IMG/VR virus record: IMGVR_UViG_3300025316_000011
Coordinates: 1-64,000 of that record
DNA: 64,000 nt
Strand: one strand, 5' to 3'
From: a virus
Below the pieces are notes generated by a model, which made no database searches, was not told the origin of the DNA, and was given only the letters and a program-made list of their open reading frames with translations. How positions within the stretch are numbered: position 1 is the first letter of the stretch; every line of letters begins with the position of its first letter. Shown here piece after piece: positions 1 to 64,000 of the stretch. The translations under genes were made by a program, and so were the position numbers.

Positions 1-125
1 GATGTATTCTTAAAAAAAAGTAACAAGTCTTACCAGCTTTAAAAAAAAAGAAATAAAGAACAAACATAAAGGCGGCGGCAATTTTTTCCCGCCACGAAAT
101 TTCAACCATCCAAACCCACCGAGCC

Positions 126-332
126 ATGAATGTAAAGAAAGTAACCGTAACGATTGTCAACTATGATGAAATTCAGGTAAAGGACAAAAAGGAGTTATAC
201 TCATTAAGACGGGGCATAATCAATGCTTTTAAAACATTTTCTCCCGTCAATTCAGACGTATCAGTGTTTATAGAGACTGAACCTAAGAGTAAGAACCAAT
301 TAACACCAAACAAAGATGATCGGCAACATTGA
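126..332 (+). CDS. hypothetical protein
   Basis: 68-aa ORF with ATG start, first of a tightly packed + strand series. Confidence 0.6.
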   Translation: MNVKKVTVTIVNYDEIQVKDKKELYSLRRGIINAFKTFSPVNSDVSVFIETEPKSKNQLTPNKDDRQH

Positions 333-462
333 ATGGATTGACGAAACGCACACCCGCTGCTTATTCGTTGAATGCCCTGACGGGGCATGGGAATTGTCGG
401 AACCCATTGAAACGACACTTACGGATGATTGGTCGGAAGAACTTTTGTCCATACAAATTTAA
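316..462 (+). CDS. small acidic hypothetical protein (48 aa, MIGNIEWIDETH...LLSIQI)
   Basis: Translated by hand (below ORF-track cutoff); fills the gap between neighbouring ORFs better than the 329..568 ORF. Confidence 0.45.
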   Translation: MIGNIEWIDETHTRCLFVECPDGAWELSEPIETTLTDDWSEELLSIQI

Positions 463-488
463 AACACTTAACCTTAAAAACTTTAAAA

Positions 489-701
489 ATGGGAACATCA
501 ACATTAATATTTATCTCAATATCAATATATTATATAACGTCATTAGCCATTTTAATAATTCATTATAATGAAAAGTTAAAATTGTTGAGATGGGACAGGG
601 ACTTTTGGCGGAATATTGCCATGAAGATTGATAAAGACCATGTAGATCAGATACATAAACTCGTAAAAGAAATAAACGAACTTGAAAAAAACCAAAAATG
701 A
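489..701 (+). CDS. small membrane-anchored protein
   Basis: Within ORF 429..701; ATG at 489 gives an N-terminal hydrophobic helix (TLIFISISIYYITSLAILII) and a coiled-coil-like C-terminus; ATGA overlap with the next gene. Confidence 0.55.
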   Translation: MGTSTLIFISISIYYITSLAILIIHYNEKLKLLRWDRDFWRNIAMKIDKDHVDQIHKLVKEINELEKNQK

Positions 702-907
702 ATCGAACTGATAAAATAATTGACCAGGTAGAGACGGAGACAGGGCTTCACCTCACCAACGACAAAATGCTGAAGGACTTTGTTGTTAAAGTTATCGAGA
801 AGGCTGCATGGGAAAGGCACATATCCATCGTCAGGGCTTATTTCCGTGAATCAGCGGACAGCGCAGAAAAGTCAAAGCTTAACAAATGGCTAAACGAGGA
901 GGTATAA
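698..907 (+). CDS. hypothetical protein
   Basis: 69-aa ORF coupled to the upstream gene. Confidence 0.65.
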   Translation: MNRTDKIIDQVETETGLHLTNDKMLKDFVVKVIEKAAWERHISIVRAYFRESADSAEKSKLNKWLNEEV

Positions 908-910
908 GAC

Positions 911-1228
911 ATGGAAGACAATAAAGACATAACCATATCCACCATTCAGGTTAATCTCAGGCACACAAGGGGAAAGACCGTTCAGATCGGTCGCAGGATT
1001 CCTGAATCAGACCTTAACTCATACCGGAAGCTGATTGAAGAAACGCTAACCGGAGTTGGACTTGACGTTGAATGCGTAGCCATAACCTATGATGATATTC
1101 CAGAAGGTCAAAAAATGGTTCCGGTTCCCATCGCGGACCCGCCAAAGCAAGTTAAAAAACCCATTGAGGACAACACCACGGAAGAAGAAATAGAACCTTT
1201 CATTTCCCGTAAGCCTAACATGAAGTAA
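911..1228 (+). CDS. hypothetical protein
   Basis: 105-aa ORF in operon context. Confidence 0.7.
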   Translation: MEDNKDITISTIQVNLRHTRGKTVQIGRRIPESDLNSYRKLIEETLTGVGLDVECVAITYDDIPEGQKMVPVPIADPPKQVKKPIEDNTTEEEIEPFISRKPNMK

Positions 1229-1265
1229 CACTTTAAGTAAAACACATAAGTAACACAGAACCAGT

Positions 1266-1460
1266 ATGACAGTAAACGTTAAACACCTACTTTCAGGATT
1301 AGAAAAACACCAATTTGACCATCCAACAGTGAAGAAAATCGTTGATTTAATGCTTGACGAGTACGACAGAACCTCCGTTGGGGTGAGAAATATACGCTGG
1401 GTGGAAGAAACATACGAAGTTAAACTACTCAACAGAAACAACCAAATAATTAGATTGTAG
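1266..1460 (+). CDS. hypothetical protein
   Basis: 64-aa ORF in operon context. Confidence 0.6.
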   Translation: MTVNVKHLLSGLEKHQFDHPTVKKIVDLMLDEYDRTSVGVRNIRWVEETYEVKLLNRNNQIIRL

Positions 1461-1486
1461 TTTTGTACGACTATTTTGTATGTTTG
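1454..1486 (+). promoter_or_regulatory. Bacteroidota sigma70-type promoter
   Basis: aTTG (1454-1457), 21-nt spacer, TATGTTTG (1479-1486); matches TTTG-N19-21-TAnnTTTG. Confidence 0.5.
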
Positions 1487-1572
1487 TAAATATTGTTAAT
1501 TACTATATGAATAAAGGCTTGCATGAGAATATATAATATTGTAATATTGCAAAACCAAAACGAAAAACACCA

Positions 1573-1785
1573 ATGACAAAGAAAGAAAACAGTAAGAAAA
1601 AGGCTACGTTGACAGTCAGCGTAGATCAGCAGTTGTATGATGCCCTACATGAAGCAAGGTGGGAGCAAAAGACTAATCTAAGTAATCTGGTGGAGGCTAT
1701 GATTATTGATTCAGGAACCCGCCTTGACCCGCCAATTCCCTATTGTGTCGAAAAGTATAATAAGGCAAGGAAGGCGGGAAAATAA
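1573..1785 (+). CDS. ribbon-helix-helix-like DNA-binding protein
   Basis: KATLTVSVDQQLYDAL...NLSNLVEAMI fits the beta-alpha-alpha RHH/CopG pattern. Confidence 0.6.
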   Translation: MTKKENSKKKATLTVSVDQQLYDALHEARWEQKTNLSNLVEAMIIDSGTRLDPPIPYCVEKYNKARKAGK

Positions 1786-1819
1786 CTTTTAATTATTCAC
1801 ATTTTAAAAACCAAACATT

Positions 1820-2041
1820 ATGAAATTCAAAGTATTAAAGGTTAAGGCTACCGAAGGTCTGTATGGTGTACTTGAGGACATTGAAGAAGGATCAGAAATA
1901 TTTCAAAACGAAGTACCTCAATTATTTGGTAAGGATGCCGAGATGGAGGATTTAAAATTAATACTAAAGAACACCATTGCATTAGGGCAACTTTCTGATT
2001 ATGATTTAATAACTGTTGAACTTACGGAGGTTGATAAATGA
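1820..2041 (+). CDS. hypothetical protein
   Basis: 73-aa acidic ORF. Confidence 0.7.
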   Translation: MKFKVLKVKATEGLYGVLEDIEEGSEIFQNEVPQLFGKDAEMEDLKLILKNTIALGQLSDYDLITVELTEVDK

Positions 2042-2226
2042 AAGTTGAATGGACAAAGGTAAGTGAAGCCATGCCAAAGGTTCCCGGTCAATACCTTTGT
2101 AGAGACGGGAACGGTAAAGAGTTTATTGATTTCTTAGTTTTCAATTTCAGTAGCACCGCCTTAGTATGGCTTTCGGATAAATCAACGGGACATCCCACAG
2201 TAGTTGAATGGAAAGAAAAAATCTAA
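2038..2226 (+). CDS. DUF551-like small phage protein
   Basis: W-x-K-V-S-E-x-M-P...YL...V-x-x-W pattern. Confidence 0.6.
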   Translation: MKVEWTKVSEAMPKVPGQYLCRDGNGKEFIDFLVFNFSSTALVWLSDKSTGHPTVVEWKEKI

Positions 2227-2241
2227 AAACAAAAGAACTAT

Positions 2242-4431
2242 ATGAATGACACATATCAGAATTTTTTAAATTCAAAACAGAAAAAACATATCCTAAGTGG
2301 ATTTGAAGTTACAGATTCAGAGTTAAGAAATTCATTATTCGACTTTCAAAAGTTTATTGTAAAGAGAGCAATTAAAGCAGGCAAGTATGCTATTTTCGCT
2401 GATTGTGGGCTTGGAAAAACAATTATGCAACTGGAATGGTCACGTATTGTTTCACTACACACAAGTAAACCTGTATTGATATTGGCACCATTGGCTGTTT
2501 CGGGGCAAACCATTAACGAGGGAAAAAAATTCCACATTGACATTGTAAGATATACAGGAGGGAATGACCCTATTCAGATTACAAATTACGAGCAAATTGA
2601 AAATATTGATTGCTCTATATTTTCCGGTATTGTGTTGGATGAAAGTTCAATCCTTAAAAACTTTGAAGGTGCGACAAAGAAATTAATTTTAGACATATTC
2701 AAAGACACTCCCTACAAATTAGCATGCACAGCAACACCATCACCAAACGACCCTATGGAATTAGGTAATCATTCAGAGTTTTTAGACGTTATGGGGCGCA
2801 ATGAAATGTTGGCAATGTACTTTGTTCATGACGGGGGTGAAACCGCCAAATGGAGACTAAAGGGCCATGCCGTTAAAATGTTCTACCAGTTTGTTGGGTC
2901 ATGGTCAATAATGCTTAATAAACCGGAGGATATTGGTTTTAAAATGCCAGGTTACGACCTCCCCGAATTGATATTAATTGAAAAAATGATTGAAACTCCC
3001 AAAAAGGATAACGGCCAGCTTTTCAACGATGCCATAATATCTGCAACAAATTTCAATCAGGAATTAAGAGAAACTAAAGATATAAGATTGGCATTAGTTG
3101 CTAAAATAGTAAACAATTCAGACGACAATTTTATAATTTGGATAAAACACAACGACGAGGGGGATATTCTAAAATCATTGATTCCAGGTTCCGTTGAGGT
3201 AAAAGGTTCTGATTCAAATGAATGGAAATCTTCAAAACTACTCGGATTTGGTCAAAATGAGTTTAGGGTATTGATAAGCAAAACAAAAATAGCTTCATTC
3301 GGAATGAACTATCAAAACTGTCATAATCAGGTATTTGCTTCATTGGATTTTTCATTTGAGGGATTGTATCAGGCTATGAGACGATCATACAGATTTGGTC
3401 AAAATCATCCGGTAAATATTTATCTGATTACAACAGATACGATGGCTAATGTTAAAACATCAATAGATCATAAACAGAAACAATTTGAAATCATGCAAAA
3501 AGAAATGAGTGATGCTGTTAATGCAAATTTAACAGGAAAGTCTTTATCAGTCGGGGACTTCGATATAACCGAAGAAAAGAACGATAACTACTGGATTAAA
3601 AGGGGTGATTGCATTCAATTAATCAGGGAAGTCGAAAACGAAAGTATTGGTTTTTCCGTATTTTCCCCTCCATTTGCACAGCTTTATACATATTCCAGCC
3701 ATGTAGAGGATATGGGAAACGTAACCGATTATGATGAATTTGTTACCCAATTCTCGTTTCTTATTAAAGAACTTCACAGGGTAATGATGCAAGGCCGTAA
3801 TGTGGCGGTTCATTGTATGGATTTACCAATTCAAAAAGGTAAGGATGGATTCATAGGCCTTAGAGACTTTTCAGGAATGATACTTCGTTCATTCGAGGAT
3901 GCTGGATTTATTTATGCAAGCAGGGTGACAATATGGAAAGATCCCGTAGTTGAAATGCAAAGGACAAAAGCACTTGGGCTCCTTCATAAACAGATAAAGA
4001 AAGATAGCACAATGTCAAGGGTGGGAATCCCTGACTATGTATTGATATTCAGAAAAGACGGAGATCGTGTTAGTCCTGTCACCAATGTTGATTTGCCTGT
4101 TGATTTGTGGCAGAAATACGCATCTCCTGTATGGATGGATATTAACTACGGGGATACATTACAGGGATATAGAAATGGCAGGGATGAAAAGGATGAAAAA
4201 CATATATGCCCACTTCAATTACAGACTATTGAAAGGTTAATTCACCTTTATACGAATAAGGGAGATACTGTCCTTACCCCATTTATGGGAATAGGATCGG
4301 AAGTATTTCAATCTGTAAAAATGAATCGTAAAGGAATTGGATTTGAACTGAAAGAAAGTTATTATGATGTGGCAAAAAAGAATATTGCAGATTTATTACT
4401 TACTAAAAATCAAATAAGTATATCTATGTGA
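2242..4431 (+). CDS. SNF2-like helicase fused to an N4/N6 DNA methyltransferase
   Basis: Helicase motifs ADCGLGKT, LDESS, TATP, RRSYRFGQ; MTase catalytic motif SPPF precedes SAM-binding TPFMGIGS (beta-class order). Confidence 0.9.
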   Translation: MNDTYQNFLNSKQKKHILSGFEVTDSELRNSLFDFQKFIVKRAIKAGKYAIFADCGLGKTIMQLEWSRIVSLHTSKPVLILAPLAVSGQTINEGKKFHIDIVRYTGGNDPIQITNYEQIENIDCSIFSGIVLDESSILKNFEGATKKLILDIFKDTPYKLACTATPSPNDPMELGNHSEFLDVMGRNEMLAMYFVHDGGETAKWRLKGHAVKMFYQFVGSWSIMLNKPEDIGFKMPGYDLPELILIEKMIETPKKDNGQLFNDAIISATNFNQELRETKDIRLALVAKIVNNSDDNFIIWIKHNDEGDILKSLIPGSVEVKGSDSNEWKSSKLLGFGQNEFRVLISKTKIASFGMNYQNCHNQVFASLDFSFEGLYQAMRRSYRFGQNHPVNIYLITTDTMANVKTSIDHKQKQFEIMQKEMSDAVNANLTGKSLSVGDFDITEEKNDNYWIKRGDCIQLIREVENESIGFSVFSPPFAQLYTYSSHVEDMGNVTDYDEFVTQFSFLIKELHRVMMQGRNVAVHCMDLPIQKGKDGFIGLRDFSGMILRSFEDAGFIYASRVTIWKDPVVEMQRTKALGLLHKQIKKDSTMSRVGIPDYVLIFRKDGDRVSPVTNVDLPVDLWQKYASPVWMDINYGDTLQGYRNGRDEKDEKHICPLQLQTIERLIHLYTNKGDTVLTPFMGIGSEVFQSVKMNRKGIGFELKESYYDVAKKNIADLLLTKNQISISM

Positions 4432-4560
4432 ACTACCCACCCACGCCAAAGGCGATGGGATGGGATTCAGAAGTCAACACTCCTCGTAACCGAGGCAGTT
4501 CGTCCTGATTTTTAAGAGTGTGTTCCACACTCAATTTATCTTTAAGAGCAAATGATTTAA
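4408..4560 (-). ncRNA. putative TnpB omega/reRNA (scaffold over the tnpB 3' end plus flank-derived guide); 5' boundary approximate
   Basis: Established TnpB architecture; hairpins visible at 4437-4466 and CCTCG-taac-CGAGG near 4482; guide would be ATAGATATACTTATTTGATT. Confidence 0.6.
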
Positions 4561-5737
4561 TATTTATGGAAGCATTTTTATCTCTATCAAGAACAGAATT
4601 ACACTTAGGACAAGTCCATTTACGGTCTTTTAAAGTTAGTTCTTTGTTGATAGTTCCACAACCAGAACAAGTCTTTGATGATGGCGAAAAACGTCCTATT
4701 CTAAGAATGTTTTTACCATACCAATCAGCCTTATATTCTAACATAGATACAAAGGTAGACCAACTTACATCACTAATTGCTTGTGCTAAGTTATGGTTTT
4801 TTACCATATTACTTACTGCCAATGTTTCAAGTGCTATCGTTTGGTTCTCACGAATTAGTTTAGTTGAAACTTTATGCAGAAAATCTTTGCGTTTATTTAC
4901 TACTTTTTCATGTAGTAAGGCAATACGTTGTTTTGTTCTATTGCCTTTGTTTTTTGAATATTTACGTTGTACATATTTTAATTTTGATTGTGCTTTGCGT
5001 AAGTTCTTTGGATTTTCAATTTCTAAACCATCAGAAGTTACTAAAAAAGTTTTGATACCTAAATCAATACCAATAGTAGTGCTTTCGGCTATCGGTGCTT
5101 TAATGGGCATTTCAATATTAGTATCAACTAATATTGAAACAAAGTATTTACCAGTTGGCGTAACGCTTATTGTGGCACTTTTAATTGTTCCTTTGATTGG
5201 TCTATGCAAAACAATGTCAATTCCTTCTTTGAATTTAGGAATTACAAGTTTATTGTCATCTACTAATACATTTTGTGGAATAGAAAAAGATTGTTTACCA
5301 CGATGTTTAGATTTGAATTTAGGAAAACCAGCACCTTTAAAAAACTTCTTAAAAGCAATATCCATATTTTGGATTGACTGCTGTAAAGATTGGCTGTTGA
5401 CTTCTTTTAACCACTCACATTCTTTTTTAAGTTCGGGGAGTTGTTTAATTAAGTCAAAAGGAGAAAAGTTATGTTTAGAACCTAAATACGCTGTATTCTT
5501 TGTTTCTAATGCAAGATTATACACAAAACGGCTACTACCAATATGCTTGGCAATAAGCTCCTTTTGTGGTTCACTTGGATATAGACGATATTTAAACGCT
5601 TTAAACATATCACACAGATACAATATTATTTTGACAAACCAATATATTTGTCTAAATTTACAAAATGTAAGTGTTAAAGGAGTCGCTTACATCCCATCCA
5701 CGCTAAAAAGCGATGAATTGGTTTTACGGCACGTTTT
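4428..5737 (-). mobile_element. tnpB-only (non-autonomous) IS200/IS605-family element, 1310 bp
   Basis: Similar subterminal hairpins at both ends (CCCACCCACGCCAAAGGCGATGGG near 4437; CCCATCCACGCTAAAAAGCGATG near 5693); - strand right end ...GTAGTTCAC; TTTAT immediately upstream of the left end; removing the element restores ATA TAA at the end of the MTase gene; no tnpA. Confidence 0.85.
4433..5608 (-). CDS. tnpB: RNA-guided endonuclease TnpB
   Basis: N-terminal AFKYRLYP; RuvC-I IGIDLG, RuvC-II IALETL, zinc finger CSGC/CPKC, RuvC-III DRDKNASINI; catalytic residues appear intact. Confidence 0.95.
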   Translation of the reverse strand: MFKAFKYRLYPSEPQKELIAKHIGSSRFVYNLALETKNTAYLGSKHNFSPFDLIKQLPELKKECEWLKEVNSQSLQQSIQNMDIAFKKFFKGAGFPKFKSKHRGKQSFSIPQNVLVDDNKLVIPKFKEGIDIVLHRPIKGTIKSATISVTPTGKYFVSILVDTNIEMPIKAPIAESTTIGIDLGIKTFLVTSDGLEIENPKNLRKAQSKLKYVQRKYSKNKGNRTKQRIALLHEKVVNKRKDFLHKVSTKLIRENQTIALETLAVSNMVKNHNLAQAISDVSWSTFVSMLEYKADWYGKNILRIGRFSPSSKTCSGCGTINKELTLKDRKWTCPKCNSVLDRDKNASINIKSFALKDKLSVEHTLKNQDELPRLRGVLTSESHPIAFGVGG

Positions 5738-5754
5738 ATAAAATCTAACCCAAT

Positions 5755-6366
5755 ATGAAAATAACAGAAAAGATATTTAATGTGGTAATGAATGAGTACC
5801 AGCATTATGAATTTAATGAGATGGAACTTGTAATGATTCACGATGCCATTGCCAGAGGTATAAGATCAGGTTGGATGGAGAGAAGTAACACATCGAAGGA
5901 ACCAACGTCAATTACCCTTGAATCCATTGTCTGTAACGCATGGATGGATGCTGAACTCCCCGCCACGGAACCCGAAAAACCCGTTTCCCCTGATCAGATG
6001 GAACATAGGCCAATATCATTCCGGCTAACAGACAAAGAAGTTAAACAGATACTTCAAGTAGGACACGACAACAAAGTGAAAACCAATACCGTAGTAAACG
6101 ATAACTCCCCTAATCTGGCGGCACTTATACCTATAACAAAAAGAGACTTCTTCTTTCGTATAAACCAACCCGATCATCTTTGTGAACCTCAAACCATAGA
6201 ACTTAAAAGACTATGGAAAATGGGTAACTCAACTGCCATTAAGAACATCACAGGATTAGACTTCTCCGACGAATGGACCGACGAAACCCATACGCAAGTT
6301 AAAGTTACTCCAAAGGAATTTCATAACCCATCCAAGAAACACTTACACGGGGAGGATACAAAATGA
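5755..6366 (+). CDS. hypothetical protein
   Basis: 203-aa ORF resuming the operon after the IS. Confidence 0.7.
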   Translation: MKITEKIFNVVMNEYQHYEFNEMELVMIHDAIARGIRSGWMERSNTSKEPTSITLESIVCNAWMDAELPATEPEKPVSPDQMEHRPISFRLTDKEVKQILQVGHDNKVKTNTVVNDNSPNLAALIPITKRDFFFRINQPDHLCEPQTIELKRLWKMGNSTAIKNITGLDFSDEWTDETHTQVKVTPKEFHNPSKKHLHGEDTK

Positions 6367-6683
6367 CACAACAAAGACTCACTGAATTATTTGCCGAATT
6401 TACCCAGCAGCAGGCATATATATTGACCAAGAAGAATACAGATTATGCCAACACCGACGCGCTGAGTAATTTCAAATCTGTGGCTTGTATCTTAAACACT
6501 ACTCCGGAGCTCGTAACCGCGAATCTTATCGGGGTTAAACTTGCCCGCCTGGGCGTATTGCTTAACTCTGATAAAAGTCCTGTGAATGAGTCTGTATTAG
6601 ACTCCATCCTGGACCTTGCTAACTACGCATTCCTGTTACATTGCTGCGTTATTGATACCCATCCCCAACCCACCAACGTATGA
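6363..6683 (+). CDS. DUF1599/nucleotide-modification-associated all-alpha (MazG-like) protein
   Basis: KKNTDY...NF...KLARL...ESVLDSILDLANYA pattern. Confidence 0.7.
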   Translation: MTQQRLTELFAEFTQQQAYILTKKNTDYANTDALSNFKSVACILNTTPELVTANLIGVKLARLGVLLNSDKSPVNESVLDSILDLANYAFLLHCCVIDTHPQPTNV

Positions 6684-7018
6684 AGGTAAAAGTTTACATA
6701 GCCTCGCCATTGGCCATAGGAGACAAGGAGCAAAACGTCCGAAATTCATTCGAAATGGGTAACAAGATTATCGACATGGGAGCAAACCCATACTGCCCAC
6801 TGTATAACTATTTCCTGGATGCAGAAAAGCCCAGGGATGGAGAGTTTTGGCTCCAACTTGATTTTGACTGGCTACGAGCGTGCGACGTAGTGCTACGGAT
6901 GCCGGGAGAATCGGTAGGAGCCGACATGGAGACCGCACTGGCCAATGAGATTGGTATCCCTGTTGTTTACTCTATTGAACAACTGGCTGAATATTTTGGC
7001 CTTATCGAACAGTATTAA
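6680..7018 (+). CDS. nucleoside 2-deoxyribosyltransferase-like (DUF4406-type) protein
   Basis: KVYIASP...PYCP...DFDWLRACDVVLRMPGESVGADME...GIPV. Confidence 0.75.
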   Translation: MKVKVYIASPLAIGDKEQNVRNSFEMGNKIIDMGANPYCPLYNYFLDAEKPRDGEFWLQLDFDWLRACDVVLRMPGESVGADMETALANEIGIPVVYSIEQLAEYFGLIEQY

Positions 7019-7031
7019 TGGACATGGGGAT

Positions 7032-7277
7032 ATGGCGAAATTGGCAAAACCGAAGAAACCAGAACCAATAGAGATACCCGCAATAATGATTTTATGCTGG
7101 AATGAACGGGAACTCATTAACATCTCAAAGTCAATAGATAAAAAAGAGGTAATACTATCCCCCTGCGGGGAAGAAACTATAAAGACCATCCACGAACACC
7201 TGATGAAAAACCATTTCATTGAAACAGAAAATGGGTACATGCACATATCGGAAGTGCTTAAACCCTTAAAACCATAA
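7032..7277 (+). CDS. hypothetical protein
   Basis: Part of ORF 6945..7277; ATG at 7032 follows the previous stop. Confidence 0.6.
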   Translation: MAKLAKPKKPEPIEIPAIMILCWNERELINISKSIDKKEVILSPCGEETIKTIHEHLMKNHFIETENGYMHISEVLKPLKP

Positions 7278-7445
7278 CCCCGCGGGACTTACCCAATCAA
7301 TTAATCTAACATACAACATTTAAAAACCGATAAAACAGTAGGTACATAAAAATATCAAACACCAGACTATATAACCAATTAGGCATTTTCCTATAACACT
7401 TTTATTGTATGATTATCACAAACATTAAAAAACACACATACAACA

Positions 7446-7658
7446 CTACCGTATGCTCCTCCTACCACTCTTTATCCGTATAGGGTTCCTATATACATCC
7501 CCAAGATAAGTCCTCACTACATCGCCCGCAATGAACCTCCTGCTCAAAGTAGCTACACATATCCCTACCAACTTCGCACACGCCTTCTTGTCTGTTACCA
7601 CATAAGACAAATCACCAACTATAACTAAATACGGTTCACGCTTCTCTTTCTTTTCCAT
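7446..7658 (-). CDS. small HTH-like DNA-binding protein
   Basis: KKACAKLVGICVATLSRRF helix-turn-helix pattern; has its own promoter. Confidence 0.6.
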   Translation of the reverse strand: MEKKEKREPYLVIVGDLSYVVTDKKACAKLVGICVATLSRRFIAGDVVRTYLGDVYRNPIRIKSGRRSIR

Positions 7659-7679
7659 TTGTATGTGTTTGTATGAGTA

Positions 7680-7711
7680 CAAAGTTAACATTTACCCCAA
7701 CGCAAGTCAAT
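7680..7711 (-). promoter_or_regulatory. Bacteroidota sigma70-type promoter
   Basis: - strand aTTG, 20-nt spacer, TAACTTTG. Confidence 0.65.
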
Positions 7712-7914
7712 ATCTACTCTAAGATACCAACCACCACGCAACCAATTAAACAATCACTTCATGTAACCACTACAACACTATTATAATCAATGCGTTACAC
7801 ATACCACCAGTAACCAATTCCCCTGCTATTTCACAACCAATAACCCTATGTGCTATGGTCAATCCTCACCGATCTCCCCTACCTATGCCGCAACGCAAAC
7901 GGCTTTCGCCGTTC

Positions 7915-8101
7915 CCGTTTTCCGGTTTGCGCTGCTGGCTTTTTTCCCCGAAAAGAATGCTTTTTTTACCGGCGGCGCGGGTCACATGCTGCCTGTTGCG
8001 CTGCCTGTTGGTTTCTGTAACTCGTTAGTTAGAAACGTGTTAGGTGGGGGCTTAACGTTTAGCGGTTAATGTTGGGGCTGCCTGGCGGCAGCGGAAAACG
8101 G
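7915..8101. other. GC-rich non-coding island bounded by a 10-bp inverted repeat
   Basis: CCGTTTTCCG (7915-7924) and CGGAAAACGG (8092-8101); internal GCTGCCTG repeats. Confidence 0.5.
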
Positions 8102-8109
8102 CAATAAGT

Positions 8110-8397
8110 TTATTTCCTGGGGAGCCCGTAAATATAATGTTTATCGAATCCATTGTGTTTGATGTTAATGTATAGTAGCCAGGATATTAGTATAGATGTT
8201 GTATAGATAGAGTTCTTATTACCTTTGTTGTGGAGTATAGTTTTGTACAACTGATACTGGTAAACTTTTAGTGTCCGCTGAATTAGGGTAATAGGGAAAT
8301 TGAACAGGTGGCCGTAACGCTGATCAAAATATTCTTTTACCTCTATTGTGTAACTATCCAAGTCTTTTAAGTTATCTATCTCTGGTAATTGTTTCAT
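8110..8397 (-). CDS. hypothetical protein
   Basis: 95-aa ORF with TATCTTTG (- strand, 8423-8430) upstream. Confidence 0.55.
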   Translation of the reverse strand: MKQLPEIDNLKDLDSYTIEVKEYFDQRYGHLFNFPITLIQRTLKVYQYQLYKTILHNKGNKNSIYTTSILISWLLYINIKHNGFDKHYIYGLPRK

Positions 8398-8482
8398 AAT
8401 GATATTATTTTTTTAGTTGATACAAAGATAGTGAGGTATTAAGTTTGTCCCGTCGATTCAGGGAAAAAAGATTTTCACCGGC

Positions 8483-8522
8483 ACAGGTATTTTTACCTGT
8501 TTTACATTGATATATATCAATG
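8483..8522. promoter_or_regulatory. two adjacent palindromes in a divergent promoter region (operator candidates)
   Basis: ACAGGTA-tttt-TACCTGT (8483-8500) and perfect 18-bp CATTGATATATATCAATG (8505-8522). Confidence 0.5.
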
Positions 8523-8593
8523 GATTGATTGATATAGACCGGATAATTTACGTATATATATCATTGATAATCAAAGTTAATTACCCCTATACT

Positions 8594-8627
8594 TTTGTCG
8601 GGATCGTATGTAATTGTATTATCTTTG
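8594..8627 (+). promoter_or_regulatory. Bacteroidota sigma70-type promoter for the early gene cluster
   Basis: TTTG (8594-8597), 22-nt spacer, TATCTTTG (8620-8627). Confidence 0.6.
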
Positions 8628-8680
8628 TATTGAAGAACGTAAACAAAGTAAATTATTAACCACACTAAATTTTTGGTCCC

Positions 8681-8914
8681 ATGAAAACGCGTAACATTGT
8701 CCACATGACAACCTGGTTAAACTCCGGGAATATCATAACTGAAATTTTGGCAACAGCCCGCAATCGTAGGGTTATTTTCCATTATGCCAATCCAGACGGA
8801 ATAGGCAATGATCCCGGGGCCCTGAGAGTATATAAGTTACTCACCAGGAAAAACAGCCGCTTTACTGTTAAGACGATCACCGGAGTATGTAACACTTATT
8901 CAATTAAACACTAA
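8681..8914 (+). CDS. hypothetical early protein
   Basis: 77-aa ORF downstream of the promoter. Confidence 0.6.
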   Translation: MKTRNIVHMTTWLNSGNIITEILATARNRRVIFHYANPDGIGNDPGALRVYKLLTRKNSRFTVKTITGVCNTYSIKH

Positions 8915-8963
8915 TCCCGTCAGTTTATCCAAATCTAAATTTTAACCTATAAATTTTTGAACC

Positions 8964-9152
8964 ATGAAAAGCCAAAAAATAACTTATAACACTGAATTTA
9001 TATCCGGTGAATATCGGATCGTAAAATATGACAACGGGAGGAAGATACGGGAAATATGGGCAGGCCCGCGGGATATTTGCCTAAATGGTTGCAGTAACTT
9101 AAATTTAGCCGAAAAGCTATACAACGAAAACAAATTTATTAGGATGAAATAA
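8964..9152 (+). CDS. hypothetical early protein
   Basis: 62-aa ORF with AT-rich leader. Confidence 0.6.
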   Translation: MKSQKITYNTEFISGEYRIVKYDNGRKIREIWAGPRDICLNGCSNLNLAEKLYNENKFIRMK

Positions 9153-9208
9153 TAAGGCCCCGCCAAAACAACCGAGTAAATAATTTAAACCATTAAATAT
9201 ATAAAGCT

Positions 9209-9598
9209 ATGGACTACCAAGTAAATGCCGCTAAATTTGCCGAAAAACACGGAATTAAGTTATCCGTAATTGGTGAACCTGAATATAAAAGATATTGGGA
9301 GACCGACAAAGAACGCCGTTATGTATTCAAATTAAGATTATCCAGGAACGGGACTAAATTATTAACCTTAAAATCTAAATGTATGAAAAAGTTACTCAAA
9401 AATTACGATCTTAACTCTGATATGCAATACTTTGAATTAATTGTAATGTCAGCTTTTAACGGACAATGGAAACAGGCTAAAGACCAATTTAACGCCATGC
9501 CGCGGCAATACCGTAAAGACTTTATTAAAACCATTTGTTTCTACTGGCAATCCGGGTTAAGCCAACAAGATCAGGAAATGTTTATACAAATGTTATGA
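9209..9598 (+). CDS. hypothetical early protein (possibly a truncated gene running into a second gene starting at 9383)
   Basis: 129-aa ORF with an internal leader-like tract (attaaccttaaaatctaaatgtATG). Confidence 0.6.
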   Translation: MDYQVNAAKFAEKHGIKLSVIGEPEYKRYWETDKERRYVFKLRLSRNGTKLLTLKSKCMKKLLKNYDLNSDMQYFELIVMSAFNGQWKQAKDQFNAMPRQYRKDFIKTICFYWQSGLSQQDQEMFIQML

Positions 9599-9725
9599 GA
9601 CCCGAAACATTTAAGCAGCGATAATTATTTATTTTTGCCACCGTCATATTAACCGTAATTGCCTTATTTGGATATATAGTAATATTTTAAAACTGTAAAT
9701 ATTCACAATTAAAACCAACTGTAAA

Positions 9726-10274
9726 ATGAACGCAAAAAGAACCACCGCAGAAGTAACAGCCGAAGGAATGAACCAACTCAACCAATATTCCGTTAAACTG
9801 TTAAACCAACTATTGCCGCAGCTCCGCGGGATGATGGATAAAAAACTTTTCACCGTAACCGGTGAAAAATCCGCTACCCTTAAAAAATTAGTTCCTTTGC
9901 CCGACTTGTCAGGGAAAAAAGAAAATCCCGACAGATATATTAACTATTCATTTTATTTCAACAATTCAAATACCGGAGTATGGCTCAACGTTCGTGTTTG
10001 TATCAACGGAGGAAGTTATGATGTAAAGCCAAATACGGCATACACTCAATATTTTGATACCTCCTATTATGTAGGAACTTTAAAAGATGGTAAAATCCTT
10101 GAGTCCGTTCAGGATATTGAAAACATTATCCGCGACCACTCATTAGAAGTATTTTACACGGAGGAAAAAATTCAGGCCGATATCCGGGCCTATAACGAAG
10201 CAAAGAATAAAGCCAGGGATTTATATAACGCTATACCTTATATTATCCAAAAGGCAATGAATGTTACATTATAA
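9726..10274 (+). CDS. hypothetical early protein
   Basis: 182-aa ORF. Confidence 0.75.
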   Translation: MNAKRTTAEVTAEGMNQLNQYSVKLLNQLLPQLRGMMDKKLFTVTGEKSATLKKLVPLPDLSGKKENPDRYINYSFYFNNSNTGVWLNVRVCINGGSYDVKPNTAYTQYFDTSYYVGTLKDGKILESVQDIENIIRDHSLEVFYTEEKIQADIRAYNEAKNKARDLYNAIPYIIQKAMNVTL

Positions 10275-10525
10275 TCCCGTCAAAGTTATATGTCAGTAAC
10301 TTGTTTTTTAAGTGAAAAACACATCCCCGAAGAAGTAAAACAATCCCTGAAAGATATTTTAAAATCATTAAATTTCGTACTTTAAAACCCCGATAACCCA
10401 ACATTGACGGCCCCGTATATTCAATAGTATGCTAAACATCGGAACAGCTACGGGGACAAATAGAACAGTTAACCCAAATCATTTAACACTTAACTTTGTA
10501 AATTAAAGTAGTAAAATCATGATCC

Positions 10526-10699
10526 ATGAAAGATCGCCCGATGTACTCACCTGATTTATTAATAGAAGGCTTAGATCAAGTTTTTTCCGTCAGGACAGGG
10601 GAATTTATCGGATACAGGTCAAACGACCCCACAACGCAGGAAAACGGGCAAATTAACGAAGATAACGATATCCCAACAAATCAATTAACACTATTTTAA
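10526..10699 (+). CDS. 57-aa acidic protein ending in QLTLF (beta-clamp-binding-like motif)
   Basis: Translated by hand: MKDRPMYSPDLLIEG...DNDIPTNQLTLF; stop lies just before the next ATG. Confidence 0.6.
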   Translation: MKDRPMYSPDLLIEGLDQVFSVRTGEFIGYRSNDPTTQENGQINEDNDIPTNQLTLF

Positions 10700-10700
10700 A

Positions 10701-10907
10701 ATGGAAAAGCAAGTAATTATCCGGGGAGTAAAATACTCCATGAAAAAGACAGGTTACGGACAATATACCGTTACCAAAGAATTAAGCAAAAACCCTATTT
10801 CAGTTCATTCAACGGACAGTCAGACATTTGACTGGATGGATGATATTTCCAACTGTGAAAAAAACAGACAAGCCAAAAAATCTTTAACCAGAATGTTTAA
10901 AGACTAA
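10701..10907 (+). CDS. hypothetical early protein
   Basis: 68-aa ORF. Confidence 0.7.
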   Translation: MEKQVIIRGVKYSMKKTGYGQYTVTKELSKNPISVHSTDSQTFDWMDDISNCEKNRQAKKSLTRMFKD

Positions 10908-10911
10908 AGCT

Positions 10912-11049
10912 ATGAAAACAAAAAAACCAAAGACGACAAGAAACACGCCCCCAAAATCCGTAGGATGCCCCCGCGACATTACGGTTACATGCCCTTACAA
11001 TAACGGGCAGTACAGTGAATGCGGCCTCTGCAATATAAAAACCAAATAA
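10912..11049 (+). CDS. 45-aa basic protein with 4 Cys (possible zinc finger)
   Basis: Translated by hand: GCPRDITVTCPY...ECGLC. Confidence 0.45.
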   Translation: MKTKKPKTTRNTPPKSVGCPRDITVTCPYNNGQYSECGLCNIKTK

Positions 11050-11059
11050 AACAAACGAT

Positions 11060-11242
11060 ATGAAAGTATCAATAACTCTAACAGGAACAGCCGGTTGCCA
11101 ATGCGACCTTGTGGCAGACCTAAAAGCCATTGAAGAAGCCATTGATAAGGACGTGGAAACTTTAAAAGAATCCCAGGCTAAGGGAGGACACCGAACCTTT
11201 AAAGGTGCCGCCATTGAAGCTGAATTAATCTATATGCCCTGA
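11060..11242 (+). CDS. hypothetical protein
   Basis: 60-aa ORF. Confidence 0.6.
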   Translation: MKVSITLTGTAGCQCDLVADLKAIEEAIDKDVETLKESQAKGGHRTFKGAAIEAELIYMP

Positions 11243-11245
11243 TCT

Positions 11246-11455
11246 ATGTTACGGACAAAAGGATTACTCGCCAAATTTGACGGAATAGTAAAAAACCCGT
11301 CTTTTAATCCGGGGCAGAAACATGAAGCATTAATAAAAATCTTTTTAAAAGAAAAGGATAAAGCCCTAAACTATACATCCGTCTCGTTACGGATAAAGAA
11401 GATTAATTGGTTAGAACAAATAACTTTCAAATATCAACAAAAGATACAGCCATGA
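11246..11455 (+). CDS. hypothetical protein
   Basis: 69-aa ORF; ATGA overlap with the next gene. Confidence 0.6.
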   Translation: MLRTKGLLAKFDGIVKNPSFNPGQKHEALIKIFLKEKDKALNYTSVSLRIKKINWLEQITFKYQQKIQP

Positions 11456-11706
11456 TAACAGTTAAAATTCTTACCCTGATTCATCACCATGTCAATAAGA
11501 TAGCGGATAATATGATACCATTATCCGGGGAACTTTCATCCACAGGACACGCACTACTCGATTTAAAGGTAGAACCGAGCAACCCGCTTATCGCTGCACT
11601 ACAAAAAGCGACGGAGGATTACCTTAATCTTGCTGAACACATAGGGGAGATGAACAAAGCCCTTGCCAAGATCGAACAGGAAATTTTAACCGCAGAGCAC
11701 AACTAA
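11452..11706 (+). CDS. hypothetical helical protein
   Basis: Part of ORF 11407..11706; coupled ATG at 11452. Confidence 0.6.
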   Translation: MITVKILTLIHHHVNKIADNMIPLSGELSSTGHALLDLKVEPSNPLIAALQKATEDYLNLAEHIGEMNKALAKIEQEILTAEHN

Positions 11707-11747
11707 GTTTATTTTTATCAAATAGTACGTTTATATCATTTATGTAC

Positions 11748-11755
11748 TATATTTG
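11748..11755 (+). promoter_or_regulatory. Bacteroidota -7 promoter element
   Basis: TATATTTG in an intergenic gap; -33 element not evident. Confidence 0.5.
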
Positions 11756-11793
11756 CAAACTCTAAAGTAAATAATAACCCTAAATCAAAAGCC

Positions 11794-12417
11794 ATGACAG
11801 CAAAATTTTCAATTTTCAAATCAGAAATCGTAAAAAGATGCAAGGACCAAAATGCTTGCAAACCGGAATTTAAAAGAATATTAGAATCGGGGACATTCCC
11901 TGATATTTTCGTAGTTCTTAAAGATAATTTCTTTTGGGCGATCAATCACGGAGTAATTGATGTTACCATCCTTGAATCTGTAAAAGGAGAGGCCGCAGAA
12001 TCAGCTGTTTTCGTAAATGAAAATGTTACCTACGGCTATTTGTTAGCAGGGGGCAATGCCACTGTGAAGGCATGGGACAATGCCACTGTGGAGGCAGGGG
12101 GCAATGCCACTGTGGAGGCAGGGGGCAATGCCACTGTGAAGGCATGGGACAATGCCACTGTGGAGGCAGGGGGCAATGCCACTGTGAAGGCATGGGACAA
12201 TGCCACTGTGGAGGCATGGGGCAATGCCACTGTGAAGGCATGGGGCAATGCCACTGTGAAGGCATGGGACAATGCCACTGTGGAGGCAGGGGGCAATGCG
12301 TTCATATCTTCATATTCACGCATTGAATGTAAAATCTCAGAGCATGCTATTTATCGGATTATTTCAACTAATGAAATAATGGTTGTTGACGGGTCATATA
12401 CTATTAAAACTGTTTAA
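11794..12417 (+). CDS. octapeptide-repeat (beta-solenoid-like) phage protein
   Basis: Ten ATV[KE]A[WG][DG]N repeats. Confidence 0.85.
   Translation: MTAKFSIFKSEIVKRCKDQNACKPEFKRILESGTFPDIFVVLKDNFFWAINHGVIDVTILESVKGEAAESAVFVNENVTYGYLLAGGNATVKAWDNATVEAGGNATVEAGGNATVKAWDNATVEAGGNATVKAWDNATVEAWGNATVKAWGNATVKAWDNATVEAGGNAFISSYSRIECKISEHAIYRIISTNEIMVVDGSYTIKTV
12046..12299 (+). repeat. 24-bp coding tandem repeat, about 10.5 copies
   Basis: GCCACTGTG[A/G]AGGCA[T/G]GGG[A/G]CAAT units. Confidence 0.95.
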
Positions 12418-12418
12418 T

Positions 12419-12841
12419 ATGTCAGCCCAGGAAATTTATTCACTCATAGAGAAGATTCAAACCGACCTTGATATAGTCAAAAGAGAGATAGGCTCAAACC
12501 TGACAAGTCAGGAGACTATCAAGATGATGGTATGTGAATACTTCAACATAACCAAAGACGATTTAGAATCGAAAAGCCGTAAAAGGGATACAAGCGTAAT
12601 CCCGCGACAGTTCTTTTATTTATTTTCAAGAGCATTACTTAATGTATCCCTTAAAAGATTAGGTATAGAAGCAGGTAATAAATGCCATGCCACCGCCTTA
12701 TCAGGCATATCAACCATTTGTGGCATACTCAACTCCGGGGACAGAACAGCGATGTTCCAATTTGAAGGGATACTCAAAGCCGCTGAACAACTGGGGTACG
12801 ATTCAATGACAGTACGTAAATTTGTAAGAGCCACAAAATGA
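12419..12841 (+). CDS. DnaA C-terminal (domain IV-like HTH) protein
   Basis: VCEYFNIT...KSRKR...PRQFFYL...SLKRLG...NKCHATAL. Confidence 0.8.
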   Translation: MSAQEIYSLIEKIQTDLDIVKREIGSNLTSQETIKMMVCEYFNITKDDLESKSRKRDTSVIPRQFFYLFSRALLNVSLKRLGIEAGNKCHATALSGISTICGILNSGDRTAMFQFEGILKAAEQLGYDSMTVRKFVRATK

Positions 12842-13086
12842 AAAAGGTTAAATGTATTGTCGTTACACGTAATGACCTTAAACCGGGCTTCCGGGCAATA
12901 AAATTTAAAGACGTTAATCCGTATTCATTTACGGATAACGTAACTAAATGGATGGATGCGGCGGAAATAGTCATCTATGTCAATTCCGCAGACGATCAGC
13001 AGGTACCAGATAAACGTAGCAAGGTACTTAAAACTATTCCGGGGTCACTCTACGGCTGGATAATTCCCAGTCCAAAGTGTGTATAA
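12838..13086 (+). CDS. hypothetical protein
   Basis: 82-aa coupled ORF. Confidence 0.65.
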   Translation: MKKVKCIVVTRNDLKPGFRAIKFKDVNPYSFTDNVTKWMDAAEIVIYVNSADDQQVPDKRSKVLKTIPGSLYGWIIPSPKCV

Positions 13087-13099
13087 CTGTAAAACTATT

Positions 13100-13270
13100 A
13101 TGACAACGGCAGAAAAGAGGTTAGCCCTGATAAGGCGGGAGATTCAGCTACTTGACAATGACAGAAGAAAATCCGCCACAGGAACCATAACCATCATTAA
13201 GCGGTATATCAATGCTAATGATAAAAGAACAGACGAATACTACGAAGCATCATTTGGAAAAGTAAACTAA
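13100..13270 (+). CDS. hypothetical protein
   Basis: Part of ORF 13079..13270; ATG at 13100. Confidence 0.55.
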   Translation: MTTAEKRLALIRREIQLLDNDRRKSATGTITIIKRYINANDKRTDEYYEASFGKVN

Positions 13271-13272
13271 TC

Positions 13273-13692
13273 ATGGACTACATAGAATCAACTGTCACGT
13301 TTCAGCAATTCAGGGGAGATTTGTTGCCTATTTTTAGCGACGGAGACTTACAGGCAGCATATAATGACCTGTTATACGTCTTATCCTCCAATATGCGTTT
13401 CGAGATCACCGGAGAGCCTGTTACGTGGCAGTTAATCCTAAATCAATATTCCGCCCACATAGCCCAATGGAACTTTTACTTTAAAAAGTCGGAAGCCTCC
13501 GGTTATCTCCAAGGGAAAGACAGGGCAAAGAGATTAGAGATTCAGCAGTTCATCGAAAAAAGAGCATGGAACAAAGATTATATCATCCATAAAGGATCTT
13601 CCGAACGTGACGAATACCTTTTTGGTAAACTACCAGTAGATAACCTAAAATACCAGCTAAATGCGTTCAGACAAAAGTTCCATAAAGTTTAA
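13273..13692 (+). CDS. hypothetical protein upstream of the helicase (possible replication initiator/loader)
   Basis: 139-aa ORF; functional guess from position only. Confidence 0.6.
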   Translation: MDYIESTVTFQQFRGDLLPIFSDGDLQAAYNDLLYVLSSNMRFEITGEPVTWQLILNQYSAHIAQWNFYFKKSEASGYLQGKDRAKRLEIQQFIEKRAWNKDYIIHKGSSERDEYLFGKLPVDNLKYQLNAFRQKFHKV

Positions 13693-15190
13693 GCCCGTTG
13701 TCATTGACGATACCAACAAGCCCATGCCACACGATAATAAGGTGGAATCGGCTATACTTGGCGCGATAATGGTGGAACCTGAAACGGCAGCAGCCAAACA
13801 GGTACTTTCAGTTATGAAAGCGGAACACTTTTACCTGGTGAAAAACCAATACATGTGTAATGCTATCCTGTCATTGCATCATAAGGATACTGTTATTGAT
13901 ATTATTACCGTTACCGCTGAACTTAGGGATACAGGCAGACTTAATGAAGTTGACGGACCCTACGGAGTAACCACATACACTGATGGAGTAAGTTCTTCCA
14001 CCTCCGTTAGCACATGGTTCCATACGGCCCTTTACCCGTTATTTATCCGTAGAAAACTCATTGAGATAAGCCAACGGATGATGGACAAGTCCTACGAAGG
14101 GACCATAGACTTCATTGACTTACTTGATGATTCAATAGATGAATTATCCCTTTGCCGCCCGGAGAATATGTATAAAAAAGTTCATTCCGCCAAATCAGCG
14201 GGTGATGAATTTCTCCGGGAAATGGGACTTTCGGATGATTCGGCGGCAGAAGAAGAAGTGTTAAGTACCGTTAAAAAGTATCTTACCGGACACAAGCAAT
14301 TTGATGATATAGTATCTATCTGTGCTGACAAGATCATGCTTGCAGCTTCTCATAAGGCAGGGTTAAAATCCAGGTTCACCAATCACCTGATAACTACCTT
14401 GGCAGAAAAGTACCCTAATGAAATCGCTTGCTATTGGGTATCATTAGAAGATTCAGCAAAGGAACAGCTGAGGATATATCTTTCTTCAAAGGTTTTCCTC
14501 CGCCCCGAAAGCATAAAGTTCCGCTTGTTCGATAAGATTTTCAACCCCGAACTATCCAAATGGGTGAAAGTATGGCAATCCTTTGATATTAAGATAAGAG
14601 ATCAGTCCATGAAGATAAAAGATATAGGAACCGCTTTTAAACAGTTTTGCGCTGAACGGACGGGGAAACTCTGTATCTTAATAATTGACAACGTGCTATC
14701 TTTGGATGATCGTAACGACTTCAAATATGACCCTAACCAAATGTATGACTACATAGGTAACGAAATACTTGAAATAAAAAGACAAACTCATGCATTGATT
14801 ATTCCTGTTCATCATTATAACGACGACGCGAGCAACAAATCAGAATTGAGTAATGGATACAGACCCCGCTTAGTAAATTTAAAAGGTACGGAGGTTTGGA
14901 AACGTGTAGCTTTTCAAACATTACTCATTAACTATCCTCGATACTATAAAGACTTATTAAGCCAATACTCCGGGGACCAAAAAGAAGTGTTACAGAATGT
15001 ATGGATACTTGACGTTGCTACCAATCGTGGTCATTCAGAAAGAGATGAAGAAAGCCTTATAAGGTTTTTCGTGGAACCTGACTTTTGCCTGTTTGAAGAA
15101 ATTGATAGCACTTTTGAAATGCCACAAGTCGAAGCACCATCAGACGTGATATATCCCAATGCCAATTTTGATAACCAACCCCCATTTTAA
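13661..15190 (+). CDS. DnaB-like replicative helicase with an atypical Walker A
   Basis: DnaB N-domain (PHDNKVESAILGAIM...HFY...IDIITV); RecA-fold motifs SLED, LIIIDNV, RP; P-loop reads AASHKAGLKS. Confidence 0.85.
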   Translation: MRSDKSSIKFKPVVIDDTNKPMPHDNKVESAILGAIMVEPETAAAKQVLSVMKAEHFYLVKNQYMCNAILSLHHKDTVIDIITVTAELRDTGRLNEVDGPYGVTTYTDGVSSSTSVSTWFHTALYPLFIRRKLIEISQRMMDKSYEGTIDFIDLLDDSIDELSLCRPENMYKKVHSAKSAGDEFLREMGLSDDSAAEEEVLSTVKKYLTGHKQFDDIVSICADKIMLAASHKAGLKSRFTNHLITTLAEKYPNEIACYWVSLEDSAKEQLRIYLSSKVFLRPESIKFRLFDKIFNPELSKWVKVWQSFDIKIRDQSMKIKDIGTAFKQFCAERTGKLCILIIDNVLSLDDRNDFKYDPNQMYDYIGNEILEIKRQTHALIIPVHHYNDDASNKSELSNGYRPRLVNLKGTEVWKRVAFQTLLINYPRYYKDLLSQYSGDQKEVLQNVWILDVATNRGHSERDEESLIRFFVEPDFCLFEEIDSTFEMPQVEAPSDVIYPNANFDNQPPF

Positions 15191-15258
15191 AAATATATTT
15201 TATTACTTTTGTTGCTTTTATGAATTAATGTTGTATATTTATCAAAAATTTGTATCCC

Positions 15259-16203
15259 ATGGGAACACAGACCACAGAAACAGTTAAAGGATGGAAAGTC
15301 TTTGACAAAGATTTAAAATGTCGTAACTTTCAATTTAAAGTAGGTGAAACATTTGTTGAAAAAGGGAACCCTTCACTTTGCCACAATGGATTCCACTTCC
15401 ACACACATTCATCTCATTTATTCAACTATTACAATTTCTCAACGGACAACCGGGTTTGTGAGATTGAAGCACATGGTTATGTTGAAAATGGAGATGATAA
15501 ATCATGTTGTTGCACAATTAAAATTGTTCGTGAATTAACATGGGATGAAGTTTTAAGATTAATCAATACAGGCAGTGGGAACACGGGTAAAAATAATACC
15601 GGGTACATGAATACAGGGGACAGGAATACCGGGTACAGGAATACAGGGGACATGAATACAGGGGACAGGAATACAGGGGACAGGAATACCGGGGACAGGA
15701 ATACCGGGGACATGAATACAGGGGACATGAATACAGGGGACAGGAATACCGGGTACATGAATACAGGGGACAGGAATACCGGGTACAGGAATACAGGGGA
15801 CATGAATACAGGGGACAGGAATACCGGGTACATGAATACAGGGGACATGAATACTACCGACTTTTCCGCAGGGATATTTAATACCGTAGAACAACCTACT
15901 GCTATTTTCAACGGTGCGGCAACGGTAATGATGTCTGAATTTCGCAACACAGGACAATACCGTGCTTTATTTTCATCTTCATTCACCCTTGTTGAATGGA
16001 TTTATGAAAGCAATATGACAGATCAGGAAAAAATTGATAACCCTAAATTTTATGTTGCCGAAGGTTATCTTAAAAAAAGATCATTCAAAGAAGCATGTGA
16101 ATTATGGTGGAAGAATATGTCGGAGGAAAATAAAACCCTGGTGAAATCAATCCCAGGATTCACCACTTCAATATTCACAGAAGTAACAGGTATCAAATTA
16201 TAA
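15259..16203 (+). CDS. phage pentapeptide (NTGxx) repeat protein
   Basis: N-terminal KGWKVFDKDLKCRNFQF...CHNGFHF domain, 17 NTG[DY][RM] repeats, C-terminal GYLK...W...IPGF...F.EVTGI domain. Confidence 0.9.
   Translation: MGTQTTETVKGWKVFDKDLKCRNFQFKVGETFVEKGNPSLCHNGFHFHTHSSHLFNYYNFSTDNRVCEIEAHGYVENGDDKSCCCTIKIVRELTWDEVLRLINTGSGNTGKNNTGYMNTGDRNTGYRNTGDMNTGDRNTGDRNTGDRNTGDMNTGDMNTGDRNTGYMNTGDRNTGYRNTGDMNTGDRNTGYMNTGDMNTTDFSAGIFNTVEQPTAIFNGAATVMMSEFRNTGQYRALFSSSFTLVEWIYESNMTDQEKIDNPKFYVAEGYLKKRSFKEACELWWKNMSEENKTLVKSIPGFTTSIFTEVTGIKL
15595..15849 (+). repeat. 15-bp coding tandem repeat, 17 copies
   Basis: AATAC[A/C]GGG[G/T]ACA[G/T]G units. Confidence 0.95.
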
Positions 16204-16215
16204 AACCAATCAACC

Positions 16216-16764
16216 ATGTCAACCGATAAAGATTTACTCAATGAATTGTTTGCCCTGACCACTGATTTGGTCAATGTTTTAATTAGTGACAAACTGGAAC
16301 TTGCCAGAAGATTTGTTGCACTTGAAACAAAGATTAAGGACGTAAATAAAGTATCTGAAAGGGTAGAACAATCAAAACCCGATCTTTTTGCGAAACAACC
16401 CGCACAGCCACAAAATCATGTTCCGGCACAACCCGCGGCACAACATGAAACAGTTAGGATGCGGCCAGCACAGGAAGAAGAACCTGCTCCGTGGGAATTA
16501 CCTGAAAAGCCATTAAGTAATGACCCGCTGAAACCTGGTAATTCTGACAATGCTATCAGTTCCTTTGACGAACTGCCTGATCCCCCAAATCAGAAGAAGG
16601 TTAACCCTCCCATGAACGATATGCCGTGGGAACGTAGTTCTACGATGCCAATGGGGAAACAGCCCATTGCCAAACCTCCGCAACACAGGATTCCTCCCCA
16701 ACACCCTCCATTGACAAGTACAGACATTTTCGATGAACCAAAAGGAGATGGATTGCCATTTTAA
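16216..16764 (+). CDS. coiled-coil plus Pro-rich disordered protein ending DGLPF
   Basis: 182-aa ORF with an SSB-tail-like C-terminus. Confidence 0.75.
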   Translation: MSTDKDLLNELFALTTDLVNVLISDKLELARRFVALETKIKDVNKVSERVEQSKPDLFAKQPAQPQNHVPAQPAAQHETVRMRPAQEEEPAPWELPEKPLSNDPLKPGNSDNAISSFDELPDPPNQKKVNPPMNDMPWERSSTMPMGKQPIAKPPQHRIPPQHPPLTSTDIFDEPKGDGLPF

Positions 16765-16775
16765 TACTTATCCCT

Positions 16776-17030
16776 ATGACCACGGCAGAAGAATATTTAA
16801 CTCAAGTAAGCATGGATAAACCACTTCATGCTGTAATGGAAGATTTTGCTGAAATAAGAGCCATTGACCTTATCAAATGGTACGCAGGAATGAGTGAAGA
16901 AAGAGCAAAAGAAGAATACGACAAATATATCCGATTAGCAAAACAATTAACATTTAAACCCTTAAAATCATGTCCAGAAGAAAACAATTCAGCCCCCCGG
17001 CGAATGAGGTTAACAGCCTTGAGAAAATGA
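16776..17030 (+). CDS. hypothetical protein
   Basis: 84-aa ORF. Confidence 0.55.
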   Translation: MTTAEEYLTQVSMDKPLHAVMEDFAEIRAIDLIKWYAGMSEERAKEEYDKYIRLAKQLTFKPLKSCPEENNSAPRRMRLTALRK

Positions 17031-17485
17031 AAAAGAACGTTGAATGGATGGAACTCACCATCCGCAGAAACGCAGCGCAGAAAACGTTGATGGGAACCGC
17101 CATTGACGAAAGGATAAACGCGTGGATTGATATCGAGATAAATATCGAGAAAAGTCACCCCGAAGCCCTGCTTGCCATACAGGAGGAACGTAACAACTTC
17201 CTTGGGCAGATCGATATGGACCCGAAGGATTACGAAGGAATGCTTCATAAAGACATTGAGGGTCGTGAACCGGAACCGAAGAAAGACCCGTCAGAAGCAT
17301 TACACGCTATCCATAGCGACATCGAATCTCATGCAATCCCTCCACCGGAAGATGAACCGTTTCCAGAATTGGAGATGGAACCCGATGTAGAACACCCGGA
17401 AGCAAGAGTATTAAAAATCTCCGAAAGCCACAGCGACCAGGTAATTGACATTGCCAATGCAGACCCCGACAAAACAGGGGAATAA
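16970..17485 (+). CDS. acidic hypothetical protein
   Basis: 171-aa ORF with AT-rich leader. Confidence 0.75.
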   Translation: MSRRKQFSPPANEVNSLEKMKKNVEWMELTIRRNAAQKTLMGTAIDERINAWIDIEINIEKSHPEALLAIQEERNNFLGQIDMDPKDYEGMLHKDIEGREPEPKKDPSEALHAIHSDIESHAIPPPEDEPFPELEMEPDVEHPEARVLKISESHSDQVIDIANADPDKTGE

Positions 17486-17492
17486 GAGTAAA

Positions 17493-17578
17493 GGGGGAAT
17501 AACGAATGATGGCGGGTCCTGCCATAGTGCATTGACTTCGTTAGTTGGATTCCGTGAGTTCGATTCTCACTTCCCCCG
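17493..17578 (+). ncRNA. tRNA-like element (acceptor stem plus T-arm, no anticodon arm)
   Basis: GGGGGAA/TTCCCCC 7-bp stem, T8A9, GTGAG-TTCGATT-CTCAC T-arm; fills the intergenic gap. Confidence 0.65.
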
Positions 17579-17610
17579 CAAAGAATTTAACCTTTAAAAT
17601 CAATAAACAA

Positions 17611-18309
17611 ATGGCAGCACAACTTACAGTAGGATTAGTTCACGTGATAACTAAGCGTGACCCCATTATGGAGGATGGCATTCACCAGACATGGGAAAGC
17701 CCCAACGGAACATTTTACAAATGGTTCGTGGAAATTGACGGGAAAAAAGGTACAGCATTATCAAAAGATACTGACCCGTGGTGGAAAGCCGGTGTATCAG
17801 TAGAGTACACCCTCGAAACAAAAGAGGGTGGCAAGTATGGCTTTAAGGGGTTTAAGAAACCACAGACGGAAGAAGCCAAAGGCGCACATATCAAAGAAGC
17901 GTATAAGGACAAACCATCTGCCTACAACGACCCAACTGTAGTTCATCAATTCGCCATGTCACAGGCCATTGAACAGACGATAAGATTATTTCAGGAGATT
18001 GGTTATGCTCCTGCTTCCGTGGAACAGTTGAGCCAAAATTTCAAGTTTTTATATTCATGGCTTATGGCTGATAAGGCGGCGACAAGGGATATTGTATGGA
18101 CCCGCGTTAGTTGCCTTAAAGCAGCCATCACCTGTATCAATGCAGGAAAAACATGGGATGATATCGGGATGGTTGTTGCCCCCGGATGGCTTTATACCTT
18201 TCTCCCCGACACTGACGGAGTAGCCCCGGAGAAACTTACCTCAAAATTAATTCGTCTTGCTGACGAGTTTTACAAATCACCTTCATCTCTAACCAAAGAA
18301 ACAATTTAA
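17611..18309 (+). CDS. putative ssDNA-binding/recombination protein
   Basis: N-terminal beta-rich OB-like segment (WESPNGTFYKWFVEIDG...GVSVEYT); lies in the recombination cluster; start reassigned from 17545. Confidence 0.5.
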   Translation: MAAQLTVGLVHVITKRDPIMEDGIHQTWESPNGTFYKWFVEIDGKKGTALSKDTDPWWKAGVSVEYTLETKEGGKYGFKGFKKPQTEEAKGAHIKEAYKDKPSAYNDPTVVHQFAMSQAIEQTIRLFQEIGYAPASVEQLSQNFKFLYSWLMADKAATRDIVWTRVSCLKAAITCINAGKTWDDIGMVVAPGWLYTFLPDTDGVAPEKLTSKLIRLADEFYKSPSSLTKETI

Positions 18310-18311
18310 CC

Positions 18312-18863
18312 ATGAGAGAAAAATCAATTTCAACAGCCATCATCATTGCAGTAGTATTTATTGCAATACTTGTTTTAACAATTCCTACATATATTTACTT
18401 CCAGCATAAAATAGAGAAAAAGGAATTGGGGAAGGTAGCCAAGCCCATGAATGAAACACAACTAAATACTTGTGGCATGGCAGTGGCAAATGCTATTAGC
18501 AAACATTTGGGAACAATGGGAAAGAATGAAGTTATCGGTATCTCCATTTTGTCTGATACCCTTGTCGGGACGGATGATACTACATCTGCCGACACATTGA
18601 AAGTGTATTACCTTGTTCATGCCCGATTCACCTATTCAGATGAATATTACGAAGATCATACCATTGCCTACATCCTGCTTTACACCAAACAGGGGGATGA
18701 ATGGATATGGGTGGGGAGAAACACCACTCTATGGTGTGAATGTAAATCATCGGGAGGGGTGTGTGATATCTCCTGGGATGGGAAAACGTTTGTGTGCATC
18801 AAACAGCCTTCCTGCGGATATGTATTCCCTTGCGAGATACATAGTGCATACAATACAAAGTAA
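18312..18863 (+). CDS. membrane-anchored extracytoplasmic protein with a Cys-rich C-terminus
   Basis: N-terminal TM helix; DTL/DTT/DTL sequons; 6 Cys in the last 45 aa. Confidence 0.75.
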   Translation: MREKSISTAIIIAVVFIAILVLTIPTYIYFQHKIEKKELGKVAKPMNETQLNTCGMAVANAISKHLGTMGKNEVIGISILSDTLVGTDDTTSADTLKVYYLVHARFTYSDEYYEDHTIAYILLYTKQGDEWIWVGRNTTLWCECKSSGGVCDISWDGKTFVCIKQPSCGYVFPCEIHSAYNTK

Positions 18864-18868
18864 ACCCG

Positions 18869-19858
18869 ATGTCAGAAGCACAGGACTATATCAGGATCGC
18901 AGATCACATAATTAACGGTACCCCTATCAAACCCGTTATTCAGGACTTTTCCGAGAAGAAGCCCCCCATAAAACTTTGTGAAATCGTTGACGGTAAGATA
19001 AAGACCATCATACTAAACCAGAGTTTTATGAAGTCTATCTTTTGGACGGGAACATCTACCGAATGGATTGGTTCATGGGACCTGCGACCTGATGCATGTG
19101 CGTACAGGGTTCTTAAATGCAACATTGAACACGCATTCAAATATCCGTCAAGTCCGGCAATGTCACTTGGAACGTATTTTGAGACGTTATGTATTGGTTC
19201 AGGCGCATACGGTAAGACCCGCGGATTACCCCGAAACACCCGAACAGGGGAGATAAAAAAGAATGAAGAACGTATTTTAGAAGCCGTAGCAAGGTTTAAA
19301 AAGTTGGCGGATGAATCAGGTATCTTAATAGATGAACGCAATACCCAGGTAGAGCAGAATGTCCCTATTCTCGACACAGGGTTCCCCGACATTCAGGTTT
19401 ATTTGAAAGTCGTGGCGGACATCATAAGCCCCTTTAAATGGAGGAATATTGACGAAGGACTTGCAATACTCGACCTTAAACTTACCGCTGATCGTCATTC
19501 AGACTTCTTTAAAGCAAGGGAACCGTGGAACTCCTTTTGTTGGTCACTGCCCGATAAAATGTCACATTTACAAGCATTGACATATTCCGCGGTATTTAGG
19601 ATGAATTTCATTAACCTTGTTTTTGACTATAAGGCTAAAGACGCGGGATTTTCCATCATTCCTGTTAAGACCATTACAAGTCACCCAAACGACAATGAAG
19701 CTAAACTACGTCACAGGGAAATGACAGAAGGAATTAAGAAAACAGTGGAGCAGTTGGTTGAATGGTCCGAATGGGATTGGCCTACCAACAAGGGTCCTCA
19801 TTGCAAAAAGTGTCCCGTCGAATCATGCGAAATGAAGAAATTAATAGAATATACCTAA
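18869..19858 (+). CDS. PD-(D/E)xK exonuclease (RecB/Cas4-like)
   Basis: C...GTYFE...VVADII...ILDLK...QALTY...C-x2-C-x4-C C-terminus. Confidence 0.8.
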   Translation: MSEAQDYIRIADHIINGTPIKPVIQDFSEKKPPIKLCEIVDGKIKTIILNQSFMKSIFWTGTSTEWIGSWDLRPDACAYRVLKCNIEHAFKYPSSPAMSLGTYFETLCIGSGAYGKTRGLPRNTRTGEIKKNEERILEAVARFKKLADESGILIDERNTQVEQNVPILDTGFPDIQVYLKVVADIISPFKWRNIDEGLAILDLKLTADRHSDFFKAREPWNSFCWSLPDKMSHLQALTYSAVFRMNFINLVFDYKAKDAGFSIIPVKTITSHPNDNEAKLRHREMTEGIKKTVEQLVEWSEWDWPTNKGPHCKKCPVESCEMKKLIEYT

Positions 19859-19871
19859 AAACACAAAACAA

Positions 19872-20276
19872 ATGAACAGGGAAATTAAGTTTAGGGTGTG
19901 GGATAAAAAACGCAAAAGATTATATCCAGTAGCTAATATTTACGGATTTACAGCAGATAACTTATTTTGCGATGCTCAAAAATTTGACATAATTGAGCAA
20001 AAACACTTTATATCAAAGATTCAACCGAATGAGTGTGCCATTGAGCAATTCACTGGACGTATAGACAAAAACAGAAAGGATATTTGCGAGGGTGACTATT
20101 TGGCCACTCCAGAACGTGATGTAATATTTGAAGTATGCTATGGAGATTGTGAAAATATGGCATCTGGATTCTATTACAAAACAAAAATTGGCAAGAAATA
20201 TATCATGGATGCATCATGTTCCAAAATGGAAATCATTGGAAATATTCACGAAAATCCTGAACTTATTCAATCATAA
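19872..20276 (+). CDS. YopX family protein
   Basis: REIKFRVWD...QFTG..DKN..I.EGD...EIIGNIHENPEL. Confidence 0.9.
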   Translation: MNREIKFRVWDKKRKRLYPVANIYGFTADNLFCDAQKFDIIEQKHFISKIQPNECAIEQFTGRIDKNRKDICEGDYLATPERDVIFEVCYGDCENMASGFYYKTKIGKKYIMDASCSKMEIIGNIHENPELIQS

Positions 20277-20296
20277 TCATAAAAACATAAATCAGT

Positions 20297-21718
20297 ATGA
20301 GTTATAATCTAAAATCAGCATCAGCGACAAACCTAAAGGGTCTTTCAGAAATATCAGTAAGTTTCGACCCGTCATTAACTTATTTAGTTGGGCCAAATGG
20401 GTCCGCAAAATCAACCATTGGACTTGACATACTATGGATAACCATGCAAGGGGTGGGAACCAAGGCAGCAAGCAAAGACAGCACCCCCGTTATTGCTGAA
20501 AGATATCAGGTTATCGGGGCAGAAGGCAAATCAGCCAAAACGAATATCGTACTCCATGACATTCAGAAAAACTATGATATTTCCGTCACAAGAAAGATTA
20601 CTAAGGATGGAACTGAACTTTCCTTTGATGCCCCCGACGACATAGTGTTAGATCAGCGATTCCTTAATGAACTTTTTTCTCTGTTCCTTATTTCCCCTCA
20701 AAAGTTTATTGCCCTGACACCGCGGGAACAAAGCATAGCACTCGGCATTGATCTTTCTGATATTGATAAGTCACTTAAATCAGTAAAGGATGAATTTACA
20801 ATCATAAACCGCCAAATAAGGGATATAGGTACTTTGACGGAAGTCCCCAGATGTGAAAGTGTTGATGTCTCCGCCCTTGTTGCCGAAAAGACCCGTAGGC
20901 TGGAATATAATCGTATTCAGGAAACGATAAGACTTGACCGTAACGACCTTACCGAAAGACTTGAATCCTGCGAAGCTGAATTTACAGAATATCAAACATC
21001 ATTACAGGAGTTAATTATACTCCGTGACACTATTAAGGCAACGTGTAAAGGTTTTAAGTCTAAAGGTGCTGTGGCTTACCTTCGCACATACTACCCCATC
21101 CTTGAACAGCAGATAAATGAGTTTAACATATCAATCCCCAACAGCAAAGATTACATTACGGAATACAGTAAGAAACTCAATTTATCCATGATACCGCAGG
21201 AACTACTTGAAATTGATGAACTGGACAATCAGATTGCTTCCGCTTCCGAGATCAACGTGAATGCCAACAAATACGCTGAATACGTTAAATCCGTAACAAG
21301 GCGGGACAAACTCATTGAGGCATTGGATGAAAACAAGCGTCACCAGGAGATATTGCAGTCACAGAGAACGGAGAAAATAAAATCATTCAATCTCCCATTT
21401 GCCGATTTGACAATTAATGATGATGGTGAGTTGATGTTACAGGGAAGGTATCTGAAAAAGCCAAACTTTTCCACCGGAGAACTCATAAAGACTGTTCCCA
21501 TGCTTATTATCGCTTCGATGAAGTCCATGGGTAAAGATATCAACCTCCCCTATACCTATGTTGAAGATTTCTCCTTGCTTGACGAAGATAACCAACAGGA
21601 CATTATCAATTTCTTTGCAGAAAACAATATCCAATGTTGCCTTGAGATCGTATCAAAGCAGGTAGGCAACGAACCAAACCACATTTATTTACGTGAAAGT
21701 AAGATTGTAACAGAATAA
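20297..21718 (+). CDS. SMC/Rad50-like coiled-coil ATPase
   Basis: Walker A GPNGSAKST, long coiled coil, signature FSTGE, Walker B YVEDFSLLD. Confidence 0.85.
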   Translation: MSYNLKSASATNLKGLSEISVSFDPSLTYLVGPNGSAKSTIGLDILWITMQGVGTKAASKDSTPVIAERYQVIGAEGKSAKTNIVLHDIQKNYDISVTRKITKDGTELSFDAPDDIVLDQRFLNELFSLFLISPQKFIALTPREQSIALGIDLSDIDKSLKSVKDEFTIINRQIRDIGTLTEVPRCESVDVSALVAEKTRRLEYNRIQETIRLDRNDLTERLESCEAEFTEYQTSLQELIILRDTIKATCKGFKSKGAVAYLRTYYPILEQQINEFNISIPNSKDYITEYSKKLNLSMIPQELLEIDELDNQIASASEINVNANKYAEYVKSVTRRDKLIEALDENKRHQEILQSQRTEKIKSFNLPFADLTINDDGELMLQGRYLKKPNFSTGELIKTVPMLIIASMKSMGKDINLPYTYVEDFSLLDEDNQQDIINFFAENNIQCCLEIVSKQVGNEPNHIYLRESKIVTE

Positions 21719-21741
21719 TTTAACCCTTTAATCATAAAACC

Positions 21742-22188
21742 ATGGCAGCATTACCAGTATTAAACAACTTACCATTTTCAAAGGTTCAGCAACAGAAGTT
21801 TGCAGAACAGGCTATTGACGAGATATTGTCAGGTGACGTTGATCCCTTGTCCGTCGACATAAGGCTAAAAGCCATGTTGGACACCATCGAGAAGATCCGA
21901 AAAAATGATCGGGTAAAAGATTATGTCCTTGACGAAGCGGAAAAACAAGGAGGTAAAACCTTCGATTTTCAGGGAGCCAAAATAACATTAGGTTCCAAAA
22001 CCACACGTGACTATACCGGCTGCGGTGATACTACCCTCAACGAGATGTACAAGCAGATGGAAAAACTCAAAGAACAAATCAAAGTTCGCGAAGCCATGGT
22101 GCTTACGGGAGTTAACCAGGAAACCGGGGAGATATATAATCCCCCTCAAACTTCAACAAGCAGATTCCTCACATATAAATTCATTTAA
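21742..22188 (+). CDS. hypothetical phage protein
   Basis: 148-aa ORF with a C-terminal ETGEI..PP motif. Confidence 0.75.
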   Translation: MAALPVLNNLPFSKVQQQKFAEQAIDEILSGDVDPLSVDIRLKAMLDTIEKIRKNDRVKDYVLDEAEKQGGKTFDFQGAKITLGSKTTRDYTGCGDTTLNEMYKQMEKLKEQIKVREAMVLTGVNQETGEIYNPPQTSTSRFLTYKFI

Positions 22189-22235
22189 CCGGCAATTAAT
22201 GGAAGCCGGAAGATCATTTAAAAAGTAATACTAAA

Positions 22236-22676
22236 ATGGTTAAATCATTACGTTGGAAGTCTGTGGATCACCTGAAAGGTCGGATTATTGACCAAGGGAC
22301 CCCGTCGGTTCAGCCGGAAAAGCCTAAAACCGGCAAAGCAAGTAAATACCTTAACGTCAAATGTGAGTATGACGGGCATAAGTTCGACAGTCTAAAAGAA
22401 CGGGACTACTACATTACGTTACAGGTATATAAGAGATACGGAGAAGTGATTAACATAGAACTTCAACCTCAATTCCCATACACTATTACCTATTCAAATC
22501 CCACAGACCCGGATAAAACCATGATTCAGCACGTAAAGTATATCGCTGACTTTAAAGTTGATTACGCTGACGGGCATACAGCCATTATTGACTGTAAAGG
22601 GATAAAAACCAATGTTTATTTGCGTAAGAAAAAAATCATTAAGAAGTTATATAACATTGATATAGTCGAAGTATAA
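22236..22676 (+). CDS. DUF1064-type endonuclease
   Basis: KY.N...DGHKFDS.KE...LQP.F...YIADF...DCKG..T..Y..KKK. Confidence 0.85.
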   Translation: MVKSLRWKSVDHLKGRIIDQGTPSVQPEKPKTGKASKYLNVKCEYDGHKFDSLKERDYYITLQVYKRYGEVINIELQPQFPYTITYSNPTDPDKTMIQHVKYIADFKVDYADGHTAIIDCKGIKTNVYLRKKKIIKKLYNIDIVEV

Positions 22677-23269
22677 TGGCTAAAACTTGTCTGTTCCCCG
22701 AATGTAAATCTGCTCGTTTCTCTCATGGTTATTGCCAACGGCATCAACAGTCACGTAGTGATTCAGATTGGGTAAAGAAACAGGAAGATAAGAAAGTGAA
22801 AATGGCTGAAAAGATGGATAAGGCTAATTCCGCGGAAACAGGCAAAAGAAGCCTTATACGGGGTCATAGACCAAGAGTGGTACGCAAGCCCACCCATAGC
22901 GAATTAACCTATCCTACCATACACAGTGAAGCCAAGGAAGCCATTGCAACACAAAGTGAGATATTCATGGAGATATGGGAAGAAAGACCTCATGTTTCTT
23001 TTCTTTCAGGCAGACCCATTAACATAATGCCCGGAACTGATTTATGGTATGTTTGTTTCGCCCATGTATTATCAAAAGCACTTAATAAGTTCCCGCGATA
23101 CAAACTGTATAAACCTAATGTCCAATTACTGTTACCCGAAGAACATACGCTATTGGACCATGGATATTCCGATCAGAGGGAACGTTATGCCAAAGAGTAT
23201 AACTGCGATTGGAACAAAATTTACGAGTTATCTGAAACGTTAAAACTTCAATACCCATACTTTATATGA
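22676..23269 (+). CDS. zinc-finger plus HNH-like nuclease
   Basis: N-terminal CxxxxC...CxxH; FAHVLSK...N..LL..EEH. Confidence 0.65.
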   Translation: MAKTCLFPECKSARFSHGYCQRHQQSRSDSDWVKKQEDKKVKMAEKMDKANSAETGKRSLIRGHRPRVVRKPTHSELTYPTIHSEAKEAIATQSEIFMEIWEERPHVSFLSGRPINIMPGTDLWYVCFAHVLSKALNKFPRYKLYKPNVQLLLPEEHTLLDHGYSDQRERYAKEYNCDWNKIYELSETLKLQYPYFI

Positions 23270-23505
23270 GCAGATACAAGAGCAAGGAACATCAGGAGAA
23301 GTTAAAGAAACAGGGGACGGGGATTTCGGTGGATAACCAAAATCAGGGTCATATCCCACATTCAGCATTAAAGGCGGGAGACGTAAGCCATAAGTCTATT
23401 GTCTCATTCCCTGAACAAAGAACATGGGTATTTTATGACCCTAAGAAAAAGAAAGAAACCGATGTTCAGTCTTTTTGGAAAGATCATATCATTAATCCCT
23501 TTTGA
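23266..23505 (+). CDS. hypothetical protein
   Basis: 79-aa coupled ORF. Confidence 0.6.
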   Translation: MSRYKSKEHQEKLKKQGTGISVDNQNQGHIPHSALKAGDVSHKSIVSFPEQRTWVFYDPKKKKETDVQSFWKDHIINPF

Positions 23506-23762
23506 TTATGTGGGTATCAAATCATGGCATGGATAAGTTTAAAGACATTCAGGGGGTGTCAATGAAGGATTTGGTAGTAAAAGGGAGAAAGATAATCCCG
23601 TCTCATTTCTTTGTTTACCCTTTTTACACGGAATGCTTAGAGGAACATCGTGCCGAACCTGGTTATGACTTTTACGGTAAATGGCAGCAGTGGATTGATA
23701 GCGGTCGTATCTTTGTCCTTAAAGAACAACCAAAAGCAAAAGAAGATGATTTACTAATTTAA
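23502..23762 (+). CDS. hypothetical protein
   Basis: 86-aa ORF. Confidence 0.6.
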   Translation: MIMWVSNHGMDKFKDIQGVSMKDLVVKGRKIIPSHFFVYPFYTECLEEHRAEPGYDFYGKWQQWIDSGRIFVLKEQPKAKEDDLLI

Positions 23763-23775
23763 ACCCTTATACATT

Positions 23776-23940
23776 ATGGCACGTAATCCCGAAGATTTAT
23801 CCGATTGCCCCCGTTGCGGGGGAACAGGTGTACTCGATAACCATTCATGTCCTGATTGCGACGGCACAGGTGATGTAACAGAACGAGAGAGAAAAGCAAT
23901 ACTCAAGCAGATGCAGATTGAAGAATGGAATGATATTTGA
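23776..23940 (+). CDS. 54-aa DnaJ-type zinc-finger protein
   Basis: Translated by hand: CPRCGGTG...CPDCDGTG (two CxxCxGxG). Confidence 0.75.
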   Translation: MARNPEDLSDCPRCGGTGVLDNHSCPDCDGTGDVTERERKAILKQMQIEEWNDI

Positions 23941-24037
23941 TTGATATATGTCAATGGGAAACAAAACAAATTTCCTTACCTTGTTAGTCGAATCAGCAAA
24001 CAACCGTTGTATCTTTGATTTTTAAAGTGAAAACGAC

Positions 24038-24238
24038 ATGAAGGATTATATAGTTATTCCGGCGACAGTAATATTAATGGGAATTATAATATTCCTTAGT
24101 ATCCATAAAGATCCTGTAAAGAAGTATGCAGTATATACTATTTACAATGGGTATATCATTGACTACGATACCGTCAGGGATACTACAAACCTCGAAAAGC
24201 CCATTGCTGGTTTCAAAATAGTTCACCGGATTAATTAA
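24038..24238 (+). CDS. small membrane-anchored protein
   Basis: N-terminal TM helix; DTV/DTT sequons; TATCTTTG at 24010-24017 upstream. Confidence 0.65.
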   Translation: MKDYIVIPATVILMGIIIFLSIHKDPVKKYAVYTIYNGYIIDYDTVRDTTNLEKPIAGFKIVHRIN

Positions 24239-24247
24239 GTAAATCCC

Positions 24248-24273
24248 CCAGGCTAACTATACTAGCCTGGTTT
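24248..24273 (+). terminator. hairpin upstream of the C5 MTase (weak terminator/attenuator candidate)
   Basis: CCAGGCTA...TAGCCTGG followed by TTT. Confidence 0.4.
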
Positions 24274-24286
24274 ATACAGAAAAACA

Positions 24287-25057
24287 ATGAGACATGGATC
24301 ATTATTTTCCGGAATAGGCGGCTTCGATCTGGCTTCAGAATGGATGGGATGGGAAAATGTGTTTCACTGCGAATGGAATGAATTTGGAAAACGAGTTTTA
24401 AAATACTACTGGCCCAATGCAATCAGTTACGACGATATCACCAAAACAGACTTCTCTATTCACAGAGGAAACATTGACATCCTTACGGGAGGATTCCCAT
24501 GTCAAGATATTAGCTATGCAAAAAGCTGGACAAGTAATAACGAGCATATCAACAATGGACTTGACGGAAAACGATCAGGATTGTGGTTTGAAATGCTCAG
24601 GGCAATTAAAGAAATTACCCCCCCCTGGGTGGTCGCAGAAAACGTCCAGGCACTCACGAAGCAAGGAATCGACATCGTATTACAAACACTTTCCGAAATC
24701 GGGTACGATGCGGAATGGTGTGTTTTACCAGCCTCTTTCTTTGGCGCACCACATTACCGTGAAAGAACGTGGATTGTGGCTTACCCCCACAGCATCGGAC
24801 GGGAACAAGAGAGCCTCATTTTCGGCAAAATCCTTAAGCAAGAGATTCGATACTCACCCCAATGGGAATTTAGCCGAACAATATGCAAAAATAACCGGAA
24901 AAAGGCTTTGCCCGAATCTTTTGGAATATATGATGGGATACCCGATGGACTATACAGAGATAAAAGAATAACGGCACTTGGAAATAGCATTGTACCGTTT
25001 ATTGCTCTCCAAATCTTCAAAGCAATCGAACAATTTAACGACCTACAAACCCAATGA
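24287..25057 (+). CDS. DNA (cytosine-5) methyltransferase, large subunit lacking motif IX
   Basis: Motifs I SLFSGIGG, IV GGFPCQ, VI ENV, VIII PHYRER, X RITALGNSIVP. Confidence 0.93.
   Translation: MRHGSLFSGIGGFDLASEWMGWENVFHCEWNEFGKRVLKYYWPNAISYDDITKTDFSIHRGNIDILTGGFPCQDISYAKSWTSNNEHINNGLDGKRSGLWFEMLRAIKEITPPWVVAENVQALTKQGIDIVLQTLSEIGYDAEWCVLPASFFGAPHYRERTWIVAYPHSIGREQESLIFGKILKQEIRYSPQWEFSRTICKNNRKKALPESFGIYDGIPDGLYRDKRITALGNSIVPFIALQIFKAIEQFNDLQTQ
24417..24971 (+). CDS. nested +1-frame small subunit of the C5 MTase (carries motif IX)
   Basis: 184-aa ORF wholly inside the MTase gene, with PKSGTMRNG, LWLTPTASD and C-terminal RLCPNLLEYMMGYPMDYT (motif IX-like); same arrangement as M.EcoHK31I alpha/beta. 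Confidence 0.75.
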   Translation: MQSVTTISPKQTSLFTEETLTSLREDSHVKILAMQKAGQVITSISTMDLTENDQDCGLKCSGQLKKLPPPGWSQKTSRHSRSKESTSYYKHFPKSGTMRNGVFYQPLSLAHHITVKERGLWLTPTASDGNKRASFSAKSLSKRFDTHPNGNLAEQYAKITGKRLCPNLLEYMMGYPMDYTEIKE

Positions 25058-25178
25058 AAAACAACAAACATAGCATAAAGCTGACTGCGCTTGCCCGTCA
25101 GAACAGGGTTAAACTCCCTGTGGTAAGGGAACGGCAGATAAAGGAATGCTCGCGGGTGAGAACGGAATCAGAAAACCA

Positions 25179-25261
25179 TAAAACCAAATCTATATGACCC
25201 AATCGCTTGAAATATTAGCAAAAGCCACACTCAACACTCCTGAATTTTTGGAATTTGGGAA
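25179..25261 (+). repeat. 83-bp perfect direct repeat, copy 1
   Basis: Identical to 26312..26394. Confidence 0.95.
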
Positions 25262-25478
25262 CGAGGCGAATATGGTTCGTCCTGTCGAAGTAGAAGATGC
25301 CATGCAGACGGCTTGTATTAAGTTTTCGGAATGGATCAGAAGTCAGGGGTTCATTCGGTGTTATGATTCAGAATCATCATGGATGATATGGAAATCAACA
25401 TCATATAATATTCAACACGGGGAATGGATTATAAAGAATACAAAAGAACTATTTGAAATATGGAACCAACAACTATGA
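25194..25478 (+). CDS. hypothetical protein
   Basis: 94-aa ORF whose first 22 codons lie in the direct repeat. Confidence 0.7.
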   Translation: MTQSLEILAKATLNTPEFLEFGNEANMVRPVEVEDAMQTACIKFSEWIRSQGFIRCYDSESSWMIWKSTSYNIQHGEWIIKNTKELFEIWNQQL

Positions 25479-26314
25479 AGGAAATAGTCAGTTACGGAGG
25501 AGGAACCCAATCATCAGCTTTAATTATAATGGCATTGGAAGGAGATTATAACTTACCCCGTCCCGACTTCGCAGTATACGCTGATACGGGTGCCGAACCT
25601 GAATTTGTGAATGAGTATATCCGGTATTTCATCGGGTATGTAAAGCAAAAGTATGATTTTGATATTTTCACAACGCAGCATAAAAATGGATTGGTGGATC
25701 ATCTTAAAAACGGTAAAAAACAAGATCGTAACGGTCAATTTTATACCACATCCGTTCCTCCGTTATTTACGCTTGCATTGGACGGCACAAAGGGAATGTT
25801 AATGAGACAGTGTACTTCCGGCTTTAAAACGCAACCCTGCAATAAACTGATTAACTCACATTTGAAACGGGCAGAAAAGTATCGGTTTTGGTTAGGAATA
25901 TCCTTTGATGAACGAAGCAGAATGAAAGTATCACCATTAAAGAGGCGTGAAAACTATTATCCGCTGGTAGAAAACTTCATTAACCGTGGCGATTCAATTA
26001 AATACCTGAAAGAAAAGGGAGTTAAGCCAGCACAAAGATCATCCTGTTTCTTCTGCCCGTTTCATTCAGATCGGTACTGGATTTGGTTAAGAAAATATCA
26101 TCCATCTGAATTTCAAAGGGCTATTGAAATGGAAACGGTTATGAATAATTTAGGAGATAAAGGCAGAGTAAAAACCGGAGACTTATTTACAAAGGTTATA
26201 TATTTCCTTCATTCATCCTGTGTGCCGCTTGACAAAGTGCAGTTTAAAAACGAAAATCAGTTAAACATGTTCCCGGAGATGATTGATGAATGCGATGGTC
26301 TCTGTGGAATTTAA
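25475..26314 (+). CDS. PAPS-reductase/DndC-like PP-loop protein
   Basis: SYGGGTQS PP-loop, ADTGAE, RQCT, GISFDE, SSCFFCPF, terminal ECDGLC. Confidence 0.85.
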   Translation: MKEIVSYGGGTQSSALIIMALEGDYNLPRPDFAVYADTGAEPEFVNEYIRYFIGYVKQKYDFDIFTTQHKNGLVDHLKNGKKQDRNGQFYTTSVPPLFTLALDGTKGMLMRQCTSGFKTQPCNKLINSHLKRAEKYRFWLGISFDERSRMKVSPLKRRENYYPLVENFINRGDSIKYLKEKGVKPAQRSSCFFCPFHSDRYWIWLRKYHPSEFQRAIEMETVMNNLGDKGRVKTGDLFTKVIYFLHSSCVPLDKVQFKNENQLNMFPEMIDECDGLCGI

Positions 26315-26394
26315 AACCAAATCTATATGACCCAATCGCTTGAAATATTAGCAAAAGCCACACTCAACACTCCTGAATTTTTGGAATTTGGGAA
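26312..26394 (+). repeat. 83-bp perfect direct repeat, copy 2 (followed by a 34-codon remnant ORF 26327..26431)
   Basis: Identical to 25179..25261. Confidence 0.95.
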
Positions 26395-26467
26395 AACCGG
26401 ACAATGGCGTGCCGGGAGTATGCTTACCTGAATGAAAAAATCGGAAAACCGAAACAGAATGCCCCTA

Positions 26468-26516
26468 ACGAACGAAGTCAGGACTTACCAACTGCCTGAC
26501 TTCATAACGTGTTCGT
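26468..26516. terminator. hairpin at the convergence of the + and - strand blocks
   Basis: GAAGTCAGG/CCTGACTTC stem extended by ACGAAC/GTTCGT. Confidence 0.6.
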
Positions 26517-26531
26517 ATCATAGGGATATCA

Positions 26532-26717
26532 TTAACCCGCTGCGTTATCCGTAGCGGGTTTTTCGTCTGGAACAGCGGGAATCAACTCAACAGCCATAAG
26601 AGTTTTATTAATAGCAACGAGGTTTGATAAAAAGGATTCCCTGCTGGTGTTTACCATAGCAACATGGCATAAGTCCTCAATTCTGGTCTTTGCTTCCTGG
26701 TCAACTAATATCTTCAT
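26532..26717 (-). CDS. hypothetical protein (possible fibre assembly chaperone)
   Basis: 61-aa ORF directly downstream of a tail fibre gene. Confidence 0.6.
   Translation of the reverse strand: MKILVDQEAKTRIEDLCHVAMVNTSRESFLSNLVAINKTLMAVELIPAVPDEKPATDNAAG
26534..26563 (+). terminator. intrinsic terminator candidate for + strand transcription
   Basis: AACCCGCTGCG-ttatc-CGTAGCGGGTT followed by T run, inside the 3' end of the - strand gene. Confidence 0.55.
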
Positions 26718-26738
26718 AATTTATCTGTTTTTAAATTT

Positions 26739-28349
26739 TTAAATCCATGCAAGTACATACCACGAAGAAGTAGCGTGGTCACATCTTAGTTTGGCATAAC
26801 CTCCGGCACCTGAAAGTACCAAAGTTGCTACGTCTGCTCCGGTTTTGTCCACAAAGACAGTATCTCCCGCGTTTTTAGCGATAGTCCCCGTATTGGCACC
26901 ATATTGAGATAATTCTACTACAGTCCCATCGGTAAGAGTGGAAATCAATGGTAAAGTAGCGGTTTTTGACCCTCCCGTGGTGTCAAGGGTAATTTGGTTT
27001 GGAAGGTTGGCATCAGTAAAAACGGTATTGGCAATGATGATGTTTGACGATATTACGTTACGGACAACGGCATCAAGTTGCCCCTGAATATCGGATGATA
27101 CGTTGGTAAGGTAAGTTAATTTCCCCGCAGCGACACCCGAAGATACCATTAAGCCACCAGCATCCAAAGCAGGTATTGTCGAGGTTGCCAGCGTAGCCAT
27201 TTTTGACCATGATAAGGCGGCACCCGCAGACACGGAAGCATCCACGACTTTCCCTGTAAGTACCAAATCAGCAACTTCGAGGTCGAGGGATGAATTAACC
27301 CTTAGATATTTGTCTGATGAAGCCCCTAACGCAATGGCAGAGTACGAAGTACCGTTGAACCATAATACCGATTTAGCTGTCACAGTAGATCCTACCACGG
27401 CATCCATAAGCTGTTTAAAAGTAGGTGATATTACCTCCCCTGACGAGTTCATAATCATAGCGCCTGCCCCGGCCCCTGCACCACCGCCTCCACCGGGAGT
27501 AGCATCATATTTGAAAGTTCCTGTCACCCATAAGTCACCGGAGATTTTAACGAGGTATGCTGAATCAGCGGCACCACCAATGCCTAACCGTCCCCTCCAC
27601 GTTGTTCCGTCATAGCAGATAAGGGTAGAACCGTTTAATCCTCCGTTGACACCGGCACCACCATAGATATAGGCAGAACCTCCTGTTTTAGGATTGGATG
27701 GGTCTAATCCCGCCCCACCAACGAAATGAAGGTTTGAGCCATTGTTCCCTGTGGATGTTTTCGGGTTGATGTAAGCGTCAGCAGCATAGGTAAGCAGATA
27801 CGAAGCTGCGGTAACGGGACCTGTCCCCATATCGAGGGAATCCCCTGATGTGACGGGAGTAATAACCGTAGCGGTATCTTTCCATACACTCCCCGACAAT
27901 GCTGAATAAAGTAGTTTTTTAGGTTTGCCGGAATCAGCGGTATCGACAATAACAAGGAAATCCGTTGCTGCCAGGGTAGTCTTTGCTGTCAACGATGTAG
28001 GATCGAAGTCTATCTGGTAGTCAAGCCTGTCAGTTGCGGAAATGGCAGTTACCTTTATACCTTGGTAGGATGAATTACTCGAAAGGAGTTCCGTGCCATT
28101 AACCTGTAATGCCGGGAGATGGGATGGCAACACAACACCGTTACCACTACGGGCCTTACTTACTGCTGTCGTGGCGAGGGTCACGAGCCCCTGAAGTGTT
28201 TCAGTAGCATAGTCCCCGGATGAGACCTTAAAAGGTATGCTATCCATTAAATCCCTGAATGTGTTTTCTGACGGGATATTGTTGGCGTTGAATTTGGTTC
28301 CTGCCGTGGTACGTGGGGAATCGAAGAAAAAAGCCTTGTTGCGTTGCAT
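26739..28349 (-). CDS. tail fibre-like protein (no signal peptide)
   Basis: N-terminal F...IPSENTFRDLMDS anchor-type motif; G/S/T/A-rich body; LTYLTNVSSDIQGQLD segment; beta-sandwich-like C-terminus. Confidence 0.75.
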   Translation of the reverse strand: MQRNKAFFFDSPRTTAGTKFNANNIPSENTFRDLMDSIPFKVSSGDYATETLQGLVTLATTAVSKARSGNGVVLPSHLPALQVNGTELLSSNSSYQGIKVTAISATDRLDYQIDFDPTSLTAKTTLAATDFLVIVDTADSGKPKKLLYSALSGSVWKDTATVITPVTSGDSLDMGTGPVTAASYLLTYAADAYINPKTSTGNNGSNLHFVGGAGLDPSNPKTGGSAYIYGGAGVNGGLNGSTLICYDGTTWRGRLGIGGAADSAYLVKISGDLWVTGTFKYDATPGGGGGAGAGAGAMIMNSSGEVISPTFKQLMDAVVGSTVTAKSVLWFNGTSYSAIALGASSDKYLRVNSSLDLEVADLVLTGKVVDASVSAGAALSWSKMATLATSTIPALDAGGLMVSSGVAAGKLTYLTNVSSDIQGQLDAVVRNVISSNIIIANTVFTDANLPNQITLDTTGGSKTATLPLISTLTDGTVVELSQYGANTGTIAKNAGDTVFVDKTGADVATLVLSGAGGYAKLRCDHATSSWYVLAWI

Positions 28350-28357
28350 ATCGAATG

Positions 28358-28948
28358 TTATTTGAAAAGTAACCCTATTCTTACGTTTACGTATGTGCCA
28401 TTGAGGTAAACTCCCCCAATCCCAACTGTCAACTGATCTTGTACTATAATCTGTCCACCTATCCCGATACCAGGAAAGTCTTTGAAGTTTCTCCCGACCA
28501 TTTCAGCATATAACCCCCAATGGAGTAATTTGGCTTTGTAGGCGGGAGACTTACTGAAACAAGTGTCTGTTCTTAATGTTATCCTATCAATTTCTTTTGG
28601 GAATACAAAGTCTGAAAACGATAAGTCGTTAAGGTTCCCTAATATATGTGCCGACCAATGAAACCTGATACCTTTTTGGTTGAAAGTAGAATCATACCAA
28701 TTTTCACTGATCTCTTTTATGATAGTGTCATGGATGATGGTTTTTACTGGAATGGGTTTTATCCTTATTTCAGCGGGAATATGAATAGTGTCATATAATA
28801 TCACTGTATCTGCTTTTGCTGACTTATAGGCCGTCACCTGATCTGAAAGTACATTTATCCTACTATTGGCTGAAATCACTTTGTAGCCAAGGAAACAGGC
28901 CAATGCTATCAAAATTCCTATCACTACGTATGTTGCTATCTGTTTCAT
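28358..28948 (-). CDS. membrane-anchored lysis-module protein (spanin-like)
   Basis: N-terminal TM helix; DTV/DTI/DTI/DST sequons; C-terminal amphipathic beta strands; next to the holin. Confidence 0.6.
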   Translation of the reverse strand: MKQIATYVVIGILIALACFLGYKVISANSRINVLSDQVTAYKSAKADTVILYDTIHIPAEIRIKPIPVKTIIHDTIIKEISENWYDSTFNQKGIRFHWSAHILGNLNDLSFSDFVFPKEIDRITLRTDTCFSKSPAYKAKLLHWGLYAEMVGRNFKDFPGIGIGGQIIVQDQLTVGIGGVYLNGTYVNVRIGLLFK

Positions 28949-28949
28949 C

Positions 28950-29078
28950 TTAATAAATATGAGGTCTTTCTCTTGTGCAAATGCAAAATATGGCTAATGC
29001 GATGATTGCCAACACCAATAATCCCACCCCGAAGTTCGGGGTAGGATTTGATGTGGAGTTTGTTGGTTGCGGTGTCAT
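28950..29078 (-). CDS. 42-aa membrane peptide
   Basis: MTPQPT...FGVGLLVLAIIALAIFCIC; start overlaps the holin stop. Confidence 0.5.
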   Translation of the reverse strand: MTPQPTNSTSNPTPNFGVGLLVLAIIALAIFCICTRERPHIY

Positions 29079-29314
29079 TACGGTTTTTCGATAGTCAACG
29101 GCTGACCCGTTGAGTTCGTGAGGAAATTTTTGACCAAATAGGCAATTCCGGCACCTACCGCAGATAAAACGACTGGTTGCCAAAATACCCATGTGAAGGC
29201 AATGGTCCCTGCCTGTAATGCCTGATACACTCCGATTACTAATGCTGTGATAACAGCAAGGATAAATCCTTTTAATGCATCGAGCCAATTTAATGAAGCA
29301 AAATTTGAGTTCAT
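29078..29314 (-). CDS. holin-like protein
   Basis: 78 aa, two TM helices, LNW.DALKG...AYLVKN pattern. Confidence 0.7.
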   Translation of the reverse strand: MNSNFASLNWLDALKGFILAVITALVIGVYQALQAGTIAFTWVFWQPVVLSAVGAGIAYLVKNFLTNSTGQPLTIEKP

Positions 29315-29337
29315 TGTTTTTGATTTTAAGGTTAATA

Positions 29338-29790
29338 CTAATTGTGTTTAATAATTATATCGGTAATCTTTGTCAAATTTTCTTTAAATAGTTCGGTAAG
29401 TATTTTAACACCACCTTCCGACACACTCATTTTATTTTCAAGGTAACTACGAGTAGTGGAAACTAAGTCCCGGAAGTCGTAAATGTTTTTTTCAAGTTTG
29501 GCGAGTTTAAGTTCATGCTGATTATTGGTTATTTGCCATTCCTTATAAAATACCTGATCGTCTGTTTGAAGTTTGTTGAATTTCTCTGCTAAATTATCAT
29601 GTTTTGTGATAGCTTTTTCAACATCGAGTATCAAAACTTCTTTTTGCTCCATAACGGTCTTTAAAAGATCCGCCACAGACTGTTTAATCTCCTTTTGATC
29701 GGTTTTAAGGTTCCAATAGGTAAGGGAAATAAACCCTACCATCCCGGTTACTAACCCCGATATTATCCAATAGGCAGTAGATTGTTCCAT
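29338..29790 (-). CDS. TM plus coiled-coil protein (lysis module)
   Basis: N-terminal TM helix followed by heptad-rich sequence. Confidence 0.65.
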   Translation of the reverse strand: MEQSTAYWIISGLVTGMVGFISLTYWNLKTDQKEIKQSVADLLKTVMEQKEVLILDVEKAITKHDNLAEKFNKLQTDDQVFYKEWQITNNQHELKLAKLEKNIYDFRDLVSTTRSYLENKMSVSEGGVKILTELFKENLTKITDIIIKHN

Positions 29791-29808
29791 TACCTGACAT
29801 TATGAATT

Positions 29809-29997
29809 TCATGTTTTGTTCCACCACTTTCGAGTTTGTTCTCTACCTGCCAAGCTATAATGTATGTCATCAATACAGCGTAAACTATCCACATCATCCT
29901 GAATGACCATTTTGTTATTTGCGATCTGCTCATACCCCGTATTGTTTAATAATATATTTGATTTTGTGGTACATAGGCTGGACATGTAAAGTTCCAT
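29809..29997 (-). pseudogene. possible C-terminal remnant of an SGNH/GDSL esterase
   Basis: DDIHYSLAG...W resembles the D-x-x-H block V; no N-terminal blocks. Confidence 0.3.
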
Positions 29998-30058
29998 TTC
30001 GAATTATCTATTAATTGAATCGGTATATCCAAAGACTTGCATTTGGTGTTTTTTTTGA

Positions 30059-30436
30059 TTATTCTTGTGATACCTTGATTTTATAATTTGGCTCAATGGC
30101 ATCTTTGATTGCTTTTTTTAGTTTAATATCGCTAAAGAACCCATTCAACGCAGTCTGTATATCGGCAAACCTGATTTGAATTTTCACCTCTTTTACCAGG
30201 GTATCGCCAACACCGACAATCCTTTTTTTGGTTAGAGTTAGTTCAATGTTTGAACCATTCAGCGAAAAATACGATCCTGAATCGACTGCCTGAGTTGAAA
30301 ACTGTCCAAGGTTCCATTCATAGATAAAACGCGAACCATGATAGGTTGTGTCAAGCACCACACCGGGATTTTTAATGGATTGCCCAAACCCTGATAATGT
30401 CACAAAACAAAGGATAATTAATGTTGTTTTTTTCAT
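30059..30436 (-). CDS. secreted protein with a Sec signal peptide (125 aa)
   Basis: MKKTTLIILCFVTLSGFG|QS; DTT, DSG, DTL sequons. Confidence 0.75.
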   Translation of the reverse strand: MKKTTLIILCFVTLSGFGQSIKNPGVVLDTTYHGSRFIYEWNLGQFSTQAVDSGSYFSLNGSNIELTLTKKRIVGVGDTLVKEVKIQIRFADIQTALNGFFSDIKLKKAIKDAIEPNYKIKVSQE

Positions 30437-30438
30437 AG

Positions 30439-31506
30439 TTAGAATCCTGTTGAGAAAAGTAAAGAATTGAGAAATTTCCATCCTGAGTTAAAGCCCTGAC
30501 TTGTTGAGTTGCTTCCAGCCATCCACTCCCCCCCTGTGGCTGTGGAATAAGATATATTGCAAAATGATACGCGGGTAATACCTGTTGATTTTGTTATGGC
30601 CCACCCTGCCGTACCTGTCCCTGTTAATGTAATTCTATTGCCTGGGGTTCCGTTGATAGATAAGTTTGTAACTGTTTGTGTTGATCCATCTGTAAACTTT
30701 ATAAATCGAGTAACGCTACTATTAGTACCTAAAGTGGTAAATGTATTATTACCGGAAATAGTCATTCCTCCAGTTGTTAGTGTACCCTCCAAGTACACAT
30801 TTTCAAATGTTTTACCATTCCCTTTAAACGCTGGATTACCCGCAGTAAATCGTAAAGTTGACCCTGTTCCTGTGAAAGTGAAATTGCTGCCATTTGTTGC
30901 AAAGTCTATTGCCCCGTTTGCACTAAAATTAACATTTGCTGCGCCTGTAATAAGTGTTGAGGGATTGGTAGCGTCACTGATAGCAAATGTTTGAATAGTA
31001 CATGGCTTCCCATTCAAATTAATAGTGCCAATAGCTATTCTCATGCCTATACAACTAAGATTATCCATTATCTTTATCTCAGCACTTCCTCCTGACTTAT
31101 AAAAATTTCCAATAGAAATACCGTTGCTGTACCAAGTAGCCGAAGAAGCATTCTGCATGAGAAATGTTGATGCCGTTATTGGCATTGTACCACTTAGATA
31201 AACATTCCCATAAATATTAACGTTAAAATTAGTACCATTACCTACAACCGTTCCTCTGAATCCATGACAATTCCAATCCAAACAGTTTATAATTCCAGTA
31301 ATAGTGCAGGTGACATTCCCTGCTGCATAAGTAAAATAAAGATTATCAGAACTTGTAGGAAATGCAAGTGCAGTAGTCCATGATGTAGTATCGGTAGCGT
31401 AATTTGATAAGGTTGTACTGTTCCCATTCACGTTCTTCCAATAGTAATTCGTTGAAAATACGTTAAAAGAAATCAGTATTAATATTACAGTGGTTAGCTT
31501 TCTCAT
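30439..31506 (-). CDS. beta-helix tail-tip/fibre-like protein with a Sec signal peptide
   Basis: MRKLTTVILILISFNVFS|TNYYW...PTSSDNLYF; G/T/N-rich solenoid sequence. Confidence 0.75.
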   Translation of the reverse strand: MRKLTTVILILISFNVFSTNYYWKNVNGNSTTLSNYATDTTSWTTALAFPTSSDNLYFTYAAGNVTCTITGIINCLDWNCHGFRGTVVGNGTNFNVNIYGNVYLSGTMPITASTFLMQNASSATWYSNGISIGNFYKSGGSAEIKIMDNLSCIGMRIAIGTINLNGKPCTIQTFAISDATNPSTLITGAANVNFSANGAIDFATNGSNFTFTGTGSTLRFTAGNPAFKGNGKTFENVYLEGTLTTGGMTISGNNTFTTLGTNSSVTRFIKFTDGSTQTVTNLSINGTPGNRITLTGTGTAGWAITKSTGITRVSFCNISYSTATGGEWMAGSNSTSQGFNSGWKFLNSLLFSTGF

Positions 31507-31507
31507 G

Positions 31508-34500
31508 CTATTTAATATCTGCAATCTGTGAACATATATAAACTCCCCCAATATACTTTACAATTAGTAAGTCATTCGCCCCACTCGTATTTGTATAAAC
31601 AGGGGTTACGCCACCGGGATAAGTAAACGTTGGGCTTGTAGCTACTGTGTACGTTGTGGTTGATGCCTCATGTGTCATTAATACAGACACTATCTGTCCA
31701 GCCACCATATTGCTAAACGTATAGGTGCAATTTCCTGTCCTTGTTACTGTGAAATTATTGGAGGTAGAACAATCAAAGGTTATTGCCGTTCCTGAATTAC
31801 CGGATGCAACAACATCTGAATATAACCTACCTGTAACATTTACATTTCCCGTAAACTTTGCAGCCACATTAGTAGTTGCACCTGTTGGTGCCGCAACCTT
31901 TAATCCATATCCAGTTGTTACATTGGTCAATGCCTTTGTCTCAACTGCGACTGCACAAGACTCTGTTAATGTTGTGTTGGTTCCTCCTGTTGGTGGTCCC
32001 TGAATAACCACTCCATCAGCATCAGATATTGTCGTTGCACTCGTAGCTGTTAGTGTTGGGGTGGAAATTATAACGCTTCTCTGATTTGTAATTGCCCCTC
32101 CATTATGCTGAAGAGTACGAGCAAGGTTAATATTTACATCTGTTACCTCACTTCCCACATCAACACCTGATTGTGATCCTCCCGTCACGGATACTATATT
32201 AACCCCCGATCCCCCTGTAATTGATGGTTGTGTAACAATTAATTTTGGCGTGGTAATTTGAGTTGTGAAAGTTGGCGAACTTAAATTAGCTTTTAATACT
32301 AACTTGGTTGTCATGTCAAAATAGGCTGCAAATTTCTTATTTACCCCTGTATCAGATGGTAATGATCTTAATCCTATTGCAGCCATAGTAGTGTAATATG
32401 CAGCAAGTTTTTTATTGGCTGATGTATCGGCATATAACCAGTATGAGGACATCCCTGAAATTGGTTGATAATTTGCTCCCCACTCGTTTAATCCATCATA
32501 CATTGCCTTGGGGGTGACATACCCATGATGGTAAACGTTGCTATCAGCAAGATTAACATAAGTTCCCAATAGGGTGTGAGCATCAAAATATTTTCTGGTT
32601 ATATATCCATAACTTGTGTTGGTATTACTATCTGCACGTTTAGGGAATAATGTAGCAGAGTGATAGTCCCCCCAATTAAAGGCTGTGACACCTTTGTTCT
32701 GTTTGGTTCTCCAATCAGTAAGAGTATCATTATTAATGGCAATAGTTCCCGTAGTTGTGATCGTTCCTCCTGTTAATGGTGAGGTTGTTGAAATTGATGT
32801 TACCGTTCCTGAACTTGATGATTTATGGTCATTAAAATATTTTAATGTAATTGCATTAGCATTTGTATTTGAATCTGCTTTACTAAAATACAATCCTGCA
32901 TGATTACCCCACCCATAAACAGTATCTAATCTATCTATTGAATTTCTAATGTTATAAAAGGGTTTATTGGAATTAACATTAATCATTGTTTCGGGTATAA
33001 CATTATCTGCAACAATAGAAAAATAAGCATAATCAGTTGTTGCTGTCACACCTCTAATGAAAACATGATGAACATCACTTGCTAATCTAATCGCTTGTGA
33101 AGACGATCCCGTTTGTTCTGATATATATGATCCACCGTCAATTACACATGAATCACCAGAAATAAATAAAACCAAACCATTTCCAGATGGGTATTTGGGT
33201 GAAAACCCACTGCAATTAATTAACTTAGCACCCTTAGTAATTCCAGCTAATGAGTTTGTTCCAAATGCGGATATTTGAAATGCAGCAGGTGCTTTTGATT
33301 CCGCTGAACAGTTTACAAATGTTCCTCCTAATGATGATATTCCTTCTAATCCCCCTTCAAGTGCAACACCTACGCACCCATAAGCTATTGAATTATTATA
33401 TCCCACCATACCCTCATCTGTATGAGATAATCCCTTACAATAATATGCTATTGCACTATCGTAAGTGGGAGTTCCATTACCATTTAAAAAACCAACACCA
33501 GAATTTGCAGAAATTCCCATATCATCGCCTTCACCAATACAGTTATATGCTCTTGCCAATTTACCTAAATTGGCAAACCCTGTTTGACCATGTGAAATAC
33601 CCTCGCAAAATCTTGCCTCGCCTTGATTATCGAATGCCGCAGAATAAGGGTGTGTTGTTTCTGCGGTAGATTTAATTACTAATCCGCCCTCATTATAAAT
33701 TCCAGATTGAACTAATGATGTGCCATAGCAATCATCTGCTTTCCCACCAGCATCAATATGAATCCCGTATCCCGAATTACTGTTTACCCAACAATCTACA
33801 GCATACCCATTGGCACTAACATCTAATCCATAATTGCCTCCTGTTAACTTCGTAGCAAGTATTTTTGCACCTGTCAGCTTTCCACTTATCAATGCTCCGT
33901 AATTAGTTGTTGATTCAAATGTGACGTTGTTACAAGTTATTTCACTGCTTGTATTTGTGAGCCATAAACAGACATACTTTGTTGATTTAAAATAAAGATT
34001 TGACAATTGACAAATTACCTTTGTTCCATTATCCTTTACTGCCGTTAATGCTGTTGTATCAATAATGGTTACATTTTTGCCATATCCAAAGATATTAACC
34101 CCATTTTTTAGGGTAATCTTTTCGTAATATGTACCGGGATAAATGACGATTGAATAAGTTGAATCTGCCACAGTAAGTGCTGAATTTACTGTAAGGTATT
34201 TCTGACCCGAACCAACATAAAGTATTTTGTTTCCAATAGGCTGGAATGTCAATCCTGCATGATAAGGAGTTAAATATCCTCTAATACTATCTTCCTTATG
34301 AAGAAGCAAAGCTGTATCAACTGAAGGAAGTTGTGTTAAGTCATATTGTGTTGCATATCCACCCATTCTTACACTATCTTTCTTATGAACAAGTAAAGAT
34401 GTGTCTGTTGCAGGAGGGATTGTAGGCTTATCTGTTAAAGAATTATACGACTTTTCATCGAGATTAGCAAGGCTATCATGATTACTCATAGTTCTATAAG

Positions 34501-34822
34501 AACCTTTGGGTTGATATAATGTAGCAGCCTGAGTTTTTCTCAGGAATAACATAGTGTCAATTATCCCACCCCCAATAGACCCCACAGAGACAACCCATCC
34601 CATTCTGTACATGGTAGTCATGGAATCATTGACGGAAGTATTAGTATGAGTAAACTGATACTGCCTACGAGGTACGCTATCGGATAGTACAACGACCTGT
34701 GTGGCAGCAAAGATAGCCCCTAACTTAGTTCTGTTGTTTGGTAAGGTGAGAATAGGTTTTGTGTTCTGTCCCGCCGCCATAAGGCTAAAAAGGCATAAAG
34801 CTATAAATACTAATTTTCTCAT
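31508..34822 (-). CDS. 1104-aa tail fibre/tailspike-like protein with a Sec signal peptide and a pectate-lyase-like beta-helix
   Basis: MRKLVFIALCLFSLMAAG|QN; LYVGSGQKYLTVNSAL...IYPGTYYE beta-helix cap; GTVTSI..PLTGGTIT fibre motif; C-terminal adaptor-type domain. Confidence 0.8.
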   Translation of the reverse strand: MRKLVFIALCLFSLMAAGQNTKPILTLPNNRTKLGAIFAATQVVVLSDSVPRRQYQFTHTNTSVNDSMTTMYRMGWVVSVGSIGGGIIDTMLFLRKTQAATLYQPKGSYRTMSNHDSLANLDEKSYNSLTDKPTIPPATDTSLLVHKKDSVRMGGYATQYDLTQLPSVDTALLLHKEDSIRGYLTPYHAGLTFQPIGNKILYVGSGQKYLTVNSALTVADSTYSIVIYPGTYYEKITLKNGVNIFGYGKNVTIIDTTALTAVKDNGTKVICQLSNLYFKSTKYVCLWLTNTSSEITCNNVTFESTTNYGALISGKLTGAKILATKLTGGNYGLDVSANGYAVDCWVNSNSGYGIHIDAGGKADDCYGTSLVQSGIYNEGGLVIKSTAETTHPYSAAFDNQGEARFCEGISHGQTGFANLGKLARAYNCIGEGDDMGISANSGVGFLNGNGTPTYDSAIAYYCKGLSHTDEGMVGYNNSIAYGCVGVALEGGLEGISSLGGTFVNCSAESKAPAAFQISAFGTNSLAGITKGAKLINCSGFSPKYPSGNGLVLFISGDSCVIDGGSYISEQTGSSSQAIRLASDVHHVFIRGVTATTDYAYFSIVADNVIPETMINVNSNKPFYNIRNSIDRLDTVYGWGNHAGLYFSKADSNTNANAITLKYFNDHKSSSSGTVTSISTTSPLTGGTITTTGTIAINNDTLTDWRTKQNKGVTAFNWGDYHSATLFPKRADSNTNTSYGYITRKYFDAHTLLGTYVNLADSNVYHHGYVTPKAMYDGLNEWGANYQPISGMSSYWLYADTSANKKLAAYYTTMAAIGLRSLPSDTGVNKKFAAYFDMTTKLVLKANLSSPTFTTQITTPKLIVTQPSITGGSGVNIVSVTGGSQSGVDVGSEVTDVNINLARTLQHNGGAITNQRSVIISTPTLTATSATTISDADGVVIQGPPTGGTNTTLTESCAVAVETKALTNVTTGYGLKVAAPTGATTNVAAKFTGNVNVTGRLYSDVVASGNSGTAITFDCSTSNNFTVTRTGNCTYTFSNMVAGQIVSVLMTHEASTTTYTVATSPTFTYPGGVTPVYTNTSGANDLLIVKYIGGVYICSQIADIK

Positions 34823-34824
34823 GC

Positions 34825-35643
34825 TTATAGTTTTTCAAAGATAAATTCTATGTTAAAGATAGCGTTGTTCCAATCGTCTCCCACCCCTGCATGGTGAAGG
34901 TAAATAGTTGTAGGAGTTGTCAGGGAGAAAGTCTTATTCACCGCAATGGTAGTCAACCCTTTCGTAGTAAGATCGAGCAGGTTCATCCCTGAACAGGCAA
35001 AACATTCATTACCTCCCGAAGTGATCCCCATACTTAGCTGCGCCCAATTAGCGGTCTTATTCTCAAAGACAACATCATTGAATTTGTAGTTTCCCGGAAT
35101 CAAATTGAGAAATACCGAATCGGCTGAAATGTTGGTTTTGGTTGCTTTGACGGTACAGCATGAATTGGTGATATTGTTTATGATATATGTAGTAAATGAC
35201 TGCCATACATTAACAGGGACAGTAGTTGTGGCAAATCCCGTCGTTTGACCTGAATTACCCCTTATGTGGAATGGGTTCACCGCACCCTGGATTATCATGC
35301 TGCCGATACCTCCATTTGAAGTATCTCCAATGTACACGTTGATAAGGTCGGCAATGGTCTTGCCTTCAATCCCGGTACATTGTAGTTGCTTTTGGATTTT
35401 GTCAATGCAATAGAGTGTCCGGTAATAACTTAATGGATAAAACAAGCCATTGATAAGGTCTATTTCCCGTTGCTGTTCGATAATATCCAAATAAAACCAT
35501 AGGTTATGAAGCAGCGATAATCTCCGGGATTCAGTAACCTTTTTACCCATCACGAAGTCACGTATCATGTCATTGGATATCGACACTACGTAAGGGTGCG
35601 CTATTTGCCAATATGCCGTTTGCTGTTGTTCCCGGACTGTCAT
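34825..35643 (-). CDS. tail hub/fibre-attachment structural protein
   Basis: Cys-containing helical N-domain, GIGSMII...F.I motif, position in the tail operon. Confidence 0.55.
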   Translation of the reverse strand: MTVREQQQTAYWQIAHPYVVSISNDMIRDFVMGKKVTESRRLSLLHNLWFYLDIIEQQREIDLINGLFYPLSYYRTLYCIDKIQKQLQCTGIEGKTIADLINVYIGDTSNGGIGSMIIQGAVNPFHIRGNSGQTTGFATTTVPVNVWQSFTTYIINNITNSCCTVKATKTNISADSVFLNLIPGNYKFNDVVFENKTANWAQLSMGITSGGNECFACSGMNLLDLTTKGLTTIAVNKTFSLTTPTTIYLHHAGVGDDWNNAIFNIEFIFEKL

Positions 35644-35645
35644 GG

Positions 35646-36734
35646 TTAACAGGTTATATTGATGTTATTGCTCCCTCCGCATAATCCGCAGCGGTCGGTG
35701 ACTATCTTTAACTTGTCGATCATTTGACCGATGTCAGTCAAAAGATCACTCTCGCTTTTAGTGATAGGGTATAATCCTACATACTGGCTTTTCTGTAAAT
35801 ACACCATTTGGTTGATGCTCGTCACCAGTTCCCGTATCATCAGCAAGTCATGTTTTTTGGCCTTATTATCATCACAGTCGTCACATGGATCATCGCAGGT
35901 ACAAAGTGTGTACTTAAACAACTTCGTGTAACAGGCATTGGCTTTACATGTTTCAAGGATAGGTATGGTAACGACAATCCATGATGTAGGAGTAGGTATA
36001 TGCTGTTGGTTGCCATTGTTGACATAGGCAAGTTCAAATGTGTATGACCCGTCACCATAGGCAGAAAGGTCGATTATCACCGTAGTCCCGGCAAAGGGCA
36101 ATCCCTCAACCAACAACGTACCATCGTAGTTATAAAGCCTTGTCCGAACAACGACACACGATATGTTTATTGCTACCTCCCATTTCAGGCAGTCCGTCTT
36201 GGAAAGGACAAAAGCATCTCGGTCGATAAAGGTTATTGCCGTGGTTGCTATCGAAGTTGCCCCTACTGCCGCAACGGACAACCCTGCCAATGCGTAAATA
36301 TCGGCAATGGTAAGGGCGGTATATACATAACTCCCTATTGTAAGCGGTTGCCCTACGACAAGCGGGGAGAAATCAGTAACATCGAGTGCGGGATTGGTCC
36401 CCGAAGATGAAGGGTTGATAGTCCCGGTAGTAGTCTTGATATAGAATACCCCGTTATAAAACACTATCCCGAATTGACCGAAATCAATATTATTCAGTGC
36501 ATCCCATGTGTAGTTATACAGGGCATAGACTGATATCGTCTGCTGCGCCCCTACGGGGACACTCCATGAATCGGCATTGGATTGGTCAACATTGAAATCG
36601 GCGGCAAAGGCATCACTTGACCAGAATACCATTATCCCTGTCAAATCGCGTTCCCCCGCGGCATAAGGGGTAATGTCGCTGATACCTAAGTACCCATCGA
36701 GTGACTTGTCTAAAGAAATTACGGGTGTAACCAT
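35646..36734 (-). CDS. tail hub-like structural protein
   Basis: Beta-rich N-terminal part plus helical C-terminal part with CTCDDPCDDC and CGLC, resembling crAss-like hub proteins. Confidence 0.55.
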   Translation of the reverse strand: MVTPVISLDKSLDGYLGISDITPYAAGERDLTGIMVFWSSDAFAADFNVDQSNADSWSVPVGAQQTISVYALYNYTWDALNNIDFGQFGIVFYNGVFYIKTTTGTINPSSSGTNPALDVTDFSPLVVGQPLTIGSYVYTALTIADIYALAGLSVAAVGATSIATTAITFIDRDAFVLSKTDCLKWEVAINISCVVVRTRLYNYDGTLLVEGLPFAGTTVIIDLSAYGDGSYTFELAYVNNGNQQHIPTPTSWIVVTIPILETCKANACYTKLFKYTLCTCDDPCDDCDDNKAKKHDLLMIRELVTSINQMVYLQKSQYVGLYPITKSESDLLTDIGQMIDKLKIVTDRCGLCGGSNNINITC

Positions 36735-36739
36735 GTCCA

Positions 36740-36771
36740 CAAAATTAAGAAAAATTCATACTACTGTCAAA
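36740..36771 (-). promoter_or_regulatory. consensus Bacteroidota sigma70 promoter for the tail/lysis operon
   Basis: - strand TTTG (36771-36768), 20-nt spacer, TAATTTTG (36747-36740); ATG at 36734. Confidence 0.7.
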
Positions 36772-39700
36772 TTAAGGAGTGGTTAAGGCTACTGCCCTCT
36801 TATACCCTCCGTACACTCCTAATGTCCCTGCGAGAACGCTGAATTTCTTCTGTCCAAGTCCTACTTCTGTAAGTCTCAATGTCGTACCTAAAATTGGAAT
36901 AGGGTTTTTCATCCATTCTTCGGAAGCATAACCAAGCATAAGTTCGCTGTAAAGGTATGAATACTTCTGCTGGTCCTTCTTTGTCAATGTCCCGATGAAA
37001 TACACCAACCCGGCTAAAGCCCCAGCATAGACAAGGCTGCGGCCTAAGTTGATACGCCTGTGAGTAGGTAAACTCTGCCAATACTTTAACGGGTCTTTCA
37101 TGTTTTTAAAATCCCGTAAGTCGTGGATTACGTGTCTCCATGACTGAAAATGACCTTCCATGATATTCATTTCCCATTTTGTCATGGTGTTGCCTTCTTC
37201 ATCAAGATATGGGACCCACCTTCCCCCTCCAATGGTTTCACCTGTCTTTGCATTGACACCAAGATTATTCAAATGTGGCATCATAAACATTCTGAACATC
37301 CCGACCATTTTACCCTTCCACCCGTTTGTCATCAATGCCTTTGTAGCATCGTCAATCCCTACATATACGAACTGTGAAGCATACCATTTGTAATGATTGT
37401 TCACAATATCCCAATCGTCTCCCCTGTCAGGGATAATGTCGCTATCACTCATTTCACCCTGTGACTTTAACCTTTCCGTAAGGGCATTATACATAGCCTT
37501 CTGTTTGGCAGATTGGCTCCCATCGGAGTTGAAGTACCTCTTGTCTTTAAATCGGTCCCATGCTAAGTCCCCCGACTTAGCATCCACAGAATAGGCTTCC
37601 CATGCCCCGTTATGGATAAGTTGAGACACCAGAGAATGTACCCGCATCGTTTGGTCAACGGAGTTATCAGGTAACATCCCCCATGCTGCGGATAAAGCAT
37701 TTTTCTTAACACTTAGGTTCTCCATCGGAGAATGAAGTAGGCTATCCTCCGTCTGATTCCAATAGTGAAACTTCCGGGCAATGGCCCATACCTTTCTACG
37801 GTTGGAGAACATTTTACCTGCTGCCTTTAAGTGGTCAGCCATAGTAGGTAGTATTTCACTCCTTAATTCCTCCGGCATTCCAATATTAGCGGCTGATTGA
37901 GCAATGGCATTAACGGTTGATTTGAATGCTCCCGCGATAAGAACTTTAGGCGCCGTTACGAACCTATACATCAGCAAAATGTTAGTCATGCCACGCATGG
38001 CGGTATTGGCTACGTCGGCTGTTTCCACGGGACCGATAAGCGGAACATCAATAGTTCCTCCGTTATCCCGTTTGTCTGCATTCTGTTTATTGACATAACG
38101 GTTAAAGTATTCCTCCATAAATTCCCTTGTATGGCGAAGGTTTACGTTGTTGGAATTTTCCCATCCGGTCATTAAAGCCATCTGCGTATTATACTCCGGC
38201 AGGAACTCATTGCCAATCATTTCATCCCTGATACCTTTAAGCATAAAGTAGTTGCCGATTTTCTCAATGTCGTGAGAAGCCTTTTCGTTAAGGTCAGGGT
38301 CAAAAAGTTCAAAATGTGAAGTATTCCCATCCCTTACCTCTACCAATCCTATCTTTTCATGTGTCTTTGAAGGGTCAAGCATTTGTTGGTTAATACTGCT
38401 GAACAACTTGGTCATGCTTTTATCCTTGGTGACATCGGTGAAAATCTGGTCCGGTGCTTGGATATTGTCAAAGTATTTCTTCAACCCCTCTTTGAACTTA
38501 CCCTGCATAAGCATTTCGTTGGCTGATTTGTCGATTACAGGAATATGACCTTTTGGTGCACGGGAGTTCATGTCGTTAAACTGCTGCTCGGCATCCTCCC
38601 ATGTAAATTCGCTGATATTCAAATCATCATGCTCGCTGCCTATTTCGGTAAATTGATGCTGCCAGTAAATGTCTGCTATGGTACGCTTTCTCATTTCATC
38701 GTACATGGCATTGGTGAGTTCAAGGTCGGCATCGGTAATCTTCCCTTTGTCATATAATGGCTTTGTTTCGGGGTCATTCTTGTCCATGTGGAGAACTGTT
38801 CCCCGCACCGTTACCTTATCACCCTTTTTGTAGGATTTCCCACCATAGGTCAAGTCCTTACCCGCAACAACGTCCATATCCTTATAGAGATGGTCGAAGT
38901 ATAAGTTTCCTGCGGTTCCGACAAATGGCTGTGCTTTAATGCCATGTTGCGCCACTACCTTCTCAAGCAATGGGAATATCTTTTCATGGTATTTCCAATA
39001 TGCCGATACGGTACGTTCGATAGACATTTGCATGGCCCCTGCGGAAGCCTGGATAAAGCTGCTGCGCTGTACCAATGGAGAAGGAATGTTTTCAAGTCCC
39101 CCCCCTTTTATGTCAGCGATTTGGTTTGCCGTCTCAATATGACCAAATCCTGTTCCCGGCCTTTTGAGTTCATCCAACGTGGCACTTACAAGTTGATAGA
39201 TAGGGTCAGCAAACTTCTCTGTGTCGCTGCCTATCTTATGGTCTAATACCCTCTGCCATTCTGTTAAGGCTTTTATCTTTGCCTGTTTTGAACCTTTGGT
39301 GAGTAAGTCCCGCCTTGCTACGACAGATTCCCTTTTCGTGTCAAATTCTTCGTAAGGGTCCATCATTTCTTCCTGATTGGAGAGATATTCACTAAGCTGG
39401 TTGATGAAAGGGGTGCGCAGTTTATCATTCTCTATCCGCTTGTTTTGGATGATACCACGGATAGTGATGCTCCCTACCATATCCATAAATTCAGGTTGTG
39501 CCTTTAAAATGTCAAGTATCTTACCAATATCCTCAATGCTGTTTACCTGATAAGGCTTAACGCTGTTTTTACGTGTCTCAATGACTGATAACTTTCTGAA
39601 GGTAGCATCCATGCCTAACGCTTGCATCCCAATCATGAGTTTCCGGTAGCTATACATGCTGTCATTGTATTCTGCGGGGCCGCCTAATTTGCGATATTTC

Positions 39701-42700
39701 TTATCATCCATGATATCCCCCAAAATGTTCCGTTGCCTACCAATGACGGCATCCGTTCCCTGACCATAGGAGGTAACATCGAATATAGATACGTCAGCCT
39801 TCCCGTTTTTGTCAAATCCATGAACAACAACGATAGGGTCATAACCTTTTAAATCGTCTTTATACAATGACCTGAAACGTGGGTCTGCGTGTTCCGGCAG
39901 TTGGGAGTACCTCACTACGTCCATGGCTCCCTGTTCAATACCAAGTAGGTTGATAAGGGTTTTAAGTACCTGTGGGTTGTAGTCTTTTAATCCTACCGTT
40001 GAAGCAATATCAGAAATGGTAGCCTGTTTACTGTTATGAGTAGCAGATAACCCAATAGGGGTATTGGCAAAAGATATGAAGTTCTGTATAAGTTCAGGTA
40101 CTTTCCCGTCAATCATAGGATATTTGGGTGTAACCTGGTTATGAATGGCTTCTTTTAACTTCTCGTCAGTATCGTATTTGTCAGCAGGGAAAACAGTCTG
40201 ATGGGTTCCTTCGTTGTAATAATAGTTACCCCTTGCATTTACTCCCGTCTTTTTAACTTCATTGAAGATTTCATCGGTGACTTCTTCCGGTGTGAGTTTT
40301 GAGAACCGTAAAGAATCAGCGTGATCTGATGCTAAATGAAGTGTAAGGTCGCTAATGTCCAATACAGGCATCTTTGCGGATCTGCTTTCAGCCTTACCCA
40401 TTTTGTCAATGACTTTCATCTCGTCAGGGGTGAATGTGAACTTGTCTCCTTTTAATACCTGATTGGTGAAATCTTTAAAGAACTTTTCTAAGTCAGGGTT
40501 TCCAATGTCAAACCCGTCTTTTAATCCGAGTATGCCTTTTAACCCATTCCATAATTCGGTGACATAACGCTTCACGTTCTCATAGATACGTGTGGCGAAG
40601 GTTTTATCCGTCTCCGGTATCTTACTGTCACTTTCCCGTAAAAAGCGTTCTACGGCAGGAATAGAGGTAAACCCTCCCATGGTAGCCATCACTTCGTCAA
40701 TGTGCTGCTGCCCGTCAAGTTCGGGATAAGTAATCTTTATCTGTTCCGATAATTTGGCAACATCGTTCCCCCCCTGACTGATAGCATCCTTCACGTAGTT
40801 TTCAAATTCAGCATACTTTTCGGGATTACGTGACTTATACACGGCATTCCATATATGCTGTAACTCATGTACCCCTGTGGATGATGTTACCTTGTCAATG
40901 TTGTAATGTATTCCCTGTCCATCGACATATCCCCTTGCTGTTGGGCTAATACCTTTTTCCCGTAACGAATCGGAATCTTCCTTAATGAAGTTAAGTTGTT
41001 CAAACTGACCTTTTATTTTGTCAAGCAGGATTTCAAATGATTGTTGAACAACACGGTTATCTTGGATTTTGTTAAGGTCAATAGGCTTTTGAAATAGGGG
41101 CAATCCCTGTGCTACTTCATCACGCATTTTGGGGGTAATGTCAATAGAATGTTGAGTTGTTGAACCATTAATTTTACGTTCGGATTCTATGGCAATTTCT
41201 TGTAATGTCTTTTGTATTGCTTCCTTAGATAGTTGATTCCCTACATCTATCGGAATTGTAGATAGAACGTCATCATTCCATGCACGTAATTGGTAGTCTC
41301 CAGTATGAGGTGATTTAACCACAAACGAATCTGTAAAATCATTTTCATTTATAAGCCTTTTTGTACCAATATCTTTTGTTTTCACACTCCCCTTGCCCCA
41401 CAAACCTTCTGCAACCTGACCGACAATGCCTAATTTGCCTTCTGCCGGACTTCCGTAGAAACCTATCATGCCTTTGCCACCAACCTTAATATCCTGACCC
41501 GTCAAACTACGCAAAGTTCCTTTTGGTTCTTGTGCCATAAGTTTTTCAGCAACGTCCTTACCAATAATATCAGGCAAATCTTTAGGTTGAACTCCCGTTC
41601 TCTCTATTACAGTATTTCCATCATGGTCGTATGCTTTAAGATTGCTACCGCTATAATGAATTTCGTTTATTTTCTTTGACAAATCATACCGTTCATTCTG
41701 CTGTTCACCCGTTGTCCAACTGATACTTTCTGCACCTTCTTTTATAGCCTGTTTCAACGCAACTTTCAATCCAAGTTTTGTCCATGCTGTCGTTTCGGTG
41801 ACGAAAGGGGCATGAGTATGTTTACTCTTGTTAGCATCTTTATTTAAAGTTTCTAACGCATTTTTAATCGCTTCTTCTTTTGTATTTCCTGAATCAAACA
41901 CGAAATCTTGGGTTGCCCTGTCATACCCTTTCGGGGCAGTTATTTTCCAATAATCCTCAAATTTAGTTGGAGGTTCTACTATGAATCCTGTTGGTAATTC
42001 AGTTATGCTGTTGGGTTCTTTAAACCCTTCTTTTTTCCCTTTCTGCCCCCAATCTGACTGAATTTCATCAACAAATAAAACTTTCTTTCCGTTAACGTCA
42101 ACACGGGTGCTTAACCTTAAATGTGCCAAAATGTTATGTTCATCGAAATGGGATGAACGGTAATAAAAATCCCTGCTTGCTAACACATACGAACGTGTAT
42201 TGCGCTGTTGTGCATCGTTGAGTTCATCGTAAGGTACATTGTACTGTACGAAAGCCATTTGTTGAAGTTCATCGGTAGTAGGTTCCTTCGGTGGTAACGT
42301 TATCAATACCTCTTTGTAGTTCTCTTTGTCTCCGGGGAGTTGGTACGCCGAATATTTTGTTTGTGATTTTTCACGTTCTTCCTTACTTGTAAGTTTAGTC
42401 CTTATTTCATTATTTCTTAATTCTAATTTCACAAGTTGATCGAATGCTTTTTCTGGTATATATGTCGGTTTCTCCCCTCCATTTTTAATGAAATGATCTA
42501 CGTCACCCCATATTTCATCTGCAAAATGTGTGTAATTAGAATCCCGTTCAACTCTACTAAAAATAGCATTTTTTGCGTTTATGATTAAATCATATTCTTC
42601 TTGTAATTTAACCTCATTATCTCCTTTTGAAACTTCCCGAATATCAATCCGGTTATCCTTCATCCATTGCTGGATTTCCCCTCTACTGAAAGTCTTTGAA

Positions 42701-45700
42701 GGGTTAGCCTTTAACATATCATCTAACCCTGTATAGGTGAGTTCATCGCCCTTTACTCCCCGTGATCGTAACTGTTCGAGCCATTTGTTGCCAGTGAGTT
42801 TTTCCGCCTTAATATCCAAAACGGCTTTTTCAACGGGAGAATAGAACCCATTGATAACATCAAGGTATGGTGATAATGGCTTTACCGTTGAGGTATTACT
42901 CATGGTCCCATCGGTAGTAGTCTTTTCGGAATCAAACCCTCCATGCGGATAGCGTTTGTAACCTTCGCCACCGGCATAAGCCTTCATTTCCGTAGAAAGG
43001 CGGGAATATTCATTTTGGTCATTACCTATCCCATCAAGGTATCTGCCAAAGGCAGTAGATTGTTCATGTAACCCATTAGGCTTATCGTAGAACTCTTTTG
43101 GGATGATATTGATAGCAGAACCTTGTTTTGATTCAAGTCCGTTTGTGAGCAATATCTGATAGGCATACTTTGATTGTAAATCTTCCGGCAGTCTCTTAAA
43201 TTCATCCTGTAAGAACTCAACAGTTTTTGGGTCAGTTTCACTTATAAGTGAATTTCCCCTGAAACTACGGACAAACATGTTGTCGGTGATGCTGTCATAA
43301 AATTCACCAGGATTTCTTACCCCTATCTTTTCAAGTTCCCCTATGGCTACGTTTTTAGGCATATCGGCAATGCCTTTTAACCATGATTGGTATTTGTCAA
43401 ACCCTTCAACATATTCCTGCCTGTCTTTGGCTGAATATAAATGATAGTCCGTCCCGTTAAGGTCAATGGCTTTTTCCCCTATTGACTTCTTAAAGTACCT
43501 GTCAAGGAAAAGGTCATGGTATGGCTTACCTCCACCAAATTCATCCATTGCATGGTGTTCGATATTGGTAAGTACCTTGTTAACCTCTTTTGACGGGTCA
43601 AGTTCCGTCCGGGTAGCCTTGCGGGACAAATCAGGCATTTGATCTTTAAACCTGCCATGGTCAATATCATAAATCAGGTTGTCAATATGCTTCATGTCCG
43701 GCTGATACCTGCCAAACATCTTATTGACCATATCCATGAATGCCTGAAATATCCCTTTCGGGGTGTACCACGGGGACTTCTCCTTCTTTTCAAATGGTTT
43801 TTCAATGCCTGTCTTACCGATATAATGAGCTATCCATTCCTCTGCTTGTAGGTCGGTAATCTTTTTGCCCCGCCATTGTGGGGAATAACGCTTCATGGCG
43901 GTTTTGGATTCATTCATTATGATACCCTTACTTGGTTCATCCAAAAAGTAGTTATATACCATGTGGAAAAACTCATGCTTTGGTGATGTATATACAATCC
44001 CATCCCTCTGCATTTCAAGTCGTATCCTGCCATTATGAAGGTAGCCAAATACCTGTTTCCCGTCAATATTCAAAAACCCGATGCCATGTTTGTCCAGACT
44101 TTCACGAATATCAGCGGCAATGTCGGGATGAACGTTGGAATCTAACCAAGTGTTGAGGGTTTCTCGGCTGATTCTGCGGGTGTCTGTTTCACGGGATTCT
44201 TCAAAGATTGGCCCGTTTTCTTCTCCATTTCCATCCGCTGGTGCGCCACCCTCATTGCCAAGATTTGACTTGGGGTATACTTCGAGAACTGTTTTTTCAT
44301 CTGATAAATATTTATATAGGTTATTATAACTTTCTTCTGAAAATGGGAACCCTTGGAACTGATCTTTGTTGGCTTCAATTGATGATAACAGTTCTTCTTT
44401 TGTTGCCGTTGAAATATCAATCCCGTTATGTTTAACAAAAGTATCTAATGTCGCAAAGTCAGGGATTTCCGCATAAGCAGCCTTAATACGTTTTTTGCCT
44501 TCATTGATACTCATTCCCGTCTTTTCCTTATACTTGCGGGATATTTCCTTTTGGATTTCAGGAACTTTATCTTTAAATACGCTTTTGTCAGGATTGGAAT
44601 TGATAAAATCAATAACATCGTCAGGAGTTATATTTGAGTTATAACCCTCATTCTCTTCGTTTACAAATAAATCAATTCCTTTTAAATTTGTGTCATTTGA
44701 TTTATCAAGCAACCAATTTTTTTCTATCGGATGCTTCTTCTTAAACTGGCCTTTCTTTCTCCCTGACTTTTGTTCTACTTTAAGGGTGTTTTCATCCCCA
44801 AAACGAACATAACTCTTATATGAGAATTGTTCAGCTTCCAGCCTTTCCTGCCATGGTTGTAATCCACTTTGGGATGTCAACACTACCTGATCGTAGGCAG
44901 CAATTAAATCGTTAGGTGTAGCATACTTCGATTCAACCGCCCATTGAGGAAACTGTTCTTCACTGATATTTTCTGAATCGTTTTTCCTATCCTGTAACAA
45001 AGATTCAACTTCCGATGTTCTTGCGGCACGAATGGATTGCTCACGAGTAGTAAGCGTTTCTCCAGCAAATAACTTGTCCGCAATGGTGTTTAACCTTTTA
45101 TCAGAAACTACGTTGTTGTCAACAAACTCCTTATATTCTTTGGCAGGAACCTTTTCATTTTTGTCGGCTTTAATCTTTTCCTTTTCCTGATTTACGAAGT
45201 TAATAGCTTCTTCTGCACTTCCTTCACCTTTGCCAAATGTCACGGGAGGATTCGATTCCGGCCCCGCTTGAACAACTTCACCGGGTTTTATGTCATTAAT
45301 GAATACTGACGTATGTGGCAGCAAATCTAAGGTGTTGGTAAGGAATGTACCTGCCCTGCCAGAGAGTATGTCTGAAAGCCCGTATGCCTTGTCAAACGGC
45401 AACTCAACATTGCCAAGTTCGGATGATCTTTCGATAATCCTGTCAAACATTTTGGCATATCCTTCTTTGTTGGCAAACTCTTTTTTAAGTTTCAAACGAT
45501 AACCAGCAGCAGCGGTATCATATTCCCATTTGCCAAAATCCCCAATGATTTTACCTATCTCTTTATTCTTAAATTGCGCCCTGTTATTATGAATAAAATT
45601 GAAAAGCATGGTCCCGTCCATCTCCCCGTTTTGGGTAAGGTATGTGTCGGTATCCTTCCATGCCTTTAAAATATCGGCAATGGATTTCCCTTCGGCAGCG

Positions 45701-48700
45701 GCAACCTCCGACATCTTCAATGTACGCAGGATGATATAATTTGATTCAGAAATAATGGCAACAGGGTCATATTGGATAATGAGTTTCTGTCTCATTGTCC
45801 CTTTCTCATATATGTTCTTTGCGGTAGCCATGTTCCCAAAGACTACTTTCCCCTCCATTTTGCCAATCAACTCACTGACGGGGATATACTTTGTCCTGCC
45901 GTCCTGGTTTTTACCCGTAACAGAATAAACTTTATAATCATCTCCCAACGGGATATTGTTGGATAATACCACAGGGTCATTTGAGAACTTACCCCGGCCT
46001 TCGGTGATTAAGTCTTTTAAGGCGGCATTATGATCTTCTGAAAGTCCTTTATGTGGTTGGTCAAGCATCATAAGATACCTGAACTTTTCAGGTAATTCTC
46101 CCGTCTCATTAACCGATTTCTCTATTTCGGCAAATGCCTTTTCTGATAACCGGCTCCCCGTGGATCTCTTTAACTGATCGAGAAATTCAGCTTTCTTTGC
46201 TCCGTCTTTAAATGTGAATCTGACGGATAGCACATCATTCATCGTCACCTTATTCCCTAACGGGTCGGTCATATCCTGACTACGCAGATACACCAATTCG
46301 GGATTAAAATAGGCTGAAAGTGCATGGATATGCTTTGTGATGTCCTGTTTGGTAGTATGATCTTCGGCAGATACATCGCTGCCAAAAGTGTAATGAGTGT
46401 AAGCGTATGATTCCCCTGTTTCAGCGAATGCCGAGGTTTTCCCCTTTGCTACCTTCCCTACGGGTTTGGGAACATATTTATCCCTGTGGTTAGTGTCAAT
46501 GTAGCTGATACCGCTTATATCCATTTTTGACGGCTTCAATAACGGGTCGTCAATGTTAATGGCTTTAACTTCTGCTTCTGTGTCAGCTACCACAACTTTC
46601 AACGATATCCCGTCTTTGCCTACCGATACTATACGGGCATATCCTTTTGGGTCAATGGTTTTAAATACATCTCCTGCCGTTGGTTTTACGGTAACAGGTA
46701 ATATCTGGTCGGGGTCAGTTTTTCCCTTTACAGGTTCTACGGGTTTTACCCCCGTAGTCTGATCTCCTGTAACAGTCCTTAGTCTGTCAATTTCCCTGTC
46801 GTAGTACCGTTTGAGCAGGTCGTCCGGCAGTTGGGCCGGAGTTTCAACCCATGAGACATCTTCTTTACGGCCTTTGTTGAGATCGTCAGCTTTTCTATCC
46901 GGGAGTGCGACAAAATCACTTGCTCTGCCGGTGGCGGTATAGTAATCTGCATCGTTGCCATTCCTCTCAAAGCCGATATATACCTTCTTAAAAATACTGC
47001 CACGTATGGATTTCGGAGTTTCGCCATTGTCTTGTATGTCTTTATCGAGAACGAAAATGTTAGGATTCTTCTTTTCTTCTTCCGTCAAATCTTCGTAATC
47101 CAACGGATTAAGGATAAGTGCCTTTTCCCCTGATGGGTCGGCATAAAAAGCATCAACAACACCTTTGGCATCTTTAAAATACTGGATACCATTACCGTTT
47201 TCATCTACAAATCCGTTTGGCATGGCATCACCTATACCCCTAAACACATCATGGAGTACATTTACCAATGGGTTGTTATTGTTCTTCCTTTCGGTAAGGG
47301 TTAATGACTTTGCTCCTACCTTTGAGATATTGTCCGTCCCCTGACGGATATCACCCAAAAACAGGATGGTCCCTGATTTACCAAAATGGTTTTTAATCAG
47401 GATAATGTCATTGTCTGATAACCGCTGTGATTCGTCAATAATGATATGGTCCGCACGTTTTACACGTTCGATAAGGTCGGGACTATTCAGTACGTCCTCT
47501 AACCGCAGATATTCAGGCTTAATGCCTGATAACCCTTCACCAAGCGATTTCTCATTGCCTACCGATACTCCAATGGCAACAACGTCTTTGGAAAATGGTT
47601 CTTCTGAATAGTACGAATGAAGGTCGTAAAGTCCTTTTAAGAATGATGTGCTTTTTCCCGTCCCGCTATCTCCACCGATAAAAATGGAGTTATCCATAAA
47701 GACACGGTTCATGGCATCAACTTCGGCCTGTATCCCTACCCCTTTCCATGTGGTAAGGTATTTGGATTCCGCTTCAACAACTTTACCGAGTATTTTGTGT
47801 GCATTGCCATTATCATTCACCATAAAGGAAAAGGCAAGGCTTTGCGCTCCCTGAATCAACGGGTCAACGCTTTCACCTGTTTCGGTAAATGCTTTAAGCC
47901 TTGCTAACTCCATGCTCTTTGCATGAACGCCAAAAGTCTCAATGAGTGAATTTATGGTGTTGATATAGCCTACGCTTGTCCCGCCTTTGCGCGTTAAATA
48001 ATCATCTCCCGGTTTTAACTGATACAGGGCATCAAGTGACGATTTGTATTCTTTGTTATCGTAAAATTGGGTATTCAGGTAGGTATCTTCAATACCCTGC
48101 ATGTGACGATGCAATACAAGGTCGCTAATAAATGCTTCAAATTCTGGACTGTCAATAATCTTGTCCTGTAACTCAAACAGTCTTGATTTTATCTCTACAA
48201 TCTGGCGGTTGGCTTCATGTAACTTTTTACGTTCCCCGTCAGATAAGGTATATTTCATTTCCTTCCATGCTTCGGGAATGGATGGAATAGCCTTTACCAA
48301 GTCATTATATTCCGGCATAACGGAAACAATACCCTGTGCTATATTTTCTAAATCCCGCTTCGCTTTGTCAATACCCTGGATAAAGTATTTGTCGTTGTGG
48401 TTGTTTAACTTACTTTCATTAAGATCATCATACAACCTTAATATCGAATAATACCTATTGAGTAAGTTCAAATGCTTATTTCCCTGATCTTCCGATAAGG
48501 TAATGTCGTTTGGGGATAAATGAGGTTTCAGTTCGTCTTTTGCGCCAAGCAGATAGGCTGACCGAACAATCATTTTATTCTTTTCTACCTTGTCTTGTAA
48601 ATCCTTAATCTTTTGACGGATAACGGTAGGTTCGGAAGTGTCGGAAAACGACATATTGCTAATGGATAACGGATTATCACTGGTAATATCGTTAGCAATA

Positions 48701-51426
48701 TCACCACTAAGCATGTCGCTGATAACCTTTTCCTTGTCGGTAGATAAAAGGTTCTGTTTGTTTTCAAATAAGTTTTCTGTGCCTTCGTATGCTTTGGATA
48801 ATCCGGCAACATAACCAACATCGGAATCGGAAAGTACGGGAGCAAACTTCTGCCTGTCTCCCGCCTCCGTAACCAATTTCCCCTTTAAGTCGAGAAATTC
48901 ATTTTGTAAGTCCAACTGCCGGGACATATCAATTTTACTTGATACATCATTTATCATCCCGGTAATCTTTCGTACACTGTTTAACCTTTCAACATCATCG
49001 GTTAATTTACCGGCACCCCTTATTTCTTCCCGTATCTGTTGGACAACGGGAGTTAATGCCTGTTCCTCTGATATAGCCTTCTGGTTGAACTCTTTTCTGC
49101 GGGCAATCTCTTTGTCCACATCGGTAGAGAAAACCTTACTTGCCTCATAGGAACGATTGAGGTTATCATCTTTCAGGTTAGCTTCAAACTTATCCCGCCA
49201 TGCTTTGGATTTACGGTTTTCTTCCGTTATGGGATTTGTGTTCCCTACCGAATTACGGTAATCTTCATCGGTTTTGTCAATCACCGCACCCAACGAGATA
49301 TGATTTGACTTTACAAGGTCGTTATATGCCTTGGAGAAATCCGTTCCGTCCTCTTTGGTGGTAATGTCTTTTATCCTTTGTTTGGCGGTTTCCTGCTGTT
49401 CCTGAATAGCTTTTATCTTTTCAGGGTCGGATTCCGTCTTTAATGCTTCATTCCCCGATTCAATGGTTTTGCCATTAACAATGACATCACGTAGTAACCC
49501 GATATTGTTACCAAAGTTTGACCTTATGGCAGGGTCGGCATACATATTGGAAATCTGATCGGTATATTGAAGTTCCTGAACAAACGCCTGATAACGGGAT
49601 TCATTTTCCGTCATGGCATCGCTGCCTTCGGTAATTGGGTTCCCGTCTTTGTCATGCGTTTCCCTGCCAAAGAAACTTTTATTCTTTAAGTCCTCCGATA
49701 TTTTCAGGGCATCCTGTGTCTTACCTGATGCAGAAATGTTCTCCATGGTAATGTCAGGCATCTTTGAAAACAGTCCCGGAGAATCAAAAGGTTTCCCCCT
49801 TAACGTCTCTACCCCTTTTCTTGCGGCACCTTCGATTGGAGAATAAAGTAATCCGCTGAAAAACCCACTGACGTAACTTGACATCATCTTATTCGGTAAG
49901 CGGTCAATTACGTTTGATATGAAACTCTTGTTGGCATCGTATTTATCAAACTGGCCTTTTCCCGGTGCTGCGTTTGGGTTCTTCGATAATGCACGTAAGT
50001 CATTTAATGTCTGTACCCCGGCTTCTACTGCTGTACCTGATGCCATCATGGTTCCCATCCCGTGTGCGCCAAGTAATAACTTCCCAACGGGTGTCCCGAT
50101 ACCTTTGACAAAACGAAGTTTAAGTTCAGGAGATAATAGAGCAAAATCAGTACCCCATTTAAGACCGTAACTTTTCATCTCGTTTGAAATGAGTTTAGTT
50201 GTCTGTGCCTTTAATTCGGCACCCATAAGTCCTTTCGATAAGAACGTTGGCCCCGTCATAAAAGCGGTTGCGCCAAAAGCGGGTCCGGCTAACATCACCT
50301 GCCATGCTAAATCAGCGGGGTCAACCCCATTTTCTTTTCCCGCTTCGGTATATGAATCCATCCCCATTCCGGTAAATAAGGCAAAGGTGGCGGCACCATG
50401 CGCTGATGCTTCCGCTGCCATCCCCGAACCAAACATACCTGATGCTTCCATTGCTCCCCCTGCACCACGGGTAAGCAGCACAATAGGGATAAGTGACCCT
50501 ATGGAATATGCTGCGGCTGAAAACGAAGAAAACATACTCCCCTGCGCTTCCATGCCAACGGGAATCTGACTACGTTTACTTAAATTCTGAAATACCCTGC
50601 CTTCACGTTCTAACCATGAGTTACTGTCTTTTCCCGTGGTCATAAAGTCAATGAACTTATTGCTCTGTTCCATGACGGAACCTACCATAGATTGAACACC
50701 TACAAGTCCATTATATACCCCTTTGAGTAGCGCACCATACCAGTTCTCCGTCATTGACTGCGGTCCCCATGAGGATGCTATCTGACTACGAAGGACCTTT
50801 GGGTCGTCTGCCGCCACGTTACGGTAAATGGAGTTTCCGTACTCATCCTGGTCTATGATACGTACCTTTGATGGGTCGTCTCCCTGTAACAACGGAGCCA
50901 ATGAAGGAATAAGTGGTGAACCAATGCCAATAGGGACATTGGCTAACTTCTGTAAAAACCCCGGAGGAGAGTAGGGTACTTTCTTCCCGTCGGTGTCAAC
51001 GACAAAACCTTTTGAAGCTGCCAACTCGTCACGGGTAGCGATAATCCTACCGTATTTGTCAACCCCTTCCGGCATCCCACCTGTGACGCTTTCATCGTAT
51101 TCGGGTGTCTTTAATTCAGGTTTGTCGTATTGCCAGAAAGGGGCTACGCTGCCATTGTATTTAGTGGTAGCATATCCTCCGTAGGAATCATGTGCCTTTT
51201 GGTAAACTTCGTGGAATTTGTCTTTAGTGATACCTTCGAGCATCCCTCCTTTTGAGGCATATTTCTCGAAAGACTTGTCCTCCGGCAAAAGGGTAAAAGT
51301 GTAACCATTTTCCCGTGCATGAGTAGCCATGTCCTCATGGGTAAAACCTCCGGCAAACATCGGGAGGAAATCTCTTTTTTCAACTTCTTTTTTTTCAGGA
51401 GTTATGGTAGGTTGAGTATCTTCCAC
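36772..51426 (-). CDS. 4884-aa giant polyvalent virion cargo/DNA-ejection protein
   Basis: N-terminal Gly/Ala hydrophobic helices; SF1 helicase motifs (GGDSGTGKST, IIIDESQ, LGDIRQ, YTATGRA); two HExxH motifs (HEFFH, HELQH); FYS...GVK.DEL...DEIQSDW module typical of polyvalent proteins. Confidence 0.85.
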   Translation of the reverse strand: MEDTQPTITPEKKEVEKRDFLPMFAGGFTHEDMATHARENGYTFTLLPEDKSFEKYASKGGMLEGITKDKFHEVYQKAHDSYGGYATTKYNGSVAPFWQYDKPELKTPEYDESVTGGMPEGVDKYGRIIATRDELAASKGFVVDTDGKKVPYSPPGFLQKLANVPIGIGSPLIPSLAPLLQGDDPSKVRIIDQDEYGNSIYRNVAADDPKVLRSQIASSWGPQSMTENWYGALLKGVYNGLVGVQSMVGSVMEQSNKFIDFMTTGKDSNSWLEREGRVFQNLSKRSQIPVGMEAQGSMFSSFSAAAYSIGSLIPIVLLTRGAGGAMEASGMFGSGMAAEASAHGAATFALFTGMGMDSYTEAGKENGVDPADLAWQVMLAGPAFGATAFMTGPTFLSKGLMGAELKAQTTKLISNEMKSYGLKWGTDFALLSPELKLRFVKGIGTPVGKLLLGAHGMGTMMASGTAVEAGVQTLNDLRALSKNPNAAPGKGQFDKYDANKSFISNVIDRLPNKMMSSYVSGFFSGLLYSPIEGAARKGVETLRGKPFDSPGLFSKMPDITMENISASGKTQDALKISEDLKNKSFFGRETHDKDGNPITEGSDAMTENESRYQAFVQELQYTDQISNMYADPAIRSNFGNNIGLLRDVIVNGKTIESGNEALKTESDPEKIKAIQEQQETAKQRIKDITTKEDGTDFSKAYNDLVKSNHISLGAVIDKTDEDYRNSVGNTNPITEENRKSKAWRDKFEANLKDDNLNRSYEASKVFSTDVDKEIARRKEFNQKAISEEQALTPVVQQIREEIRGAGKLTDDVERLNSVRKITGMINDVSSKIDMSRQLDLQNEFLDLKGKLVTEAGDRQKFAPVLSDSDVGYVAGLSKAYEGTENLFENKQNLLSTDKEKVISDMLSGDIANDITSDNPLSISNMSFSDTSEPTVIRQKIKDLQDKVEKNKMIVRSAYLLGAKDELKPHLSPNDITLSEDQGNKHLNLLNRYYSILRLYDDLNESKLNNHNDKYFIQGIDKAKRDLENIAQGIVSVMPEYNDLVKAIPSIPEAWKEMKYTLSDGERKKLHEANRQIVEIKSRLFELQDKIIDSPEFEAFISDLVLHRHMQGIEDTYLNTQFYDNKEYKSSLDALYQLKPGDDYLTRKGGTSVGYINTINSLIETFGVHAKSMELARLKAFTETGESVDPLIQGAQSLAFSFMVNDNGNAHKILGKVVEAESKYLTTWKGVGIQAEVDAMNRVFMDNSIFIGGDSGTGKSTSFLKGLYDLHSYYSEEPFSKDVVAIGVSVGNEKSLGEGLSGIKPEYLRLEDVLNSPDLIERVKRADHIIIDESQRLSDNDIILIKNHFGKSGTILFLGDIRQGTDNISKVGAKSLTLTERKNNNNPLVNVLHDVFRGIGDAMPNGFVDENGNGIQYFKDAKGVVDAFYADPSGEKALILNPLDYEDLTEEEKKNPNIFVLDKDIQDNGETPKSIRGSIFKKVYIGFERNGNDADYYTATGRASDFVALPDRKADDLNKGRKEDVSWVETPAQLPDDLLKRYYDREIDRLRTVTGDQTTGVKPVEPVKGKTDPDQILPVTVKPTAGDVFKTIDPKGYARIVSVGKDGISLKVVVADTEAEVKAINIDDPLLKPSKMDISGISYIDTNHRDKYVPKPVGKVAKGKTSAFAETGESYAYTHYTFGSDVSAEDHTTKQDITKHIHALSAYFNPELVYLRSQDMTDPLGNKVTMNDVLSVRFTFKDGAKKAEFLDQLKRSTGSRLSEKAFAEIEKSVNETGELPEKFRYLMMLDQPHKGLSEDHNAALKDLITEGRGKFSNDPVVLSNNIPLGDDYKVYSVTGKNQDGRTKYIPVSELIGKMEGKVVFGNMATAKNIYEKGTMRQKLIIQYDPVAIISESNYIILRTLKMSEVAAAEGKSIADILKAWKDTDTYLTQNGEMDGTMLFNFIHNNRAQFKNKEIGKIIGDFGKWEYDTAAAGYRLKLKKEFANKEGYAKMFDRIIERSSELGNVELPFDKAYGLSDILSGRAGTFLTNTLDLLPHTSVFINDIKPGEVVQAGPESNPPVTFGKGEGSAEEAINFVNQEKEKIKADKNEKVPAKEYKEFVDNNVVSDKRLNTIADKLFAGETLTTREQSIRAARTSEVESLLQDRKNDSENISEEQFPQWAVESKYATPNDLIAAYDQVVLTSQSGLQPWQERLEAEQFSYKSYVRFGDENTLKVEQKSGRKKGQFKKKHPIEKNWLLDKSNDTNLKGIDLFVNEENEGYNSNITPDDVIDFINSNPDKSVFKDKVPEIQKEISRKYKEKTGMSINEGKKRIKAAYAEIPDFATLDTFVKHNGIDISTATKEELLSSIEANKDQFQGFPFSEESYNNLYKYLSDEKTVLEVYPKSNLGNEGGAPADGNGEENGPIFEESRETDTRRISRETLNTWLDSNVHPDIAADIRESLDKHGIGFLNIDGKQVFGYLHNGRIRLEMQRDGIVYTSPKHEFFHMVYNYFLDEPSKGIIMNESKTAMKRYSPQWRGKKITDLQAEEWIAHYIGKTGIEKPFEKKEKSPWYTPKGIFQAFMDMVNKMFGRYQPDMKHIDNLIYDIDHGRFKDQMPDLSRKATRTELDPSKEVNKVLTNIEHHAMDEFGGGKPYHDLFLDRYFKKSIGEKAIDLNGTDYHLYSAKDRQEYVEGFDKYQSWLKGIADMPKNVAIGELEKIGVRNPGEFYDSITDNMFVRSFRGNSLISETDPKTVEFLQDEFKRLPEDLQSKYAYQILLTNGLESKQGSAINIIPKEFYDKPNGLHEQSTAFGRYLDGIGNDQNEYSRLSTEMKAYAGGEGYKRYPHGGFDSEKTTTDGTMSNTSTVKPLSPYLDVINGFYSPVEKAVLDIKAEKLTGNKWLEQLRSRGVKGDELTYTGLDDMLKANPSKTFSRGEIQQWMKDNRIDIREVSKGDNEVKLQEEYDLIINAKNAIFSRVERDSNYTHFADEIWGDVDHFIKNGGEKPTYIPEKAFDQLVKLELRNNEIRTKLTSKEEREKSQTKYSAYQLPGDKENYKEVLITLPPKEPTTDELQQMAFVQYNVPYDELNDAQQRNTRSYVLASRDFYYRSSHFDEHNILAHLRLSTRVDVNGKKVLFVDEIQSDWGQKGKKEGFKEPNSITELPTGFIVEPPTKFEDYWKITAPKGYDRATQDFVFDSGNTKEEAIKNALETLNKDANKSKHTHAPFVTETTAWTKLGLKVALKQAIKEGAESISWTTGEQQNERYDLSKKINEIHYSGSNLKAYDHDGNTVIERTGVQPKDLPDIIGKDVAEKLMAQEPKGTLRSLTGQDIKVGGKGMIGFYGSPAEGKLGIVGQVAEGLWGKGSVKTKDIGTKRLINENDFTDSFVVKSPHTGDYQLRAWNDDVLSTIPIDVGNQLSKEAIQKTLQEIAIESERKINGSTTQHSIDITPKMRDEVAQGLPLFQKPIDLNKIQDNRVVQQSFEILLDKIKGQFEQLNFIKEDSDSLREKGISPTARGYVDGQGIHYNIDKVTSSTGVHELQHIWNAVYKSRNPEKYAEFENYVKDAISQGGNDVAKLSEQIKITYPELDGQQHIDEVMATMGGFTSIPAVERFLRESDSKIPETDKTFATRIYENVKRYVTELWNGLKGILGLKDGFDIGNPDLEKFFKDFTNQVLKGDKFTFTPDEMKVIDKMGKAESRSAKMPVLDISDLTLHLASDHADSLRFSKLTPEEVTDEIFNEVKKTGVNARGNYYYNEGTHQTVFPADKYDTDEKLKEAIHNQVTPKYPMIDGKVPELIQNFISFANTPIGLSATHNSKQATISDIASTVGLKDYNPQVLKTLINLLGIEQGAMDVVRYSQLPEHADPRFRSLYKDDLKGYDPIVVVHGFDKNGKADVSIFDVTSYGQGTDAVIGRQRNILGDIMDDKKYRKLGGPAEYNDSMYSYRKLMIGMQALGMDATFRKLSVIETRKNSVKPYQVNSIEDIGKILDILKAQPEFMDMVGSITIRGIIQNKRIENDKLRTPFINQLSEYLSNQEEMMDPYEEFDTKRESVVARRDLLTKGSKQAKIKALTEWQRVLDHKIGSDTEKFADPIYQLVSATLDELKRPGTGFGHIETANQIADIKGGGLENIPSPLVQRSSFIQASAGAMQMSIERTVSAYWKYHEKIFPLLEKVVAQHGIKAQPFVGTAGNLYFDHLYKDMDVVAGKDLTYGGKSYKKGDKVTVRGTVLHMDKNDPETKPLYDKGKITDADLELTNAMYDEMRKRTIADIYWQHQFTEIGSEHDDLNISEFTWEDAEQQFNDMNSRAPKGHIPVIDKSANEMLMQGKFKEGLKKYFDNIQAPDQIFTDVTKDKSMTKLFSSINQQMLDPSKTHEKIGLVEVRDGNTSHFELFDPDLNEKASHDIEKIGNYFMLKGIRDEMIGNEFLPEYNTQMALMTGWENSNNVNLRHTREFMEEYFNRYVNKQNADKRDNGGTIDVPLIGPVETADVANTAMRGMTNILLMYRFVTAPKVLIAGAFKSTVNAIAQSAANIGMPEELRSEILPTMADHLKAAGKMFSNRRKVWAIARKFHYWNQTEDSLLHSPMENLSVKKNALSAAWGMLPDNSVDQTMRVHSLVSQLIHNGAWEAYSVDAKSGDLAWDRFKDKRYFNSDGSQSAKQKAMYNALTERLKSQGEMSDSDIIPDRGDDWDIVNNHYKWYASQFVYVGIDDATKALMTNGWKGKMVGMFRMFMMPHLNNLGVNAKTGETIGGGRWVPYLDEEGNTMTKWEMNIMEGHFQSWRHVIHDLRDFKNMKDPLKYWQSLPTHRRINLGRSLVYAGALAGLVYFIGTLTKKDQQKYSYLYSELMLGYASEEWMKNPIPILGTTLRLTEVGLGQKKFSVLAGTLGVYGGYKRAVALTTP

Positions 51427-51437
51427 GGTAGTTTAGT

Positions 51438-53330
51438 TTAATATTTGCCTTGGTTACTGTATTGGTCCATTGCTTGCTGCTTGGCCTTTCTTTCTGCTTC
51501 ATCTCTTGCCTCAATCGCACGTTGTGTACCCTTGGCATATTCTTTGTTTTCAAACTGAATAAGCGTTTCCGGCTTTACTGGCATATCCAACGGAATGATC
51601 TTATATTCCTGTTTGCCTTTTTTACCTCCGGCAAATTCATCGTACCATACTGATTCATATTGCCCTTTGTCAACACCTGATTCTATGTTTACTCCCTGAA
51701 TGCGTTTAAGGTTTTTAAAGAAAGGACTATCCGCAGGGACAGCCATACGGACCCTTACGGTAGGAACCACGGCACGCCTTAAATTATCAATAGGCTTTTT
51801 TACGTCCATAAGGTCAAGGGTCTTTCCCCCGTCTTTTGATTCAGGTATGAAGTTTTCCTGAACCTCCCCTGAAATCCCTACAATACGGGCATGGGAACCT
51901 TCAAAGATAGACATGGAATTTGGTGCGCCATCGGGAGAATAAAAGAAGTTCATACCCTTTGAGAAATAGTCAGGCATGATACCCCCTTCATGGGTCATAA
52001 ATGAAGTTGCATTGTTATTAAACTCTGTGATGTTACTCAATGGGACTTCCCAACGATTAAGTTGTAATTCTTCCTTTGTCTTTACGTCAACAAACTTTTC
52101 AGTTCCTCCAGAAGGTCTTAATGTTCCACCTTCCTTATATGCTATTTCAGATGGTCCTGACGGTTTTGATTCACCTGTAAGTATTTTAGTAAAACCACCC
52201 TTAACTACGTTTCCTTCTCCCGTCCCTGCATCTTTAACTTTGATATGTTCGGTAGCATCCGTTACGGTTGTTCTGCCGGGAATTTCAGATAATATAAGGT
52301 CTTTACCGTAACCCTTAATCATATCGTTTAACCGTTCCTTTTCGTTACGGTCAAGTTTCTGCATATTCAAAAGTTTGGAAACGATACCGGATTCTTCTTT
52401 GTTGAAGGTAAAAACCCCTTTATCGTTATCCATCGAGAACCCTATATTGCCATCCTTTGTCTGCCTTGCATGGAGTAGTTTCTCATAGAATTTACTTGTA
52501 AGGTCAAGTCGGGCAGGTTCCGTCATGTTTTCCATCATGTTATTCGCTGCATCCCTCAACTTATGTGCATCGGTGCTGCGAGTAAGTACGTTGATATAAC
52601 TCATGTTTTCAGTTCCATAGACGGGAATTACTACCTGCGGTGCATAAGTTACTTTACCATTGGCATCGGTAACGGGAATAGGTACAGATTCTTTACTTTT
52701 ACCTGCTTTACCATATTCTTTATCAACAAACTTATTCCATGAACCTGTGTAGTTGATTTTGGTATCTAATCCCGTGTGAACAGGCATACCTGACTTTTCC
52801 CCCGGTGCATAATCAAAACCTCTTACCGCTTCGATATGGGTAAGCCATCCTGGACCTCCCTCTTTGTCCCCAATGACAGGCATATAAACACCGTTATCAT
52901 CGGTAAGTGCGATACTGTTTGCGGTGCTTTCATCTCCACCTTCTACAAGGGCTTTTTCGTAACCTTTGGACTGAATGTAGTTTTGCTTATACAGGCTGGA
53001 TTCCGCCTGTAACTTCATTTTCTGCTGGTCAATATCCATCAATTCCTTGTTCCACTCCCGCTGCATATCGGATGAAGGGATATTCTGTGACTTGGAGAAG
53101 TATTCCATCATCTTACTCCTAAGACCTTGTTCCCGTCCCGATAAGGATGATTGCTTTTCAAGGTAATACATTTTCTGACCGGGAAGCATATCTTCGTCAG
53201 CATGTTCCTCTTTGTATTGTTCCTTTTGGTAAAAGTCAGGCTGTGATGATTGCCTTAACTGCTTCATCTCGTCAGCCTGACCTTCTACCTGTGGATTTCG
53301 CTGCGGAGCCGGGAGTACCTGCCATGCCAT
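51438..53330 (-). CDS. virion cargo/ejection protein
   Basis: 630 aa with an N-terminal coiled coil; located directly upstream of the giant cargo gene. Confidence 0.6.
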   Translation of the reverse strand: MAWQVLPAPQRNPQVEGQADEMKQLRQSSQPDFYQKEQYKEEHADEDMLPGQKMYYLEKQSSLSGREQGLRSKMMEYFSKSQNIPSSDMQREWNKELMDIDQQKMKLQAESSLYKQNYIQSKGYEKALVEGGDESTANSIALTDDNGVYMPVIGDKEGGPGWLTHIEAVRGFDYAPGEKSGMPVHTGLDTKINYTGSWNKFVDKEYGKAGKSKESVPIPVTDANGKVTYAPQVVIPVYGTENMSYINVLTRSTDAHKLRDAANNMMENMTEPARLDLTSKFYEKLLHARQTKDGNIGFSMDNDKGVFTFNKEESGIVSKLLNMQKLDRNEKERLNDMIKGYGKDLILSEIPGRTTVTDATEHIKVKDAGTGEGNVVKGGFTKILTGESKPSGPSEIAYKEGGTLRPSGGTEKFVDVKTKEELQLNRWEVPLSNITEFNNNATSFMTHEGGIMPDYFSKGMNFFYSPDGAPNSMSIFEGSHARIVGISGEVQENFIPESKDGGKTLDLMDVKKPIDNLRRAVVPTVRVRMAVPADSPFFKNLKRIQGVNIESGVDKGQYESVWYDEFAGGKKGKQEYKIIPLDMPVKPETLIQFENKEYAKGTQRAIEARDEAERKAKQQAMDQYSNQGKY

Positions 53331-53345
53331 ATTCCGAAGTGTTAA

Positions 53346-53762
53346 TTAGTTCTTTAACGATAATGGTTTTTCACCTTTAATGGCTTTGGCTTTTTCCTCT
53401 ACTTTGAATTTTAATGATTGTGTTTCTTCTGCGGTCGGGGTGCATTTGCCTAAGATAAGAGCATAACGGATACATGGATAATCAATACCATCCATGATAA
53501 CATACTCTGTCCCACGTTCGAGGATTTCCCCCGGAAGATAAACAATATCCCCTTTTTTAATGTCCATGTCGTATTTGATACCTCCATTCATGTAGTAAGG
53601 AGAAACATACATTACTAATCCCCGATAGGGATGATCTTTGAAATTACCCTTTGATGCGTAAGGCAGTTGAGTATTAGGATTGATAAGTGGGCTTGATGTT
53701 GTTGGTTCGGTGTATATGGGTTTCACCACTACGTAACCATTTAAAGGCTGATACTCTGTCAT
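53346..53762 (-). CDS. co-chaperonin GroES (Cpn10)-like protein
   Basis: YQPLNGYVVVKP...RGLVMYVSP...IKKGDIVYLP...DGIDY...ILG. Confidence 0.8.
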   Translation of the reverse strand: MTEYQPLNGYVVVKPIYTEPTTSSPLINPNTQLPYASKGNFKDHPYRGLVMYVSPYYMNGGIKYDMDIKKGDIVYLPGEILERGTEYVIMDGIDYPCIRYALILGKCTPTAEETQSLKFKVEEKAKAIKGEKPLSLKN

Positions 53763-53785
53763 ATTTCTTTAGTTTTATGTTGCTG

Positions 53786-53817
53786 CAAATATATACTTTT
53801 ACTATATTAAAGTCAAC
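53786..53817 (-). promoter_or_regulatory. Bacteroidota sigma70-type promoter upstream of GroES and cargo genes
   Basis: - strand gTTG, 20-nt spacer, TATATTTG. Confidence 0.65.
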
Positions 53818-53832
53818 AAAGTTAGAAAATAA

Positions 53833-55845
53833 TTATTTCCTCATATACATATCCGCCATCAATTTTGAATAGACCGCATCCTTCATCCTCTGCTTTTGTT
53901 TGAGGTCGTCATATTCAACCGGACCGTAGATTAGGTTCACTAAAGCCTTGTATCTTTCAGTATCTTGGAGACCTGCGGTTTTAAGTCTTTCCAATTCCAA
54001 GGTAGCGTTCTTCGTGGCTACATCGGCATCCATGGCTGACTGCGTAAGGCTAAACTGATTAGAAGTCCGTGCGTTTTCCGATTGAGCCTTTGTCTCCATT
54101 TCAGCATTAATCCCGGCATACTGCTCCCCGACTTTATTGGTGGCTTCGATACCAGAAGCGATAAGGCTTGGTATCATGTCGGTTCTGCCTGTTTGGGTAA
54201 GTTTCTCCACCCCTGCGTTTATCTGCCTTCCTACTTCGTCTAAAGTAGCTTTTGGGTTCTGATAGCGGGGTGTTACCATTGTGGGAGTTCCGGCAGGAGT
54301 ATTAGGTACTCTTACCTGTTGAGGTTTGGGTTGAAGAATGGTAATCAGGTTGGCGGCTACATCCCCTAACATTTTCTTTTCAGCATATCCAAATTTAAAC
54401 TTACTACCTGTTTCAGTTGTTTTAGACAAATCAGGAGGATTCATCAGAGATTCAGGGTCCATTGTTTGGGGATCTTCTTTTTGAGGGAATAGTCCGCCTG
54501 ATTTCGCAATATCATCCCATCCCGATAATGCCATGTCGGGGGTATCTTCAAACGTTGCATGTGGAGGTGTCTTAGGTGCAAAACCTGCCACATTTTCATC
54601 ATATTTCCAATTAGGGAATGTCCCTAATCCCTTTGTTTTTCCACTAAGATCAAAAGCAGGATTCTCATATTTCCCTAATCCAATACCACTTGTCTTTAAT
54701 TTACCTAATCCGATATTACTTTTAAAATCCCCTCCCGTGTCGGAGGTCCCTGTCCCCAAATCTCCCCTTACTCCTTTTTCAATAGGCACTTCATTGACGG
54801 GGCTTTTACTTGTCGGTGCGCCTGTAAATGGATTTTTGCCTTCCTTTACCAACTGCTTCATCCTTTCTGTATTCGGATGTGCATTACTCGATGTCCCAAA
54901 CAGTGCGGAGAAATTAACAAGTCCTGTGTGTGGATTGAAAAATTCATCCCCATCTGGTGGATTATCTGCTCCGTTGACTGCTTTGCCAACACCATTGACA
55001 TTTGGGATGCTATCGAGAATGGATTTTAATGTTTCCCCTGAATTAAGTCTCCCCTGTTGATCTTTGTTTAGAATGGCATGGTTCTTAGGTAACTTTAAAT
55101 CAATCCCGCCTTGAGCATGTGACGGGCCTACAAGCGGCTTTTTGCTTATGATCTTATGGTTGTTATCAAATTCAACAACGATTTCTCCACCTTCGGCTTC
55201 AACGGGTGCGGAACCTGACTTGTTTTTGCCCCCATTTTTAAGAACAGGTTCTTCAAACGTGGCTTCCTTTGGAGTAGAAGGAGATAAGGCTTCCGTTGTC
55301 CCTGGTGCATCCATAACGGTCGAAGTAGGTCCCCCAATCAATGATGTGCTACCTGATCCCGGCAATGCGTTTTGAGTAAATGCGGGAGACGAACCACCTA
55401 CCGATGCCCCATTTTGTAATACAGAAGAAGTCATTCCCGCCCCTTCAAATGCACCTGCGCTATTTAATCCACCAACAACGGATGATGCTGCGCTTGCAAC
55501 ACCCATAACGGTATTATGGGTCTGCTCCATACCGTTGATTTTGTCAACCTGCTTTGGGTCGAGTTCTGTCCCGTTGATAAGGCTTACGTCACGATATGCT
55601 CCCGCCACTTTCCCCAAAGAACTCCCTGCGGCATTCTGCGATACTGCGGTTTTACCCGATCTCCGGTATAACTTTTTTTTGGCTTTGTCGGCGGCACTCC
55701 CGGCAGCAAAACCATATATGCCTCCTGCCACGGCACCTACTCCAGCACCTATTAATGTCCCCACTCCTGGAATTACAGACCCTATCGTTCCACCTACGGC
55801 AGCACCCGTTACGGCATCGCTACCTGCTGTTCCCCATTTATCCAT
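53833..55845 (-). CDS. crAss-like cargo protein with a glycine-zipper N-terminus
   Basis: GAAVGGTIGSVIPGVGTLIGAGVGAVAG zipper; EAEGGE...GPSHAQGG domain; Q/A-rich helical C-terminus; follows the muzzle gene. Confidence 0.75.
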   Translation of the reverse strand: MDKWGTAGSDAVTGAAVGGTIGSVIPGVGTLIGAGVGAVAGGIYGFAAGSAADKAKKKLYRRSGKTAVSQNAAGSSLGKVAGAYRDVSLINGTELDPKQVDKINGMEQTHNTVMGVASAASSVVGGLNSAGAFEGAGMTSSVLQNGASVGGSSPAFTQNALPGSGSTSLIGGPTSTVMDAPGTTEALSPSTPKEATFEEPVLKNGGKNKSGSAPVEAEGGEIVVEFDNNHKIISKKPLVGPSHAQGGIDLKLPKNHAILNKDQQGRLNSGETLKSILDSIPNVNGVGKAVNGADNPPDGDEFFNPHTGLVNFSALFGTSSNAHPNTERMKQLVKEGKNPFTGAPTSKSPVNEVPIEKGVRGDLGTGTSDTGGDFKSNIGLGKLKTSGIGLGKYENPAFDLSGKTKGLGTFPNWKYDENVAGFAPKTPPHATFEDTPDMALSGWDDIAKSGGLFPQKEDPQTMDPESLMNPPDLSKTTETGSKFKFGYAEKKMLGDVAANLITILQPKPQQVRVPNTPAGTPTMVTPRYQNPKATLDEVGRQINAGVEKLTQTGRTDMIPSLIASGIEATNKVGEQYAGINAEMETKAQSENARTSNQFSLTQSAMDADVATKNATLELERLKTAGLQDTERYKALVNLIYGPVEYDDLKQKQRMKDAVYSKLMADMYMRK

Positions 55846-55848
55846 AGC

Positions 55849-58800
55849 TTAATCGTATGAGATGTCAAAGTCACTGATTACACTCTTTAACTCTATATCC
55901 TGATCTCCTTCATAGACAAGGGTTACTTTTATCCATATACCTCTTAATTCGCTTGTAGTCTCATAGGCATCATTGTCCGCCGATGTTTGTATAATGACCG
56001 GAACGTGCCATTTGTGTTCAAGGTATTCTGCTACGTTCCAAAAATCACTACTCCCAAAACTATAATATCCCTCTTGGTATTGTGTCGTAAAGGTAATGGA
56101 ACTTAACGGCACGTTAGCCATTTCAATATCGAGACTGTTGATAATCTTAACCAATTCGGCTGCGCTTTCCTTTTCAGATACCCCATTGATGATAAATGAT
56201 ATTTTCGTCTGCTGTTTGTTCCCAAAGAACGTAGCAAAGTTAGGTGTGCCGTCAGCCTTTACCTTTTGATTATACAGATACACCCTGTTATCGGTAATGT
56301 AGTCAAATCCTACCCCGATATTCTTATATCTGCTGTGTTGACTGAAAAGCATGTTCCCCAACGTCAGGTACAAATGCTCTGCAAAAGGGTAGTCCCCTCT
56401 ATACCCGTCAATCTTTTCGGAAAAGATAATGGTTCGCATCAAATGACCATTCTCATAGGTAGGGATAGGAAGTAAAAAGGTCATACCTATTTCTTCATTG
56501 TCAATGTCTGCATAGGCTACAATTCCGCACCCGGATAACGGATCATCCGGTAAATCATCGGAAGCGTCACGGTACGGAGAATAGGCATCCGAAAGTTTGG
56601 TAAGTTCATCCTGGATAAATGCCCTCCCTGATACATCTTCCATGACAAGCCTTGCACCTCCAGACAACATACGTTCGGTGTTTATCTTCCACCATACGTT
56701 TTGAATGAAGTCATATCCGTATGTCCCCCGCGTTCCGTTGGTAATAGAACTTTTATGCTGTGTGCCAAACCATCCTATCTTTTCTATTTTATCTGAAAAG
56801 AAGGTAAGCGATGTACCGAGAATTACGTCCTGCCCCTGATTGGTCTGCCCTACTACTTCTTCATTGAAAAATATCTGGTTAGTCCCGTTTCGTTGAACTA
56901 TAAAGGCTTTTGACATGTTCTTTCCAATGTAGTTTATGTCCCCGTCCTCAATGGCGAAATCCTGATATGAGTTATCCTGAATTGACCTGTACCCGTCAAG
57001 GAATGCCCCCGCAATATGAGCATCAGAAGCGTAAACCCTGTTTGGTTTGTTCTGTTCAAAGACAGGCTGCGTTACATCGTAACCCTTATAAGTCTTATCT
57101 GACTTTACCTTGTTATACCCACTGTTGATCTGTAAGGCTTCTTCCATGTATTTCCCGGCTTCAATGGCAATAAATTGGTCAATGGTTATTCCGTCCACCA
57201 TGCACTTAGGGAAAAAGGTGTATTCGAGGTATTTGTCGGTAGTATTAGCGGCAATGACGTTATTCCTCATTCCGGCATTATACCTACATTCGACGGTAAC
57301 GCCAATCATAAAGCCATGCTGATACCAATAACAGTTCTTGTCAATGAAGTTACGGGCGTATCCGTCCTGCGTGCTACTGCAAATACTATTTTGAGCATCG
57401 CTATTGTTGTTGTGCGAAATATTGTACCACCTGTGGGTCCTGAACCATACCTTCTGAAGAAAACAATCCCCTTTAAAGCACTGATACATGCTACTGAAAT
57501 TGTTTATATCATCAAATGTCACAAGTTCAGATATGATATTATATTGAGTAAAGGTAGTCCCAAAAGAATCATTGGTAGCCTTTATCCAATCAGAATCCAT
57601 AGTGTTTTTATATACGCTGACAATGCAGGTTCTTTCTTGGTTGTTGTTGTAATTGTAAGGTGATGAAGGGTTGTATTTTGCGTATAAACCTCTCATGGTT
57701 TTGTCCGTCGAAATATCCTCAACTCCTATATAGGCGGAAGTACCAATATCCCGGTTCCAAATGTGAGAAAATGCTACAAATCCTATGTTCACTCCGTCAC
57801 CCGTAAGGTGTGAAGTGAAATTAAGATTTCCTTTACCCTGTAAATGTTCTACCCTTGTTGCACTTACCTTTATATCATCAGAGGAAATAAGATCATCAGC
57901 CAACGATATTGCGTTAGCCGCTGCCATTGGGTTAAGGTCTATCCCGTAGATAGAACTCGAAGCCTTACTTGTGCGGGGTAATACCTTTCTCGCTGCTGTA
58001 ATGATATATGGGTTTTCACCCGAAGGAGTAACGGCATCGAACTTAAACAATGGTTTGACCACTGCATTTGTCGGGACAATAATACCACCTTCATCAAACA
58101 GTAGGTCGGGGCAAAAGATACCATGTTTGTTCCCGTATGGATTAGGGGAGTTAAACATACTCTCTGTATATGCCCCTGCGATGTTATCCCACCGTGCAGG
58201 GAGGGTAATCTGATGTTTAGATGCTTCCACTATCCCACTGAAATTATAGGCAAAATACCCGTCAAATCCGGTAGGCTTGTAGTCCATACGTGGTGAAGGA
58301 GGGGTATGTGCTCCATAATCATCGGTGTAACCATAATAGGCATCAACATCTTCATGGACAGTAGGCATATATCCCCGGTAAAGCGGGATGATAGCTGCGG
58401 TCAATGGAAAGAATGTAGTAGTGTTGTTGGCGATATTATGTGTGTCAGGTTGAATGTCTCCTTGAAATGAACATGGGTAGCTTCTGTTTTCATCTGTTAC
58501 AGCAACACCATGATAACCATGTAATGATACTCCTTGACAGATAAAGTTGTCTATCCGGTCCGCCCTTGCAAAGTAAAAGCCCACAATGTCGGCAAAGTCA
58601 GTCTTATGATTGTTGTAGTAATCCCTTGCGTAAGCGGTCATAAAAGATACCCCTGTAATCCTATCCTGCTTTGGAAATGTACTACCTCCATACATGGATG
58701 CAGTAGCCCAATCTGCGAACTTATAAAGCCCCTTTTCGGTCAACTGACCAAGATTCCCCTGGCATGGGAACGCTTCTGAAATAGTCCCGTCAGAAAACTT

Positions 58801-60099
58801 GAAAACACATGCAAAAGGATATACCTGATCTTTGAAATAACCTACGTACTTATATACGTTTTCCGACACCGAATAGGCTGTTAACCCTCCGTTGACGGCA
58901 TCATTGATATTTGTTGAAGCAAAATATTCATCATGGTAAAATTCACCTATTACGACCTTGCTGGCAAAGGATATAAGACTATCCCTTTTATAACTCAACG
59001 CTGACCGTTTCACGTTAGCCTTTAAAAGACGTTTCTCTATCTGTGTTTGAGTTTTAGAGATAGGATAAGGGAATGGTTCTTTTAGTATTTCTGTGTATAA
59101 CAGGCTTTCCTGTGGCTCGTCACCGTAAATGGAAAATTGACTTGACGTGCCGGAAATAGGATAGTAGTTTCCGATAAGCCATATATCCCGTTGTGCGGGG
59201 CCATTCTCCGTTGTGGCACTATAACGGACAACTCCTACCTGAATATAGGAAAAATTAGGATCGAGATTGTCAATGTTTACGTCAATCCTTTTGTTGGTCA
59301 CATTGTCTATACCCGTAGTCCAGTTCTTTTCCTGATAACCTACATGGTACTTAGGGACATTCCCAACATCAATGCTCAGCGGTCCTATCTCTTTTACGAA
59401 ATTTGTTTTCCCGTAATTATAGGTGAGATAGCGGATATACAGGTATATGTTCCCCGGCTTTAAATACCCTCCATCAACAACCTGAACATCGTTTACCTTT
59501 ATCTCCTTATTAGTGAATGGAACATGGTTTAATGCCCCGTCAAAGTTACTTAAATACACATAACGGGGTACGGATTCCCCCGTCACCTTAAATCCATTAT
59601 TGATTACCCTGTCGGGATTGTAGTTATCAATGAAATACAGGTCAACGGTGTTGTCGTAAGACTTTTTAGCAACGACATCGACCTGGTGGTGTATGCTGAA
59701 ATTGAATTTTGTAGTCCTTAACGGAAATGGACCATACGGCGGAGCATTCCCAGCTACGGGCATCCCTCCCCCTAAATTTAGCAACGGGAAATAGTATTTA
59801 CTGAAACCTGCCGTTGCCCTGTTTGGAGTAGGATATGTCCCTATCTCTCCTTCTCCCGTAAGTTGATTTAAGGAAAAGATATAAGCCACTCCTTCAAGTT
59901 CACAACCCCCGATGATTTCAAAGCCTTCGGTAATATCAAAAAATTCCACGTTCCCCGGAACAACGGTAGCAATAAGTCCCTTCCCTGCTTTATTGAATAC
60001 CCTTATTCCAACGGTAGGAAATACAATGATGTCTCCCTTAATGTCGGATACGTCAATGTCTGATATTATGTTCCCCGAAAACTTATTTATCTGCTTCAT
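55849..60099 (-). CDS. tail stabilisation/muzzle protein (crAss-like)
   Basis: 1416 aa; N.FSG...D.D start, LYFIDNYNPDRVIN, GYFKDQVYPF, FKGDCF, FGTQHKSS, ELRGIWIKV C-terminus. Confidence 0.8.
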   Translation of the reverse strand: MKQINKFSGNIISDIDVSDIKGDIIVFPTVGIRVFNKAGKGLIATVVPGNVEFFDITEGFEIIGGCELEGVAYIFSLNQLTGEGEIGTYPTPNRATAGFSKYYFPLLNLGGGMPVAGNAPPYGPFPLRTTKFNFSIHHQVDVVAKKSYDNTVDLYFIDNYNPDRVINNGFKVTGESVPRYVYLSNFDGALNHVPFTNKEIKVNDVQVVDGGYLKPGNIYLYIRYLTYNYGKTNFVKEIGPLSIDVGNVPKYHVGYQEKNWTTGIDNVTNKRIDVNIDNLDPNFSYIQVGVVRYSATTENGPAQRDIWLIGNYYPISGTSSQFSIYGDEPQESLLYTEILKEPFPYPISKTQTQIEKRLLKANVKRSALSYKRDSLISFASKVVIGEFYHDEYFASTNINDAVNGGLTAYSVSENVYKYVGYFKDQVYPFACVFKFSDGTISEAFPCQGNLGQLTEKGLYKFADWATASMYGGSTFPKQDRITGVSFMTAYARDYYNNHKTDFADIVGFYFARADRIDNFICQGVSLHGYHGVAVTDENRSYPCSFQGDIQPDTHNIANNTTTFFPLTAAIIPLYRGYMPTVHEDVDAYYGYTDDYGAHTPPSPRMDYKPTGFDGYFAYNFSGIVEASKHQITLPARWDNIAGAYTESMFNSPNPYGNKHGIFCPDLLFDEGGIIVPTNAVVKPLFKFDAVTPSGENPYIITAARKVLPRTSKASSSIYGIDLNPMAAANAISLADDLISSDDIKVSATRVEHLQGKGNLNFTSHLTGDGVNIGFVAFSHIWNRDIGTSAYIGVEDISTDKTMRGLYAKYNPSSPYNYNNNQERTCIVSVYKNTMDSDWIKATNDSFGTTFTQYNIISELVTFDDINNFSSMYQCFKGDCFLQKVWFRTHRWYNISHNNNSDAQNSICSSTQDGYARNFIDKNCYWYQHGFMIGVTVECRYNAGMRNNVIAANTTDKYLEYTFFPKCMVDGITIDQFIAIEAGKYMEEALQINSGYNKVKSDKTYKGYDVTQPVFEQNKPNRVYASDAHIAGAFLDGYRSIQDNSYQDFAIEDGDINYIGKNMSKAFIVQRNGTNQIFFNEEVVGQTNQGQDVILGTSLTFFSDKIEKIGWFGTQHKSSITNGTRGTYGYDFIQNVWWKINTERMLSGGARLVMEDVSGRAFIQDELTKLSDAYSPYRDASDDLPDDPLSGCGIVAYADIDNEEIGMTFLLPIPTYENGHLMRTIIFSEKIDGYRGDYPFAEHLYLTLGNMLFSQHSRYKNIGVGFDYITDNRVYLYNQKVKADGTPNFATFFGNKQQTKISFIINGVSEKESAAELVKIINSLDIEMANVPLSSITFTTQYQEGYYSFGSSDFWNVAEYLEHKWHVPVIIQTSADNDAYETTSELRGIWIKVTLVYEGDQDIELKSVISDFDISYD

Positions 60100-61481
60100 C
60101 TTGTGATAGTCTTTAGGAAACGATTAACTTTTGCAGGGACTACTATGGGTTCGGGTTTCTTTTCTTCGGGTTCCTTTTCTGGTTCTTTTGCCGGTGCCGT
60201 CGGTTTATCTGAATAGAAGTTTACACCAAGTTTATCCATCAACTCAATATGGTCAAAAACTTCATCGAGTTTGTCACTCGGAAAGTCCAAATGTCTTGTT
60301 TTAACATCGCCGATTATCCCTTTTACATTCTCAATAGCTTCTTCAAGTGTGTTTCCGCAAGCGACTACCGCACCAATTTCCTGTAATTTATATGGTTGTG
60401 GAATTACCCTTGGAACTCCGTCAATGACAACGTAGTTTTTAAGGAAAACGTTGTTCCGGTACTTTTCATGTATTTCGACGGAAATAAAATGATCTTCTGA
60501 AAATTCAGAATGGATGATAACCTGAACACCAAACTTGTACTTGGTTATAGGTTCCACAATTTGTCCCATTCCCAATCCCATGTAAATATCGGCAATGTTC
60601 TCATACATATACTGCATAAGTTCTACCGGAGGATGTGGCATTCTGCATGTTGAATCAATAAAATAAGGTTTTTTCTCTTTACCGTACCGGATTTCGGTTG
60701 AAAAGTGTTGTTGGTATCCAACTGCGGAAAAGGCTTCGGTAAATGCCGTGTTAATAACCTTAATAGGTTCAGGAACGTCTTTTATGTTGATAAACTTTGC
60801 CGTATAGGAACAGTCCTTTGTCTCAATACCACAAAGCATATTTTCGGCAAATTTACCCCCTGCGAAGAAAGTGTCACACCCAAATTCAACCATATCATCA
60901 TCCCCAATCGGGTCCTGTACGAGAAATTCAATCTGTTCACGTAAGTCACCTAACCTGTAAGAAATATCATCCAATTCACTTGCTGAAATCCTTTCGTTGA
61001 TATACTGCATGGTTTCAGTAATGCCACGGAGATTTGATATTTTGATAAACTTCTTCTCCTTGTCTTTAAGGTACTCCCGTAACTTAGTTATGCCTTTAAT
61101 TGGAGTAAAGTCATTAACGGGTAATCCTTTTGATTTAAGGAACTCTTGTAAATAACTACGGTCAAGTTCAAACTTTTTGCCGTAGAATGAAGAAACAACG
61201 TGTTTCCCTATTTTCCGTAAATGGTCGGCTAAGTCTCCATCATAAACATCGGTAAATATGATAAGGTCCACCGTCTCATTATCTATAACCTTCCATAAGT
61301 CCTCAACCTTCTCAACTCCCGGAATGCCTACCCCAATGAATCGTGGATTATAGTCAGGAAATCCCGATTGTGTCCAAGGTGTAAAGTAATACACCTTTTT
61401 GAACTTAGGAACAAGTAAACGGGCAAGTTCACAACTCGACCCGTTATCATAAATCAACACAACCGCTTCTTTCGTTATCAT
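60096..61481 (-). CDS. ATP-grasp ligase, PurD (phosphoribosylamine-glycine ligase)-like
   Basis: FELDR...KGLP, FIKIS, FLVQDPI...EFGCD, FSTEIR...YFIDSTCRMPHP, C-terminal IGAVVACGNTLEEA. Confidence 0.8.
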   Translation of the reverse strand: MITKEAVVLIYDNGSSCELARLLVPKFKKVYYFTPWTQSGFPDYNPRFIGVGIPGVEKVEDLWKVIDNETVDLIIFTDVYDGDLADHLRKIGKHVVSSFYGKKFELDRSYLQEFLKSKGLPVNDFTPIKGITKLREYLKDKEKKFIKISNLRGITETMQYINERISASELDDISYRLGDLREQIEFLVQDPIGDDDMVEFGCDTFFAGGKFAENMLCGIETKDCSYTAKFINIKDVPEPIKVINTAFTEAFSAVGYQQHFSTEIRYGKEKKPYFIDSTCRMPHPPVELMQYMYENIADIYMGLGMGQIVEPITKYKFGVQVIIHSEFSEDHFISVEIHEKYRNNVFLKNYVVIDGVPRVIPQPYKLQEIGAVVACGNTLEEAIENVKGIIGDVKTRHLDFPSDKLDEVFDHIELMDKLGVNFYSDKPTAPAKEPEKEPEEKKPEPIVVPAKVNRFLKTITR

Positions 61482-61873
61482 AAGGTCATTACAGTTTCAT
61501 TGTGGCCATTCCATGAAATCCCCATAAATCCGCAAAGCATCATTTCGATAGAAGTAGCAAGTGCGTGCATGTTCATATATGGACACCTTGGATCAAAACC
61601 AGGTTCATCAATATCGCTATGAAGCCATTCTTCTCGTTCCTTTTCGTAAGCAAGATCAAAGTCCATTATATCCTGTTCTTTAATCTTATAAAAATCTGTA
61701 GTAATCCATTCCGCAAGTTCATGCAAAGCCACAAGGCAATTATTTACTGTATGCGGCATCTTGGACACCCGGATTTGTAAAGTATCTCCTTCAATCCAAT
61801 AGTCCCCACACGTTGAGTAACGCTGACTTTCGTGAGGGATGAACTCAATATTTATCCGGTTGATTTCTGTCAT
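61478..61873 (-). CDS. putative metallopeptidase-like protein (HExxE...H)
   Basis: IPH..QRY.TCGDY, VALHELAE, EPG.DP.CPY...HALAT.IE. Confidence 0.55.
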   Translation of the reverse strand: MTEINRINIEFIPHESQRYSTCGDYWIEGDTLQIRVSKMPHTVNNCLVALHELAEWITTDFYKIKEQDIMDFDLAYEKEREEWLHSDIDEPGFDPRCPYMNMHALATSIEMMLCGFMGISWNGHNETVMTL

Positions 61874-62205
61874 TGCTGCGGTTCATTTTCAGGTTGTCCC
61901 GGCTGCTGACCCTGCTGACCTCCACCTTGGCTGAATACCCCCACGATCATCTGTACCAGCTTTTTCACATCGTCAGGCTGTTTGATACTCATGTTACCAA
62001 GCGGTTGAGACTGACCATTAGCATTCACCGCAATGGTTACATCAACGGATATGCCCCCGCCCTGCCCCGGCTGTTGACCCTGTGTAGGTCCACCTTGTCC
62101 CGGCTGCATAGGCTGTTGTCCCCCCTGCGGAGCCGACATATCGGCATTTACCAATCCATTAGCGGCACAATTCTTAGATTTCTTTTTAGTGGTTTTGTAT
62201 TTCAT
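61870..62205 (-). CDS. small protein with a basic N-terminus and Gln/Gly/Pro-rich repeats
   Basis: MKYKTTKKKSKN...QGGQQPMQPGQGG; part of ORF 61870..62286 with ATG at 62205. Confidence 0.7.
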   Translation of the reverse strand: MKYKTTKKKSKNCAANGLVNADMSAPQGGQQPMQPGQGGPTQGQQPGQGGGISVDVTIAVNANGQSQPLGNMSIKQPDDVKKLVQMIVGVFSQGGGQQGQQPGQPENEPQQ

Positions 62206-62209
62206 GGTG

Positions 62210-63514
62210 TTACATTTTAAAAAGGTTGCTGACAAAATTAACGTCCCCGGCAAGGTCTGGCTTGTTGTATAACTGCATCCAATCATCCATGTTTGGGGTG
62301 TCCTGCTCTATGCCTTCCCCTGCTGATCGTGTGCCTGTTGTTGGTGTCTTTGGTAATGGCTTGTTTAAACTTGGCAAAGTGGTCCGCTGAACCGGGAATA
62401 AAGTAGTTTTCCCCGGTATCTCCAACTCCCTGTTTGACTTCTGATAACTTGTCATATCAGCCAACGAAGGAGTTAGATTCTGCGGTAATCCCGGTGGGGT
62501 CATTTTGGATTTGTATGACGGGTCAAACCATCTCCTTATTTCCCCTACCGTTATCTGCTGATCTTTGTCAACGTCAATGGCAGGGTTTAATTTGGCTAAC
62601 TTTGCTCTTGATTGTTGGTCCGTCCCAATAGCGTAATCATCCGATTTACCTAATGCAGCGGGATACATATTCGCTATGTAAAGGTCCGATGGTTGTTTTA
62701 TCTTGTCTTTATACTGGTTCCAATATTTAAAGGCAAAAGGCAACTGCTCGGATGCTGTCATGTGCCGCAGTTCTTCGGCAGAAGTCCCCATAGCTTTTGC
62801 CGTGGAATCAATCATCTGAACGATACCGCTTGCGGACCCATGTGGATTATGTGCGGAGGAATCACCACCGCTTTCGATATGAATAAGCCTGTTAACCCAA
62901 TCCTTGTTTATCCCTGATTTCTTGGATAAAGATTCGAGGACGGAGTTAAATTCAGGATCATCCATTGCTTGATGTTTTACACCACCAGCGGCAAATACTT
63001 TTCTTGGTTGATCGTCAGCGGCAGAATATGGGTCCATTAAGGCGGTGCTTGCTCCACCACTTGCATTCTTAATCCCATTCTTACCTTTGGGACTTTGCAT
63101 TTTATATTTAAACTGTTGTTTATCCCCTAACTCACTCCATGTAGGATTATCAATAATAGTATCATTTGATCCTTTTTTACGATATTCCCTAACGTCCCCG
63201 AAATTAACACCTTTTGCTGATGAAGGATATTCTCTCATTTCTGCACCCGGACCCATTGGCACCCATTCATAAGGTGTTGGGACCATGCTTTTCATTGGAT
63301 GCCTTAACAACGTATTGTTATTGGATGAGGGGATTCCTGTTGATAGAATAGGCTGCATTGGGATTAATGAGTTTGATGATAAATCAATATCATTAACAAT
63401 CCCACCCGCTGCTTTATGCGAAGAATATTTTGCCCCGCCAATCTGCCTTTTTTTGGCATTTAGCAGGTCCATCCGGTTTCCGGTAGTGCTTTTCTTGCGT
63501 TTATGGGAGTACAT
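62210..63514 (-). CDS. lytic transglycosylase (SLT/lysozyme-like) domain protein with disordered flanks
   Basis: LIHIESGGD..AHN...ASGIVQMIDSTA...EQL; NPAIDVDKDQQIT. Confidence 0.85.
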   Translation of the reverse strand: MYSHKRKKSTTGNRMDLLNAKKRQIGGAKYSSHKAAGGIVNDIDLSSNSLIPMQPILSTGIPSSNNNTLLRHPMKSMVPTPYEWVPMGPGAEMREYPSSAKGVNFGDVREYRKKGSNDTIIDNPTWSELGDKQQFKYKMQSPKGKNGIKNASGGASTALMDPYSAADDQPRKVFAAGGVKHQAMDDPEFNSVLESLSKKSGINKDWVNRLIHIESGGDSSAHNPHGSASGIVQMIDSTAKAMGTSAEELRHMTASEQLPFAFKYWNQYKDKIKQPSDLYIANMYPAALGKSDDYAIGTDQQSRAKLAKLNPAIDVDKDQQITVGEIRRWFDPSYKSKMTPPGLPQNLTPSLADMTSYQKSNRELEIPGKTTLFPVQRTTLPSLNKPLPKTPTTGTRSAGEGIEQDTPNMDDWMQLYNKPDLAGDVNFVSNLFKM

Positions 63515-64000
63515 GCCTTACGTGGTGTTTTACTTCATCCGACAATAACCATAACTTAGCGGGTTGAGGAAATTCATCAAAGGTAATCTTCATCTCCTGG
63601 TTAAGTTCATCCCGTGTCTTAAACTGTAACGAGTAACATTGTGCTGCCAATATCTCGTTTTCTTTGTTCAACTTTACTTCCTGCCAAAAGTTAGCATTGA
63701 TTTTTCCCGTCCCGAAGTCTGAAAACAACGCATTATACACACAGAACCATTCACATGCTAATTCGTGACCACGTTGTATTAACGGCTCCCCCGTTTCCAT
63801 GTCAATAGGGGACCCGTAGTAGTCGATTAACGGGTTGGTGACTTTATCCCTTGGGTTGAAGATTAAGTATGAGCCTAAGTCGTTAAACTTAACTCTACCA
63901 CCATTCCCGTGGCTGCCATGTTCGGTATAAACATCAACGATACGGTAAGTATTACACGGGACCCGCGCTTTATCGTTATAAACCTTTAACGGGACTTGTG
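63501..64000 (-). CDS. tail ring (tubular) protein, 5' end outside the window
   Basis: Frame is open to the window edge (...ARVPCNTYRI...IDYYGSPIDMETGEPLI...ACEWF); motif and position match crAss-like ring proteins. Confidence 0.65.
   Translation of the reverse strand, partial: QVPLKVYNDKARVPCNTYRIVDVYTEHGSHGNGGRVKFNDLGSYLIFNPRDKVTNPLIDYYGSPIDMETGEPLIQRGHELACEWFCVYNALFSDFGTGKINANFWQEVKLNKENEILAAQCYSLQFKTRDELNQEMKITFDEFPQPAKLWLLSDEVKHHVRHVLP

Follow-up and report, generated by a model that had tools for sequence, protein, structure and literature searches.

Three consecutive late genes of an uncultured crAss-like Bacteroidota phage, here called A, B and C, encode fibre- and tailspike-type proteins with predicted Sec signal peptides, and the products are very probably cleaved and exported. 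The leader-bearing proteins of this phage also carry an excess of the sequon used by the general O-glycosylation system of Bacteroidota. Textbook tailed-phage parts mature in the cytoplasm.

A, B and C would be late, co-expressed parts of the host-recognition apparatus. Host signal peptidase I would remove their signal peptides, cleaving behind AAG in A, VFS in B and GFG in C, and the proteins would fold in the periplasm, not in the cytoplasm. The Gln that cleavage leaves at the start of mature A and C would probably be cyclised there, and the dense sequons, above all those in the first 260 residues of A, would probably be O-glycosylated by the general system of the host. The three proteins would most likely reach the cytoplasmically built particle only once the inner membrane has been breached by the lysis proteins encoded downstream, and would then be carried on the virion. 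Taken together, this whole chain of export, periplasmic folding, glycosylation and virion joining has about an even chance of being correct.

Gene arrangement

The source record is an 81-kb genome, and the window analysed is a stretch of 64,000 nucleotides of it. TerL, portal and MCP have PHROG matches that place the phage among the crAss-like phages, and a 1416-aa protein matches crAss_MUZ with E 1.7e-6 and 26.9 bits, just under the cut-off of 27. The features given here with coordinates in the window lie on the minus strand. The trio occupies the terminal position in the virion operon with spacings of 1-2 nt. The ATG of gene A (1104 aa, 31508..34822) is 2 nt past the stop of a 272-aa gene, that of gene B (355 aa, 30439..31506) 1 nt past the stop of A, and that of gene C (125 aa, 30059..30436) 2 nt past the stop of B. 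These stop-ATG junctions uphold the starts taken in an earlier sequence-only reading of the window; longer ORFs with TTG or ATG starts overlap the upstream genes and were rejected. Promoter or terminator signals beyond chance were not found at the locus. The G+C content of the trio (0.37-0.38) is lower than that of the genome (0.41) and of its neighbours.

Upstream of A, and translationally coupled to it, are the 272-aa protein and a 364-aa protein (34825..36740). Both had been called hub proteins, a label for which family searches gave no significant match. Downstream, three small membrane proteins of 150, 78 and 196 aa (28358..29790) have N-terminal or paired hydrophobic segments and no match in family searches. 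They are a probable lysis cassette, a function assigned by position, as for crAss001 gp27-30 and phi18:3 gp088-092. A leaderless fibre-like protein of 536 aa is encoded at 26739..28349.

Leaders and export

Leaders were scored with a home-made heuristic (a K/R n-region, a hydrophobic run of 10 or more residues free of charges, and small residues at -3 and -1). It flags 7 of the 94 ORFs across the 81-kb record: A, B and C, two small proteins beyond the window (record positions 77294-77632 and 77634-78344), the 196-aa protein with its membrane anchor, and a probably spurious ORF of 56 aa. The three consecutive signal-peptide-like N-termini of the sequence-only reading, two with Gln at +1, are all present as quoted. 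The predicted signal peptides of A (34769..34822) and B (31453..31506) both span residues 1-18, with cleavage between AAG and Q in A and between VFS and T in B; that of C would be cut between GFG and Q. The A leader is modelled as a separate helix (residues 2-16). The leaders have an n/h/c architecture in which small residues at -3 and -1 come after an h-region of about 12-15 residues, too short for a membrane anchor. Gln is at the predicted +1 position in A and C, and in four of the five clean leaders of the phage. The Q-rule is described as characteristic of the substrates of signal peptidase I in Bacteroidetes (PMC5837995, PMC10653852).

Leaders are conserved in relatives. The same leader type followed by Gln occurs in A relatives P0002, P0003, P0005 and P0131; among the 152 best A relatives, 25 have leader-like N-termini, 20 of them with Gln after the cleavage site as judged by eye from the printed N-termini. 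All five N-complete relatives of C have the leader and Gln. B has 65 homologues, and M-A-x-R-Y-W is the direct start in 41 of the 64 that were counted. A leader was flagged by script in five and judged by eye to be present in P0029 too. The motif is also the direct start in 64 of 80 IMG/VR loci of B; of the other 16, a single one has a leader, 7 are open at the 5' end and 8 are of other kinds. In the alignment the predicted cleavage site of B coincides with the conserved R-Y-W start of the leaderless homologues, which shows the predicted leader to be an extra segment put right before the family's conserved N-terminus. Export, as first proposed, is thus well supported by the conserved leaders and by the placement of the B leader.

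Domain structure

Protein A is a fibre/tailspike mosaic with long stalk modules common to phage fibre proteins. At E<=1e-3, 1362 relatives match it, chiefly through residues 850-1000; searches of Pfam, PHROG, NCBIfam and PDB sequences gave no match. It may be read as a long fibre in which stalk repeats follow the N-terminal domain, a probable beta-helix of depolymerase type lies between these repeats and a second stalk, and a beta-sandwich forms the C-terminus. After the leader, residues 19-260 (34043..34768) form the N-terminal domain and first stalk; the sole relative of residues 1-92 is P0131, also leader-bearing. Residues 193-651 (32870..34246) are a probable right-handed, pectate-lyase-like beta-helix, with 73% identity to P0002, PF12708 in the relative P0006, and ESM Atlas leads to Beta_helix/Pect-lyase at 0.91; the model of this region is poor, and its weak structural matches, to polysaccharide lyases, reach Z 8.4 at most. 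A fibre domain at residues 850-985 (31868..32275) is common to most of the 1362 relatives. The C-terminal beta-sandwich domain (residues 985-1104, 31511..31870) is modelled with pLDDT 72-93 over residues 1000-1104 and has weak matches to C-terminal domains of phage baseplate and tailspike proteins (Z 7.7-7.8). A domain of this type also ends leader-bearing P0096, P0141, P0148, P0158, P0176, P0186 and P0206, and it adjoins B-like and C-like genes in loci L083, L086 and L087.

The model of B (pLDDT 90.4, pTM 0.86) is a right-handed parallel beta-helix that matches an autotransporter passenger, phi29 gp12 and phage tailspikes or depolymerases with Z 15.8-14.0 (VIA-align), and a tailspike-type fold is assigned to it with confidence. 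Protein C, a small domain after its leader, would be a small partner. Of the fibre/tailspike plus tip pair proposed earlier, the beta-helix of B was borne out; neither a fold nor a family could be recognised for C.

Association with the virion

Leaders on all three genes are found again in L083, L086 and L087, and unrelated phages of Bacteroidota may exchange the trio as a cassette. L086 and L087 are on one viral contig, where the trio occurs twice, preceded by a tape-measure-like gene and by two large genes of the tail and with no further fibre gene behind it. In L083 the trio lies at a contig end of a Bacteroidota MAG and adjoins ordinary bacterial genes; no terminase was found in that MAG, and the setting would also fit a non-virion cassette.

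Cultured Cellulophaga phages offer indirect experimental support for a place of A, B and C on the virion. Consecutive leader-bearing genes, like A, B and C, occur in phi18:3 (gp085-087; Pachyviridae, KC821620) and phi10:1 (gp091-094; Assiduviridae, KC821618), in the same slot between tail genes and small membrane/lysis genes. In all seven products the leader is followed by Gln, and the records annotate all seven as 'structural protein, experimental MS/MS proteomics', although MS/MS of purified virions can also catch co-purifying envelope or vesicle proteins. Some relatives are annotated as pectate lyase. These phages belong to other families and infect marine Flavobacteriia, and their proteins are sequon-poor, unlike A. 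The precedent is one of analogy, since sequence similarity to A, B or C was not detectable. We take the publication behind these records to be Holmfeldt et al. 2013.

Virion association of A, B and C is fairly probable. An unlikely alternative, though the one that survives best, is that the exported proteins never join the particle and act as envelope depolymerases or as receptor-masking or receptor-destroying factors, periplasmic or vesicle-borne, which would block superinfection, keep progeny off debris or aid release. Leaders and export are equally expected of such factors. Porphyromonas gingivalis prophages encode proteins in which a predicted signal-peptidase-I cleavage exposes Gln, and the authors regard these leaders as an adaptation to the host secretion system, of proteins whose function is unknown and which may be host-surface modifiers (PMC10367356). 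As far as that account goes, the proteins are not described as fibre-type and are not linked to virions or sequons. A leader-bearing B homologue in L003 has a lipoprotein gene and two glycosyltransferase-like genes as neighbours and lies apart from the tail genes; the bacterial setting of L083 agrees with an envelope role, as does the low G+C of the trio, often seen in mobile cassettes, and the leaderless 536-aa protein could be the true virion fibre. Exclusion genes, however, are usually early or independently expressed, whereas the trio is coupled to late virion genes at spacings of 1-2 nt, and promoter or terminator signals there did not exceed chance. The long stalks of A would be needless for an enzyme working in situ. 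A leader for signal peptidase I does not by itself take a protein to the Bacteroidota cell surface, and A, B and C have no lipobox Cys and, in family searches, no type IX C-terminal domain. The slot of the trio in L086 and L087, and the MS/MS detection of leader-bearing proteins from that slot in two cultured phages, likewise favour carriage on the virion.

Sequons and glycosylation

The sequon D-(S/T)-(A/I/L/V/M/T) was counted in observed and shuffled sequences. With whole-protein shuffles, A has 12 sequons against 4.7 expected (P 0.003) and C has 2 against 0.4 (P 0.06), while B has no excess (1 against 0.8). Nine of the twelve in A are within residues 19-260, at 48, 66, 89, 116, 149, 169, 178, 220 and 255. 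The 196-aa membrane protein has 4 against 0.6, and the 536-aa fibre, which lacks a leader, shows a mild enrichment (7 against 3.5, P 0.05). A recount returned the numbers first reported: among the first 13 Asp in A, 10 precede Ser or Thr and 9 fit the sequon; in the 536-aa fibre, 9 of 35 Asp precede Ser or Thr. The binomial P for the 10 of 13 is 3.5e-5 at an S+T content of 0.217, in a test picked post hoc.

The exported set of the phage has 24 sequons against 7.5 expected (3.2-fold), a number reached in 0 of 2000 shuffles; without A it has 12 against 2.9, again reached in 0 of 2000. All other phage proteins have 56 against 67.5 (0.83). A relatives with leader and Gln (n=20) contain 185 sequons against 81.2 (O/E 2.28), whereas leaderless relatives (n=127) give 0.86; seven of the latter are sequon-rich, and several of these are visibly truncated members of the leader family. 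In the leader-bearing relatives nine control motifs give O/E 0.44-1.27, and D-(S/T) followed by other residues gives 0.84, so that the hydrophobic third position is needed. A baseline from 400 kb of a MAG of Bacteroidota gives 1.61 for leader proteins (n=56) and 1.09 for cytoplasmic ones (n=153); sequon density per 100 aa is 1.13 in the exported phage proteins and 0.44 in the MAG leader proteins. The excess is genuine: it depends on the full three-residue motif and goes with the leader-bearing proteins.

This excess fits modification by the host O-glycosylation system (PMC8550257, PMC8729774, PMC12871550), whose substrates, like those of the Q-rule, are cellular proteins, unlike the late fibre-type phage proteins A, B and C. 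On balance, O-glycosylation is slightly favoured. It would not be general for exported phage fibres, since B has no excess and the Cellulophaga structural proteins are sequon-poor (3 against 9.7 in phi18:3; 3 against 15.6 in phi46:3 gp079-083). The interpretation first put forward is partly supported, in that export and the sequon excess of leader-bearing proteins stood.

It is improbable that A, B and C are exported virion appendages free of glycans, with the excess a structural by-product of inherited fibre repeats, and part of the excess in the A family could be inherited structure. The leader-bearing relatives are mutually related, so their counts are not independent, and 73 of the 185 sequons lie in recurring fibre motifs (e.g., N-H-D-S-L and D-T-L-x-x-W-R-T); the two commonest contexts, with 12 and 9 copies, are conserved fibre motifs. 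The lack of excess in B and in the Cellulophaga proteins, and the mild enrichment of the leaderless 536-aa fibre, point the same way. Yet 74 of the 112 context clusters that the 185 sequons form are singletons, and mirrored and neighbouring control motifs do not share the excess. It extends to the non-fibre exported proteins and to the membrane-anchored gp27 of crAss001 (4 against 0.4), and is absent from leaderless relatives and from the leaderless crAss001 fibres gp22-26 (16 against 13.2). Across the C family both sequons are kept even at 37% identity, with exchanges between S and T and among hydrophobic residues tolerated.

The idea that the hydrophobic N-termini are uncleaved anchors, assembly or trimerisation helices or start-codon artefacts, with assembly in the cytoplasm as in canonical crassvirus fibres, is very improbable given the fixed starts, the short h-regions with small -3/-1 residues and Gln at +1, the exact placement of the B leader, the repetition of the pattern in 20 A and 5 C relatives, and a sequon excess that is limited to leader-bearing proteins and would make sense only outside the cytoplasm.

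Relation to other fibres

Glycosylated, exported fibres would set this phage apart from the Bacteroides phage crAss001, apparently of the same order, in which fibre/tailspike-type genes with polygalacturonase/tailspike-type domains are also followed by lysis genes. The fibres gp22-gp26 of crAss001 lack leaders and a sequon excess, unlike A, and gp22 is reported to dock on the tail hub by its first 26 residues (PMC10172136), so an uncut leader would block such docking. With leaderless fibres that dock by the extreme N-terminus, the cytoplasmic route is the known one in this order.

Export is no bar to such a fold. The MAT fibres of Bdellovibrio bacteriovorus, described as trimeric and phage-tail-fibre-like with a signal peptide before a conserved beta-rich N-terminal domain, are proof that fibres of this kind can fold after Sec export (PMC10769870). 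As described there, they are encoded by a predatory bacterium and used on the cell and vesicle surface, with no Q-rule or sequon context; they showed no sequence relation to A in searches for its relatives. A published description of exported, leader-bearing, sequon-rich phage fibre genes was not found in the literature. The leaders of A, B and C, together with their sequon richness, suggest that the host-recognition gear of this phage probably matures outside the cytoplasm.

The Phage and Its Late Operon

The viral record is 81,022 bp long, with the window as its first 64000 bases and a CheckV completeness estimate of 64%. It appears to come from a divergent crAss-like phage, because three proteins encoded beyond the window, the large terminase (PHROG E 1.3e-40), the portal (1.1e-42) and the major head protein (1.2e-21), match PHROGs that we take to be crAss-specific, and because a 1416-aa muzzle-like protein (55849-60099) matches crAss_MUZ (PF25731; E 1.7e-6, 26.9 bits) just below the cut-off of 27. 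By tblastn, the major head protein matched none of 50,697 phage records. We infer a Bacteroidota host from leaders that follow the Q-rule and from a related locus (L083) in a Bacteroidota MAG.

The late genes are carried on the minus strand in the order 1416 aa, a giant 4884-aa protein (36772-51426), 364 aa, 272 aa, and then A (31508-34822, 1104 aa), B (30439-31506, 355 aa) and C (30059-30436, 125 aa). Past C the order continues with an ORF of 62 aa, then three small membrane proteins of 150, 78 and 196 aa, and a fibre-like protein of 536 aa that lacks a leader. A, B and C are found in the virion module, where they are coupled to the late operon and putative lysis genes come after them. Both the 272-aa and the 364-aa gene had been read as hub proteins; no search supported this, and crAss001 synteny, which would put the hub genes upstream of the muzzle gene, speaks against their being the crass tail-hub pair. 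A GroES-like gene (phrog_3188, E 3.1e-7; 53346-53762) has been detected within the virion operon; cpn10 genes also occur near leader-bearing structural genes in Cellulophaga phages. A promoter and terminator scan gave hits at chance level only.

Predicted Export Signals

The sequence-only reading had proposed that A, B and C begin at internal ATG codons with cleavable Sec-type leaders. The three N-termini are as it quoted them, and the starts are correct, being set by stop-ATG junctions with the upstream genes: the ATG of A is 2 nt past the stop of the 272-aa gene, that of B 1 nt past the stop of A, and that of C 2 nt past the stop of B. Leaders of this kind have a basic n-region, an h-region of about 7-15 hydrophobic residues and small residues at -3 and -1; they were called with a home-made heuristic, which asks for an uncharged hydrophobic run of 10 residues or more, and by reading N-termini by eye. 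The heuristic flags 7 of the 94 ORFs in the record, namely A, B, C, a 112-aa and a 236-aa protein, the membrane-anchored 196-aa protein and a probably spurious 56-aa ORF. The predicted +1 residue is Gln in A (AAG↓Q) and C (GFG↓Q) and Thr in B (VFS↓T); in the B relatives P0008, P0009 and P0019 it is T, A and A, with no Gln. Gln directly after the leader is the signature of the Bacteroidetes Q-rule (PMC5837995, PMC10653852). The 112-aa and 236-aa proteins, each with a leader followed by Gln, adjoin the terminase region (record 77294-78344; L002 14294-15344), and neither has a family match.

For B there are 65 homologues in all; for 64 the starts were classified, and 41 begin directly at the motif M-A-x-R-Y-W, 5 are flagged with a leader and 18 are fragments or other forms. 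A sixth leader, in P0029, was recognized by eye. Among 80 IMG/VR loci from a search with the B alignment, 64 start at the motif, a leader is present in one (L003), 7 are open at the 5' end and 8 are other. When aligned, B, P0008, P0009 and P0019 carry their leaders as an extra segment ahead of the start of the leaderless homologues, and the predicted cleavage in B (VFS↓T-N-Y-Y-W) falls exactly at that start. A normally cytoplasmic family onto which a cleavable export signal has been grafted should show this pattern. L003 itself (1-4903) is a contig of a Bacteroidales long-tailed phage, where two glycosyltransferase-like genes and a lipoprotein-like gene precede the leader-bearing B homologue, followed by a 503-aa repeat-rich protein with a hydrophobic leader from an internal ATG.

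Leaders are also found among relatives of A and C. For A, 1362 relatives came from an exhaustive HMMER scan; leader-like N-termini are present in 25 of the best 152 (query counted), with Gln read by eye directly past the cleavage site in 20 of the 25. All five C relatives with a complete N-terminus have a leader and Gln. Neither megablast nor tblastn with A matched any of the 50,697 phage records; by tblastn, a leaderless B homologue hit unannotated genes in two freshwater phages only, and the A relative P0005 only a 50-residue motif of cyanophage fibre proteins. Single-protein scans of IMG/VR with A, its relative P0002 and the 364-aa protein gave no relatives, and a scan with fibre-motif alignment A6 gave six weak loci. 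One of these, on a viral contig with a G+C of 0.53 (L092 4300-8175), has, downstream of baseplate-like genes, a 1291-aa fibre-like protein with a classical leader that ends in G-W-A and lacks Gln. Because of this gene and its G+C, leader-bearing fibres may not be confined to Bacteroidota phages.

Protein Architecture

Pfam, PHROGs, NCBIfam and PDB sequence searches with A, B and C gave nothing usable. The model of B (38-row alignment; pLDDT 90.4, pTM 0.86) starts with a helix that corresponds to the leader, and the rest forms a right-handed parallel beta-helix. Its VIA-align matches (Z 15.8-14.0 over about 255-298 residues) include phi29 gp12, Phi92 colanidase, CBA120 tailspikes and Klebsiella phage depolymerases, along with an autotransporter passenger, matched equally well, and polygalacturonase. 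Foldseek with B gave no match at E<=0.001, only weak beta-helix rows.

A is a mosaic protein. After the leader comes an N-terminal domain whose sole relative, P0131, is also leader-bearing, and then stalk repeats. Residues 193-651 share 73% identity with P0002 and have pectate-lyase/beta-helix leads (PF12708 in P0006; ESM Atlas 0.91). A second stalk with the motif G-T-V-T-S-I follows, then a fibre domain common to most of the 1362 relatives (850-985) and a C-terminal beta-sandwich (985-1104). Since the full-length model is poor (pLDDT 47.9), the beta-helix in A is a weak prediction from these leads. The C-terminal domain is the only part modelled confidently, and its phage matches are weak (Z 7.7-7.8). 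C has no recognizable family or fold. B, by its modelled beta-helix, and A, by the shared fibre domain, fit the tailspike/tail-fibre kind of phage protein. They depart from it in the predicted leaders of A, B and C, whereas known tailspikes and fibres are made in the cytoplasm with no export signal.

A Recurrent Cassette

The C-terminal domain of A ends leader-bearing proteins of many lengths (P0096, P0141, P0148, P0158, P0176, P0186 and P0206), and in three further places B-like and C-like genes, also with leaders, come after it. At L083, the end of a contig in a freshwater Bacteroidota MAG, B and C are 63% and 66% identical to those of the phage, and a methyltransferase fragment and ordinary bacterial genes follow the trio. 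Here (1-3700) an RND efflux operon directly adjoins the trio and a short Dam-like methyltransferase ORF. The search for a terminase in that MAG was negative; the locus may mark the end of a prophage, lie on a chimeric contig or be a cassette that stands by itself. The trio occurs twice (L086, L087) in one IMG/VR contig, downstream of a tape-measure-like gene of 1100 aa (PHROG E 5.4e-4) and a pair of genes of roughly 545 aa each, a gene order of the long-tailed type; in L087 the middle gene differs and encodes a 217-aa leader protein. The G+C of the trio is 0.37-0.38, compared with 0.41 for the genome. Because of this lower G+C and the recurrence at the three loci, the C-terminal domain of A with B and C acts as a single cassette travelling among unrelated Bacteroidota phages, while the N-terminal part of A differs. 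Complex prediction for the C-terminal domain with B and C returned a score of 0.02, which gives no verdict either way.

O-Glycosylation Sequons

Exported proteins of Bacteroidota can be O-glycosylated at the sequon D-(S/T)-(A/I/L/V/M/T), and hand counts of this motif had suggested that the fibre proteins are rich in it. Those counts hold exactly: among the first 13 Asp in A, 10 precede S/T and 9 fit the sequon, while the 536-aa protein has 9 of 35. When expected numbers are obtained by shuffling the residues of each protein, the enrichment stands for A (12 versus 4.7 expected, P 0.003; 9 of the 12 in the first 260 residues) and C (2 versus 0.4); B has none (1 versus 0.8). The 112-aa leader protein has 2 versus 0.1 and the 236-aa protein 3 versus 1.0. 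Pooled, the exported set contains 24 sequons where 7.5 are expected, a value reached in 0 of 2000 shuffles, and with A removed it still has 12 versus 2.9. The other ORFs of at least 60 aa, with seven overlapping and probably spurious ones left out, have 56 versus 67.5. Depletion is seen in the 4884-aa protein (6 versus 15.8) and the 1416-aa protein (1 versus 4.7), and the latter also has few D-S/T dipeptides (4 versus 13.9). The leaderless 536-aa fibre is mildly enriched (7 versus 3.5).

Comparison with signal-less homologues had been suggested as a check. Relatives of A with leader and Gln (n=20) have an observed/expected ratio (O/E) of 2.28 and leaderless ones (n=127) 0.86, although these proteins are interrelated and their counts not independent; the 185 sequons represent 112 contexts, the two commonest being conserved fibre motifs. 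In the leader-plus-Gln group nine control triplets give O/E of 0.44-1.27, and D-(S/T) before a non-hydrophobic residue gives 0.84. Five leader-bearing relatives that lack Gln have 0.62. O/E is at least 2 in 7 of the 127 leaderless relatives, several of which (P0164, P0145, P0180, P0004) resemble truncated leader-family members. For a bacterial standard, 400 kb of a Bacteroidota MAG gave 1.61 for leader proteins (n=56) and 1.09 for cytoplasmic-type proteins (n=153). Sequons in the phage exported set are about 2.6 times denser than in the MAG leader proteins (1.13 versus 0.44 per 100 aa). A and C, then, carry the O-glycosylation sequon on what are predicted to be extracytoplasmic proteins.

Some membrane-anchored proteins are also sequon-rich. 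The 196-aa protein of the putative lysis cassette (28358-28948) has 4 versus 0.6 expected (P 0.001), and the membrane-anchored 'lysis regulatory protein' gp27 of crAss001 (L091 14094-14696) has 4 versus 0.4; by BLASTP the two are not clearly similar (best E 0.16). In the early region, a protein of 183 aa that is anchored in the membrane by its N-terminus (18312-18863), counted outside the exported set, has 3 versus 0.6 (P 0.018).

Virion Parts or Envelope Proteins

Cultured Cellulophaga phages provide a precedent for leaders on proteins annotated as structural. In the podovirus phi18:3 (Pachyviridae), gp085, gp086 and gp087 are annotated 'structural protein, annotation based on experimental MS/MS proteomics analysis', and 3/3 have a leader and then Gln. 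The siphovirus phi10:1 (Assiduviridae) has the same annotation for gp091-094, all with leader and Gln. In phi46:3, gp079-083 all begin with a leader and Gln as well. These runs lie between tail genes and small membrane proteins with a glycosyl hydrolase, a layout matched here by A-B-C and the membrane proteins that follow. In sequence, the Cellulophaga leader proteins have no similarity to A, B and C (in BLASTP of these and their neighbours against the proteins of phi18:3, phi46:3 and crAss001, no E value fell below 0.02), so that the virion precedent is one by analogy. In contrast to the sequon-rich family of A, they are sequon-poor: 3 versus 9.7 expected in phi18:3 gp085-087 (L120 4348-10040) and 3 versus 15.6 in phi46:3 gp079-083 (L119 7344-15946). 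Both deviations could mean that the motif is recognized in the periplasm, where selection would favour it in one case and remove it in the other.

The first 102 residues of phi46:3 gp080 (L119 8980-9285) comprise the leader and an N-terminal domain. This module is 90-91% identical in phi13:2, phi19:1, phi19:3, phi10:1 and Nekkels, phages of different families and morphotypes, while the remainder of the protein differs; the module appears to track host genus, not phage type.

Other systems have partial resemblances. Phages of P. gingivalis encode Q-rule leader proteins without an assigned function, which the authors read as possible modifiers of the host surface (PMC10367356). The phage-fibre-like MAT fibres of Bdellovibrio have a signal peptide and then a conserved beta-rich domain in 21/21 cases (PMC10769870). 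A full-text literature search gave no account of Sec-exported or O-glycosylated tailed-phage fibres.

The mechanism proposed as most likely has five steps. A, B and C would be co-transcribed late and translationally coupled with the virion genes, the junctions themselves being observed. Export by Sec and cleavage by signal peptidase I would follow, as the leaders and the B-family graft suggest. Gln would then be cyclized and O-glycans added, mainly on the first 260 residues of A and at two invariant sites in C. Folding would come next, possibly with assembly of A, B and C through the conserved C-terminal domain of A, for which co-occurrence is the argument. Finally, the downstream membrane proteins would lyse the cell and the appendages would meet the tails, a step for which the Cellulophaga MS/MS annotations are the precedent.

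The main rival keeps the first three steps and has A, B and C acting in the envelope, with no part in the particle. In crAss001, the structural model of the order, fibres gp22-26 are leaderless, with 16 sequons versus 13.2 expected, and gp22 docks via its first 26 residues (PMC10172136); the missing leaders and this docking count against A, B and C as virion parts. For the virion reading, the one line of support is the set of MS/MS-annotated leader proteins of phi18:3 and phi10:1, from purified virions that can contain co-purifying material, and it makes A, B and C candidate virion parts. Type IX secretion cargo carries a C-terminal sorting domain of type A or B; with Pfam and NCBIfam CTD models none was detected in A, B or C at E<=0.1, although a very divergent one is possible. 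Superinfection-exclusion lipoproteins of the T5 Llp type adjoin receptor-binding genes, but the leaders of A, B and C have no lipobox Cys at +1 and this identity was rejected.

Implications for Bacteroidota Phages

Beyond this phage, a broader proposal can be made tentatively, at somewhat less than an even chance: that many Bacteroidota phages of unrelated morphotype (crAss-like, other podoviruses, siphoviruses) mature Sec-exported, pyroglutamate-capped fibres and tailspikes outside the cytoplasm, apart from the rest of the particle and in some lineages, this one among them, coated with host O-glycans, and that these attach to the tails only once lysis lets periplasm and cytoplasm mix. The receptor-binding gear of such virions would wear a host-made glycan cloak. 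Fibre cassettes such as A-B-C would be swappable between phage types, because fibre maturation would not depend on the particle.

The standard teaching is that tailed phages, with their fibres, are put together in the cytoplasm. A Sec-routed and possibly host-glycosylated fibre module would, if true, be a new step in virion morphogenesis. It could account for disulfides, pyroglutamate caps or glycans that stabilize fibres in water, in soil and in the gut. Host-range prediction would be affected too, as would the recognition of gut phages by lectins or the immune system, and in the engineering of Bacteroidota phages both the leaders and host glycosylation would need to be kept.

Follow-up and report, generated by a model that had tools for sequence, protein, structure and literature searches.

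Several systems are known in which an ATP-grasp amide ligase is coupled to a hydrolase that undoes or edits the bond, as in the TTLL/CCP enzymes acting on tubulin, glutathionylspermidine synthetase/amidase and VanA/VanX. To our knowledge, the protein-modifying ATP-grasp enzymes (RimK, TTL and LysX) belong to branches other than that of PurD, PurT, PurK and biotin carboxylase, whose known members all act on small molecules. Among phage proteins, T7 gp16 is an internal protein that carries an SLT domain. Regarding the order of virion genes, in the crAss-like phage PhicrAss001 the muzzle gene (gp44) comes immediately after the ring-1 gene (gp43), according to PMC10172136.

In the stretch of 64,000 nucleotides analysed here (the window; positions 1 to 64,000 of the IMG/VR virus record IMGVR_UViG_3300025316_000011, which has 81 kb and a CheckV completeness of 64%), a first-pass annotation had described four tightly coupled genes between the ring and muzzle genes. 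The list of open reading frames of the window contains all four on the minus strand, and their coordinates, their overlaps and the Pfam matches of the flanking genes agree with that description. The features are as follows:

63501..64000, minus strand: tail ring-1-like gene, 3′ part, the upstream border of the insert (Pfam CrAss_Ring_1)
62210..63514, minus strand: SLT-domain protein, 434 aa (Pfam SLT, PHROG)
61870..62205, minus strand: Q/G-rich protein (QG), 111 aa, within a longer ORF reaching 62286 (ORF, junctions, two homologues)
61478..61873, minus strand: HExxE...H protein (HE), 131 aa (family alignments, AF2, VIA, adjacency to AG)
60096..61481, minus strand: ATP-grasp protein (AG), 461 aa (profile against PDB, AF2, Foldseek, VIA, conservation)
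55849..60099, minus strand: muzzle protein gene, 1416 aa, bordering the insert downstream (Pfam crAss_MUZ)

ATGA overlaps are present at three junctions (QG/HE, HE/AG and AG/muzzle, where the start of the muzzle gene overlaps the stop of AG), the ATG of QG lies 4 nt beyond the SLT stop, and the start of the SLT gene and the end of the ring gene overlap by 14 nt. CrAss_Ring_1 matches the full-length ring protein (G000, 63501-64166, 221 aa) with an E value of 4.6e-6 and 26.7 bits, just below the cut-off of 27, and the part of the gene inside the window with an E value of 0.052. For the 1416-aa gene, crAss_MUZ gives an E value of 1.7e-6 (26.9 bits against a cut-off of 27), and Crass_capsid is clearly matched in the record (E 3.7e-20, 72.2 bits). 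In this crAss-like phage, a module formed by AG and HE, together with two lineage-specific genes (SLT and Q/G-rich), is placed between ring-1 and muzzle, beside cargo genes.

AG falls within the PurD branch of the ATP-grasp carboxylate-amine ligases, in a large offshoot of it that is confined to viruses. Its AF2 model (pLDDT 90.2) has the four-domain PurD architecture from residue 1 to about 420, followed by a low-confidence linker rich in P, E and K (about 427-443) and a short helix (450-460), and this C-terminal tail is kept in the closest relatives. In VIA, the top 13 rows are all PurD structures (Z 26.5-30.3, 365-382 residues aligned), in which residues 1-413 of the model align with chain residues 1 to about 423, covering the N, B, A and C domains. 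PurT, PurK and biotin carboxylase share the overall fold, with Z scores of 22-24.4 that lie 2-6 units below those of PurD. Genes for carboxylase partners are absent from the neighbourhood of AG. PurD is also the best match in Foldseek (TM 0.70/0.75 to 2yw2), where there are at least 500 matches at E≤0.001 and all the listed ones are ATP-grasp enzymes. The AG family profile finds PurD 2yw2 in the PDB with an E value of 5.8e-8, compared with 0.12 for PurK and 0.12 or worse for this second group of enzymes in general, and hhalign with E. coli PurD spans 354 columns, the identity to PurD being 12-17%. No Pfam family was matched at E≤1 (including GARS_N, GARS_A, GARS_C and ATP-grasp), nor any PHROG family. 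The PurD-like ATP-grasp assignment is consequently borne out by profile and structure, but not by Pfam.

No other purine-pathway gene had been noted in the window. In the 81-kb record, GARS_A has no match at E≤10 (14 of 14 control genomes were matched), and neither have AIRS and SAICAR_synt, the two other families of the pathway that were searched. In GenBank, relatives of AG are annotated as phosphoribosylamine-glycine ligase or phosphoribosylaminoimidazole carboxylase, and some neighbouring Atlas clusters have GARS_A on 32-42% of their members.

Conservation was scored over 115 distinct AG sequences. E105 and R280 are invariant (115/115), and K147, R152, E220, K222, E263, D276, P284 and N295 are each kept in 114. 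When aligned to E. coli PurD with hhalign, E105 and R108 correspond to the Glu and Lys of LEGSK, K147 to the Lys of IKADG, and D276 and R280 to the Glu and Arg of E-x-N-x-R. The pattern of an ATP- and Mg-binding site is found in AG, with a lysine on the central-domain strand (K147) and two acids (E263 and D276) before the catalytic arginine (R280); an acid at the E263 position also occurs in biotin carboxylase-type enzymes. Probable inteins interrupt the catalytic loop D-x-C-x-R, before its Cys, in four AG loci. The conservation, the residues aligned with PurD and these inteins all speak for AG being an active enzyme. By contrast, position 278, corresponding to the Asn Mg ligand of E-x-N-x-R, is never N in the 115 sequences (T in 58, C in 54, A in two and S in one), and a sister viral clade likewise has E-x-T-x-R. 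The N-terminal GGREH loop is not kept either, as a consensus V-x-D-x-G-x-f-x-E-l-A replaces GNGGREHA. In the alignment with E. coli PurD, GPNTGGMG has no counterpart after K222-D223, the GPNTGG loop being apparently deleted, and GDPE is not kept. We take the G-G-R-E-H and G-P-N-T-G-G loops, both visible in the E. coli sequence, to be PurD signatures. The earlier suspicion that AG is not an ordinary purine enzyme is supported by the loss of GGREH, GDPE and the loop Asn, by the lack of Pfam GARS or ATP-grasp hits and by the unmatched AIRS and SAICAR_synt.

In PMC8880213, Asp212, Arg287 and Glu292 are given as the glycine-binding residues of Aquifex aeolicus PurD. Arg287 is kept as R280 of AG and Glu292, within GDPE, aligns with P285; two residues further, E287 is Glu in 84 of the 115 sequences. 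E220 may be the equivalent of Asp212, a correspondence derived from strand order and not from hhalign, whose alignment is unreliable there. As far as the alignments can tell, AG keeps the ATP-site and acyl-phosphate residues without the PurD-specific motifs that could be aligned. With PurD (2yw2, 1gso) it has in common the four domains, E105, R108 (in place of Lys), K147, D276 and R280, but it differs in being virus-only, in lying in structural operons, in having HE as a partner and in its additional C-terminal linker and helix. AG is uncharacterised, and a role as a purine enzyme is unlikely.

HE belongs to a family found only in viruses (1,863 cluster representatives at E≤1e-3), characterised by an invariant H/E/D/Y/H/E set. 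H51, E55, D73, Y99, H103 and E110 are the same in 35 family members, so that the HExxE...H motif described earlier is real and conserved. E52 is kept in at least 90% of the 35 and is Ala in one member; the motif is H51-E52-x-x-E55, that is, HExxE, with E55 in 35/35 and HExxH absent. The AF2 model (pLDDT 94.1) has three β-strands (6-12, 23-28 and 31-37) and then helices at 42-61, 66-81 and 100-117, the first of them with H51-E52-x-x-E55 and the later ones with D73, Y99, H103 and E110. In the VIA-wide search the best Z is 5.3, rank 1 being an unrelated allergen. To judge from entry names, zinc peptidases and zincin-like hydrolases account for about 17 of the best 25 rows, and minizincins, ImmA/IrrE and further zinc peptidases dominate the list. 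For instance, selecase (4qhf), abylysin (4jiu), PprI (8sln) and CapP (7t5t) give Z 4.5-5.2 over 79-90 residues (4.8 each for PprI and CapP), and the leads in the Atlas are Peptidase_M78 clusters (TM 0.53 and 0.50), although all these VIA scores and TM values lie within the range that the tool calls uninformative. Foldseek finds nothing at E≤0.001 in the PDB, and no Pfam family is matched at E≤1, including Peptidase_M78 (PF06114).

HE resembles the minimal zincins and M78 peptidases in its small size and in the succession of a sheet and an H-E-x-x-(ligand) helix, with ligand candidates on later helices; it differs from them in its HExxE motif, in lacking a Pfam match and in forming a virus-only family of its own, with at least 1,863 clusters. 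It is best described as a putative zincin-like metal hydrolase, the resemblance of the model being weak yet consistent. The previous designation as a metallopeptidase was too definite, given that the fold is only weakly similar (Z no higher than 5.3, TM about 0.5) and that the motif is HExxE and not HExxH. Additionally, an Erv1/Alr sulfhydryl oxidase is fused to HE in nine loci (E 1.8e-7 for the one scanned with Pfam).

The linkage between ligase and HExxE protein, on which the first-pass proposal had been made to depend, is found in other viruses: HE is present in 33 of 80 AG loci and AG lies within 4 kb of HE in 46 of 80 HE loci. As some contigs belong to both sets of loci, the two counts are not independent of each other. 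In the AG loci, HE is on the same strand in 32 of 33 cases and overlaps AG or lies at most 100 nt away in 31; in the HE loci, 45 of 46 pairs are on the same strand. Both gene orders occur, and the stop and start codons usually overlap. Of the HE records without a nearby AG, 18 of 33 have a match to the A1 profile (PurD-like ATP-grasp) elsewhere, a proportion of 9/11 in those with completeness ≥90%; six weak matches were inspected and all were PurD-like ATP-grasps of about 440 aa. Conversely, among 14 near-complete AG genomes with no HE next to AG, 13 contain none anywhere, so AG works without HE. HE genomes nearly always carry a PurD-like ATP-grasp, while many complete AG genomes lack HE. This makes the proposed writer/eraser symmetry doubtful, since HE depends on an ATP-grasp but is dispensable in many AG genomes, unlike the hydrolases of the ligase-hydrolase pairs mentioned above, which also belong to other ATP-grasp branches and other hydrolase folds than AG and HE. 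The AG-HE pair is a mobile module of unrelated tailed phages.

In phages other than crAss-like ones, the pair is embedded in operons for head, portal or ejected proteins, in agreement with the virion-morphogenesis setting suggested before, gene position being circumstantial evidence of function. For instance, AG is found between a terminase and a P22-like portal (E 9e-82 for the portal). Elsewhere it has a 740-aa protein on one side and a coiled-coil scaffold-like protein on the other, or adjoins a PBECR5 polyvalent-type protein of 1,900 aa; in a Thermocrinis virus, it is near the portal and also near a lytic transglycosylase. Some AG N-termini share a domain of ~100 aa with giant proteins encoded just upstream. 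In 24 loci, AG and two to four small neighbouring ORFs have a common C-terminal motif, which in the small ORFs is rich in Ser, Asp/Glu and Lys; AG itself ends in it in 17 loci. A different neighbour, a pyruvoyl-type AdoMet-decarboxylase-like gene, immediately precedes AG in 20 of 80 loci (AdoMet_dc E 4.7e-17 and 2e-5 for the two genes scanned), and the AGs concerned form one block of neighbouring tree tips; AdoMet_dc has no match in the 81-kb record of the window. One AG has an N-terminus resembling a HAD phosphatase (HAD_PNKP-like, E 0.0065). These decarboxylase-like neighbours and this N-terminus point to small-molecule chemistry.

The two remaining genes of the insert behave differently from the AG-HE pair. 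The SLT domain had been correctly recognised (residues 196-250; Pfam E 8.9e-5, with a score of 22.5 bits that exceeds the gathering cut-off of 21.3), as PHROG matches to lysozyme-bearing tail families, down to E 1.3e-21, also indicate (phrog_4928, E 1.3e-21; phrog_196 “baseplate hub”, E 2e-21). The translation shows IHIESGGD...GIVQM, presumably the catalytic Glu-Ser motif. As in T7 gp16 and PHROG 196, the domain is embedded in a longer protein of a virion operon, but the 434 aa of this one include, around a central domain at about residues 185-340, long flanks without any family match. No such SLT protein is described for PhicrAss001 in PMC10172136, where the word “transglycosylase” occurs 0 times. 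Probably, this is a virion or ejected peptidoglycan-cutting protein outside the conserved ligase module.

The Q/G-rich ORF spans 61870-62286 (138 aa). Translation most likely begins at the ATG at 62205, which makes a protein of 111 aa, because its only two homologues among 5.8 billion clusters have 111 aa (95% identity) and 110 aa (62%). The protein has a basic N-terminus (MKYKTTKKKSK), linkers rich in Q, G and P, and a core of ~40 aa conserved with both homologues (GGGISVDV...SIKQPDD.KKLVQMI), and it matches no Pfam or PHROG family. In 80 AG loci, blastp at 1e-3 found no homologue of the SLT protein and none of the Q/G-rich protein; judging by these searches, neither appears to travel with the AG-HE pair. 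Since they lack homologues in all 80 loci, neither the Q/G-rich protein as conserved substrate or tag of the module nor the SLT protein as its conserved peptidoglycan link can be upheld, and the former would be, at best, a lineage-specific client.

Given that many unrelated phages have this pair next to their head and portal genes, its role is probably in virion assembly or delivery rather than in the synthesis of purines. The reading that we prefer, with a probability of about 40%, is that AG is an active, ATP-dependent ligase that acts on virion-internal or ejected proteins, and HE a metal hydrolase dependent on it. AG would use ATP to convert a carboxylate into an acyl-phosphate, which would then be joined to an amine that is not phosphoribosylamine. 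Judging by the descent of AG, the carboxylate would most likely be a small glycine-like acid. The amine would most likely belong to a protein inside the virion or an ejected one, or be intended for such a protein, and the reaction would occur either while the virion is being assembled or once AG has been delivered along with the cargo. HE may prepare, trim or reverse the linkage made by AG, and the SLT protein would act independently as a peptidoglycan-cutting virion or ejected protein. It is a more doubtful proposal that AG is itself virion-associated and covalently aminoacylates or amidates internal or ejected proteins, or is injected to modify a host target, with HE as an editing hydrolase. 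Terminal docking elements could then bring AG to the procapsid, the portal or the compartment of the cargo; candidates are the C-terminal motif and the N-terminal domain shared with neighbouring proteins and, in the phage of the window, the tail of linker and helix.

Among the other explanations, the one to be taken most seriously, albeit an unlikely one, is that AG joins a small acid to a free amine (e.g., a polyamine or another decarboxylation product), producing a metabolite for DNA condensation or packaging, or for host takeover, while HE hydrolyses its precursor or product. The closest structural relatives of AG (PurD, PurT, PurK and biotin carboxylase) are small-molecule enzymes, and the AdoMet_dc-like gene upstream of AG in one tree block and the HAD_PNKP-like N-terminus fit this chemistry, as do R280 and E220, conserved where the glycine-binding Arg287 and Asp212 of PurD may correspond (PMC8880213). 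However, the record of the window has no AdoMet_dc match, and the constant embedding in head, portal or ejected-protein operons would be left unexplained, as would the terminal motif or domain that AG shares with virion-type neighbours and the fusion of HE to a sulfhydryl oxidase. A true but divergent GAR synthetase, serving as an auxiliary gene of purine synthesis, is the usual annotation of such viral genes. It is in keeping with PurD being what AG matches best along its entire length, in sequence as in structure, with the GARS_A of some neighbouring clusters and the purine-type annotations in GenBank, and with a survey of vent viruses that lists PurD among the purine-metabolism proteins in viral protein clusters (PMC12043954). 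It is nevertheless quite improbable here, as the identity to PurD is low, the GARS domains are unmatched, the PurD motifs are not kept or apparently deleted, AIRS and SAICAR_synt have no match in the record, and the coupling to HE and the structural-operon setting in 80 loci are unlike those of a host-derived metabolic gene.

Somewhat less improbable is the original idea of a writer/eraser formed by ligase and peptidase that cross-links or tags virion or cargo proteins with the Q/G-rich protein as substrate or tag. The order QG-HE-AG with its tight ATGA coupling speaks for it, the Q/G-rich gene is real and conserved in the closest relatives, and the small ORFs with the C-terminal motif of AG in another clade suggest that small clients are recurrent; on the other hand, its homologues are missing from every AG locus and number two in a large protein collection, and no result ties this protein physically or chemically to AG or HE. 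Small ORFs beside AG ending in one conserved motif, together with a protease-like partner, would also suit a RiPP-like system, in which AG makes side-chain amide or ester cross-links in small precursors in the manner of graspetides and HE is the leader protease. We consider this very improbable: the same motif on the C-terminus of AG itself is easier to reconcile with a docking signal than with a precursor core, the motif-bearing clade is the very one that mostly lacks HE, and graspetide ligases belong to the RimK-like branch and not to that of PurD. Least credible of all is a VanA/VanX-like pair in which AG and HE would remodel host peptidoglycan or its precursors with the SLT protein. In the same operon an SLT gene is placed two genes upstream, and a lytic transglycosylase is near AG in the Thermocrinis virus, but blastp found no SLT homologue in the 80 AG loci, and AG is closer to PurD than to D-Ala-D-Ala ligases, with no Ddl among the best 50 Foldseek and VIA rows.

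If the more doubtful proposal, a virion-associated AG that modifies internal, ejected or host proteins with HE as its editing hydrolase, is true, AG and HE would represent a new system of post-translational modification, widespread in tailed phages, and its scaffold would be of the PurD type, so far known only from small-molecule metabolism.

A ring-1-like gene and the muzzle gene flank four minus-strand ORFs, the last two of which form what we call the module, that is, the gene pair AG and HE:

62210-63514, minus strand: SLT, a 434-aa SLT-domain protein, as obtained by ORF calling in the window
61870-62286, minus strand: QG, a Q/G-rich protein, 138 aa as the longest frame, with the likely gene at 61870-62205
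61478-61873, minus strand: HE, a 131-aa HExxE...H protein
60096-61481, minus strand: AG, a 461-aa protein resembling PurD, the GAR synthetase of purine synthesis

ATGA overlaps are found at three junctions (QG/HE, HE/AG and AG/muzzle), and an ATG at 62205 stands 4 nt after the stop codon of SLT. This ATG is the likely true start of QG, because its only two database homologues, of 111 and 110 aa, align from that Met. The flanking genes had been named ring and muzzle in the first-pass annotation, and both names hold: upstream, the full-length protein, which has 221 aa in the 81-kb record, matches CrAss_Ring_1 in Pfam (E 4.6e-6), and downstream the 1416-aa protein matches crAss_MUZ (E 1.7e-6), each with a score a fraction of a bit below the Pfam cut-off. 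The record also matches Crass_capsid clearly (E 3.7e-20), which identifies the phage as crAss-like. The PhicrAss001 genome has its ring-1 gene, gp43, followed directly by the muzzle gene (gp44) and then by the cargo and RNA-polymerase genes, as described in passages of PMC10172136, and so the four genes are extra at this position here. One distant comparison is consistent with their insertion, as the muzzle neighbourhood of the crAss-like record MT835470 (26% identity) contains neither AG nor HE. The muzzle protein of the window has no close relatives in viral contigs and just two, weak, matches in GenBank.

Downstream of the cargo-like genes of the window, whose products include proteins of 670 and 630 aa, a single ORF of 4,884 aa occupies positions 36772-51426 of the minus strand. 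Additionally, very few long ORFs are called with table 11 around a weak muzzle match in another viral locus (L087, MT835492.1 90750-116063), which may reflect stop-codon reassignment, known for some crAss-like phages.

AG has no match in Pfam or PHROGs, even at E<=1. By contrast with these family searches, a profile of the AG family (20-member alignment) retrieves PurD from the PDB (2yw2, E 5.8e-8), together with three further PurD entries at 1e-4 to 6e-4, while PurK reaches just 0.12. When the AlphaFold model (pLDDT 90.2, pTM 0.86) is used, Foldseek places PurD entries on top (E about 1e-19, TM 0.70/0.75 to 2yw2), followed by PurT, biotin carboxylases and PurK, and VIA-align gives Z values of 26.5-30.3 over 365-382 aligned residues for 13 PurD entries, against 24.4 or less for PurT, PurK and biotin carboxylase. 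As the three rankings put PurD first, "PurD-like ATP-grasp", the label that AG had received from the first-pass annotation, is the right name for it.

Although PurD is the closest characterised enzyme, with the fold and the ATP site in common, AG differs from it in having no Pfam match, in the absence of GGREH and GDPE and in the replacement of an Asn, and sequence comparison indicates that it is not a PurD orthologue. Identity to PurD is 12-17%, and hhalign pairs AG with E. coli PurD over 354 columns at 19% identity, with a low probability, the template being a single sequence. In hhalign, the N-terminal GNGGREHA of PurD corresponds to V-x-D-x-G-x-x-x-E-l-A in the AG family, GDPE to (S/H)-P-P, and the Asn of E-F-N-x-R to T or C; after K222-D223 of AG there is no counterpart of the PurD GPNTGG loop. 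Two residues, E105 and R280, are kept in 115/115 distinct family sequences, and K147, R152, E220, K222, E263, D276, P284 and N295 are kept in 114 of them; these near-invariant residues are predicted to build the ATP and acyl-phosphate site. In A. aeolicus PurD, glycine is bound by Asp212, Arg287 and Glu292 (PMC8880213), and of these three the Arg alone is certainly kept in AG. At the C-terminus, which spans about residues 427-461 in the window AG, this protein and its closest relatives carry a P/E/K-rich linker and a short conserved helix.

In four loci the AG gene is split at the catalytic, E-F-N-x-R-type loop, and in L071 the break falls exactly between D-x and C-x-R:

L071 4296-6674; L080 5779-8157; L090 4399-6726; L079 1-1836: split AG genes

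The insert, of ~345 aa, starts with Cys and ends with Asn, after which a Cys follows, and it has matches to Intein_splicing and LAGLIDADG_3, both sub-threshold; it is probably an intein with a homing endonuclease. Since inteins are typically located in catalytic motifs of proteins that must work, this is a further, circumstantial sign of AG activity. AG is a virus-specific, PurD-derived ATP-grasp that is almost certainly active. In four virus records (G050, G052, G053 and G056), the ATP-grasp match contains one in-frame TAA each, which could stem from a broken gene, recoding or a sequencing error.

The AG family is viral. Its nearest neighbours in the Atlas are clusters with 51 to 1,438 members each, 96-100% of them viral, and cellular PurD first appears at TM 0.72-0.77. 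The family is almost absent from sequenced isolates, as tblastn with AG and two relatives against 50,697 phage records gave matches only in three Aquificae/Thermocrinis virus records. The Thermocrinis virus genes adjoining AG were considered as HE and ruled out, and no isolate has the whole module. A BFVD search with the AG model returned only remote ATP-grasps (TMq 0.45 or less) and no close named viral relative. The Atlas also gave a lead to T4_Y16D (PF26092); phage T4 has no match to the AG profile. Viral genes of the AG kind are labelled PurD, PurK, "biotin carboxylase family" or hypothetical, and viral PurD annotations are tallied under purine metabolism in a survey of vent viruses (PMC12043954).

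The second protein of the module, HE, matches no Pfam or PHROG family. When 1.84 billion proteins are searched with its profile (35 members), 1,863 cluster representatives match at E<=1e-3, and most of them are stand-alone proteins of 120-140 aa, a few having N-terminal HNH endonuclease domains. In the 35-member alignment H51, E55, D73, Y99, H103 and E110 are invariant, and E52 is kept in at least 90%, being Ala in one member. The model (pLDDT 94.1) consists of three strands, a helix with H51/E52/E55 and three more helices. Foldseek finds no match to it in the PDB at E<=0.001, and the rows at E about 1 include ACE/ACE2, SPRTN, PprI and lethal factor. Against 48,161 chains, the best VIA Z is 5.3 and an unrelated allergen takes rank 1; among the top 25 rows, about 17 are, to judge by entry names, zinc peptidases or zincin-like hydrolases (for instance, selecase at 5.2, PprI and CapP at 4.8, lugdulysin at 4.7 and abylysin at 4.5, with YbeY and SPRTN also in the top 25). 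The nearest named Atlas clusters are Peptidase_M78, at TM 0.53 and 0.50. This fold evidence is weak and points in one direction, zincin-like: among known proteins, HE comes nearest to the minimal zincins and the ImmA/IrrE proteases, through a weak resemblance of fold only, and it has no HExxH motif. HE is probably a zincin-like metal hydrolase in which Glu replaces the second His of HExxH and H103 acts as a further ligand, and is at most a putative peptidase. The HE profile gave one chance-level row against PDB sequences (E 1.6), and a single-sequence match to two engineered proteins (E 3.6e-5, residues 14-48) did not reappear in the profile search and was set aside.

In nine loci HE is lengthened to 233-236 aa:

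L003 7250-7951; L005, L006, L009, L021, L027, L028, L055, L077: HE with a C-terminal extension

The extension of the one scanned, L003, is an Erv1/Alr sulfhydryl-oxidase domain (Pfam E 1.8e-7, above the cut-off), and the eight others have an L003-like C-terminal sequence. To our knowledge, the Erv1/Alr sulfhydryl oxidase family has not been seen in tailed phages. Disulfide-stabilised tail parts are described for PhicrAss001 in passages of PMC10172136. In two loci (L071 7108-7395 and L080 8582-8869), HE is immediately followed by a 95-aa ORF that carries a canonical HEALH/HESLH motif and may encode another mini-zincin of the operon, this time a classical one.

The pairing of HE with AG recurs in other phages: HE is present in 33/80 AG loci and AG lies within 4 kb in 46/80 HE loci, two sets that overlap in contigs, so that their counts are non-independent. 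Seen from AG, HE is on the same strand in 32/33 cases and overlapping or within 100 nt in 31/33, upstream in 9 and downstream in 24; seen from HE, AG is on the same strand in 45/46 and overlapping or within 40 nt in 41/46, in both gene orders. Among the 47 AG records without an adjacent HE, this gene is found elsewhere in just 1 (1/14 among those rated at least 90% complete), whereas 18 of the 33 HE records without a nearby AG have an AG-profile match elsewhere (9/11 of the near-complete ones). Thus, HE seems to depend on a genome that encodes a PurD-like ATP-grasp, and AG is independent of HE. Of these 18 matches, ten are strong, at E<=1e-125, and eight are weak. Six of the weak ones were inspected, and all are ORFs of ~440 aa that match the AG profile at E 1e-8 to 1e-17 and carry E-x-T-x-R-[FL]-G, most of them with a GPN(T/C)G-type loop; they form a sister viral clade, which is nearer to PurD:

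L169-L174 (G069, G065, G061, G073, G068, G079): second PurD-like clade, in HE-bearing genomes without the main AG family

In a tree of AG (FastTree, LG, midpoint rooting, n=115, sequences covering <350 model positions excluded), HE-linked genes are spread across most of the tip order, and the window AG groups with ENA relatives, beside HE-linked loci.

None of the 80 AG loci contains a homologue of the muzzle, ring, SLT or QG proteins of the window, and, therefore, the module has passed from phage to phage across unrelated groups. Wherever it is found, the setting is morphogenetic. In one arrangement, the large terminase subunit (Terminase_3, E 1.1e-6) lies on one side of it and a portal of the P22-like type (E 9e-82) on the other; in another, it stands between a 740-aa protein and a coiled-coil, acidic protein of ~400 aa, which is followed by a 562-aa protein, neighbours without a family match whose roles (e.g., scaffold-like) are a guess. 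In a third, it comes directly after a ~1,900-aa protein with an N-terminal PBECR5 nuclease domain (E 3.2e-22), of the "polyvalent" kind that is thought to be packaged and injected, and in a Thermocrinis virus AG is found two genes past the portal. Most of the recurrent neighbours (clusters c2, c4, c6, c7, c9 and c5, and the giant proteins) have no Pfam or PHROG match.

Some of these neighbours share elements with AG. A domain of ~100 aa, PAI..GK.Y.G..DSH...GF..DG.FL.R..A..WL....GLHS, makes up the AG N-terminus of six members and is also present, in four loci, inside giant proteins of 1,272-1,474 aa just upstream of HE or AG, one of which is weakly like a DarB-like antirestriction protein (E 7.7e-6). 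Additionally, the terminase-portal group includes 24 loci where the near-C-terminal motif G-[KRM]-I-S-[DEP]-[KR]-x-[FMA]-x-K is common to AG and to 2-4 small ORFs (53-149 aa) beside it; AG ends with this motif in 17 loci. By raw pattern count, 62 of the 63 matches to this motif in 5,692 ORFs fall within those 24 loci, and it looks like a common docking or recognition peptide.

L054, L056, L070, L072, L074: DSH...GLHS domain as the AG N-terminus
L166/L167 1-3996; L114 180-3998; L067 1580-6004: DSH...GLHS domain in giant proteins
L018 1403-4742; L025 3563-8125; L030 102-2429: examples of loci with the shared motif

Because blastp (E 1e-3) finds no homologue of SLT or QG in any of the 80 related AG loci, both are, on sequence grounds, neighbours specific to this lineage, and neither is a conserved component of the module. 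The SLT domain occupies about residues 185-340 of its 434-aa protein, which scores 22.5 bits with Pfam SLT (cut-off 21.3) and matches PHROG families, via their lysozyme ends, at E down to 1e-21. The N-terminus of QG (111 aa) is rich in Lys; the protein also contains Q/G/P-rich linkers and, over ~40 residues, a conserved core, and matches no Pfam or PHROG family. A stretch of this core, G-N-M-S-I-K-Q-P-D-D-V-K-K-L, is loosely like the G-x-I-S-x-K...K of AG and small ORFs elsewhere, an impression only.

How AG and HE act may be weighed from these data. Unrelated phages have the module in their head, portal or cargo operons, AG is without those PurD-specific motifs that could be tested, and HE is a dependent, often co-translated partner with an invariant set of metal-ligand-like residues. 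We give a probability of roughly 0.4 to a virion-linked role, in which AG would make an acyl-phosphate and pass the acyl group to an amine other than phosphoribosylamine, on a target tied to virion-internal or ejected proteins, and HE would hydrolyse or edit. The version of the first-pass annotation, with QG as the substrate or tag of the ligase/peptidase pair, receives a smaller share, as do a RiPP-like and a peptidoglycan version. A genuine role of AG in purine synthesis, as its relatives' PurD labels would have it, is very improbable; the other purine-pathway families searched have no match in the record.

The second most probable reading, less likely than the virion-linked one, is that AG yields a free small-molecule product. 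In 20/80 loci, the gene directly upstream of AG is AdoMet-decarboxylase-like (e.g., L031 5561-5986 and L030 385-780); these genes are small, of the pyruvoyl type and located between terminase and portal genes, the sequences inspected retain the Glu-Ser self-cleavage site, and two of the proteins, scanned with Pfam, gave E 4.7e-17 and 2e-5. One AG has a HAD-phosphatase-like N-terminus (E 0.0065). Both features fit small-molecule chemistry, in which an amine from decarboxylation would then be acylated. The AGs with such a neighbour make up one block of 24 neighbouring tips in the tree, and the record of the window has no AdoMet_dc match.

Systems in which a ligase is combined with a hydrolase are tubulin TTLL/CCP, glutathionylspermidine synthetase/amidase and VanA/VanX, although these belong to enzyme branches other than those of AG and HE. 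No description of the AG-HE module was found in a literature search of main texts, and papers found on phage ATP-grasps, amidoligases and virions treat other ATP-grasp families. We rate the finding as a widespread viral module, so far undescribed, with an enzyme of a known class, and it argues that a large virus-only clade, now labelled PurD/PurK, is something else.

AG would thus be a conserved ligase that uses ATP, integrated into operons for head, portal and cargo together with a dependent, metallohydrolase-like partner, and its range takes in crAss-like gut phages at one end and hot-spring Aquificae viruses at the other. Under either reading, expression and assay work can start, concretely and cheaply, from the module with its invariant residues and recurrent partners. 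If AG makes a small molecule, it would represent a new phage metabolite pathway linked to packaging; if virion or injected proteins are modified by it, it would add a new layer to phage morphogenesis or host takeover.
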